Shown here piece after piece: positions 1-64,000 of a DNA stretch of 64,000 nucleotides (the stretch's first letter is position 1; every line of letters begins with the position of its first letter). The stretch comes from Geosiphon pyriformis uo1 (taxonomy: Eukaryota; Fungi; Glomeromycota). The position numbers and the translations under genes were made by a program. The notes beneath the pieces are model-generated. The model was given only the letters and a program-made list of their open reading frames with translations, did not search any database and was not told the DNA's origin. The DNA lies in the NCBI GenBank assembly GCA_016748015.1, contig JAAOMT010000429.1, positions 1 to 64,000 of the forward strand, given 5' to 3'.

Positions 1-559
1 AAAAACTACAAAAAATTTTATAATTTTAAAATATATAAAAATTAAATTAACAATAGTATTTAAATATAAATTCTATATAAAAACTTGATTTTTTTTAATA
101 ATTAATTTTATATTAATAAAACCAAGTAAATATTAAAATATAAATTTAATTAAGTTATTTAATTTTTATAGTAATGTTAAATATTAAAATAAAAGTAATT
201 TATTTAATAGTTAATAATTATTTTTAATTATTATTAAAACCAATAATATTTTAAAAAAATAAAAAAAATCTTTTAGTTTTATTTATTAATTTAATATTTG
301 CAATTAAATATTATAATATAATTGAACAAAATTATATATTAAAACATAATTTGTTTTGTTTTTATAATTTGTAATAATTAATTAAACTTAATATATTAAA
401 CAATATAATTATATATTAATTTAAATTAAATTAATTTATTATTATTTAAAATCAAAAATTTTATTGTTTATAATCAAAATAAAATTAAATATTATAATTA
501 ATATTATTATAATTAAAACTATTTAAAAAATAAAAAAAATTCTTTGTCTTCTTAATTTC

Positions 560-2785
560 ATGACCATAACCAAAGCAAAAAGTAAAAAAGCTGCAATTAA
601 TATTTTTTCTGAGATATCTAATAAAATTTCAATTAAAAAAGCTCTCTTTGTAGTAAAAGCAACTAGACAAAACGTTTTAGAAGTCTTTTTTTACCTAATA
701 ATCACAAAAAGCTGCCTTTGGTAACTACTAAAGCAACTTTCTTATTTTTGAGTGGTTTTTTACCACTCAAAGTTTCTTCAAAGAGACATATTTGGGTTAG
801 TTCTAGTGTTGTTTTTATCTTTACTAAGAGCCCAAAAGTGTTTAATAATAAACCAGTTAATAAGCTGTTATTATCCTTTATAGTTTTAATATCTGGTGTT
901 ATTAGCACCTCCTTTTCAAAAAAAATAATCAAAAAGACCAAAAGTTTAGAAAAGTGTAATTCCAACTGAAATCTTAGATAAGATCTCTATTACATTATCT
1001 GACATATCATCCAAGATGGGCCAAGATTAACCACTGAGTGTATTGTCTAATGTGGTGTTTTTTGGCAGATCCTTGTCAGTTCTGGAAGCAAAACAACCAT
1101 TTTTTGTTGAGTTACCTGTTCTTGAGAACTGGACTAATCAAATGGAAACTGATTTATCTCCTTTTTTGGTTTTTAGTGTTGCCACTAATGGTGCTTGGGA
1201 AACTATTACTAATTATCAAAGATTTACTTGGATAGATGGCCTCTTTTCTGGTGTTTAGTATTACTTTTAAGATCAAATTAACTCATATTAAGACTGTTTT
1301 TCAGTCTGTATATGGTTTTTTGGATGCAAAATCTGTTTTTAAAAACAATATAAAGCTTTTTTGTATGAAGTTTGTTTCTCAAAGTTTTTTAGATACTGCA
1401 TTTTTAGTTGAACTTACAAGCTCTGTTTACCTTGTCACTCTTAAAATTGCTAAGTCTTTAATGGTTTCTGAGTTTGGCTTCTCTTTTGCTGCTATTGTAT
1501 TGCATAATGTGCCTTTGAGTATGTTTGTTGCTGACATTAAGACAGCTTTTGATGTCTTTGGTAAAATTTTTTGTATTCAGTTAAGATTTGTTGGTACTTG
1601 GCAATATGTTGTTGTTTACTTTAAAATTTGGATGCTGCCACATCTGCTCTCAATTACTAGTTGGTTTTGGTAGGCAAAGATAGTGTTTGGATTCTTTTCC
1701 TCATGAATTAACAGAAAACAATTGTGTTTCATAATAAGTTTAAGACCAAGTTGGTCAATCTTTCTTTTGGTTGCACTGCTTTTAAAATCAATAATATGAT
1801 TTCTCATGTTGGTGGTCAGACTTGTTTTATTTTTTGGTCTCCTGAATCTGGTTATCATTTCTGTTTTGCTCTGGTTATATTTAACTTTCAAGCTAATTTG
1901 AACTTTGCTATTGTCAAAACTAGCACACTAAAAAAATGCTGTATTTGGTAAGAAACTCCTGGTTGTTAACATTGTTTTTGGTGTCAAGAAATAAGCCACT
2001 TGGCTGTGAACTATAAGATTGCTCTATCTCCCTTTTTTAAGACTTCCAAAATGTTTAAATCATATTTTGTTGGTTCTTTGTTTTATGCAAAGACATCTGC
2101 TTCTTCTGTTCTTTCTGAATTTCCTTTTTTGGTGGCTTCTGTTTCTCCTGTGACTGTTGCTAATTCTTTAATGTTTTTTTGGTTAACTGCTCTGAAATTT
2201 GATTTGGCCAAGTTGTCAACTTTGGTAAAATCTATTATTAAATTTGTTGGTAGATTGGTAACCACTTTTGAGCAATTTATTAAAGATGATTTTGTGTCTA
2301 GCAGCATGCTTAATAACAAGATCAATAAATTTATGGTGTATTTGAATGTTTTTAGCAAATTTGTTGATAGATTGGAAAAGAAGGTGGTGATATTAAAGAT
2401 TGAATATAGCATAGAAGATGCTGGTTTGTCTGGTGATTCTGGTATTTTAGTTGAAGTAAGTGATAAAGTATTTAGTGAATTAATAACACTCTGGAAATTT
2501 GAATCTCTTGAGATTAGATCTAGTTTCATAAAAACAGCTAAGTGGCTTGTTGGATTAATTTTTAGTAGTCTTATTTTGTTTGATGTAGTTTAAAAAATGT
2601 CTACCTTGAACAAGTTTTCTTGTGAGTTAACAGTGTAGTATAGTTTGAACTGGCTCAAGTAGCTGGTTATATGTAGAAAATACATAAACCACATTTAGCT
2701 TTGGATCACTTAGTTTGGTTCTAACTTCTAAATAATAGTTAAATTATACTTATTAAATCATTAATAAAAATAAAATAAAAAATAT
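560..2785 (+). mobile_element. ORF1-only (HAL1-like) non-LTR retroelement, decayed
   Basis: Broken reading frame from ATG 560 (MTITKAKSKKAA...) to about 2640. It has an RRM-like LINE ORF1 segment (VLHNVPLSMFVADIKTAFDVFGKI...WQYVVVYF), a degenerate CCHC knuckle (CFWCQEISHLAVNY, about 1972-2015) and a coiled-coil C-terminus. It is followed directly by the LINE 3' motif (2633-2702) and an A-rich tail (2762-2782). No endonuclease or RT is present. Confidence 0.75.
2633..2702 (+). repeat. conserved LINE 3'-terminal motif, copy 1
   Basis: Aligns nearly ungapped with the reverse complement of 24365-24436; differences are almost all C>T/G>A. Confidence 0.85.
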
Positions 2786-2789
2786 ATGT

Positions 2790-5700
2790 ATTTTTTTTTA
2801 TATTAGATTTATGAATAAAGTTCAACTGTTATCTAATATATAGATCCAAACTAAGTAGTTCAAACTGACAGCAAAGACTTCCAAAACACTAAGCAAATGA
2901 ACTATTCTATCTAATAACATAGACACTATACTATAAGACAAGTCCAAAACCAAACCATCATTTTTAACCAATCCAATTTTTTTTATATCTACTCTATGCT
3001 TAAACTTAACAAATTACATCTTAATATGGTGCAATTCTACAAAAAACCTTATATACTTAACAAAAGTTAAAGCAGTTTTTTCTTTTTTATCAAAAATTAA
3101 AATAGTCTTAGTATATTAGTCTCTTAACACAAAATCTTTGTAAATAGCAGCATACAGACTCATATCCAAAAAACACAGAGAAAGTGACTACAAAACAACA
3201 GAAAAACATGAACAAAAATTATTTATCTATCAGAAGCTTCATCCAAAATGTCCTTGCAAATACCAATATTATTAGCACAAATAAAAATATAGTCAGACAA
3301 CTCCATCTTATCACACAGTAAATACAGTATACCAGAATAATCTCTGTTATATAACTTTTTTCTAACTGTTATTAGCAGCTATTTAAGAACAGTTTTTATT
3401 AAATACATGTGCAGATTGGCTGATTTCTTACTAGTAAATTTAGAAAGCATATACAAATCAAGATGTTAGGCCTTTACAGTAATAGTTCAATCTATTTCTC
3501 TAATTATAATACCTGGAACTATATTGTAACTAGAACCAGTCTTCCAATAAGTATGACAAACTGACAAGTATAGATTATAAACAAAATACTGAGTATTATC
3601 AGATACAGCTGTATTTTTAGCTACCAAAAACCATTCATAAACTCCAGCCAACAAGAAAAAAGAAGAGAAAATGGTTTTACCAGCCATTATATCAGCTCTA
3701 ATATTACCTAAAATCTTTAAATGTCTTTTAACTTTTATTTACTTAACAGAAATGTTTTTATTTTAAATAAAATTAGCAACATATCTTCTTTTAATTTAAC
3801 ATTAATTATAAAAATCAGACATAGCAAATAAAGCTTCAGATATGCATGTATTAATTACAGATTGACTGTCTAGATACAAAACTACAGTACACAAAAACAA
3901 AACATACTTCAATACCAAAGCAACAGTCTGTAATTTAGCCAAAGTAAAGAACAAAAGCTTATTCATTTTAATCCCAATACCTATGTTTAAAGCTAGAAAG
4001 TAAGCAGCTATTCCACTTATTACTCTAACAGAATCCACACATTTTAAAAACTTATTTATGTAGACCTTGATATAATCAAACCAAATTTCTAGCAAACTCT
4101 CACATATATTAGAAAATTTTTCATATTCTAAAACATTCAACTTTAATGACTTATGTATATTGGTAAATCCAACTTTTAATAGAACATTTTTACACAAAAA
4201 CTCAGATGTCAACATAAATCAATAAAACATAGGACCTCTTGAATTCAATTTTTTTTACCACTAGAAAGTTTTTCAGTTCATTACATTTTTTTCTTGTTCA
4301 AAAATCTGTTACCAAATACAATATCAAACTGTTTCAAAAAAAAAACAGAACTATAATACAAGAACTGTTCCAGAATATTAAATATTAAAAACCTACCAGA
4401 ATTATGAAAAGTATTAAACAAATTGTTTGTCAAAAATAACTCATTGTCCAAAAAAATTTTTACTACTTCAGTCAAAAAGTTGTTCACTAGACCAACATGC
4501 AACTTGACAGAAAACTGCAGAAGATTCAAAAAAAACCACTTCAAAACTTGCAAATTCAAAAACTTATGCTTAAATAAATGTTCAAAAATATCTTAGGCAT
4601 TGCAAAAAAAAATCAATGAAATCATTTTTTTTTCAGATTGTATTTGCTCAAAGAATTTCAAACCATACAAAAATAAATGATGTAAAGCTTCATTGGAAAA
4701 ATTACATGATAAATCAGTCTTAGTCTTAAGACTTTTTCTGATTATTACATCTTATTTGTAATATACATTCAACAAAACAAAACTAAATTGAATCCAATAG
4801 TTAATTATAAACTACAAGACAGCTAAAATTAAATAAAAAAACTGTTTATCTGTAATTACTTTTCTTAACATTATATTGGAAAAAAACCTAATATCTGTGT
4901 AAACCTAAGTCAAGTTAAGCTTAAAAAAACTCTTAGTAAACAAAAAAATATCTAAGTACTTGTATGAGTTACTCCTTTTAGCAATTAAAATTGGCAAACC
5001 ACTAATCAACAAAGAGATAATTTTAACACTCTAATTAATAGGAATAGTCACTGTCTTATTATTATTAATTAAGATGTCATTAATATCAAAAAATTCATTG
5101 GCAATATTCAAAATATACTGTTTAAAAGCTTAACAACTTTTAACCTAAATTGTATTATCAACAAAAGCACCAGCCACAAAAAAAAAGTCTTTCTTCTAAC
5201 AGTTTCAACTCTACCAGTTCTTGTCATGAACTTAGTATTAATTTGGTATCTACACAAATGTTTATGCCTCTCAACCTCACATAAAAACAGATCATAGAAA
5301 ATCTTTTAAAAAAGTGGAGAGAAAATCTCACCCAAATTCAAATTATCATGTATCCTATAACCATTTAAAAGTCCAAAATCTGTTATTACTTTGTTTATCC
5401 AATTCTTATGAATTTTGCCAAAAAACTCAATAAACCAATTGCACATTTTAATGTGTTATAAACTAAATCTCAAATGATGTCAGTTTACTAAATTATAAGT
5501 TTTATGCATATTTTATAATATTAACCAAAGTTTTTTATTTTTTTTTAGGGCATTTTTGACAACCAATCCAATGGCAAAAATAGGAAACTGAGTTAAAGTA
5601 CCCTTTAATACTAAAAAGTTGTTACTGTGAAAAATGTTAAATTTGCTACATGTTAATAATATCTAATCAAAAAAATCTTAAATAAGATTTTTTGAGCTGT

Positions 5701-8700
5701 TTTAATTATTATAATAGACTTAATATTTGTTAAAACACTATTCTATTCATAAGACTTTGGGATCATTGAAACTCATACTCTTTTTCGAAGAATTGGAACT
5801 GTATTTAAAGTCAAACACAAATTCAATAACTTCAAAAAACAACTCAATATCTTTTTATTACAATGTTTTTAAAATTTATTAAATATCTTTGACAACTCAA
5901 TAGCTTTACTATTTGGCAAATTATTAACAATTACAGTCAAATTCTTCATATCAATCTCTTTTATTACATCAGAAAAAGCATTATTATCTATATAATTTAA
6001 AAACATATATTGACAAAACCAAAAGTTGGATATTTTTGGAAATACTAATTACTTTTTTATTCCCTTTTTTATGATTTCATTAACTTTAAGCTTTACTTTA
6101 TTAGGCTTTACTACCAATTTATTTTCTGCTACCAAGTAATCTAAAACAATTTTACAAAATGGTTTTTTTAAAATACTTTTTATAATTCATTTTTTGTCAA
6201 AACAGAAATTTTTTATGTATTGTTTAATTACCTTCCTAATAGCTGTATTCTTAAATGCTTTTGATTCATAATACTTAGATTTTTAATATTTTTTTCTTAT
6301 TATTAACAAATGCTTAACTAATTTAATTAAGCATACATCACTTTAAATTATATCAATAATTATAGATGTTTTAACAATATCAATAAACAACCAAACTTCA
6401 ACAAGATAGTTGAATTTCAACAAATTTCTTAAGTTTTACTTCTTTATAATTTTTGCAATAAGTAATTTCAATTTAAAAAATTTTGAAAATTGTTTGTTTT
6501 TCAAACAATTATATTTACTATACTAATGCCTAAAAAACATCACATTAACAGCATATACTATGGCTTTTTTCAGTATCTCTTATATTATATCTAAGTTACT
6601 ACAAGTATATGTCTCCTCAAATACATTTGAATTTGCCAATAATCTGTCAAAAGATAGCTTTTTTAATCATACTTATTTAGCATTATTTGTATTTTTCAGC
6701 CTGAATCTCTACTGATTCTTATTAGTTTGTTTATGAATATTATTAAAACAAATATTCAGAAAACTACCTAAACTAATCAATACTGAGACTATTTTATAAT
6801 CAGTGTTAAAAAATTCTGTCATAACATTAATCTTATGACATGCTATTGCAGATGCCAAATTCTCATTCATAAAAATAAAATTCAACATCTTTTTAACTCT
6901 TCTAGAATTGCTTCAAGTAAAAGTTTTAGCCAATAGATGTCTATTAAACACATTAATTAGACTTAAATCCAAACAGAACTTGAAACTTGTACTTTTCTTG
7001 AAACTATTCTTATTAAAGTCACCACCCAAAATCACAAACAAGCTAGAATTGACCATCTTAGAAATCATAAAATTGATATTAGAAGCTTAACCAAATTATG
7101 TACCAACAGATACACCAGTATATAAACCCAAAATAATAACTAAAAGCTTGTTTTTGAATAAAAAACATATTTAAATCAACTAATCTGAAATCTTATTTAC
7201 CTTTGAAACATGTTAAGCTAAAGAACTATTCATAATTATGACAATACTAGTATTAACAAAACTCTTATCCAAATTAGAAGTAAAAATTCAAACTTTATTA
7301 AACTTATTCATAATTTATAGCCTAATTTTAGACCTCAACTTTGTTTTAGTAATAATAAAAATTATGTTATCAGAATTTATATGTCAACAAACAATGTTTT
7401 CTTGCTTGATAAGAATATTAAGATCTTTAATATTACAAATAGCAATCTTCCAAACCAAATTTGTTATTAAGAAGAAAAATTTTTCATACTCAAACTAAAA
7501 TTGTTCATCTTGGTCATTAGATTCATAATTGTAATTAACAAATTGTCTATATTTTTTTCCAATTTTAAAACAAATATTTGATCAAAAACCACTGCTTTCA
7601 CAACAGTTTTACCATTAATAATCATACTTAAACCCTTATTTATTACTATATCTGCTCCTTAATTTTGTGATAAAAGAGTTATCAACAATTGACATTTAGA
7701 GCTAGACTAGAAAACCATTGGCTCAAGTATGTCCAATCTCTTAGCTAGCTTATTAATCTGCTCCATAAGACTGGCAAAACTGTATTTAAGAGCAACAAAC
7801 CTATTACTTACATTTAAAGAAGCCAGTAGAAGAGATTTTACATTCAAAAACAAACTAGCACCAGAAAAAACCAATTCACTACAACCAAATCAGCTTGATC
7901 TAATTGGTCAAACTTAACTACAGCCTTTTGCCACATTTTTACCAACTGTATTTTAATTGACTTAATTATATTAAATCTGAATAACACAATACATACAGTT
8001 TCAGTTAATGTTTCAATTGGTATTTCTTTTACTATCACAGTCTGATTTGAATGTCTAGTAAATATTTTAAAATCAGTATTTACTAAAATCTTTGCACTCT
8101 TAGCTTTTTCAAAAGCTTGTGTTAAGCTTAATTCAGAAATAAATATTACTTTAATAATTCTAACAAATTTTGAGAGAGTAGATGCTCTCTCCAAAACCAT
8201 TAATTCCTAAAAACAATTTTCTGATCAATGTATATTTCTTATGTAATGTATTACTATTAATCTTATTCAACCCAATATTCAAGGCAAAAAATTTTCTAAT
8301 AAAACCATTTATCAAGTTTTCAAAAGGGAGAAAGCACAAGAAAAACATTTAATAAAATATCATTATCATTATTACTTAAGAAATTTATCTTTTTCAACAG
8401 TTTTTTTAAGGCTTTTTTGGTTTTAATCTACAAACTTTTTATTGTTTGGTTAGTATCTTTTTCATTAAAAGTATTTCTTTTACTATAGTCAATACTAGTT
8501 TTCTTAATTAAACACTTCTTTTTATGTTAATACTATTAAATTTAGTAGGATTATCAACATTTGAACCCTAAGAACAACCACTCAACTCTTTAACAGAAAC
8601 TTTCTTAGTGTCAATATCATCTTCCAAAACATTTTTTTTTATTTCTTAATAACACAGATTTAACATTAATAATAAGTCTAGAAGTCTTAGCAAACTTCCT

Positions 8701-8850
8701 TAAAATAGCAATATTAGAACCAATAATGACTTTATAATCAAGCAAAAATAGTTTAGATTTATCATACTAAATGATTAAAATTTCTTTCAAAAAAACTCTT
8801 TGACTCTTTTTTGGGAATTTGAGATAAAAAAGAGAAAGAAATTTTTTACT
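2790..8850 (-). mobile_element. near full-length LINE (ORF1 + APE-RT-RNase H ORF2), pseudogenised
   Basis: ORF1 about 8750-7480 (KEIPIETL...QLVKMWQKAVVKF), apparently internally deleted. ORF2 starts about 7470: APE motifs LVWKIAICNIKDLN, T(E)TKL, FVILGGDFN (about 7012-7035), TD(H/Y); RT motifs VSMIPKSYEW, GEIFSPLF, AFVD(N/D) (about 5160); RNase H motifs LYLDSQS and KVKRHLKILGNIRAD (about 3700-3900). T-rich tail at about 2790. Many stop codons. Confidence 0.9.
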
Positions 8851-8859
8851 AATATTATT

Positions 8860-9485
8860 TTTAATAAATATAATAAAAAAAATTAAAAAAAATAAAAAAA
8901 AGTAAAAAAAATAGAATTTTGTTAAAAAAATTATTTTTGGTCTAAGTCTGAAGTTACTAACAGTTTACTGAAATTGGTAGCTAATCAATTTCAAAATATT
9001 AGTTAGATTTTAAAGAATTTTAAGTGTAATTGCTAAAGAAATTGGTTTTTTAAAATATATTTTTATTTTGAAATTGTACTAAAATAAGAATAAAATCTAA
9101 AGTAAAATATATTTTTTCAAAGAAAAAAGCTTTTTTTTTATACAACTTATTATAATAATAGTCTGTAAACTTGAACTTTTTTTCTTTGCTATAATTTTGA
9201 TAAATTAAAGATATATTTTAATAAACTACAAGTTATTTTGTTAAGCTATTTATTATTTCGACAAATTTTAATGAATTCTTAAATTTTATATGATTTGGTA
9301 TAATGTATAATTTGATTATTCTAATTTTTTATTATACAAATTAGGTTATTAATTAAATAGCAATTTTTGATAATTTTTGATTAAATAATAAATGATAATT
9401 TAAATAATAATAATATATGTTAATTAATAATAAGAATTATAAAGTAATTTTATGTTAATTAATAATTAAAATTTTATTAATAACA
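8860..9485 (-). mobile_element. partial LTR, Gypsy family A
   Basis: Colinear with 26645-27309, 49745-50392 and the reverse complement of 37821-38480; ends in ...TAACA at 9485. The left part is lost at the LINE 5' end. Confidence 0.85.
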
Positions 9486-11828
9486 GTAGATATTATGGTT
9501 AATAGTGGTAAAAAGTTAGAAAAAATTCTGTGTTACCTATTAAAAATCAAAAAATATATCACAAATCTAAAGTTGTTAGAAACAATCTCATTAGAAAAAT
9601 AATAGATAAGTATATAAAAAATTATTGTTTTAATAAAAAGTAAATAATTAAAAGTATTTTGAAACAGTTATTTTGAAAGATAGTACTTAATTATTTAGTA
9701 GGAAATAACAATCTGGTTTTAAAGTCTTGTAAGGTCAAATTTATAATTAATACAATTATAGAAAAGTAGATAAAAAAGTATGTAATATCTAGTATTTGGC
9801 TTGACTAATAGTCCAACCAATATGCTTTTTTAAACTATGTTAATAATAATATATGCTTAGGAATTATGTATAATATTAAGTTTGATAAGTTTCTGCAAAT
9901 AGTCAAGAATCTGCTTAATAAAAAAGATGTTGGTCTTTTTAGTATTTGTAATAAGCTCTAAAAACATAATGATAAACAAATTTTGAAGGGTTTATTAGAT
10001 ATTTTTAATATGTGTTTAGTGTTAAATACAGTTTTTATACAGTAAAAAAAGACTTGAGTCTTTATAATATTAAAACTATATAATTAAGAGAGAATTTTTA
10101 TTAATATTAGATTGATAGTTTTGATTAAAACAACTTATAAAATCTTATCTAAGTTTTCTCAAATAGAATTTTCTTGGTTTGTAGTAGATTTGACATCTTA
10201 TATGGTAATAATTTTTTGGTTTTAAAGAGAATGTTTATTCAAACTCCAAATTTTGCTATTGGTTTTATAATTAAGAATATATTAAAAAAGAACAAAAAGC
10301 TATAACTGGTTTTTTAAAACATATATAAAATATACAATTCTGTTAAATAGTATTATTTGCAAAACAGTTTGACTAAAATTAAGATATGTTCCTATTTTAT
10401 TAGATTTTTTGAAAGTATTTACAATAATAGAATCAATTAAGTGATAATAGATTTTAGACTTATAGATGGGTATATTGTTCATGATAGTTTAGATTAAGAG
10501 AAGATTTTCTTATCACTACTATAGAAAATTTTTTACAATCCTTTGCTTTATAAAGTTAAAAAACATAACAGTTTGTTTAACTACAGATTAAATTCAAAAT
10601 TTATCACAAAAATTGACAAGCAAAATTTTAGAAATAACAAGATTTTTTTTCTGGTGGCAAAAGTTTTTATAGACAATATGATTTGAATTAAGAATAGCAT
10701 GTTTGTTATTTAACATATTTTAAACATTTTTAATGAATTTTTTCAAATTAATAACATTTTAATCAACACAAAAAAGATAGTTGTTATACCTATCAATCAA
10801 AAAATAGAAGCTTCTTACTTGTTAATAAGTAGATCAAATATTTTAATAGCAAAAAAAGATGAATTTCATAAATACTTGGGCATTTTTTTGTCTATAGATA
10901 ATTTTTTTAAGTCTTACCAAAACTCATTTGGATGTTAGATTTTTCATAAATCTGGTTTTGAGGAAAACTATTTTAGACAAGCAATTTTTGTATTTGGTGT
11001 TTGTAATTTTCTATCTTATAATTAGTTATAAGTTGTAATTTAATTATATATTAATAAATATATGTAAAAAATGAGACAGAATATTGAAAAAAAATTGAAG
11101 CTTAAGACCAATTTGTCTAAAAACTTTTTCAATAAAGCTATTTTCTATTCTAAGTTGTATAGTTTTAAGTTATTTGAACAGATATAAGCTGAAAATTTGC
11201 TGGCTAATTTGGTTACATTTGCCAATTTGAGAAAAATTTTTAACAGATTATTTAAACATAAAGGTATAAATTTACAGGCTATTAGCTGAATATTTCAGTA
11301 TCTTCTTAGTTTTCTAGTTATATTATTAATTAATCCAATAAATTGCTTTCTGGCAGATATAACTAGCACTTTAGTATTAAATAATTTGTCTTTAAGAAAT
11401 AACTTTCCAAATGTATTTCAGACTGGTAATAGTATTGTTGTTATTAATATTTTGAATCTAAATTATTATATAAGTGTAATAAGATTATTGAAAAAGTTTG
11501 GTATTGTTTTTGTTAACCAATTCTTAGACTGTTATAATATATGCTTTATATAAAACATGTTTTACAGGTAAAAAAAACTTGATTCTAAAAGTTCTGTTTC
11601 TGGTTGATTCAGTTTTTTTGTCATGTTTATTGAGAGAAATGATCTGGTTAGTTATGATACTTTGGCTTTTTATTCTATATTTGTTAACCATTTATGCAAC
11701 TTTAATTTTGTTAAAGAGTATTTACTAAGAAATAAGATGGGTAAAATAGTTGTTTATATGAATAATTAAGTTAAAAATTTGGGTTTTGTGGGTGCTTGTG
11801 GTAATACAGCTGCTTATTTTTTGGATAT

Positions 11829-12826
11829 TGTTATTTGAGTAGAAAAACCAATCCAAAAAATACTGGAAAAAAATATAATTAAAAATGTAATAACTTAAAA
11901 AATTATGATAATACAAATAACACAAAATAATGTATTATAACTTAAGATAACACAAAATAATACACAATAACATGAAATAATTAGTTATAATATAGAATAA
12001 CTAGTTATAATATAAAAAAACAAAACAACAACAAAAATAATAAGTAATAGTTAGTAATAACAAACAATCAAAAATAATCTTGTAAAAATTAGAAATATGT
12101 ATAAAAACAAGTAGTTTTAGCAGTAAAAAAAAGAAAAATGAACAGACAGATAGAAAAATATATTTTTTTTACTTATATTTATTAGATTTACTTTATTTAT
12201 ATATTTATATATTTATATTATTTCAAATAAAAAATATATTTAAAACTTAAACTTATTTATATATAATTCATAAATTCTGTATTTAAACTAAATTAATTAT
12301 TTTTTTATCTTTATTTTTGATCAAATGCTTTTAGCATAAATTGTCTTGAATAATAACAACTTGAATTAATTGTTTTTGATCATAATGATTAATAATACTA
12401 ATTTCTTTTATTTCTATTTTCTTTTTTTTTCTTTTTTTTTTTCTTTTGTAAAGTAGCAATATTGTAAAATTGGCTGTCTAAAAATAAATTTTGTAATAGT
12501 CTGATAAAAAAAGGAAGCTATTTTTAAGATTAGATATTAATATTATTTTGTTAGCTTATTAAAAAAACAAAAAAACACCACCAGATCTTAACAACTGCAC
12601 TTAACTAATTTGGAAAAGATGGCTTATATACTTAAGTCACAAATAGCCAAATACTTTTTTGTGTCTTATAATTAAAGAATTCTACAAATAAAATTAGTAA
12701 AAAAACTTTAAAAACTAATATTAATGACTTATCTTAAGTATTTAGAATAAAAACTTTTAAGTTCTTTTTATTCAAATTTAGAGCACCAAATATTATTATA
12801 AGATCCTACCAAGTTTACTTATAAAA
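11829..12826 (+). mobile_element. solo LTR (family D) with 4-bp TSD ATAT
   Basis: Starts TGTTA, with ATAT at 11825-28 and 12827-30. Removing it restores the LINE RNase H frame (GAT ATT AAC). It has a U3-like tandem-repeat block and GAGCACCAAA about 40 nt before the end, as in the other LTR families. The terminal CA is degenerate. Confidence 0.7.
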
Positions 12827-14040
12827 ATATTAACATAAGTGTAAAAATAAAGATATATAGCTTGTTTTCTTTAACTTTGGTAAAACTACAGACTATTATG
12901 CTTATATTGGAATGTGTTTTTATGTCTAGCTCAGTTATATTGTTTACAAATAGCCAAGAATTATTAAATGTTTGTGCCTTAAATAAGAAGTATATTAGTC
13001 CTGATTTTTATGATAAATATTAGATTAAAAAAGAACATATTTATTAAGCCATTATGTCAAAAAATTTGTTAGTTAGTTGGAATAAAGTCAAAAGCCATTT
13101 TGAAATTGTTGATAATAAATATGCAAACTTTTTTTATCAATGCTGTCACCATATCTGGTTTTACAATATTTGTTTAGATACTATACTATTTTCTTGTGAT
13201 TAAAGAAAAATCTGTTTCTGAAAATGCCTATTACTTTATTAAGTATTTGTTTAAGATTATTAGTTTTATTAACTGGGAATCCAAATGTATTAATAGTGCT
13301 ATGGATATAATAATATGCAATCTTTTCAATATATATAAAACTTTTAATATGTGGTATCTTAATGATCATATTAAATTTGGTTTTATCAATTCTGTTTTTA
13401 TAGCACTTTAATTCTACTTTATAAAGACCTTGTACTATTGTTTGCTTATGGCCAAGAGAAAAAGACTGTATAACTCAAATTATTTTAATATATTGTATAT
13501 TTAGTATAAATTAATTAAGAATTTTGATTATATATTTTCATGTATTTATAATAATTGCACTAAAAAAGACCTGATTTTAAACACTATTTAAAAGTGAACT
13601 AATTTGATAAATGTTTGTATTATTAATTATAAAGTAATTCAGTTTTTACATAAGATAAAGTTTTCTGATTACTTATATATATCACTAATTAAAAACTTTG
13701 TATTGAAGAAATAGGTAGTTAAAACAGTGTATTTGTTAAATGTTAGGTTTAATAATAAAATAATGATTATTAATTGGTTTAGAGTTTTGCTGAAAATCAT
13801 AAATTTGCCATATGATTATTAGGCACAAGACTAAAAACATATTACAAAAAGCATAGTCTTCTGCTTTATAATAGATTAGTTGTTTTATTTGGTTTGGATT
13901 TATTATTCTTGTAGACTTTTAAAATAATTTATAATTTTGGTATCAAATTAGGTATACATGTTTGTTTTGGATTACATCTTCTTTTGTTTAGTAAATGCTT
14001 TGGTTTTATGTAAAATTTTTCTATAGTATGTAGTTTAAGT

Positions 14041-14110
14041 ATATAGTATTGTTTTAATTGGCTTAAATGACTAGTTACATATAGAAAAAGCATGAATTAT
14101 ACTTAATTCA
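14041..14110 (+). repeat. conserved LINE 3'-terminal motif, copy 2
   Basis: Aligns with 2633-2702 and the reverse complement of 24365-24436, mainly by transitions; lies just before the LINE tail. Confidence 0.8.
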
Positions 14111-15282
14111 GAATCTTTTTTGATTGTATGTTTTTAAATAATAATTGGGCTGTACTCATAAAACTTAATAAAAATAAATAAATAATAATAATTAATCTTA
14201 AAATAAACTATAATATAAATAATTTATTTAATAGTAAAATAAAATATCAATAATAAAGATTTTTATATTTTTTGCTAAAATAATAGTTTTATAAAAGCTT
14301 TAAGCTTTAAATATCAAGTTTAATGCAAATATAACTGTTAAATAGATAAGTGGTTTGGTTTTAAATAACAATAGTTTAGTTTGCATCATGTAAAAGATAA
14401 TTAATTTTAATTAATAATATTATTATAAATAAATTTCATCAAGTTTAATTATTTTTTTAGAAAAATATTTTGCATAATTAAAAGTATTTTCATTTTTTAA
14501 TATTTGTGAAATATTGTTTGTTAGTTTTGATACTTTTATTATTAAAGATCACATTTTCAAAAAAAATGAAAGATTACTAGTAAGCATGACATAAATTGTG
14601 GCTAATTGTATCTATATGATTTGAAATTGCAATCATGTGACAATTAGGTTGCAAATTATTATTTCTACCGCTTGTTTGTTTTAAGTTCTAATTTGATATT
14701 ATCAAAAGTTGAAAATCGAGAAAAGCGCTGTTTTTGTCATATAATATTAAAAAGTTAGCTCAGGAAAAAAGAAAATTTTTTTTCACGATTATTAACCATA
14801 TCACACAGGGCGTGGGAATGAATAATTATCTAGAATTCCTAATGACTCATTTCACTGAAGTTAGGCATTCAGAAAATTGCTCAACAATGGTCTAAACCTG
14901 CTAAGCTTTCCCACGATTTCCAATATAAATTAACAGCTGTATCACCAACATACCACATATTTTGATGATCGCATGAGCACAATTAACCAATGGGACTATT
15001 ATCTAACCATTATAAGTGGAAACCCCAATCAGTAAGTTCCCTGGCAACTCGTTTCTCAGGTCTCAAGAAGAACCGAGCTTTGCGATTTCTGCAACCCTGT
15101 CAAAAGAATCTTATCTGAGTGTTTGGAACCAGTAACACATTGTCTCGCCGTGCAAACTTGCCAATCAGTTTGTTCATTAGTCTCCATTTCAACCAGAAAC
15201 TTTGAGAACGTCCGAACCTTCAAGCATTCCGAACAGATCCTTAATACAACAAAGATACGTTGAAGCAAACTTTGTTCTCAAG

Positions 15283-17597
<2,315 letters not shown>

Positions 17598-18337
17598 TCT
17601 CTCTTATTTTGATCATATGGGAAAAATGCACGCTCTCAAAAATGGAAAAGGCAGCAACTCGTGAAGATCGGAGAAATGAGAGTTAATTCCCTTGGTGGTA
17701 TTACGCATCGAACTTTAATAACTTTTAAAATAACGCAGCGCTATAATGGTTTGGAAGAATGGATTTTCTCCTACAAAATCTTAATATATATTTATTATAT
17801 GCACATATGCAATTATATATGGTATCAGAATATATTAGGTAATCTGTCTAATTGGAAAAATAACACGCTCGGAAACAAATTCACCACATTACTAACCATT
17901 TTAGTGCCATACGTAGCATATATGTTGGTAATTTCCTTTTTTGAAAAACTTAGTCACAACGTATAACTTTTAAACTTTTTAAAAATAAAGAAATGCCTAT
18001 TTTTGATTTATGTTTTTCAACACCATATGATACCTTTTTTCTGCACATGAATAAGAATGGAAAAAAAAGAGAATGATAGTATAATTGAGCATGTTGATCA
18101 CGACAATAAAATAATAATAATAATCAAAGCTTCAGGGCACTTTGAAAGTTGAAGCTTTTGTGTGTATGGAGGAGACTAGGATTTGGAGAGTTTTGGAATT
18201 TCTTTGTTTAATAACTGGGATGGTTTTTATTTTCTGCTGGTAATGGTTTAGGCAGGAAATGATAAAAAAATCGGGAGGTGAGACAAAGCACAAGGGAAGA
18301 AAGGATAGAGTTCAACGTTTTGGAACACAACACACAA

Positions 18338-18345
18338 ACGCGAAA
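18338..18345 (+). promoter_or_regulatory. ACGCGAAA, candidate E2F/SCB-MCB-type element upstream of the DP gene
   Basis: Matches SCB CRCGAAA and the E2F core TTTCGCG on the other strand, about 845 nt upstream of the DP ATG. A short motif, so chance occurrence is possible. Confidence 0.25.
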
Positions 18346-19188
18346 CATAAGGTGACCACAGAAATTTAGAAATCATAATTCTTTATTTAGAAATATGAAT
18401 GTTTGAAATAAATCCAAAAAAATTGCTTTGGTAGAGTTCTCTTTTAATAGGCGGCTGAAGCCTTTGAAGGTCGGAACGAGCAAGTCTAATCTTTGAACTG
18501 TCTTCGTGACCCAAATTTCATGAATTGGAAAAACTAAGAATCAAAGATCTTGATTTTCTTCAAAAATAAAAATCATATCAGTTTTAATATTTTTAATAGT
18601 CTTTAATAATTAAATAAAAAACTGATTTATAATTTTTCATGTTAAAAATGGCTTATACTTCATAAATTGCTTATCATAATTATGAATCAAAAAAAATTAA
18701 TTCCTGATAAAGGAAAATCAGAGTTGGAACTACATCAAATATAGTCTGAAAGGGTCAATAGCTTTTAAACACAGATGGGATAAATATTCATTATCACCAT
18801 AAATCCCCGGCAAATATCTTGTCGCTTATTCTTTGTTTCTTTCACCCGTCTTTTAAAAAACATTTATATATAATTTATATAAGTCATAAAAAAATAAATA
18901 GTTGTCTGGGTAGAGCTCATGGCCTCTTGCAACGTACAGCCTTTCTCAACAAGCCTTATAAATACTAATCAGTAGTCGCCTTATCGTTATAGAAACAGTC
19001 GCCACCTTGATAGAACTCTTTTTCTTAAAAAAACAAACAAAAAGAAAGTGTACATATAATTTTTATATAAACCAGAAAGATTTCTAGACGATAAACTTTT
19101 GTTACGCACTCTCAGTGGCTTCTTTAAAATAATTGTGCCTATTATCAACATAATCCCAACGAATATTACTCCCCTACGCCTTTAAAAA

Positions 19189-21403
19189 ATGGCTCGAATT
19201 CCTGCTACTTTACTAAATACACATGTTGCAACTCCCCACTTTCTTTCCAACTTTTCGAGTTTTCGCCCCCAGGAAGTTTCAATGGACGAAAAAAACCGTG
19301 AGAGCAGTGACTCCAATAGACGCATAATTCTTCCTAGCCTCAAGGAACTAAACATTACACTTGGCACGTATACTCATTTTGGTCAACCAGAAAATAATAA
19401 GTTGCCACCAATCAGTGGCAAAACAAATATTGAAGAGTCTGGATCGTTCCCGTCGTTTTTTCCGCATCCTTACAATCCTCAAAAAGTCGATGATTATCAC
19501 CATCGTCCGCCAGCGTATTTTCCCACCATAAGATCGCCAACTATTCCATCTGTATCAACAGGTTGTTCGGTCATTTCGAGTCTTCAAGAGAATAATCCCA
19601 AAGTCCCAACAATATCCAAAATTCGTTATCCCAAAAAACTTAAGATTGACCCAAATACTGCTCAGAATGAATATGACTCTGAGAAAGCTTACGAAAACGA
19701 CGATGAAGAAAGTTGGAATGAACGAGATAGGTGAGGTTTACTACTATTAAATATAAAATAAAGTTTAGCAAGTAATCGATTCTTGCAAAATCAAGACTTG
19801 ATCAATATTTTTTCCGGACTCGTGTATTTTTTAACTTATCAAATAATTATATAACCTAAATTAATTCCACCAGCCGAGAAAACTCCCCAAATTACTGTTC
19901 AACATCTTCTCCGATTACGACTAATGGGACTGGTAGCGATACTGGAAGTATGTTAGGTGAAATAACAAAACAAAATGTTATAAGAAAACCTAAAGGCCTT
20001 AGGCATGTTAGCAAAAAAGTATGCGAAATAGTAGAGCAGAAAAAGGCAACAACTTATGACGAGGTGAGTTTGGGATTTTGGGAGTAGATCTTGGTTTTCT
20101 TTATAAGTATAATTTTTTAGGTCGATCTCTATCTAAAGACGCATGTCTTCAGGATTATGCACGCAAATGCACCGATTATATCTTTATGATACACGTTCAT
20201 TGCAAACGGAATATTACATAAGCTTTTTGATTTTTTATTGATGCGAAATAAATTAACCTTTCATTTCTTTATTTATGTATCATATTGAATAAAATTTAAG
20301 GTTGCTGAAGAACTTCAAGCAGAAGAATATGCCGCACAAATGCAAGATAATGGTGCTGTGAGTATTCTTTTTAATCTGATTTCTAGTCATTATTATGTCA
20401 TTATTTAGTTACAACTGAAGCTATAATATCTGAACTAATATCTTAATTTAAAATATAGCGAGATGTTGATAAGAATTTGCGCCGCCGAGTATACGATGCT
20501 CTAAATGTACAAGCAGCGGTGGGGATTATAGATAAAGGCAAGAAAGGTATTACATGGATAGGATTACCTGGCGATCTGCAAAATGGCGTAAGCTCTTCAT
20601 CATCTACGGTGAATAGTGCCGAAAGTGATAGGCGTAAGGCGGCTGCATTGGAAGAATATAAGGAGCTACAGGTAAATTTGCTATTTCGGACTTGCATTGA
20701 CGGGAAACTATCGGAGGATCAAAATGTATTTGACAGTAGTATTTACCAAGAATATATTTGTGTATGGTTACAGCGCGAACATTCCGTTTTAACTACACTA
20801 AGAGACGAGAGCAAAAAAAAACTTCAAACAAAAACTGCGGAGGTAAGCTCAAAAAAACTATAATCATAATTGTGTGGATATTTTGGGATTGAATGTAATC
20901 TAAGGCTTGTTTGTATTAAACAATTTAATAGTGTCTTTTACGTCAAAACCTTGTTAACCGAAATGCTCATAGATGTGAGACACAGATAAATACAAAATGT
21001 AAAAACGATAGGGAAATATTCCTTCCGTTTGTATTACTTCAGTGTCAGCGAGGAAACACGGTTGAAATTCAACCTTCTCAAACTTGGTAAGTCGCAAGTC
21101 AATTCTAATAAAAAAAGTTGTATCAAATTATAGATTTTATTTAATCGTTTCTATTATATAAATAGTATCTCTTTTCATCCAAATCCTCCCAGCGTGATAA
21201 GTGATACTAGCGTTTTGCAGAAACTAGATATAGATAAAATTACGCGCAGAACTGACGACGAAGGAAGTTATCGAAATCGTGGCGGAAATTGTGGCACGAT
21301 CGATAACCAAAAGAATGTGAGTCTGCATAACAGATGGGAAAACTACGTACCAAGTTTCGGCAGTAATGGAAATGGATTCCTTCCCACGGAGGTAGAAAAA
21401 TAA
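19189..21403 (+). CDS. DP: DP-family transcription factor (E2F dimerisation partner), 487 aa, 7 exons
   Basis: Exons 19189-19730, 19874-20063, 20301-20357, 20459-20671, 20774-20842, 20932-21086, 21166-21403, all GT-AG, 1464 nt in frame. Winged-helix [32 protein letters not shown]...[14 protein letters not shown]...ITWIGLP (DP-type RRVYDALNV). Followed by a coiled coil, [15 protein letters not shown] and [10 protein letters not shown], matching the DP C-terminal domain layout. Confidence 0.92.
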
Positions 21404-24288
21404 GTTTCTAACATCGAAGAATGTTCATAGTAAGATGCTGAGAACTCGGTGAAAGTTGGGGCCGTTAAAAATAGAAGCGATATTGGTAGGTTTTTATAAT
21501 TTATATTGCACAGCTTCTCATGTCGTTGTATAAATTGAAACCTTGTTTCAGTACAAGTTAATTAATCATGTTAAGTTTTCTATTGTTCACTTTATCGGAT
21601 TATACATCGTAGGTTACATTGAACAGGCTTGATCGACACTTCATTATTGAAGGCGTATACGCATACACTCTTTTCTGGTTCTAGATACCCGCCAATTTCG
21701 CGTCCTTTTTACCCTATATTCCCACCAAACCACTCCTATCACCGGCATGTTCCCAAACAATTATGATAGTATCGTGACACACACATACACGGCTTCCCGC
21801 CCTTTTTTGTGCATAACTGCACTTAAAAAACCCAAAAAACATTCAGTACTTCCTTTTCTGTTCCTGTTTTTGTGTTTTGTTTCACTTTGCAACTCCCTTA
21901 AACAATCAAGCCATATATGTCTATTGATATCGTATTTTGTTCAATTCAATACCTTATATTGTTCATCCTGTTCGTGTAAAGCTGATAATACTCGAAACAA
22001 TTATTCTTTTCACGTTGTGTTGAACATTTTTCATTTCGTGTACATATATTATACAAGTATATTGAAAATAACAATTATTTGCCCTTACTTGAATTTTTAT
22101 GGTAAATACCTTTCTTTTAAAAAATTTTCTATTATGTAATTTTCTGTACTTTTCTGTACTTTTTTGATTTATTCTTTCCTTATGCACAATTATACATTGT
22201 TCTGTTCTTTTGTATTATATTCTTTTCACTCTGTCTCTAACTCTCATATACACAAACAAGGACTTTTGAATTATTATATTGTAAAGCAAAAATTTGTTTT
22301 TTTAGGGATATCAAGGTTTTTCATATTTATGAAGATAAATGTTGGCAATTTTTGTATTCATTGGTATTAATTAAAAAATTGATTTTACAAAATTTCATAT
22401 ACGAGTCTTTTATTATATGTAATAGCTATTTTTCTAAACTTTTAATTCGAAACGTTATCTCTTTATTATTGTCTAAAGATAAAAGAAAGTGAGTTACTTG
22501 ACACCGAAGCTTTTCGGGCGGATTTGGAGAATAGACCATTGGGAATAGCAGACAAAAAAATTTTACAGATTGCAAAAATATCCAACTTACAGCCATCAGT
22601 GAAAATTAAAAGGGAAACAAACAATTGTAGCATAATGTTTTGGTTACTTGAGATGTTCTACTGGGACTTGTGCCAAAAAGCTGTGAGGTCGCTCAAAGAT
22701 GACTGATTTAGATAATACAGGGAGTGAAACAAAACTATAGAATCATCCTTCACCATGCATTATTCAAAAATATGCAAGGAGAAAAGGGCTCTTGAGATTA
22801 TCCATAGAAACCTCTACGAAAATAACTGATAAATTTTCAAATGGTTTAAAAAATGTCACACAGATTAAACAAACGTTTGCTATATTTGGTATACCGCCAA
22901 ATTGTAAAAATGGCGGGCTTTTTTTTGTTTAACGTATGATGCATCAGCAGGTAGAAATATTGAATTTGTTGATCTGCTGTTCGTGATAGAAGTTGTAGGT
23001 AGAAGTTTATGTTGGGCGCGTCTTCTGGAACAATGATCTCCCAGACTGTTTGAGCATGTACTTTCTATCAATAGAGTTATAAAATTATTAATGTTCTACG
23101 TTAAGTTCCTTGCTCTGTTATAAGCTTGCTTATATTCGGTCGAAATCGATATTTATTATAATATTGAGAATACGGAACAAGAAACTAACCCCCAAAGGAA
23201 AGGGGCGGGTTTCTCCGGTTTAAGTTTGATCAAGTGCTATTAATTTAATGCTGGCTGTTGACAGATGCCGAAGACCCTGCTTCTGCATTCTGTTGATTAC
23301 CAATCTACAAAAAAGATCTGAAAAATGGAAAAGTTCTCTGTTTATAAGATAGAATGGGAATAAAGACTATTAATGGTATCGACATATTATCTAACCAAAA
23401 TTTTGTCATACACATGGAACAATGGGGAATGAATCGATGATGGTAGCAGAAAATACTTTGTGAGTAAACAATCTATGTGAATGTGTGAAATGTGACAAGT
23501 GAAGATTGTTACCGGTTTTTAAAGTTTCTTTTTGGGTGTGCTGGTTAGTTTCAAATTACGTATAAGGAATAAATCATACAAATTTTCATATGATAAAGAA
23601 AACCCCCAGTTAATGATATGTCTGTCACCCATTTGAGAGTTGACAAAGCAGGTATAATGAAGAACTTAGCAGAGGTGACAATTAAAATCACATTGTTGAG
23701 AAAATGACGGAAGAATCCAGATCCTCATTTTGCTTTTACTTCTGTATCTATGTTATGTGAATGGGGTTGACACTTTTCGTTCAGCGACTCATCTATATAA
23801 GAGTGATTGTTCTACTTCTGATTTCTGAGAAAATTGAAGGTTGATATTTGTTATCTTAAAAGAGTAGAGCTCAAGTTATTGGAAATAAAATGAAACTTAT
23901 CAAAGCATGGAAATGTTAATATGAGCTTTGGCACATTTTTTACCATATTGTGATGTTCTTTGTTGAGGTCAAATTATAATACGAAGTAGCGAGTAATTGA
24001 AAATTCTAAATATTCCAAATTGATAATATATAATTGAATTCAGGAATAATCTTAAAGGGTCGAATTAAACAAACAAGTGTTGAGGATTTGAAAGTGATAA
24101 TAAATATATCAAGAAATAAGTATTATTCCATTTTTAACTTCTAATTTAGATTTCTTAAACAAAAAGGAATTATAGTTATATGACAATTAAACATAACATT
24201 TATTAAAATAATATTTTTAATTGAAATTAATTGAAATTTTAAATAATATTAATTGAAATAATCAAATTGTTAAGTAACAGATTGAATT

Positions 24289-24289
<1 letters not shown>

Positions 24290-24328
<39 letters not shown>
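24290..24328. repeat. inverted microsatellite (AAT)6(ATT)7
   Basis: Read directly; forms a perfect 36-bp palindrome at the tail of the adjacent short element. Confidence 0.85.
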
Positions 24329-24445
24329 TTTTATTTTTTATTCACAATACAACAATAAATATTCTAAAGTAGACGTGACTCATGCACTTTCTACACGTGA
24401 CCAGCCACTCGGGCCAGCCAAGGCTACACCAGCGTCTATGACGAT
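24308..24445 (-). mobile_element. short SINE-like or extremely 5'-truncated LINE insertion: intact 3' motif plus A/AAT tail
   Basis: GC- and CpG-rich 75-nt core (24369-24443) homologous to the motifs at 2633, 14041 and 26044. On the minus strand it is followed by AATAAAAAATAAAAAAT(AAT)n. No coding sequence upstream. Confidence 0.7.
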
Positions 24446-24999
24446 TTTTATTAAATATATAAGTAATAAGTTTTAATATTATAAAAAATTGTTTTAAAAA
24501 ATAATTTTAATTAAATAATTAATCTATTTTTCATTTTAGTTTATTTATTTATTTTTTAATTATAAAAATATTATTATTTTATAACACATTTAAAATTAAA
24601 TTGATTAAATAATATTTATTTTTTATTTAGAATTCACAAATATAATCAATAATACTGTAATTAATTGTAATTATTTTTATTAAAATTACACTTTTGTTTT
24701 AAGTTATAACTGATTAAAGTTAAAGATTTAAATTTAAATATAAATAAAAAATAACAAAACAATTTTAAAAATATTTTGTAAATTAATAGTTATATATAAA
24801 ATATATTAAACAATATAAATTTAAATAATATTTTGTTTATTTAAAAAAATTTATATTAAAAAGTTTGTTTAATTATTTAAATCAAAAATTTTTATACTAT
24901 TTAAAAAAATATAATATAAAAAACAAAAACTTTTTTTATTTATTTTAAAAAAAAAAGTTTTTGTTTTTACTTATCTATATATATATATAATATTTTATT

Positions 25000-25900
25000 T
25001 TTTAATCTTTTTGTTTAAAATTTAATAGTTGTTATAGCTTTGTTTTAAATAGAGTTAATAAGAAAAATACTAATTTAATTCCAAAAATATTATAAACAAT
25101 GAAATAAAAAAACTAAAAAAAACTAAAAATTTCGGCATTAATAATAATATAATTTTAAATAAGTTTATAATATTAATAATAAGTATAGTATTGTAAATAT
25201 TAAAAATATAAATAATAAATATATTAATAGTTTTAAAACAAAAGTACTTAAAACAAATTTGATTAAAAATATAATAATAGTTTTTTTTAATATGCCAAAT
25301 TATAATGTTTTTAATATTATTATTAAAAAATAACTGTAAAATTATTTTTTTGTTATTAAAGCAAACATTTTTGCTAATTTTTTTATTATTATTTAATAAA
25401 AAACTTTTTTTTGTAAATAGTTTTTTGTATTAAATATTAATTTATTGGCTGTAAAAATTTTTTTTTTACAGAAAAGTTGTAAGTATTAAAAGATTGTTTT
25501 TATTAATAGTTGATTTTAAAAAAGTATTAAATTAATATTTATTTTTAAATCAAGTTTAATTATAAAAAATTTTTTAATTCTACAGTGGTTTGATTCTAAA
25601 TATTAATTTTAAACATGTAAATACTTATTTATATTAAAAAATTTATATTAAAATTTTAAAAAAAACTATAATAATTGTGTTTTCTGTTTTTAATAAAATT
25701 ATATTAATTAAATTGTAATTAATTGGTTTTTGGCAAAAAATTATATTAAAATTTGCTAAATTAAATTAAGTATATTATATTATTATAATTTGTTTTAATT
25801 CAAAAAAATTATATATATTATTAAAAATAATATAAACAAAAATTTTTAAATTAAAAAAATATATATTATATATTATTAAATATTTTATTAATAAACAAAA
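25000..25900 (+). mobile_element. extremely AT-eroded LINE ORF1 remnant
   Basis: Residual translations LNINLLAVK (about 25430) and FNKIILIKL*LIGFWQKIILKFAKLN (about 25690-25765) match the ORF1 segment QLVKMWQKAVVKF of the 2790-8850 LINE. Boundaries are approximate. Confidence 0.6.
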
Positions 25901-25959
25901 AAACTTAAATTTTGAGAATATTTTGAATTTAATAAAAAAATTTTAATTTTTTTTATTTT

Positions 25960-26341
25960 GTTTCTTGTATTTTTTTATTATTATTATTATATATTTAATA
26001 AATATAGTTTAATCACTTTAGAAAATAAAAACAAATTAAAAGTTTTAAAACTAAATACAATTCATATATTTTCTATATATAATTAGTTATTTAAACTAAT
26101 TTAGACTATACTATATTAATATTCCAAAAAAAACTTATTTAAAGAAATATTTTTTATATAATCTTAAACAATATAATACTATTACTAATTAATTTAACCA
26201 GCCACTTGGCCATTTTTAAAGCATTAGTTTTAATACTAATAGATTTATGTTTTTATAGTAATATTAAGTTAGAAAACATGTTATTATTAACTGCAAACAA
26301 ACTTATATAAAAGCCAAACATATTAATGTTTTTATAGCTAT
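25960..26341 (-). mobile_element. 3' part of a second ORF1-only element (continues at 50393)
   Basis: Reverse complement is colinear with 2405-2700 (KMAKWLV vs KTAKWLV), includes 3' motif copy 26044-26113 and ends in a tail at about 25970. Confidence 0.8.
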
Positions 26342-27309
26342 TGTTACCAAAAGTTTTTGGTCTTTTTTCTTAATTGTTGTAATATCAGTTTACTGTTAAT
26401 TCATGATTATTAGAAATAAGTAAATTTCTAATAACTAAATTTATCTTTAAATTATTTCTTATAATTTAAACTGCTGAATTTATAAGTAGAATGACCAATT
26501 CCATACCAGTTACTTTGTAGTAAAAGTTAATTTTTTTCCAGAAATTACTAGTCTAGAAGCTTACTAAAAATATGCAATTATTTTGCTGTAAAAGTTAACT
26601 TTTTTATAGAAATCTTGTCTGTAGACTACCCTAATAATTATAATAAAAAATAAAAATAAAAATAAAAAAAAAGTAAAAGAAATAAAATTTAATTTAAGGG
26701 AATTATTTTTGGTTTAGGCTTAAAAAAACTAATAGTTTACTGAAATTAGTAGCTAATTAATTTCAAAATATTAGTTGAATTTCAAAAAATTTTAAGTGTA
26801 AATAATTTAAGAAATTTGGACTTTCAAAGTATTTAATTTTTATTCATTTTTTTTGTAAAGATATATAAAAGTCAATTAATTTTAATTAAGATAATTCTTA
26901 GTAAGATATATTTTTTTGAAGAGAAAAGCTTTTTTTTATACAACTTGTTATAATACTAGTTTGTAAACTTGAATTTTTTTTTGTTATAATTTTGATAAAC
27001 TAAAAATACATTTTGACAAACCACAAGTTATTTTATTAAGCTATTAACTATTTTAGTAAATTATTTATTATTTTTACAAATTTTTACAAATTTTGGCAAA
27101 TTTTTGAATGTTATATGATTTGATATATTGTGTAATTTAATCATCCTAATTTTTATTGTACAAATTGAATTATTAATTAAATAACAATCTTTGATAATTT
27201 TTGATTAAATAATAAGTAATAATTTGAATAATAATAATATATATTAATTAATAATAAGAATTATAAGATAATTTCATGTTAATTAATGCCTAAAATTTCA
27301 TTGATAACA
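26342..27309 (-). repeat. 3' LTR of Gypsy A
   Basis: TGTTACC...GATAACA; homologous to 49443-50392 and 37821-38787. Confidence 0.9.
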
Positions 27310-27343
27310 TAATTTCTTTCTCAAAACTAAGCTCTGTTGAAAT

Positions 27344-27934
27344 CTAAACACTCTCTATAATATTAAGATAGTGATCCAAAATAATTGAAATAATTTGGTC
27401 TAAAAATTGTTAAAATTTTTATTTTGTAAGTTTGCTAATATATTAAATCTTTATTAATTAAAATATTGGATTTTGTAAGACGTTTTCACAAGTATTGAAT
27501 AAGTTATAGAGTCTAAGAGCTATTTTAAGTTTGCAATAAATGTTTGTTAATTCAGCTGTTGTCTTAAATTTATTGTAAATTTGTTTTTGTATTGTTTTAG
27601 AAATAAGATTGGTTGTTTTAAGATAAAAATATCTAAAAATAGAAGTATATTTATGGTTTTGTTTACTACTCTATAGTTAAAACTTTTGTTGAATTATAAT
27701 ATTTGGTAAAATATCAATAGAGACAAATAAAAATTTTTTTTTTAAAGCTTGTTTCAAAAGTTCTGACAATTAAATTCCAAAAAACTTCTTATGTTTCTTC
27801 TATAAAAATAATAATTCTGAGAATTATTTACTACTGGCATTGTAGTTTTTTTTTGGATGTAATTAATTTGACTTTTATTAATTTATAAATAAATTAAGAA
27901 GTGTTTTTAACACTATCATTAATTTTTGAGACAT
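27344..27934 (-). pseudogene. ORF3 remnant of Gypsy A (unknown function)
   Basis: Lies between integrase and PPT. The C-terminal part KIALRLYNLFNTCENVLQNPIF*LIKI*YISKLTK*KF*QFLDQIISIIL resembles ORF3 of the B elements. Start is approximate. Confidence 0.55.
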
Positions 27935-30900
27935 TTGTTGAATTTTTCAAAAAATAATCATAATAAAAATAATTAAATTAAGATTAAAATTTGAAAAAAA
28001 TTTGAAAAATAAAGAAATATTTTGAATATAAAGTTTTTATATTTTTTTGGTTTTGGGTTTTTCTTGTAATTATTTACTATTTTTGTTTTTATATTTGTGT
28101 ATTATTAAAAGAATATTATAATAATAATAAATTAAATGTTCAGATTTGATTGTTGTTTTATTATAACTATTGGTTTTAAATATCAAGAAATATTTTTGGA
28201 ATTAATTAAAAAGGAATGTATACTAATTTGTGAAATTAATAATTCAAAATTGTTTCTGAAATAATAATGTTTTAATTGATTTCTATGTACAACTTTGACT
28301 AAAATTTTGTTATTAAGTCTTAATTTGTATAATCTATTGCTTAAGATTTTGTAAATATAAAATAGTCTATTCTATTTATGTTCTAATTTTCTATTTTATT
28401 GTTTTTCAGTCTTAGGTTTGTGTAAAAAAACTTTGTTTTTAATTTTAAATTTGTTAGTAACTGGTGGTAATTTGTTGTCATGCCATTTTTTTTGTTGGAC
28501 TTAAGAATATTTAATATGGGTAACTGCTATTTGTTTTTTTTTTCTAATGTACTAAAAAAAGTATAGACTCTTTGTAAAAGTTTTTCTTAGAAGTTTTTTT
28601 TATTGATTGGTTGTACTGAATATGTTTCCATAATAAAATTAATTGGTAATGTTGCTGTTTTTTTATAGATTAAATCAAATAATATGTATTTTGTGATATC
28701 TTGTTTTAGTAGTAATATTAATAAAATAAAGATATTCTATTCTTGTTTAAAATCAGTTAAGATTTTGATTAATAATTTACACAATATTTAATTAAACTGT
28801 TCTATTAATCCATTTATTTAGGAGTAATAAAGTAATAATAAGAGTTTTTTAATATTAAATTGTTTACAAAATTCTTGTATTAAGTTGTTTACAAAGTGTG
28901 TTTTTTGATTTAATAAGAGTTCAATTAAACATTTATGTCTACAAATAATATTTTCATAAATAAAATTTACTACTAATTTTGTATCTGCTTGTTAAATGGC
29001 TTTGGCTTTAAATCATTTGATGAGATAATTTATTGTAATTATGATATAATGATTTTTTTAAGTAATAATAGGTAGTAATTCAATTAAATTAATTTCTACT
29101 TTATTAAAAGATTGTTTAACTTTGATTGAGTTTAAAAATTTAGTAAGGTGAGTTTTTTCTCTTTTTTGACAATTATTATATGATTTTACATATTGTTAAA
29201 TGTTTTTTTACATATGAAACCAAAAATAATGTTTTAAAGTTTTCTAAATTGTATATTTTTTCTTAAATATACTAATAATAAATTTGTATATATTGTTACT
29301 TATAAAAATTAGGAATTATAATAATAGATAAAATAGCCAATCAGAAATAAACATAGTAAAAAAAAATTTTAAGATTCCAGAATTTCAGAATTTCAGAATT
29401 TCTGTCAAAAAAATTAAAGGATTTTAAAAAATCTTGTATAATACAAATTATGTATATATAACAAGAGTATTAGAAACAGAAAAGTATTTATCCGACTTAG
29501 ATAAAACAGTAATTAGTAATAACTATTTATTTTTATATTTTTTTCAAAAGATAGTTTTTATGACTTAAAGCAAAATCATGTTAATATCAATAAAATATTT
29601 TATTATTATCCAATTTATGTTATTATTACTTAATTAAAAATATTAAATCACTTTTCTGTTATTAACAATTTATGTTAATAAACTCTAATACTTAACTATA
29701 TTAAACCAATAGCTCTTAATCACAGCTATTGATAAAATACTAATTTCTTATTTTTTTTTCTTATTTTTTTAATTTTTCTTTTGTTTTATTTCTTTGTTGT
29801 TTACTAATTGATTAAAAAAATTAAGTACTGAGTATTTGACATCAAAAATAGCCTAATAAAATACTTAGAAACAAGGATAGAAATTTAAAAATAGCTTACC
29901 AAAAAGGCATGACTACCAAAATAAACTGGCCACTATGCTAAAAAAAAATTCACAGAAAAAACCATCAATTGAATTTCTGTTCATTATATAAAAAATTCAA
30001 CTAAAACCTTTAGATTTCAAAATTTTCAGAAATTACAGACATTTTTAATTATTAAATATTAAGTTATGGGTTTGTTATTTGTTTTAACATTTCAAATAAT
30101 TACCTATAATATTTGGTACTCCTTATGAAATATAATCTAACAGAAAATTAGCACTAATATCAATTATCCAGAAAAATAGCAGATCAAAAAATCATAGGAG
30201 AAAATCATTTAAGATTTGTAAAATCCTTATTTCAACATTATTAAACTTATCTTGGATTAACAAATAACTATTGGCCAATAGAATCAGCTTTTAACTTCTA
30301 TGTTAATAAAAAAATTAAATTCTATTTAAAAAACCAAGAAGATCTAAAAGTCACTCTTAAGAATTTCTATAGTAAACTATTTTAAAATACTATCCTTCTA
30401 TCAAACTATTTGTTTGTATTACTAATTACAGAAATAAACAAAAAAATTGAAAAATACACACAATAAAGATTTTTTATTATCTTTGCAGACAAAAAAAAAT
30501 TACAAACTTTAACAGAAACACCAAAAAAAACACAATTGTTTACTTAGAAGAAACCAAGAGTTGTTTTACTCATTAACTTATCATATTATCACATATTTAA
30601 AAATACTATTCACATAATATCAGCAGTCATATTTACAGCAGTTGCAAAAACACTATTAGTAAGAATATTATTTTAAAATAATCAAGAAAAAGCCAAATTA
30701 TTAGGAACTTACAATAATTTTTTTGAAGAGTTTAAATTGTGATCAACAATATCATCAAAACTTTAATTACTGCCACTTTAACCAAATTTCGAATTGACCA
30801 GTTATTGAAAAGATACTGAATCAGAAAAAAAAAAAACAATAATTAAAGAAATAATAATTAAAATCCAATCTTAGATAACTCAGAAGTACAAACTTCAATT

Positions 30901-33037
30901 GTTCAAACTCTACAAAATTCAAACAATCTAAACACTATTCTTATTATTTAACAAAACTTACCTTTAATTATTGTAATTAATTTACCAATTGTACCAATTG
31001 CCACATAACAACAACAATCTTAACAACAATTGCAACAACAACAAATTGCATCAATGGCATATATACCAATTGTCAAACTTAAAAAATTCATTAAAAAAGA
31101 AAACAATACCTAAATATAAGTAAATCATGTGACAAAAACCATTACAACCAATAGATAAAATAATGTTAGAGTTTTTCAAGCAATTCTGTACTTTTTCTAA
31201 AACACTGCCAATTTGTGATATCAGAATTTTGTAAACAAATCCCAAGATTTTGACACATTTAAAACCATATTTTTGTAGTATTTTAACAGTAATAACAGTA
31301 TTTATTGTTTATTAACTAGTTTTTTTATAATTAAACAAGATAATACTAAAACAGTTACTATGTACTTGAAATGTTTTCATAGAAATCTGTGCCAAATTCA
31401 AGCAATCAATGCTGACTACTTTATAATACTCCAGATTTTAAATTAATTTATCTATAGATAATGCAGCAACTTGTTACAACAAATATGTCTAATATACCCA
31501 AATACTCTTCAAGACATAGTAACATATGTCAAAAATTTTAAATTAATAGAACTTGAAGCCAACTATGCCCAAGCCATAAATTTAATAATGAACAGATTAT
31601 CTGAATTAGATTTTAAGCTGAAACAATTTAATAACTTCATTAATCAAAAATTAGAAAAATATTTAGCTAACAATCAAACAATCTATTAGCCTTATTAATG
31701 TTATAACAATTAAGAAAACTCCAATTGCTTCCAAAATTTATTACATCTATTATTATTATTATTATTAACCAATCAATTATAACAACAAAAAACACATAAT
31801 TATTATTATTATGATAAATAAAACTATCTAAAAGCAGATTGCTGCTTCAGATTTAATAATTAATGATCAAAAAATAAATAACAAAATCCTAATTGCAAGT
31901 TTTAAATTCAGAACTATGCCAACAATTTGTTATTGAAATTATACTAATATTAGTTATAATCACATTACTCCCAAATAACATAACAACCAATATATTTATT
32001 TTTAGTATATTAGACTTTAATACTGATAATATATTAGCTATAATTATAAATTATTTATTAACCACAACAAATTCAAGCACTGTTACAAAATACTATGCCA
32101 ATACTAACTAAAAACCAAAGGCTAAAAATTACACACATTCAACAAGATTGACAATTGACAATAATTATGCATTAACCAATTTTCAGTTCCTTAAACTAGT
32201 TATTAGGATTATGCCAGTGGAGTTTGAAAAGTAAGTACACCCAAAATTCGAATTTTCAGAACTATTTAAGTTTTTTAGTTACCTCAGAAAACAATCTATT
32301 TAACAACTTGGAAACCAACTCAATACCATTTACCAACAATATTTCACTAGCAACAGTTACTAAAAACAAGTTATTTGCAGCTATTTTTTTTTGAATTAGA
32401 AGAATCAGCAATAATACCTCTATTTAGTAGAACCACTTTTAATACCAAACCAATTATCACAATATATATGGATGTTAAAGTTAATGGCCAATCTATTAAA
32501 TTAATTCTTAATAATAAGTTAGCAAACAGCATTATTACATAACAACTTATGAACTAATTAAGTTGTCAATTTAATTATGTTGCCAGCACCAAATAATCAC
32601 AATTAATAAAGTGACTAAGACTTCTATTGACAAAATTGATGATTTTCTTTTTAAAGTTAATGGCATTCTTATACCAATCAAGATTCTAATCATAAAAATT
32701 ACACAATATCAAGCTCTTATTAGTAATAACTGGCTGTCCAAGACCAATACTATACTTGATTAAACCATACAAGAGCTATAATTTAGTTAAAATAATTAAT
32801 ACATTTGAGTACCAGCTATCTGCAGCCACTTTAAAACAAATACCATCACCCAATCACCACTACTCAAGTTCAAAAAAAAAATAAAAAAACTTATCTAAAA
32901 AACCTATCAAGTTTTGTGAGTTAAAAATAATCACAATGAACTATTACTAATACTCTCTTAAAATAACAAAAAAAAAGAAAAAAAAAGACAAATCACAAAT
33001 CATTACCTCTATAAAAGAAATAAATAATGGTTAGCAC

Positions 33038-33952
33038 TGTTACAAGTAATTATTTGGGATTTCAAGTCAAATAACAAACTCATAATCTGGTGCTCAGTAT
33101 CAATTCTGATGGCTGATAGTAGTGATATTGGTACATTGTCTTTATCTGAAGGTTTTGATTGAGAGTCTTTTGTATAATAGACAGAAATTCAATAATAAAG
33201 TAGTTGGTTGGTAAGTGGTGTTCTCAATTTCTGTCTTCAGCTTGGTGGCTAGTTTATTCTGGCAGTTGTGTCCTTCTGGTAAGCTATCTATTAATATATA
33301 TATACTTTTACTCTTATTTCTGGGTCTTTTACCAGGCTATCTGTAACATCAATTACTTAGTGCTTTTAATCTTTAATCAGTTAGTATACAACAATAAAAT
33401 TAAGAAAAGAAAAATAAAAGAAAATAAAGAAATAAGCCAAGGCAATTTACAAATTAAAATCTGTCAATAGCCGTGATCAAGAGCTATTGTTCTAGTGTGA
33501 TTAAGTATCAATTACTATCAACATGAAGTATTGATAGTAGAAAGTGAGTTGAAATAGTGAATAATTATTTATTAATATTTGTGAATAGAAAGTTGCTTAG
33601 ATGAAATCTAAACTGAAAGGTCTCTAATGGAAGAATTTTGCTTTTTTCTACTTCTAATGCTACTGCTATATATACATAATTGATGTTCTACGAGATTGCT
33701 CATATTTCCAAGTAATGTGCTATGATTTTTTGAGCAATGTTCACATTGCTAAGCAATGTGCCCTAATTTTCTAACATTGCTCCACATTGCTGAGCAATAT
33801 GCCATGTTTTCTGTTATTGTTCTACATTGCTAAGCAATGTGCCATAATTTCTGTTATTGCTTTACATTGCTAAGCAATGTGCTCATGTGCTACATACTAT
33901 TTGCTTATTGGTCTACTATTTCCCTATATCTGTTTTCTTTTTATGAGTAATA
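33038..33952 (-). mobile_element. solo LTR (family C) with perfect 4-bp TSD GCAC
   Basis: TGTTAC...GTAATA termini, GCAC at 33034-37 and 33953-56. U5/R homologous to B LTRs, with a distinct U3. Confidence 0.9.
33700..33885. repeat. U3 tandem array, about 40-bp period, each unit with a 19-bp palindrome CACATTGCT-R-AGCAATGTG
   Basis: Units at about 33702 (degenerate), 33742, 33783, 33823 and 33863. Confidence 0.85.
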
Positions 33953-34869
33953 GCACATATCCTACTTATTAGAACAAAAAAAAACTACTTTATATTCTTC
34001 TTAAATGTATTGATTTTAAAAAAAAAATTTCCTTTATGAAAACTTAAATATTATCTGAAGAAAACTACTGGATACATACTCACTACTATTGCAAATCATG
34101 TTACAAAAAATATTTTGGTTACTTAAAATAACAAAAAAAATAAAACAACAAATTATGTCTTACTTGTGGAAAAATTTTATTCAATAAAAGAATATGAAAC
34201 AACATTTCTGGTTATAAAGAAATATGTGATGTCTTGTGTCAACACATAATTTTTATAAGCAACTGAGTGAACCAAAAAATGTCTTTTAATATTACATAAA
34301 ACTGTAATACTTTTATGCTTAGATAGTTACCCATATGACAAAGACAAAATCTAGTAAATGACAAATGTCAAAGTCGAAAGTGCTTCATTCAAAAAAATAC
34401 TTGTGATCAAAAACAACTCATTAGAATCTATTGAAACCATTTTTATTCTTAATTCAGATATTTTTATTGATATTATAAGCAATTCAGAGCAATTTCATAA
34501 ACATTATTAAGATTTAGCACTTATTAGAGAAAAGTAAGAACAGTATTTCAAACAATTAAACATAAGACTCTGTAAATATTGTTTAATTCTCAGTGACTTT
34601 AAATATTGTAATACTTGTGACCTTATCTACAATTTATCACTATGTGTAATTTATTTTATTTTTAAAAAGAAAAAACCAATTAGCAAATGTGCATCAAAAT
34701 TGGAATTGAAATTCAATTGCAATTCAAACTTCAATGATAATAACAATTATAATTTTAACTCTATTCATTATAACAACAATTCAAACTTTGACAAAAATTT
34801 TAAATAATATATTATGCTTCCAAATTTCTCAAAGAAACAGAAACTTAAATGGTTTGTAATAATAATAAA

Positions 34870-35395
34870 AGTATTATATTAAAATATATACATAATATTA
34901 ATGTAAAATTTGATCTTAGATATTCAAAAAAAACTGCCATCTAATTAAAACTTTATTTGTATACTAGTATAGATCTAAAAATAGCATTGAAAATTTTAAA
35001 AATAACAATAGTTCAATTAACTTCTAGATTTAGTTTAATGAAAAAAGAATTAATATTAAAGAAAGAATAATTGACACAAAATATGTAAAAAATATTATTG
35101 TAATGCTACAAAATATCTCAGAAAAAAAATATACTATTAATTTTTTTTGTGTAAATTTATTTATTTAAGCAAAAATATTATTAGTAATATATTTTTAAAC
35201 AATACATGTATTTAATATTTAATAACATGTTATAATATATTAAACAATAATTTTTGTAATTTATTTTGAACTAAATAAAAAGATAACATAAGCAATATTC
35301 TTGCTTTTGATTAAAATAGCTTAGTTAGTATTAGTAAAAACAAGAAAAGAGTTAAGAATTACAGCAAAAGAAATAAAAAAATTTGAATCTATGGA
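34870..35395 (+). pseudogene. dUTPase domain in Gypsy B1 pol (interrupted by a 129-bp AT-rich insert)
   Basis: G>A/C>T-eroded versions of all five trimeric dUTPase motifs: NVKFDLRY, QLTSRFSL, ERIIDTKY, KIT*AIF, KEIKKFES. Confidence 0.75.
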
Positions 35396-37820
35396 TAGAA
35401 TAAAGATACCAGTCAATATAATAGAAAAAAAAATCATTAATAAAAAAAAAATTATTTCTACCAATCAATTTATTTTTATTCTACTATATAACTAGTATAT
35501 GTTAACTATAAAAAAGAAAATAAAGAATTAATTCCAAATTTTGAAATAAAAACCACCATTTATAAATCAGAAAAGATTGCTATTATCAATTTTTACATAT
35601 TAGTTAAAAACTATAAACACATCAAAATACTAATACATAATATAACTAGAAACTCCATAAAAATACCAAGTAGAACTATCATCAAATACTTAAGCATTGA
35701 AGTTAAAAATTAAGCATCTACCATCATTTCAGATTTTTTACAACTTTTTAAATATGTAGATATTATATTACAAACAATCTACAAACAAAAAGAGTGCTAT
35801 TTGTTACAACCAAAACAATTGGAACAAATAAACTTAAGAAATATAGACTTATTTTAACATATACAGCTCAAAATACTACTCAACAATTTTACTAACATCT
35901 TTGTTAGTAAAAATAAATTTGGCAAAACTGACATTATTTAATATCAAATCAAAACTGGAGATGTTATGCCAATTAAACAAAAAACATACAAAATGTCATT
36001 TACCAGCCATGAGATTATCTAACAAGAAATTAACCAAATATTAAACAACAAATTAATTCAATCATCAATGAATTTATGGTTGTTATTAGTAATACTTGTC
36101 CAGAAAAAAAATAGAAAGATTTACTTTTGTGTAAATTACCAAAACCTTAATAATATTACTTATAGAGATAATTATTCAATTTTACAGATCCAAAAGTTAT
36201 TTGATGCTTTTGAGAGAAAAAATGGTTCTCAATATTGAATTTAGATAGTGATTATTAACAAGTAACCATAAACTTAGTTGACAAAAAAAAGACAACTTTA
36301 TTACCAAAGAAAAAAATTTTGAATTTAACATTATGTTATTTAATTTAACCAATGTTCCAGTCACTTTTTAATAGCTTATAAAAATTATTTATATTAGAAT
36401 ATTATAAAAATCTGTAGTAGTCTACTTAGATAACACTAATATATTTTCAAAAACATTTGATGATTATTTTTATTATCTTTAACAAATATTTAAAAGATTA
36501 AAAAAAGCCAGATTAAAATTAAATGCAACCAAATGCTTCTTTGGCAAAATAAAACTCAAGTTTTTGAGACATGTTATGAGCAAAAATAGCATTGAAATAG
36601 ATTCAAACAAAATTGAAATAGTTAAAAACTTTTCAGTACCAACAAACTTGACAAAACTAAGAGCATTCTTGAAATTTACCAAATATTATTACTGCTTTAT
36701 CCAAAATTTTTTTAAACTAATGCAACCACTTTATCAGCTTTAAACAAAGAATGTTAAATATAAATGGACAAAAACCAAACAAAAAGCTTTTGATATCTTA
36801 AGAAAAAAGCTCATTCAAGCTTTAGTACTGATCTATCTAGATTATAACAAGTTATTTATCATTACTATTAATACATTTAGTCAAAAATTGGGAGCTGTAT
36901 TATCACAAAAAAGAGCAAATAGACGAAAATATTTAACAGCATATGTTAGCTGAAGTTTAAGTCTAGCTAAAAAAAATTATAGAACTTTAGCATTAAAACA
37001 TTTAGCTATCTATTAGGCTGTTATTAAATAGAAAAAATACTTAAGTTAAAAGTTTAATGTGTATACTAATTACAAAGAATTAACATCAATTCAGAAACAA
37101 AAATTTGGAGATGATTGTTATACAAAATAAAAATAAAACTATTATTATTTAATTATACTGTATATTATAAAAAGAAAAAAGAAAATAGAAATGCTAATAA
37201 TTTATTGTAAATAAGACAAATCTAAACCATTTTAACCCAAGAATATAACAAAATGAATACACAAAAATATCAACAACTCTAATATTATATTAATACTCAA
37301 TAATTTAAAGAGAAATTATCTCAAAAAAACAAAACAACATAAAATAACAATCAAAATATTTTATTATTTACCAAAATATATTATATTAAAAAAACAGAAA
37401 AAATTCAGATCAGTTACTCAGAGTAATTACAAAACCAAAGAAAGAAACAATACTGTTCAACATGCACTTAGATCCAACTACAAAACATTTTTATAAAGAA
37501 ACAATCATAAAAAGAACTAAAAAAAGATATTATTGGCCATTTAAATATCCAAATATCATCTAATATGTTCAAAATTGTAATGCTTATCAAAAAAAAAAAG
37601 AAATAAGACCCAATAAACTACTAAGACCAATTAAAGTGAAACAATTATTTGATTGAATTAGAATTAATTTAGTTAAACCATTAAATATTACCAGTAAAAA
37701 CAATCAATATATAATAGTAATTATAGACTATTTTATAAATAGCCAAAAGCAAAAGCAATTCAAAGAGCAGATGCAGAATTTGTAGCCAAATTTGTATACC
37801 AAGTTTTAATTTGTTAACAT

Positions 37821-38787
37821 TGTTACCAGTGGAATTTTAGCTATTAATTAGCATGAAATTATCTTCATAATTCTTATTATTAAGTAGCATATTATTATCA
37901 TTTCGATTATCACTTATTAATTAGCCAAATTATCAAATATCATTACTTAATCAATAACCCGATTTGTACTATAGAAATTAAGATGATCAAATTACACAAT
38001 ACCCTGAACCATTTAATATAGTCAAAATTCGCCGAAATTAATAGGAAAATCGCCGAAATAATCAATAATTCGTAGAAATAACTTGTAGTTTGCCGAAATG
38101 TATCTTTAGTTCACCCAAATTAAAGAAAAGAGAAAAATGCAATTTCAAAGACTAGTACTACAACAAATTGTATAAAAGAAGAGCTTCTCTCTTCAAGAAA
38201 AATATATCCTTCCCATATCTTACTATAGTAACTTACTTTAGATATCTTAATTGAAACAAATCACCTTTTACACATTTCAAATAAAAATTAAATATTCGAA
38301 AACCAAATCCTTAAATTATTACACTTGAAATTCCCTCAACACAACTAACGTTTTGAAATTGATTAGCTACCAATTTCAATAAACTGTTAGTGACTCCAGG
38401 CCTGGATAGAAAACGTTTCTCTTGCTAGAATTCTATTTCTTTTACATTTCTTTTGTTTTTCTTTTATTGTTATTACAATCATTAGGGTAGCCTACAGACG
38501 AGATTCCTGTAGAAGAGTTGACTTTCACAGCAAAGTAATTACACATTTTAGTGAGCTTCCAGACGAGCAATTTCTAGGAAAGAGTTGACGTTTACTACAA
38601 CATAACTACACAAAGTAACTGGCACGGAATTGGCCATTCCACTTATAAGCCCAGCAGTTCAAATTATAGGAGATAATTTGAAGATAAATTCAGTTATTGG
38701 AGGTTCAACTACTTCTAGAAAACGTGAATTCACAACAAACAAACATTTACAACATTTAAGAAAAGAGACCAAAAACCTCCGGTAACA
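37821..38787 (+). mobile_element. young solo LTR of family A with perfect 4-bp TSD ACAT
   Basis: TGTTACC...GGTAACA 7-bp inverted termini, ACAT at 37817-20 and 38788-91. Inserted in the B1 integrase core; retains many CpGs. Confidence 0.95.
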
Positions 38788-39591
38788 ACATAAATGCCCA
38801 AAAAAATTGTTATTAGATTAAGGAATTTACTTTGTGAACAGAACATTAACAAAATTAAGTCAAAGATTTAAAATTAAGAGACTATTATTATTATTATATT
38901 ATTTACAAACAAATGGCTTAGTTGAAAAATTCAACAGAATATTGTGTAAAATAATAGCCAAAATTAGCCAAAAAAACCAAGATAAATAGAATTTGTTAAT
39001 ATTATTAGTATTATTTGCTTATTAGACAATAAAGCAAGATATTATACAAGCAACATTATTTAAACTAGTCTATAATAGAACAGCAATAATACCAGTTAAG
39101 ATAGATATTAATACATATCCAACTAAACTAATAACAGAAGCCAACTTCCAAGAAACATTACTGAAAAAAACATATAACTTAATAAAAACTTTAGAAAACA
39201 AAAGACAAAGAGCAGTTAATAATATACAAAAGTCATAAACAAAACAAAAAACATAATATTATAACCAATTATCAAATAAACCAATCAAATTTAAGATTAA
39301 AAACAAAGTACTTTTACATTATATTAAAGCAAAAAAACAATAAAATAGAAAATCTAATTCCAAATAAGACAGATTATTTCACATTGAAAAAATTTTTGAA
39401 AATAAATCTTATAAATTAAGATAAGGCAACAAAATCTTAACTAAAGCAACATATAAAGATTAACTAAAATTATAATATAGTATTATTATTTACTAGTAAT
39501 ATTCTACAATTAAGAGTACAATAAATATTAATTCAATTAGATAAAATTTCATAAGATTTAGAACCAATCATAATTATTAACACAAACATGT

Positions 39592-42470
39592 TGTTACTTA
39601 TAGAATATAGAAAGTATATTAGCATATAAATTAGCTAATTAGAAGTAGATGTAATAAATGTAGAATTCCAGGATTCTTTTTAGAAAAATTGCAAGATTTT
39701 AGGAATTTCAGAATTCTCATATGAGGAATTACAGGATTCCAGAATTCCAGAATTTCTCTTAAAAGAATTGCAGGATTTCATGAATTCCAGAATTCCTGGC
39801 TAAAAAATTGAAGAATTCAAGGAATCTTGTACAATGAAATTTATGTATATATAGCAGTAGTATCAGAAGCTAAAAAATTAGACTTCCAAAGTCAGTAGGA
39901 CTCTTAGAGTTAATTAGACTCACAAGTCATAATTATTAGAATTCTCAAGACTTCTTAGTTTAGATTTAATCTAAACAACTTTTTATATCACAAATATTAA
40001 TAAATAAGTATTCACTATCTCAATCTACTTCCCACTATTAACACTTCATGTTGATAGTAATTGATACTTAACCATACTAGAACAATAGCTCTTGATCACA
40101 GCTATTAATAGGATATTAACTTGCAATCATCTTGGTTTATTTTTTTTTATCTTTTTTTTATCTCTTTTATTTTATTTTTTTTGTTGTTGTGTATTAATTG
40201 ATTAAAAAAATTAAAGCACTGAGTTATTGACATTATGGATAGTCTGATAAAAGACCCAGAAATAAGAGTAGAATTATATATATATTAATAGATAGCTTAT
40301 CTGAAAAGCACAACTGTTAGATTAACCCAGCCATTACACTGAAAACAGAAATTGAAAAAACGACTTGAGAAATCAACCAATACCAACCATAATAAATTTC
40401 TGTTCATTATACAAAGAACTCAACCCAAACCTTTAGATACAAACAATTTTCAGAAATCAATATCATTATAGCAATTGAGCACCAGGTTATGGGTTTGTTA
40501 TTTGCTTTGAGATTCCAAATAATCACTTGTAACATTTGGTGCTTCCTGTGAGGTATAATTCTACAGAGAACCAACACCAATTAATAATCATTCAAAAATG
40601 GCAGATCAAGAAAAAATAAGAGAAAATCACTTAGAACTTGCGAAATTTTTATTTTACTATTATTTTTGAAAAACTTGTTAAATTGAAAATTTGATCATTT
40701 AAAACCCAATTGTTAAAACCCTGAACATTTGAAACTTACTTTTGATAAACTTGTTAAAACTTGTTAAAATTAAAACTCCAATTATTTAAGACCCAATCAT
40801 TCAAAAAAAAAAAAAACTTTCCCAAATATTTGAAACTAGATAATTCCAATTCCACTATCATACAAAAAAACTTACTGTCAATAAAACTTGTTAAACTTCT
40901 AGCAATTCAAACTCCAGAAATTAATCAAAAACATGAACATTTGAAGTCTAATAAATTCCAAATCCCACTATCATACAAGAAAATTTACTTTCAATAACCC
41001 AAGAAAACTTAATTCTCACAGTATCAATAAATCAGCAAAACTTATCTGATAGCTCTGAGTCAGAATATTGGAATGTAGTCACAATTCACTTTCATGTATT
41101 ATATATTTGAAAAAGAGCCAATTAGCAAGAACAAATGGAAATTGGAATCGGAACTTAATTCTGATTCAAACTTCACTGATAATGACAATGATTCAAACTC
41201 CACTAATGATAATGACAATTCAAACTCTGCTAACAACAATTTAAACTCTACTTCAAATACCAAACAATATATCACACTTTTAGATCTTACAATGAAGCAG
41301 AAATTAACTAAATTCAGTAATAATAATAAGGGCATTATGTTTAAACATACACATAATACAAATGCAAGATTTGAACATAGATATTCTGAACAAACCACTA
41401 TAATTAAAAACCCCAGTCATGTATAAAATTAGATTTACAAATAACAATAGAAATTACAGCAACAACATTGATACAAAAGAGAGATTTAAAAGATTTTACA
41501 AGAGCTTAATATTAAAAGAGAGAATAATGTTACTTATAGAATATAAGAAATATATTAGCATATAAATTAGCCAATTAGAAGTAGATGTAATAAATGTGGA
41601 ATTCTAGAATTTTTCTCAGAAAAATTGCAAGATTTCAGGAATTTCAGAATTCTCATACAAGGAATTGCAGAATTTTAGAATTCCAGAATTCCTCTCAAAA
41701 GAATTGTAGGATTCTAAGAATTCTAAAATTCTTGGCTAGAAAATTGAAAAATTCAAGGAATCTTGTACAATAAAATTTATGTATATATAGCAGTAGTATC
41801 AGAAGCTAGAAAATTAGACTTCTAAAGTCAATAGAACTCTCAGAATCAATTAGACTCACAAGTCATAATTATTAGAATTCTTGAAATCTCTTAGTTTAGA
41901 TTTAATCTAAGCAATCTTCCATATCACAAATATTAATAAATAAGTATTCACTATCTCAATCCACTTCCCATTATCAACACTTCATGTTAATAGTAATTGA
42001 TACTTAACTATACTAAAACAATAGTTTTTGATCACAGCTATTAATAGAATACTAACTTGTAATCACCTTGGCTTATTTTTTTTTATCTTTTTTTTATCTT
42101 TTTTATTTTTTTTCTTTTGTTGTTGTGTACTAATTGATTAAAAAGATTAAAGTGCTGAGTTATTAACATTATAGATAGCCTGGTAAAAGATCCAGAAATA
42201 AGAGTAGAATTATATATATATTAACAGATAGCTTACTAGAAGGGCATGACTGTTAGATTAATTTGGCCACCACACTGAATACAGAAATTGAAAAAATAAC
42301 TTGAAAAATCAACCAATACCAACCATAGTAAATTTCTGTTCATTATACAAAGAACTCAATCTAAACCTTCAGATACAAACAATCTTTAAAAATCAACATT
42401 ATTATAGCAATTAAGCACCAAGTTATGAGTTTGTTATTTGCTTTGAGATCTCAAATAATCATCTGTAACA
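39592..42470 (+). mobile_element. non-autonomous LTR element (B2): two 943-bp LTRs around a 993-bp mosaic interior
   Basis: LTRs 39592-40534 and 41528-42470, perfect TSD ATGT, PBS TTTGGTGCTTCCTGTGAGG at 40535, purine tract before the 3' LTR. The interior has only a gag start, a repetitive filler and a pol/dUTPase fragment. Confidence 0.92.
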
Positions 42471-43187
42471 ATGTCAAATTAATCTACAAAAACAGTATAT
42501 AAAGAACCAATACATATGACAAAAGCAAATAGAAAGATAAAAATTGCTAACAACATTTATTTACTAACCTAACAATTATTTTAATTGATCAAATATCAAA
42601 AACTAAACATAAAAATCACAATTAATTAACAAACTATTTAATATAAAGACACAGAAAGAAAACAAAAACTTTAATATGAGATATAATATAGAGTATATTG
42701 AAAACATAAAAATATAGTAAAAAATATAATAGCAAAAGTAAAAATATCTATAAAAACACCAAAAACAATAGTACTATATAAGGAGTTAACAAAAAAAAAT
42801 TTGAAATGGTGAACATAACAATTTCTAAGAAACTTTTACTATTATCACTTAGAACAAAAGATCTATATTCAAAACTTATATATAAATAAAACAAGATAGA
42901 TATTTAATATAATAATATTATAACAATTCAAACAATTTGTGAAAAAAAACAATCTATCTATACAGACCCAGGCAATATACCAGTTACAAACAGAATTTTA
43001 AGACTGTTTGGAAATACTGCTTTACTCAACAATGAATACATTAATTATTAATCAATTGGGAAAAATAACCAATGCTCAATTTAAAGAATAATAGACCAAT
43101 ATTGTTCAAATAATTCTTAAAAAAGAAGTTATAGAGCTAATTAAAGAGAAAAATTTAAGAGATTTAAAAAATTTCAACAGAACTTAA
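42471..43187 (+). pseudogene. ORF3 of Gypsy B1 (239 codons, unknown function)
   Basis: ATG-to-TAA in one frame, with in-frame stops attributable to CAA>TAA, CAG>TAG, TGG>TGA/TAG and CGA>TGA. Protein-level match to 62569-63265. Confidence 0.75.
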
Positions 43188-46081
43188 TATTAAAAAGAGA
43201 AAATAATATTACTTATAGAAATTATAATAATAGGTAAAATAGCTAATCAAAAATAAACATAGTAAAAAAAATAATTACAGAATTTCAGAATTCCAAAATT
43301 TCTGTTAAAAAAATTGAAGAATTTCAAGAAATCTTATATAATATAAATTATGTATATATAGCAAAAGTATTAAAAGCAGAAAAGTATTTATTTAACTTAG
43401 ATAGAATAGTAGCTAGCAATAACTACTTACTTCTATCTTTTTTTCAAAAGATAGTTTTTATGATTTAAAGCAGAATTACATCAATATTAATAAAATATCT
43501 TATTATTATTCAATCCATATTATTGTTGTTTGATTAAAAATATTAAATTACTTCTTTGTTATTAACAACTTATGTTAATAAACTTCAATATTTAACTATA
43601 ATAAACTAATAGCTTTTAATTATAGTTATTAATAAAATACTAATTTTTTATTTTTATTTTATTTTATTTTATTTTTTTGTTGTTTATTAATTAATTAAAG
43701 AGATTAAGTACTAAGTATTTGACATCAAAAATAGTCTGAAAAAAACCCTGAGAATAAAGATAAAAATTTAAGAATAACTTACCAAAAAAACATAACTACC
43801 AAAATAAACTGGCTACTATACTAAAAAAAAATTCACAGAAGAAATCATTAATTAAATTTTTGTCTATTATACAAAAAACTCAATCAAAACTTTTAAAAAT
43901 TACAGATATTTTCAGCTATTAAGCAGCAAGTTATGAGTTTGTTATTTGTTTCAACATCTCAAATAATTATTTGTAATAACATATTATAAAAGATATTTTT
44001 TTTCTTATTTTTTTGAATTAATTTGAGTAAATTTGTTAAATTTCTTCAATTTTAATAATAAATTTTATTGTAATATAAAAAATATTGTTTAAATTAGTAT
44101 TGTAATTACTGTTTTTTAATTGAAAACCAGTTTTCTGACATAGTTAGAGTTTTTAAGTAATTTTTAATGTTTTTGTAATTTTCAGGATCCATTGTTTTAT
44201 TAATTGTTGTTTTGTTATTAAGTTGTTGAGTTTTAGATATTAATTTTAATCTTGTTTTATTCTGAAAAGACTATTAATATTTGTGTATAATTTTTTTAGT
44301 TAATAATACACAATATATTTGTAATTGGCTAAAAAATCAGTTCATTAGGATTGCTTTATACTGAGGTTTGAATTTTTTTTATTGAACTATTTAAGTTTAA
44401 TATTATTAGTGATAATGTCAAATTGAAATTTATTTCGAAAATATTGTTAAAAGTATTTAAAAACTCAGATAACAACTGTTGCTTCTAATTTAATTGATCT
44501 ATATTTGAGTTCTATTGACTTGAGTGTTTTACTAGTATATATAATCACTTACTTATTGTTATTGTTATCTAATTGTAATAGAATGGTACCAAAAACTATA
44601 TGTAAAGCATTAATAGTTAACTGAAATTTTTACTAAAATTTAGATAGGCAAGAATTAAAACTGTAGTAAGTTTTTTTTTGATAGTATTAAATATTTATTG
44701 TTAAGTTTATGTTTATTGATATTTCACATCTTTGTTGGTTAAATAATTAAGTGGTTTGGCAATTTCATGAAATTTTTTAATAAATTTTTAGTAATAAGAA
44801 GCTAATCTTATAAATTCTTTTAGTTTTATAATATTTCAAGAGATTTTAAAGTTATTAACAGCACTAATTATTTTTAGATTGGATTAAACTCTATTCTTGC
44901 TAATAATGTGTTCAAGAAAAATCAAACTTGTTTTTCTGAAATAATATTTTTTAATATTTAATTTCAATCTTGTTTTTTATAATTATTGAAAAACTTCTTA
45001 CAGATAAACCAAATAAGCTTTAAAACTTAGAGAGTATATATTAGTGTTATTAAGATAAACAATTATTAATTGCTATAAGAGTTTTTTATAGATAATATTC
45101 ATAAATTTTTGGAATGTTGTTGGTATATTGCAAAGTCTAAAATGCATTATATTGAACTTGTAATTTTTTTTTTGGGTAATAAAAGCTGTTTTGAATCAGT
45201 CTTTAAATTTTATTTTAACTTGTTAGTATTTGCTTTCCAAGTTCAGAGTTGAAAAAAACTTGGGTTTTTTTAGCACATTTAGTATGTTATCAATTCTTAA
45301 TAATAAATAGACATCTCCAACTATAACACTATTTAGTTGATAATAATTTACACAAAATTTGATTTTTTCATTTTTTTTAATAAAAACTACTGGTAAAACC
45401 CAAGAACTTCTTGATAATTGAATCAGTTTGTTGTTAAACATTCTCTAAACTTTTTCTCTAATGAGTTGGTAGCTAATAAATAAAACTTAATAGGCTTGTT
45501 GGCATTTTAATAGAGCATTTTTTGTATGAATTTGATGTTATATAATATTGATTTTTCCTAGATTATTGTTATCTTTGACAAATATATTAGCATATTTAGC
45601 TATTAACTGTTTCAATTGTTTTTGGAATTCTAAAAGATTCATGTTAATTTAAGAAAGTTTTTCTTTTATTATGTGGTAGTTTTTGGTATTCAAAATAATA
45701 TTTGGGTTTGGAAATAGTATATATTTCACAATTTCAATAAAATTAAAGACAGTTTAAAAAGTTTTATTCTGAAAGATATTGCTATGTATAATTTCAATTT
45801 CAATTTATTTAATAAAATAATAAAATAATTGTTAAGATTATAAAATATAACTTGAAATTTCTTTATTTTTTTCAAAATATAAATGTTTAGAATTAAAATT
45901 TGTGTTTTAAACAAATTTATTCATTTGATTCGAAGATTTGTTAAGAGATAATTAGTTTTGGACAAGTGTAAATTTCATAATGTTCTCCAAAAAATAATAT
46001 AGTAATTAGTTATAAAAGTCAAAGAATCTAATAAAATTTATTCTTTATATTAAAAGCTATATTTACTGAAATTGTAAATCA

Positions 46082-46420
46082 TTCAGTTGAACCAAAACTT
46101 TGGGTTCTTTTATTATTTTTGTCTAATTGTTTTTTTTAATTGACTGATTATAAATTTAAAATATTAATTAAAAGTAGATAAATTGTTTAGACAATCTTTT
46201 CAGCATGCTTAATTTTGAATAGTTTTTTGGTTTTATTTTGTAACATAATAGTGATATTTTTGATGTATTTTGCATCTATAACTTTTCTTTTAATATTTAT
46301 TTTGAAAGCAATTTTGAAGTTGATCTTTATTAAGAACTTAAATTAAAAGACCAAAATATTTTTGTTTAAATATTATAGATTATATTTAGCATTAATTTCG
46401 TAAATTTTTTCTGGTTTAAT
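46082..46420 (-). pseudogene. dUTPase domain in Gypsy A pol
   Basis: INAKYNL, KRKVIDAKY, AEKIV*, KRTQSFGSTE are eroded motifs 1, 3, 4 and 5 (DAGYDL, GGVIDAGY, KIAQ, RGxxGFGSTG); the motif 2 region is deleted. Confidence 0.8.
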
Positions 46421-49400
46421 TCTTTGTTCATTATTGTTAAAGTATTTGAGTTGTATAATAGGCTGATTTTTGACCAAGTAGATTGGTGTAGTTGCAATTT
46501 TTTCTTTTGGTTCAGGTTTTCTAAATATGATTTCATGTTTGTTACTTTTACTGAGCAAAAAAATGCTAAGAGCATAACATTTTAAACATTATTAATTGTT
46601 ACAAAACATAACATATTCTTTGCATATTTGAATATTTATTTGCTCTAATTATTAAATTTAAAGTTTTTTGATTAGATAAGTGTGATTTGTAATTTAGTGA
46701 TATACTTTTACTTTATCTTTATAGTTGTATCTAGTAATTTCAAAAATATATTCAATATATTTAGCTTTTTTTATTTGGCAAACATTTTTTTGGGTTTTTC
46801 TGATAATTAAAATCATAATCAGTTCAAAAATTATTTCAGTATTATGTGAATAATAATAGAGTTTAGAATACTAAACATTGTTTCAACTATTGGTTTTTTT
46901 GAAAATTTTTTGTTTTGTTTCTTCAGCCCAATTAGATGTTAATCTAAAAGCCATATAAGTTTCGATAATTGGCATTTTTTTTTCTCTTCAAATTTGAACA
47001 CAGAGGTTTTTTTTAATTGTTTGTTAAAAGTATTACAAGTAATAAGTATTTTAATGTATTGTTCTTAATATAAAATCTTAAGCTTTTGAGTTTTTTAATC
47101 TAAGTTTGTATTGGCTTTGAGAAGCTAATTGTTTTTGATAAAAGCTTAGTATTAGGATGCATCCATAATTAAAACTTTAATTAAAATAGTAATTCCATTT
47201 ATTGTAAATGAAAAATTGTCAATTTTTTTTACTGGTATTTTTTTATACCATCTGTTATAATGATAACTGTTTGAACAGATCTGTTAATATTTTATTGTAA
47301 CTGTTGTATTAATTAGTAAGTAATAATGTTTCTGGCAAATCTACTGTCTAAGATTAACTGAATTTTTTTTTTGACTTTGGCTTCTGTATATATAGCTGTG
47401 ATTGCTTTTTGTTCTGTGATAGCTGTATTACTAAACAAAAATAGTAACTTATTTGCTTTGAATTTAGATAAAAATATATTGAAGAAATTGGCATTTTGAG
47501 CAATTCTGGCTAATAAGATTGTATTATTAAAAGAGTTTTGTCTTAAGACTGCAGCTTTACTTTTAGAAAGTATAGTTTGCTAAAAATCCGATTTTTTTGG
47601 TATTGTAAAATAGCTAAATTGTATATGGTAATAGTTGAGTTTTTTTTGAATTGAATTTCAAGGAACTAATTAATTATTGGAATTAAATTTATTATTGTTG
47701 TTGTAAATTAGTTTTAAGGTACAAATTGGTTTTGTTGAACCAATTTTTAAACAGATATTTAATATTGCTAAACTGGTAGTTATTAATACTGTTATTAAAT
47801 GGGTTGTGAAACAGATTAATAGTAATTATTCTGGTATTAAGGTTTTGGTAAATAATAAATTGGTGGTAAAAATTAGTAGTAAAATTGTTAAGATTGGGAA
47901 TAATATTGATTATTTTTTTGATGTTGGTTTTATTGCATTTTTCTGCAGTCTTATTTTCAATGTTCTGGAATTTCACAATAATAACAGTTTTGGTTTTAGC
48001 TGTTTAATAATGAAAAGTTGCTTGGATTTTGTTGTTGTGATAATTAATATCTCTGTTATTACTGTTGTTATTGATTGATAAAATAGTTTTTAATCTTCTT
48101 GGTTAGTTGGTCAATTTTTTTTTAGCTATTAAACTGGTTTTTTCAATGGCTAAGTTGACAAGTTTTGTGCAGTTAGCTTTTTTTATGGCTATTTCATAAG
48201 CCTTAATATGTTAAATAATAGTAGTTAAATCTTTTAAAACATGTGGTCAAAATTTCTTAATGAGTTTGTTTTTTAATCCTGCAATAAATTGATCTAAAAT
48301 CAGGATATTAGAATAGTAGTTATTGATTTTCAAGTGTCAAATTTGTCAAAAAAGTTTGTTGAACTTCCCAAAATAGATTATAACAGATTTGAATGGTTTT
48401 GTTTAATATTGTAGAACTAATTTTGGAAAGTAATAAAGATGTTATTATTAGTAAATTGTTTCAGAAAAACATCTTTAAATGCTTGCCAATTTTTAAATAA
48501 TTCTGCCAAATTCTCAAATTATTCTCTAGCTGTTCCTTAGAAAAAGTAAGAAATAATTTTTAATATTCTGGCTGTATTCTATTTGTTTGCATCTTCTGCT
48601 TTTCTAACTCTGTCTAACTATTCTTAAGAATTGGTGTTAGCATTTTTACTAGTAAATTTAGTAATTTTTGCAATATAAGTAATTGTTATGTCTTTTGTGT
48701 TTTTATTTTTGGCAGTTTTTTCCTTAGTAAATTCAGAAGTGTCTTTGTTGTTATTGGAATGATTACTTTGATTTTCTGCTAAAAAGTTAAGAAAATTTGT
48801 GCTGGTAAAAATTTGTTCTGACTGTTGTATTAGACTTTTTAATAATATAAAATCTTCTAGTTTCAAAAAATAATTAAGTAATAAATTTGGTATTTGAGTT
48901 TGAACAAGTAAAGCTAGAAAAAATGTGATTAAAAATGGTAGTTTAGAATCAGTTCCTTATTTAGGTATTTGTAAATGTTAAAAAGTTGGTTTTGGTGTAT
49001 TAAATATTGTTTAAATTAGTCAAATATTTTTTTTTGTCTTTTTTGCTTGTTTTAGGTTCTAATTCAAGTTTAAAAATAAATTGTAAATTGGCAAAATACT
49101 TTTTTTAACAAAACTTAATAATATTATAAACAAGTTTTTTAAAATAAGTAGCATAATTATTAGCATTAATGTTTTCTAAGTCTTTATTTAAGTAGTAGAT
49201 AAGATTTTTAAGAAAATTTTACTTGATTTTTGTAATGTTGTAGTCTCTAAAAAAGTATTCATTGATTCAGTTTTCAATATATTAAAAAAGTGTTTTTTTA
49301 AAGACTGTAATTTTGTTTCAGATTCCAAATTATTGTTTACAGTAAGTATAAATTAACTGATAGTATTCTAAAGTTGTTATGTTTAATATAATTGCCACTT

Positions 49401-49442
49401 TGAAATTGTTGTTGTTGTATTAATTTATAAGAAAACATTAAA

Positions 49443-50392
49443 TATTATTAAAGATTTATGGTTTCTTTTTTTAATTGCTGTAATGTTAGTTTGCTGTTAA
49501 TTCACAATTATTGAAAACAAATAAATCTTTAATAACTGAATTTATCTTTAAATTATCTTCTATAATTTAAACTGCTGAATTTATAAGTAGAATAGCCAAT
49601 TTTATGCCAGTTATTTTGTGGTAAAAGTCAATTTTTTCTCAAAAATTACTTGTCTAAAAGCTCACTAAAAATATGTAGTTATTTTGCTATAAAAGTCAAT
49701 TTTTTTACAAAAATTTGGTCTGTAAACTACCTTAATGATTATAATAAAAAAATATAAAAAAATATAAAAAATATAAAAGAAATAAAATTTAGTTTAAGAG
49801 AATTATTTCTGATCTAAGTTTGAAAGGACTAACAGTTTACTGAAATTGGTAGCTAATCAATTTTAAAATATTAATTGAATTTTAAGAAAGAATTTCAAGT
49901 ATAAATAATTAAAAAATTTGGGCTTTCAAAGTATTTAATTTTTATTTGTTTTTCTTGAAAAGATGTATAAAAGTTATTTAATTTTAACTAAAATAATTTT
50001 TAATAAGATATATTTTCTTGAAAAAAGAAGCTTTTTTTTATATAACTTGTTATAATATTAGTCTGTGAATTTAAACTTTTTTTTTATTATAATTTTAATG
50101 AACTAAAGATACATTTTAATAAACTACAAGTTATTTTATTGAGCTATTAACTATTTTGGTGAATTATTTTTTATTTAAGCAAATTTTTAAATATTATATA
50201 ATTTGGTATATTGTGTACTTTAATTATCTTAATTTCTATTATACAAATTAAATTATTAATTGAATAGCAATTTTTTATAATTTTTGATTAAATAATAAGT
50301 GATAATTTAAATAATAATAATATATACTAATTAATAATAAAAATTATAAGATAATTTTATGCTAATTAATGTCTAAAATTCTACTGGTAATA
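49443..50392 (-). repeat. 5' LTR of Gypsy A
   Basis: Homologous to 26342-27309 over its whole length; termini eroded by transitions. Confidence 0.9.
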
Positions 50393-50775
50393 TTATATTT
50401 AGTTTTCAAAACAACTATTTTATGTTTTAACTTATTAACTGTTTTATTAAAAGTATCTATATATACCAAAATTTTATTAATCTTAAAACCAAGTGTATTA
50501 CTTAAAACCAAATTATCATTAGTAAATTGTTTAAACACAATAATTAAAAATCTAACTGGCTTAATAATAAACTTAATCAGAACAAAAAACTTGGCCAAAT
50601 CAGATTTCAAAAAAGTCAATTGAGAAAAAATTGCAAAAACATCAGCCAACATATTAATAAGAAAAACAAAACCAACTAGAAGACTAAAAACCAAAAAAAA
50701 ACACAAAAACAGCAGTTTTAACATAAAACTTAATATTATTATCCAATAGAAATTAACAAAAATCAAAAATAATAA
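50393..50775 (-). mobile_element. upstream part of the second ORF1-only element
   Basis: The ORF 50362-50766 translation (LKSDLAKFFVLIKFIIKPVRFL...KIVVLKTKY) is homologous to ORF 2000-2593 (LKFDLAKLSTLVKSIIKFVGRL...KVVILKIEY) and joins 26341 in frame once Gypsy A and one TSD copy are removed. Confidence 0.85.
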
Positions 50776-50779
50776 TATT

Positions 50780-53700
50780 ATAATATATTAATCAATTATT
50801 AAATAATAGTATAAATATTACAAATTAATGAATAAAATTAGAAAATATAATATGTACACAATAGCATGCAAAATATGCACAAACACACCTAATTTAATAT
50901 AATTACAAACAAGTAAGCCAAAAAACACTTACAGTTAAATAAAAAGTCTAATAACTTAGCAATTATTTATTAATCAGTTAGAATAAACATAATTATATAT
51001 AACTTAAAATATATATATATATGATAGTCTTTTAACTAAAAAAAAGAACAGACAAGAAAAAAAAAGAATAAAAAACAAAAAATCAATTAAATAAAATAAA
51101 AACGAAAAAAAAGTGGAAAAATTAGATTATAATCTCAAAAAAAACTAGACAGTATGTCTTTCAAGCTTTGTATTATTTACTAATATTAAGATTAGTAAAA
51201 TTAGAAACTTTTTTTTTATAATTCAGTCTTTTACAAACAACCAAAAAGACTATTATTCTCTTTCTTCTACTATTATTTTTTCATTAAGAAAAAACAATAA
51301 TGGAAACATCTGATATGTCAACAAAAGTACAAACAAAACCCAAGCTTAACAAAATTGAAAACACATTAAAAAAATATTAAATACATAAAATTACCTATAA
51401 AATATTTGTAATACTTTGACCAAAATCAACAGTTAATTTAAAAATCCAAAATAAGTTCTCTATATCTTTAAAAAAATAATTTCTAATTAAGATTATTTTA
51501 TAAATACTAATTTTGTTAAATTCTACTTTTTATTTTAATCTTTTTTGAATTTATTAAGAATAGGGTACCACTTTACTATAAGCAAAAAAATACAGATATT
51601 TAATATTAGTGCAAAATAAAAAAGAGTGTTTCTGTGAAAACTTCAAAAAAAAACATAATTAAAAGTATAGAAATATAATAAAAATTCTCCTTGGAAGACT
51701 AGTATAGCAGTGACTACCAACAACAATTTTAATAGAAACATTATACTATACACTAAATTTAAAAAAAAGACACTTATCTAATATCTGTTAAAAAATTATG
51801 AAAACTTACCAAATTAATCTTCAGATTCTTAAATAAGAGAATAGTAATAATATATTAAATGACAATTTTACATAAATTAAAAGTAACACTAATTGAGACT
51901 AATATATTTATTTCTATATTAAAATTAGATAATTTACTATATTATTACTTAATTTTAAAAACTGTAAAAATTAATCATAATACAACCACTAAAAAAAAAG
52001 AAAAAATTTACATAAAATTTAGTGTTTATTTCAAGATTCAATTTTAAACTATTTAAGCCACTTAAATTTTAACAATTAATTGCATAAATTAGTAAATTAA
52101 AATAACAGAATTAGCAATAATTATTAATTCTTTTAGCCAAAACTTATATTATTAATTTTAAAAAAATTGGAATTATCTGATAATTGTTCTCTAACTGAAT
52201 CAATTTTTAATTACTATGTGTACTATTAAATTTAATACTTACTTGAACAAGATTCAGAATTCCAAAAACAAAAACAAAGCTTATATTAATAATTAATTTA
52301 TCATATCATACTATTCAATACACAATTATTTTCAATAACTCTGGTACAAATATACCAAGAAATCAAGGAATACATCTAAGAAAGTTTTCCATTTATCTTT
52401 AATAAAAACAAAAAAAATAACAGTAATCAAGATAATCAGCTAAAAATCCCAATACAAACACCTCATTAAAAAATTGTGTGTCAACAATAAACTCTAATTC
52501 TATTATAAAAAAACCTTGAGTCATATTACCAGAAACTCTATTTTACTATTTGTTACTGGATAACCAAATTAATATACTACTAAGAACTATGTTCTTATTT
52601 ACCACAAAAACAATTTTTCAAACCCTTAACTATGTTTATATCTTATTTAAAAGAAAATTCTTTAAAAAATTTATTCTAGAAAGATACTTATTATGATTTT
52701 TAAACACTTCTTTTACAATCAAACTTTTAGACTACTTGAAAATTTAAGCCTAAACTCAAACCAGAACCTGAATTTAAATATAACCAAAAAAACAGAATAC
52801 CAAAAAAAATTCTTAAGTGAATCAGAACTAAAATTCATAGTTTTTTTTGTTCAAATATCTGTAAATTTTCAAAAAATAGCTGTCTTCTATATTGCAAAAT
52901 TGACTAACTTTACTGGAGAAAAAGAAGATGTTCATATTTAGATTAAAGAAACACAAAAAGCAATTCTAGCAAATAATTAAAATAAAGTTTGTAATTTTCA
53001 AACCTTATCATTTTTTTGAAAAACACAGTTAACTCCTAATATCAGAATTTAGATTTTAAACTTGACATTTTTACATGGTTTTAAAACATATTCCTAAAAT
53101 ATTTCTGCAATCTCAACATTATTATCAAACTTCAAAATAGATTTAGTAGTTTTAATCATGTTTTATAACAAATTAAAGCTATAGAAAACTACTATTATAC
53201 AGCTTTTCAGATTTTTAATCAGTTTGTAAAAAATTAAAGAGTAGTATCTTAAAATAAGTAAAACCACAATACCTGAAAAATTTATTCCAAGCTGTTATAT
53301 TGGCTTAAGATATTAAGTCAGCTGAAAAAAAAGCTAATTACAATAAAATAATAAACTTGGTAATAAATAACAGTAATACCAAAAAACTAAAAGACAAAAT
53401 TATTCAACTTAAGAAAAAATTATCTTAAAAAATGGAAATTTATCTTGCTAATACCAGACTCTAAGTACCAAACCAATATTAATCATCACAACAATAAAAT
53501 TAAACATTTTTTTAAGACTGTAACTATTAAAACTCAAATAAAAACTAACAAAATATATTAATATGTTATAATTGTCAAAAACATAGACATATTAAAGCCA
53601 AATACTGATTATTGCAGTCTTATTAAAATTTGTAAAGAAACAATTTGTGGAACTTATTTTTCAACAATCAATACATAATACTCTAGAACTAATATTTAAT

Positions 53701-56390
53701 ACTAATTTAACAGTATTCTCAGCAATGATTATTATAACAATAAAATCTAATCTGGTCACAATGCTTAGTTTTATCACAACAATCATAACAAACACCAACT
53801 TTCAGACCACATTTTTAGAACTTAAATTAAAGAAAAAATTATTTACTCTCAAATTCAAACTTCTTAAATCAGCCAGCAACAAATACAATAATACTACAAA
53901 ACCTAAGTCTAAATAATAATAAACAATACAATACATCTATATATTATTAGCAAGCATTTTTTATTTTATTTGAACTACAGAATTTTTATAATATGACATT
54001 TCACAAAGATTAAAATATTAACACTATTAAAAGCTCTATTGTTAATACCAGTAAAAGTACCAGCATGATTTTTCTTATAACTATTACTAATAACAAAACA
54101 TTAGCTGTTATATTTTCTTTTAAACTTGAGAAAAAAAAATTCATCTTTATTTTGTTTAATAAAACCACTTTATATGAAAATAAACTAATCACCACAATGT
54201 AAATTAAAATGAAAACAGATAATAAATTCATTAAACTAGTTTTAAATAGCAAATTAACAAAAAGTATTATTACTCTTCAATTAATAAACCAATTAGATTA
54301 TTAAATTAACAGAAACACCAATACTCTTATTATTACTGCTGACAGAACTAAAAAAATGCTAATTAGAAAAATTAACTTCTTTTTCTTCAACATAAATAGA
54401 ATAATTATTCTTATTAAAGTATTAGTTATGAATACAACTTAATATCAAGCACTAGTTAGAAATAATTAATTAGAAAAAATAAATGCCATTTTGGATTGGT
54501 TGACTCAAGAGTTACAACTAATATATTAGAAACAATACACATAAGTATTTATTATGTGTAGATATTTTAAAAAAAATTTCTACACAAACAATCCACTTCA
54601 GTCTAAATTTGAAAAAACATTAAAAATAAAAGCCATTAAAGCATATTAGATTAAGTAAAATGAAGACAATCATAAAAAACTACCACTTGGTTTTGAGTAA
54701 ACTAATAAAACCTTTAACTTTATACTATTACACTTTTTTTGATCCCAATATTATCAAAGTTATTGACCAAAATTACAATGTTTAATTTGCCAAAAAAAAC
54801 TATCTTCTATAATGACTTATGTTATTCTATACAAAAATAACCAACAGATCATTTACTACTATAATAACTGATGTTACAAAAAAACATATAAATATTTAAA
54901 ACAATTAAGAAAATAAGACAAAACTCTTTGTATCTTATGTAAAAAAATTTTATCTAATAAATACAACTAGATTGATATGCAATTTAGAAAGGCCACATAT
55001 AATTTCACTTGTCAATATACTGTTTTTATTACCAACTGGATAAAAAAAAAATTTTTTTTAATACTGCTTATAATAGAATTCTAAATTACATATATTATTA
55101 CCTATATAATACCAAACAACTATATAATATAACTAAAGCAAGTGTACAAGACAAAATGACCAAAAAAATTCAAAATTAGAAAGTACTGGCAAAAGTTATC
55201 AAAGAAATTATTAAATACAACTCTTTAGATTTTTTACAAGAATTTTAAGATTACTATTAAGAACTTTGCTTAACATGAAAAAAACAGGAATAATACTTTG
55301 TACAAATAAATACTTATTTATATAAAAACTGCTTAATTTCTTGTTAATTATAATAGTGTTTTAACTGTTAGCTTCAGTTTGAATTATTTAAAGAAACAGC
55401 TCAATTTGGAAATTATTCAGACTATAAAGCAAGAAATGTAATTTCATAAACATTAAAAATATTATTAGACAACTTGTATATCTTTATTAATTTTCAACAA
55501 AAATTGAACATTAAATATTTTATTGACAGCAACTAAGAAATTTTTTCAGAATAAACACATCTAACTAATGTTAAATTTGATCTCTAATATCTTAAAAACC
55601 AAACATTAAAGTTAAAACCATTTACTATTATCACAATTAATTTAAAATTAATATTTAAAATACCAACCAGAATCATAGTACAAATAGCTTCTCAATTTAG
55701 TTTAGTCAGAAAAAAAATTAATATCAAAAGAAAAATTATAGACTTTAAACACATAAAAAATTTTATAGTCCTATTATACAATAAATCAAACTGATCATAT
55801 TTAATTAAACCAAAAAAAAATTACACATGTAATTATTTTATCTTTACTTCAAATTATCAAATTAATTACTATTGAAACCTAAAAAAAGCTGGAAAAAACC
55901 AAATGCAGAATTCAAAGTCTTGGTTCTAAAAAAACAGTCACATTACCTATTGACTATATAGAAACAATACAAAAAAACTTCGACATAATTTGAATTAATT
56001 AAATAATTACAATCTTATTATTTAGAACATATTTATTTAATACATACAAAAAAACAACAGAAAAAAATCTTTTATTCAAATTATATGCTCTTTTTTGTAA
56101 ACAATTTTTAATTAGTTTTATTGATTTGTATATACTATGCTATAATTATTTGTAAATAAAAATACCTATTTACAACTTATTTAAAAAAACTATATACTTA
56201 TCTAAAAATATAGTCTTAAAATATCTAAATACAGATATTGTTAATTAATATAAACTTCAAAAAATCTTTGACTTTTTTTAGTTGGTATTATATTGTAAAA
56301 CTAAATTAATTCTGTCAAGACCAAATACTGAATGCTACTAAATAACTAGTGAAAAGTTAATTAAGCTTAATCTTGGATTATTAGACTTAT
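50780..56390 (+). mobile_element. Ty3/Gypsy family E, 5' portion, heavily decayed
   Basis: Gag (IAKLTNFTGEKED, knuckle CYNCQKHRHIKAKY about 53565-53606), protease about 54200-54550, Cys-rich region about 54750-55380, dUTPase about 55555-55930. Cut at 56390 by a B-type LTR. LTR boundaries not resolved. Confidence 0.75.
55555..55930 (+). pseudogene. dUTPase domain in Gypsy E pol
   Basis: HLTNVKFDL, VQIASQFSLV and KRKIIDFKH are eroded motifs 1-3, at the same position as in families A and B. Confidence 0.65.
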
Positions 56391-57701
56391 TATTATTTAT
56401 AGAAATAGAAATAATTATAAGTAAAAAAAATAGTCATTCAAAAAAAAGTATAGTAAATAAAAAAATTCTGGAATTTTTTTCAAAAAATTGCAAGATTCCA
56501 GAATTTTAGAATTCTTCTTAAGAAATTACAAGATTTCAGAATTCCAGAATTTTTTTAAAAAAATTGAAGAATTTTAAAAAATTTTATATAACATAAATTA
56601 TGTATATATAGTAAAAGTATTAAAAACAGAAAAGTATTTAATTCAGTTCAGAATTTAAAACAGTTAAAGATAAGTAATTATTCAATACTTTTTTCTTTAA
56701 AAGATAATTTTCTATAATTTGAAATAAAATTATACTAATATTAATAAAATTATCTATTATTATCTAATCCATGTTACCATTATTTGATTAAAAAATATTA
56801 ATTAATTTTACATTATTAACACTTCATATTAATAGAAACTAATACTTAATTATATTAAACTAATAACTCTTAATCATAACTATTAACAAAATACTAATTT
56901 TTTATTTTTTATTTTTATTTTTTTTTATTTTTTTTGTCTGTTTTTTTGGTTGTTTACTAATTGATTAAAAAATTAAGTACTGAGTATTTAATATTAATAA
57001 ATCAGTCATCATGTTAAAAAAAAATTCATGAAAAAAATTATCAATTAAATCTCTGTCTGTTATACAAAAAACTTAATCAAAATCTTCAGAAATCACTATT
57101 ATTAATTACTATTGAACACCAAGTTACAAGTTTGTTATTTGTTTAATACTCTAAATAATTACTTGTAATATTTGATGCTCTTTGTAAAATATAATTTAAC
57201 AGAAAACCAGCACTAATATTAACTATTTGGAAAAATAGCAGACTAAGAAATAATAAAAGAAAATCATTTAATATTTGCAAATTTCTTATTTTAATATTAC
57301 TAAACTTACTTTAAATTAACAAATAATTATTGGCCAACAGAATCAGTTCTTAATTTTTACATAAATAAAAAGATTATATACTATTTGAAAGGCCAAAAAA
57401 ATTCAAAAACTGCCATCAAAAACTTTTACAGTGAGCTACTACAACATACTAATTTCCCATAAAATTATGATTTTGTTACAATAATTATAAAGATAAATTG
57501 CAAAATCAAAAATTATACCAAACAAAAATTTCTCATCACTTTTACTAACAAAAAAAAGAGAAGTTACAAATCATAGCAGAATCTTGAAGAAAGTATAACC
57601 ACCTACTTAAAAGAAATTAAGAATTGTTTTATCCATTAATTCATTATATTATTACACATCTAAAAGCACCATCTAAATAATATTAACAGTTATGTTTATA
57701 T
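56391..57701 (+). mobile_element. Gypsy B-type element (B4): 5' LTR 56391-57170, PBS and gag start; interrupted
   Basis: LTR homologous to 29294-30111; TTTGATGCTC PBS remnant at 57171; gag 5' region homologous to 30130-30640. Confidence 0.85.
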
Positions 57702-60700
57702 TGTTACTTATAGAATATAAAAAGTATTTAGCATATAAATTAGCCAATCAGAAGTAATCATAGTAAATGTAGAATTTTAGAATTCCTCTCAAAAAAATTG
57801 CAGAATTCCAGGAATTTTAAGATTCTCATACAAAGAATCGCAGGATTCCAGAATTTTAGGATTCCTTTCAAAAAAATTGCAGGATTCCTGGTGTGAAAAA
57901 TTGAGGAATTGAGAAATCTCAATTATGTATATATAGCAGTAGTGTTAGAAGTAGAAAAGGAAGACCTTGAAGTTTAAACTTGATCTAAACAACCTTCTAA
58001 CTTACAAATATTAATAAATAATTATTTTTTATTTCAAATCTACTCTCTACTATCAACATAAAGTGTTGATAGTAATTAATACTTAATCACACTGGAACAA
58101 TAGTTCTTGATTATGGCTATTGACATAATACTAATTATTATTGTCTTGGCTTATTTTTTGTTTTTTGTTTCTTTTATTTTTATTTCTTTTCTTTTGTTGT
58201 TATTTACTAATTGATTAAAAAATTAAAGTGCTAAAATACAGATGTCATAGAGACTGGTAAAAGACCTGTGAAACAAAGGTAAAACACTTATAGATTTGAG
58301 GATAACTTACCAGGAGGATTACTGGTTACCACACTGAGAAAGAAATTCGATGAAATTGCGATTTTGGGAGGCTACTGAAACAACTATTGAATTTCTGTCT
58401 ATTATACAAAAAACTTAACCAAAACCTTCAGATTACAGAAACCTTTAAATACCAATGCCAATATATTAATTGAGCACCAAGTTACAGGTTTGTTATTTGC
58501 TTTGAGAACCCAAATAATTACTTGTAACATTTGGTGCTCCTTATGAGGTATAATCCTACAGAGAATCAGCATCATCAACAATTATCATAAAGTGACAGAA
58601 CCAGAAATCATAGAGACAAACCATTTAGAATTTGCCAAATTTTTATTTCAACAGTACAGCCAATAATTGGGCTTAACCAACAACTATTATTCAACAGAAT
58701 TAGTCTTCAACTTTTACATCAATAAGAGAATCACAGATTTTCTAGAAAGACCAGTTGACATTGAATTAGCAAGAGAAAATTTTTATACAGAATTAATCTA
58801 ATACACTAGCTTACGACGGAATTACAGTTTTATACTAATTATTAGAAAAATTAATCAAGAAATCAAAGATACACTCAACAACAATTTCCTATTACCTACA
58901 CAAATAAGAATAAAGAAAAATTACAAACATCAGCAGTAACACTAAAAAGAATACAACTACCAACATAAAAGAAACAAAGAATTGAATTTCTACTATATCT
59001 ATTATACTATCACACACCTGATAGTATCATCAACATTATATCAACAGACATGTTTACATTAAATACAACATCAATATTTGGACAACTCTTATTTCAAAGT
59101 GAACAAAAGAAAATAGAATTATTAAGAACTTACGGCAATTACTTTGAAGGTTTTAAATCACAATCCTCAATGCCATCAAGATTCTGATCATTGCCACCTC
59201 AACCAGACTTTGGAACTACAAGTTTCTGGGAAATAATGGCATCAAAAGAAGAGGAAGAAGAGGATCAAAAATTTAATTATCAAAATCTGATTACAGAAAA
59301 TCCAGAAATTGAAACTCCGAACTTTCAAACTCCTCAAAATTTGAACAATACAAACTCCAAAACAATTAATCAGCAAAACTTATCTTCAGTAATTGTCATC
59401 AATCAACCACCAATTGAACTGATTATTGAACCAATTTAGCAGCAGCCATTTCAACCACTTCAACCACCCCGACAACCACAACAGCCATTTCAACAGCCAC
59501 AACAACAACTTCAACAACCAAACTTAGATCTAATGGTCTATGCTTCAATAGCAAAACTTGAGAAATTTATTAGCAAAGAAGACAATGCTCAAATATGACT
59601 AAATGACATTGAAAAAGCCATAGATAGAACAATGCAAAAGCCCTCCAAGCCATCCCCTATTTCTTACAGGATACTGCCAACTTGTGGTATCAAAGTTTAA
59701 CCACCAAACCTTAAACATTCCAAGAATTTAAAGTTGCATTCTTGGAATATTTTAGTAATAATAACAGTATTAATCACCTGGCCAACACTTTCATCACAAT
59801 CAAACAAAGAGAAACTAAAGCAGTTACCTAGGATGTTTTCACAGAAACTTGCGCCAAATTCAAGCAATTCAAGCTGACTAAACCAGTTCATCTGTAGACT
59901 ACACAGTAGCATCCTCCAATGCATATGCCCAATGCACTCACAAACTCTCCAAGATGCAGTTATTAATGTACAAGATTTTGAATCCACTGAACTTGAAGCT
60001 AACCATGCTCAAGCCATCAATCTAATAATAAACAGATTATCTGAATGGGACTTTAAGCTGAAACAATTCAGTGATTTCATTGACAAAAAATTAAAAGGGT
60101 ACTTAGCTAACAATCAGGCAGTTTATCAACCTCCACAACAACATAATAATCAGGGAAACATAAATTATTTCCAGAATCAGTTGTGTCCTTCATCCTCAGC
60201 CAATCAATAATGGCAGCAGGAGATGTGTGTTTGCCACTACTGTAGTAAATAAAGACATTTAAGAATTGACTACAGGTCAAGAATAGATAACCAACAATCG
60301 GGAAATCAATATTGAAACTCTGATTACTGGTTCCCAACTCTGAATTATCATGCAAACTCAGCTCCATATTAACTGACTTACCTGCCAATGATGCAGCAAC
60401 CAATCTATCAAACATCTGTATATTAACTTCTAATTTATTAACCACAGCCACAAGTACTATATCAACCACACCCACTAGTAAGTTATCAATCTCAGCAACT
60501 TCAAAAATCACCACCAAACCCAGCTCAGATGACATCAGAGAATCTCAGATCAAAAATCACTCAAAACTGGAGATCAATAATAGTTGTCCACCAACTGATC
60601 CCCAGTTTATCAAACCAATCATCAGGATTCCAACAGCAGAGTTTAGGAACCGGATATACTCAAAACCCAAGTTTTCAGAACTATTTAAGCCTTTTAGTTA

Positions 60701-61699
60701 TCCCAGAAAACATTTCACCTAATAACCTAGAAGCCAACAAAAAACAACCACTTACCAGCAACATACCTTCAGCAATCATTACCAACAATGAATCACTAGC
60801 CACAATTTTTCCATTTAAAATTGAAGAACTATCACAAACACTATTGTTTAGTAGAGCTGTACTTGAAAAAAAATCCATCACTACTATGTACACTAATGCC
60901 AAAGTTAATGGCCACTTCATTAAACTGATCCTAGACAGTGAATCAGCTGAAAGCATCATTACAAAACAACTTATGAATCAATTAGGTCATTGAGTTGATC
61001 AAACTGCCAACACACAAATTATTACTACTGATGGAGCAACCAAAACTCTGATCAGCGAGATTGATGACTTCCCTATAAAAGTCAATAGCATCATTGTGCC
61101 AATCAAAGTATTAGTTATAGAAGCCACTCAATATCAAGCACTCATTGGTAACAATTGGCTGTCCAAAATCAATGTAATACTGAATTGGAACATATAGGAG
61201 CTTCAACTTAGTCAGAACAATCAATACACATGTGTACTAGCCACATATGGTCATTTTAAAACCACCAACATGCTAGCACCACTTATTGAATTCAAGAAAA
61301 TAAAGAAAAAACCTATCTGAGAAGTGTACCAAGTTTTTTAAATTGACGAAGACCACAACAAGTTATCTTTGATACTTTTATGAAATAACTATGAGAAAGG
61401 AAAGCAAAAAGAAGAACTTACCTAGAATTCTAACCAAGTCTGAGAAACCAACAACAACCAGAAAGAGCTAATAAATTGGGAGTGGGAAGAAAATAAAGAA
61501 AGAAAAAAAAAGGGAAAGGAAGAAGAACCAATATTAATTATCATTGCTACTTATATCCCATATACATACTCCATCACAACCATCTAACTATTACTGTCCA
61601 AAACTGGTATGCATTGATTGTGGCAAAAAATTGTTGTCAATAGGTACATGCTGTAGTGATGACAAGGAATACCAGATGGCAACTAAGTTCTATTGCCAC
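57702..61699 (+). mobile_element. Gypsy B-type element (B3): 5' LTR 57702-58529, PBS, gag, protease, Cys-rich start; interrupted
   Basis: TGTTAC...GTAACA LTR and PBS TTTGGTGCTCCTTATGAGG at 58530-58548. Gag (IAKLEKFISKEDNAQ, knuckle CHYCSK*RHLRIDY about 60232-60273), aspartic protease LILDS(G>E)SA about 60925, and CPKLVCIDCGKK...CC...YCH at 61593-61699. Confidence 0.92.
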
Positions 61700-64000
61700 T
61701 GTTACAAGTGATTATTTGGGGTTTCAAATCAAATAACAAATCTGTAACTTGGTGCTTGGTTAATATGTAGGGTTAATATCTGAAGGTGTGTTTTCTGAAA
61801 ATTTTGGTATGGAATCCTTTGTATAATAGACAGAGAGTTAATTAATGGTTTTATCCATAACTTCCTAAAATCACAGTTTTGTCAAATTTTTTTTTCAGCA
61901 TGGTCGCTGGTAATCTTCCTGGTAAGCTATCTTCAACTCTATAAGTGTTCTACCCTTGTTTCACAGGTCTTTTACCAGTCCCTATAATGTCTGTATTTCA
62001 GTGCTTAATCCTTAATCAATTTAGTAAAACCAAAGAAATAACAAAGAAATAAAAAAAAATAAAAGAAAATAAAGAACAAGTAAAAGCAATTGCAAATTAG
62101 TATCTCATCAATAGCTATGATCAAGAGCTATTGTTCTAGTATAATTAAGTATCACTTACTATCAACATGAAGTGTTGATAGTAAAGAGTGGATTTGAAAT
62201 AAAGAATAATTATTTATTAATATTTGTGAATTGGAAGGTTGCTTAAATGAAATTTAAACTAAAAGGTCTTTAGCTAAAAAATTCTGTTCCTTTCTGTTTC
62301 TAATACTACTGTTATATATACATAATTGAGATTCCTCAATTTCTCAATTTTTTACATCTGGAATCCTGCAATTTTTTTTGAGAAAAATCCTGGGATTCTG
62401 GAATTCTGTGATTCTTTTATACAAGAATCCTGAAATTCCTGGAATCCTGCAATTCTTTTTGAGAAAAATCCTGGAATTTTACATTTACTATGGCTACTTC
62501 TAATTGGCTAATTTATATGCTAATATACTTCTTATATTTTATGAGTAATATTATTCTCTTTTTTAATATTAAGCTTCATCGAGATCTCCCAAATCTCTTA
62601 ACTCTAATTTTCTGTCATTGAGTATTTCTTGAACTTCTTTTTCGAGAATTGCTTGAGTTATTTTGTTCTGTAATTCTTCAAATTAGGTGTTAGTTATTTT
62701 TTCTATTTGGTTAACTGTAATGGAGTTCATCTCTGGATTAAGTAAAATTTCTGGTTTGTCTTGAAATTCAGTATGCAATCAATAGATAACTCTTGCTTGT
62801 GTTGTTAGATTGTTTTTTCTCACAAATTGTTCCAGTTGTTACAGTATGGTTGTGTCGAATAATCATTTTGTTTTATCTGTGTATAAGTTTTAAATATTCA
62901 AGTGTCGTCCCAAGTGAAAATAACAAAAGTTCTTTGGAAATTTGTGTATCCACCATTTCCAAGTTTTTTTAGTCAACTCTTGATATACATTGATACTTAT
63001 TGGTTTTTCTATTGCTAATTTTATTTTCAACACCATTTTGTTGATAGTGTTTTCTGTTTTCTTTTAACTTTTGTATTTGGGTCTCTTTTTAGTATCTCGG
63101 TATCAAATGGTTTGTTGATTAATAGTAATTTCCATATTCTGTTGTTAAATCAGTTGGAAAAGTTGTTGTGCTAGTGAGTAAATGTTGTCAGTGATTTCCA
63201 TTTTTCTAAAGTTTTTTGTCACATCTGTCATGTTTTTATATACCTTTTTTATTGTTTAATTTTATGTGTTTGGTCCAATGATTATGATTGGTTCCAGATC
63301 TCATAAAATCTCATCTGGTTGAACTAGTATTCTTTGTACTCTCAATTGTGAAATGTTATTGGTAGATGGTGACACTATATAGTGATATGATTTTAGTCAA
63401 TCACTATGTGCTGCTTTGGCTAAGATTTTGTTGTCTCATCTTAATTTATAAGCTTCATTTCCAAGAATTTTTTTAATGTAAAATGGTCCATTCCATTTGG
63501 GGTCAAATTTTCCACTCCATTGTTTTTCTACTTTAGTATGATATAGAAGTACTTTGTCTCTAATTCTGAATTCAACTGGTTTATCTGATAGTTGGTTATT
63601 ATGTTTTTCTTTTTGTTTTTTTTGTGACTTGTGTATATTATCAGCTGCTTTTCACCATTTGTTTTTTAGTGTTTCCATCAAGTCATATGTTCTTCTTAGC
63701 AATGTTTCCTGCAAATTGTTCTCAGTTATTGGTTCTGTTGGATAAGTGTTAACTTCTATTTCTACTGGTAATGTTGCTGTTCTATCATATACTAATTCAA
63801 ATAGTATTGCTTGTGTAGTGTCTTGCTTCATTGTCTGATAAGTAAACAATACTGATAATATAAACAAATCTAATTTGTCCTGGTTTTTTTGACTGATTTT
63901 GGCAATTGTTTCACACAATATTCTGTTAAAAACTTTCAACTAACCCATTTGTTTGTGGATGGTATGATAATGATAATGGTCTTTTTATTTCAAATCTTTG
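61700..64000 (-). mobile_element. Gypsy B-type element (B5), 3' portion: integrase, ORF3, PPT, 3' LTR 61700-62550; runs off the window
   Basis: Integrase C-half (HPQTNGLVKVFNRILCETIAK...WNGPFYI), ORF3 63265-62569, AAAAAAGAGAATAA purine tract, LTR homologous to 57702-58529. Confidence 0.92.
62569..63265 (-). pseudogene. ORF3 of Gypsy B5 (about 230 codons, unknown function)
   Basis: VYKNMTDVTKNFRKMEITDNIYSLAQQLFQLI...YQELTKKTWKWWIHKFPKNFCYFHLGRHLNI*NLYTDKTK*LFDTTIL*QLEQFVRKNNLTTQARVIY*LHTEFQDKPEILLNPEMNSITVNQIEKITNT*FEELQNKITQAILEKEVQ...; homologous to 42471-43187. Confidence 0.8.

Follow-up and report, generated by a model that had tools for sequence, protein, structure and literature searches.

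Structure of the locus

The window, i.e., the whole stretch of 64,000 nucleotides of the Geosiphon pyriformis contig analysed here, is AT-rich (GC 12–36% per 2-kb block), and self-BLAST resolves its right half into nested decayed LTR elements. Paired LTRs with TG...CA ends, a polypurine tract (PPT) and a short target duplication, the hallmarks of Ty3/Gypsy retrotransposons, were found in elements B1 and A and in a nested insertion. The pol order typical of this group (RT, RNase H, integrase) was recognized by Pfam on L001, the contig of a metagenome relative described below, whose proteins map on B1 and A in the same order. Element B1 is inserted within the integrase of element A, and the end of the window cuts element B5, leaving its 5′ end outside. 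The relevant features are as follows:

~49450-50412 to 26342-27309, minus strand: element A, from 5′ LTR to 3′ LTR (LTR pair 83% identical)
28159..29243, minus strand: integrase of element A, with a spacer of ~190 nt before ORF3
27290..27961, minus strand: ORF3 of element A, more decayed, its frame continuing via the PPT ~20 nt into the LTR
26342..27309, minus strand: 3′ LTR of element A
~29294-30111 to 43207..43978, plus strand: element B1, from 5′ LTR to 3′ LTR (LTR pair 81% identical)
38786..39591, plus strand: C-terminal part of the B1 integrase, separated from B1 ORF3 by a nested insertion
39592..42470, plus strand: nested, internally deleted B-type element (LTRs 39592-40534 and ~41528-42470, 89% identical)
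42516..43193, plus strand: ORF3 of B1, 15 internal stops, no frameshift
63256..64000, minus strand: C-terminal part of the B5 integrase, in the ORF3 frame, with SH3_Tf2-1 (E 8.8e-4)
62563..63231, minus strand: ORF3 of B5, 222 codons, 9 internal stops of the C>T type, no frameshift
62551..62564, minus strand: polypurine tract of B5, directly 3′ of the ORF3 stop
61700..62550, minus strand: 3′ LTR of B5, terminating in TGTAACA

The nested element at 39592-42470, sitting between the integrase and ORF3 of B1, is flanked by a 4-nt duplication (ATGT) and retains only the last 50 nt of the pre-PPT region. With a length of 2.9 kb, of which ~1 kb is internal, it is non-autonomous, and it hit exactly the short integrase–ORF3 spacer of a related element.

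A third frame between integrase and the 3′ LTR

The original prediction placed a conserved frame at the env position of B5 and B1. The frame is real in both copies, but the end assigned to it in B5 (62569) is a decayed Q codon, and the true stop lies two codons further: B5 ORF3 starts with the ATG at 63231 and ends with the TAA at 62565-62563, directly upstream of the polypurine tract and the LTR (62550). Its second ATG, at 63201, marks the onset of homology to the other lineages. The frame contains 9 internal stops vs 10–19 in the other five frames, and C>T change accounts for each of them, since all nine align with columns in which the homologues have Q or R. The expected match between B5 and B1 at the protein level was borne out as well (45.7% identity over 219 aligned residues, E 8e-52, without frameshift). 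Of the 15 B1 stops, 12 align with columns that include Q, R or W, two lie in an insertion and one is opposite L; at the stop at codon 64, the column has a K majority and an R minority. The stop count alone does not pick out the ORF3 frame in B1 (15 vs 14–29) or A (14 vs 16–23).

The copy in element A escaped detection both by tblastn with the B5 query and by an HMM built on family B only. An HMM covering seven lineages matches it at 27961-27314 (iE 4.7e-32; best reversed-window control 0.42) and recovers all three copies of the window, with nothing else below E 0.4. The supposed divergent version in family A is thus confirmed by the broad HMM, but its limits needed revision: it begins near 27961 and continues past the PPT into the LTR. 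An alignment of the A and B profiles extends over 185 columns (21% identity, E 1.7e-6, probability 89.9%), and the A-type ORF3 has 64 homologues of its own, many of 221–244 residues. The A-family end ‘DFNRA.F’, considered as a protein match to the C-terminus of B, was rejected: intact A proteins use another frame there, so the conservation at this end is that of DNA. The claim that the internal stops are of the C>T/G>A type holds for B5 (9/9) and largely for B1, but the A copy additionally harbors an out-of-frame stretch near codons 26–62 and an 11-codon deletion, so its damage is not all of this type. All three copies, i.e., those of B5, B1 and A, are dead.

Decay and selection

The mode of decay is seen in the twin LTRs of the nested element (39592-40534 vs 41528-42470), where 101 of the 105 differences are transitions, situated in CT, CA and CC contexts; it is a strong C>T decay not limited to one dinucleotide. 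Since the copies decay through transitions, transversions were counted in the selection test. Over 198 codons of B5 and B1 ORF3, synonymous transversions amount to 23.7 per 144 sites and non-synonymous ones to 52.3 per 1044, yielding a pN/pS of 0.30 (Fisher p 2.6e-6, uncorrected proportions from one pair), comparable with 0.26 (p 0.0035) for the integrase of the same elements. The other frames gave 0.81, 2.10, 0.92, 0.46 and 1.54, the value of 0.46 belonging to the antisense frame with common third positions, and the ORF3 transitions gave 0.74, as expected for neutral decay. The alignment behind these ratios was protein-guided, which biases them towards the coding frame; in a plain DNA alignment, containing gaps that are not multiples of three, transversions are distributed as 28/17/34 over the codon positions (third vs second p 0.024). 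Hence, far from the ratio near 1 of a non-functional frame, the transversion pattern indicates that ORF3 was formerly under purifying selection.

At both synonymous and non-synonymous transversion sites, ORF3 (62572-63222 vs 42516-43184) is ~2.5–3 times more diverged than the integrase (63400-63945 vs 38915-39466). The higher divergence of ORF3 suggests a possible recombination of subfamilies at the integrase/ORF3 border.

Homologues and lineages

Homologue searches limited in length returned almost exclusively G. pyriformis gene models (85/85, 64/64 and 47/48). An HMM search of 1.84 billion representatives, which had no such limit, gave 93 matches; among the 20 looked up, 16 were from G. pyriformis, two were intact metagenome relatives, P0206 (234 aa) and P0223 (230 aa, with the member P0232), and two (P0225 and P0228) were dropped as repeat-rich false matches. 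The broad HMM matches 264 of the 266 fetched proteins, and 51 of the 266 span at least 170 of the 212 positions in one piece, so that many copies are near full length; these proteins are predicted models, in some of which false introns may skip stops. Overall, seven lineages were distinguished with pairwise identities of 21–43%: five from G. pyriformis (the A, B, P0172, P0180 and P0174 types) and the two from metagenomes. The ORF3 tree (25 rows), where long branches meet, was used solely for this count.

The P0223 contig, L001, displays the order of RT–RNase H, integrase, 316-nt spacer, intact ORF3 in another frame, PPT and LTR. The C-terminal end of P0206 is the PPT/LTR-encoded motif also found in family A and L001. 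The spliced models P0146, P0184, P0186 and P0256 join pieces of the integrase tail with pieces of ORF3, which locates ORF3 after the integrase in the A, B and P0180 lineages. In the ESM Atlas, 24 of the 30 matches to the P0090 query fell in unnamed clusters, and the two displayed clusters were eukaryotic, with Mucoromycota the commonest, which hints at a wider spread of ORF3 beyond G. pyriformis. No ORF3 relative was found in viral contigs, phages, plasmids or the first metagenome scan.

One could suppose that conserved non-coding sequence gave rise to the frame by chance, or that the frame is a fragment of a captured host gene without a role in the element, given that A and B share a conserved DNA sequence in the final 25–30 nt ahead of the PPT but translate it in different frames. 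This supposition is at odds with the frame-specific selection, with the length and motifs retained across the seven lineages at such low identity, with the intactness of ORF3 in L001 although the integrase there already has a stop, and with the confinement of matches in the window to the three elements; it is highly improbable. We hold it as close to certain that ORF3 represents a genuine third gene in a Ty3/Gypsy lineage, probably that of Geosiphon and related fungi, and the view of an accessory ORF kept across families agrees with homology extending over seven lineages and with the A–B profile alignment.

Integrase/ORF3 border and possible expression signals

In family B, the integrase and ORF3 lie in one frame with a single shared TAA between them (B5 63258-63256, B1 42480-42482); an additional TAA in B5 (63264-63262) reads TCA in B1. 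In L001, the two ORFs are in different frames, separated by the AT-rich 316-nt spacer. In a set of 100 proteins that include the ORF3 N-terminus, 98 are extended by at most 9 residues, and the leaders of the remaining two are not integrase. No gene model thus joins integrase to the N-terminus of ORF3, and the frame is not simply the integrase C-terminus. Since integrase leaders are absent from these 100 proteins, the stop shared in family B is likely ancestral. Read-through of this stop from integrase to ORF3 is possible in family B; in SIRE1, the third ORF is expressed through stop suppression (PMC2829016).

The arrangement in family B bears on the notion that ORF3 serves as an integration cofactor, which has a modest chance of being correct. 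The integrase and ORF3 of B5 and B1 share one frame and one common TAA with a spacer devoid of frame-breaking indels, as would suit a SIRE1-like stop suppression. Moreover, a search for a chromodomain on the integrase tails found none, the integrases carrying SH3_Tf2-1 only, so a targeting module could lie elsewhere. Against it stand the different frames in L001, the ~190-nt spacer in A, the near absence of N-terminal extensions noted above, and the overlap of the conserved spacer codons with a TATA-like box.

Expression of ORF3 could alternatively start from within the element. The following motifs were found near its start and end:

63235..63242, minus strand: TATATAAA in B5, a candidate internal promoter
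42496-42503, plus strand: TATATAAA in B1, with the same spacing as in B5
62565-62590 (minus strand), 27320-27345 (minus strand), 41480-41527 (plus strand) and L001 3085-3116: conserved pre-PPT stretch

The distance from TATATAAA to the second start codon is exactly 41 nt in both B copies. This candidate promoter is a weak lead, given the AT-richness of the DNA and the relatedness of the copies. The pre-ORF3 spacers of A (27975-28010, minus strand) and L001 (2290-2320) both contain TTCAAATTTT(T)AATCTT, which may be chance in AT-rich DNA. The stretch of ~25–30 nt before the PPT (core GAGCT), whose DNA sequence is conserved across A, B and L001 despite being translated in different ORF3 frames, is likely a cis-acting signal.

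Further upstream in L001 (772-801), RNase H ends at an in-frame stop, after which the integrase begins as a separate ORF, its Met following within a few codons. A stop and a Met occur at the matching place in B1 (37220-37260, plus strand), where the stop could be due to decay. The pol of the ORF3-bearing lineage may therefore be split, in which case the integrase would have to be expressed by read-through or from a message of its own.

Protein features and fold searches

The ORF3 protein comprises 210–240 residues. Hydropathy analysis of 11 proteins gave a maximum of 1.29 over 19 residues (at most 0.63 in family B) and 0–2 cysteines, and neither this analysis nor the structural model revealed a signal peptide or transmembrane helix. 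The expectation of a soluble, helical protein distinct from Env was therefore upheld. The idea of an Env-like or fusion protein, which only the position of the gene favors, is scarcely credible in view of the missing hydrophobic stretch, the few cysteines and the soluble helical model.

The protein has no conserved D, E, H or C residue. Its N-domain is predicted to be a small helix-plus-hairpin, followed by a basic disordered linker (residues 36–57), possibly including a nuclear signal, and a C-domain (82–221), in which helices 126–141 and 146–160 are predicted to be linked by a conserved GKTN turn. It is at this predicted helix-turn-helix that conserved basic and polar residues are grouped. 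AlphaFold with the B-only alignment gave an uninformative model (pLDDT 38.7).

No characterised family matched at threshold in Pfam, PHROGs, NCBIfam, PDB or Foldseek, so a known element ORF was not recovered either. Foldseek against PDB and viral models returned nothing at E <= 0.001, PHROGs and NCBIfam gave scattered weak matches without a consistent family, and an ESM Atlas search with P0003 gave nothing usable. A PDB sequence match to the HEAT repeats of importin-5 was rejected after its E value rose from 0.005 to 0.23 with a broader profile.

A weak likeness was seen to bacterial helix-turn-helix domains. The test of DUF1016_N/ParB-type profiles gave a best Pfam E of 0.012, short of the curated cut-off, and HHalign against DUF1016_N (PF17761) was weak (P 0.0056); HHalign against the YhcG-seeded set, Raf1_HTH, DUF3102 and ParB HTH was negative. 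Comparison with DUF1016_N and the ParB/KorB-type HTH gave a weak motif alignment in the expected register and a weak structural overlap at residues 78–207. These domains are bacterial, the matches fall short of all thresholds, and ORF3 lacks an attached nuclease or ParB CTPase domain. The nucleic-acid-binding function proposed originally is weakly supported.

Possible functions

We tentatively favor the possibility that ORF3 is an element-encoded DNA-binding regulator of the element's own LTR transcription, a reading suggested by a small, soluble protein without catalytic residues that has kept basic and polar residues at the predicted helix-turn-helix. The ORF3 protein would be made from its own short transcript, as TATATAAA in both B copies and the AT-rich spacer of L001 suggest; its helix-turn-helix-like C-domain would bind the element's own DNA, presumably at family-specific repeats in the U3 of the LTR, and regulate transcription. 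Once bound to U3, it might act as an activator, a repressor or an anti-silencing factor. The LTRs of family B carry 40-nt tandem repeats in U3, and those of L001 carry different short repeats. The candidate binding sites in the window are:

62358..62478, minus strand: three 40-nt tandem repeats located in the B5 LTR, within U3 and 5′ of its TATA-like box

Two other functions compete with this one. It is unlikely that ORF3 is an RNA-binding or particle protein packaging the element RNA or moving it between the nuclei of coenocytic hyphae: the closterovirus coat protein feature scored 0.92 in the Atlas, with a recognition value (2100) below the threshold and 150 shared features, which is below the same-family level, and no closterovirus coat match appeared in Pfam or among the best 50 viral Foldseek rows. 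It is slightly more doubtful that ORF3 antagonizes host silencing (the methylation or small-RNA machinery) by binding proteins, without binding DNA itself. Its rapid divergence, its conserved hydrophobic core and its lack of catalytic residues would be in line with such a role, as would the heavy C>T decay of the copies and the methylation of Rhizophagus TEs (10.1101/2021.03.30.436303). At the same time, no similarity to known suppressor families was found, and the concentration of conserved basic and polar residues at the predicted helix-turn-helix counts against it. If ORF3 counters silencing, it would help to explain how LTR elements overran some arbuscular mycorrhizal lineages.

A more specific version of the DNA-binding regulator is that a fungal LTR lineage captured a bacterial-type (DUF1016_N/ParB-like) HTH protein as a family-specific trans-activator or anti-silencing factor acting on its own LTR tandem repeats. 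This version is improbable as it stands; if true, it would represent a system like VANC or the retroviral transactivators in a fungal retrotransposon, and a possible driver of the LTR expansion in G. pyriformis, where LTR sequence makes up 41.2% of the genome (PMC11952901). A possible functional analogue is VANC of the Arabidopsis VANDAL elements, an element-encoded protein diverging between families along with family-specific tandem repeats; its targets are often tandem repeats varying between related elements (PMC5735166). VANC, with its anti-silencing role, comes from a plant DNA transposon, and the likeness of ORF3, where LTR repeats are seen, is one of functional analogy only.

Relation to known additional genes of LTR elements

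The starting assumption of gag and pol as the sole genes of fungal Ty3/Gypsy elements was too strong: Boty of Botrytis possesses an antisense extra gene (PMC7264820, PMC8365987). In plants and insects, additional sense ORFs have been described downstream of pol and ahead of the 3′ LTR (PMC7264820); antisense ones occur in plants and Botrytis (PMC7264820, PMC8365987). ORF3 conforms to the aORF-3S type (the env-like ORFs of Athila, Bagy2 and SIRE1; PMC7264820) in position and orientation, forming a sense ORF of its own downstream of pol and before the 3′ LTR in the three window copies and L001, and in its many copies, conserved like other element genes; for both, an internal promoter or stop suppression is possible. 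It differs in its fungal host, the lack of a transmembrane helix and the lack of a sequence or fold match to the catalogued families. The ORF3s of bdelloid rotifer LTR elements (PMC5408684) are likewise small (210–230 aa in some clades), family-specific and not canonical Env; they are GDSL esterases, DEDDy exonucleases, coiled-coil or membrane proteins, whereas the Geosiphon protein lacks catalytic residues and a membrane helix. Boty brtn (Botrytis, Sclerotinia) and gene23 of maize Grande are extra genes in the same pol–3′ LTR interval of gypsy elements, the former a fungal precedent and the latter nuclear with its own promoter (PMC7264820, PMC8365987); going by their descriptions, they are set apart from the sense ORF3 by their antisense orientation.

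A term search for ‘ORF3’ in the fungus-wide LTR survey PMC3248453 gave no occurrence, and full-text literature searches retrieved no description of the family, which the G. pyriformis genome paper, its supplements, Repbase or Dfam may annotate. As far as these searches go, ORF3 forms a new family of proteins not described before, in an architectural slot that is itself known. For most additional ORFs in LTR retrotransposons no function is known, and the one fungal example found is antisense; here, a defined, selected and foldable family occurs in the dominant repeat class of G. pyriformis. Well over a hundred ‘hypothetical proteins’ of this species can be reassigned from orphan host genes to retrotransposon ORF3, and the existence of intact natural members makes DNA binding and regulation directly testable.

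Other features of the window

A primer-binding-site-like stretch (TTTGGTGCTCC..) is shared 3′ of the B-type 5′ LTRs (30112-30130, 40535-40555 and 58530-58550). A further decayed element on the plus strand (50420-57170) contains gag-like frames and an LTR (~56388-57170), in front of which ORF3 was not matched; this region may have been deleted, or the element may lack the gene. Finally, a GC-richer island of host genes flanked by repeats lies at 15725-22139 (plus strand), with open frames that we take to resemble 6-phosphofructo-2-kinase and an E2F/DP-type factor.
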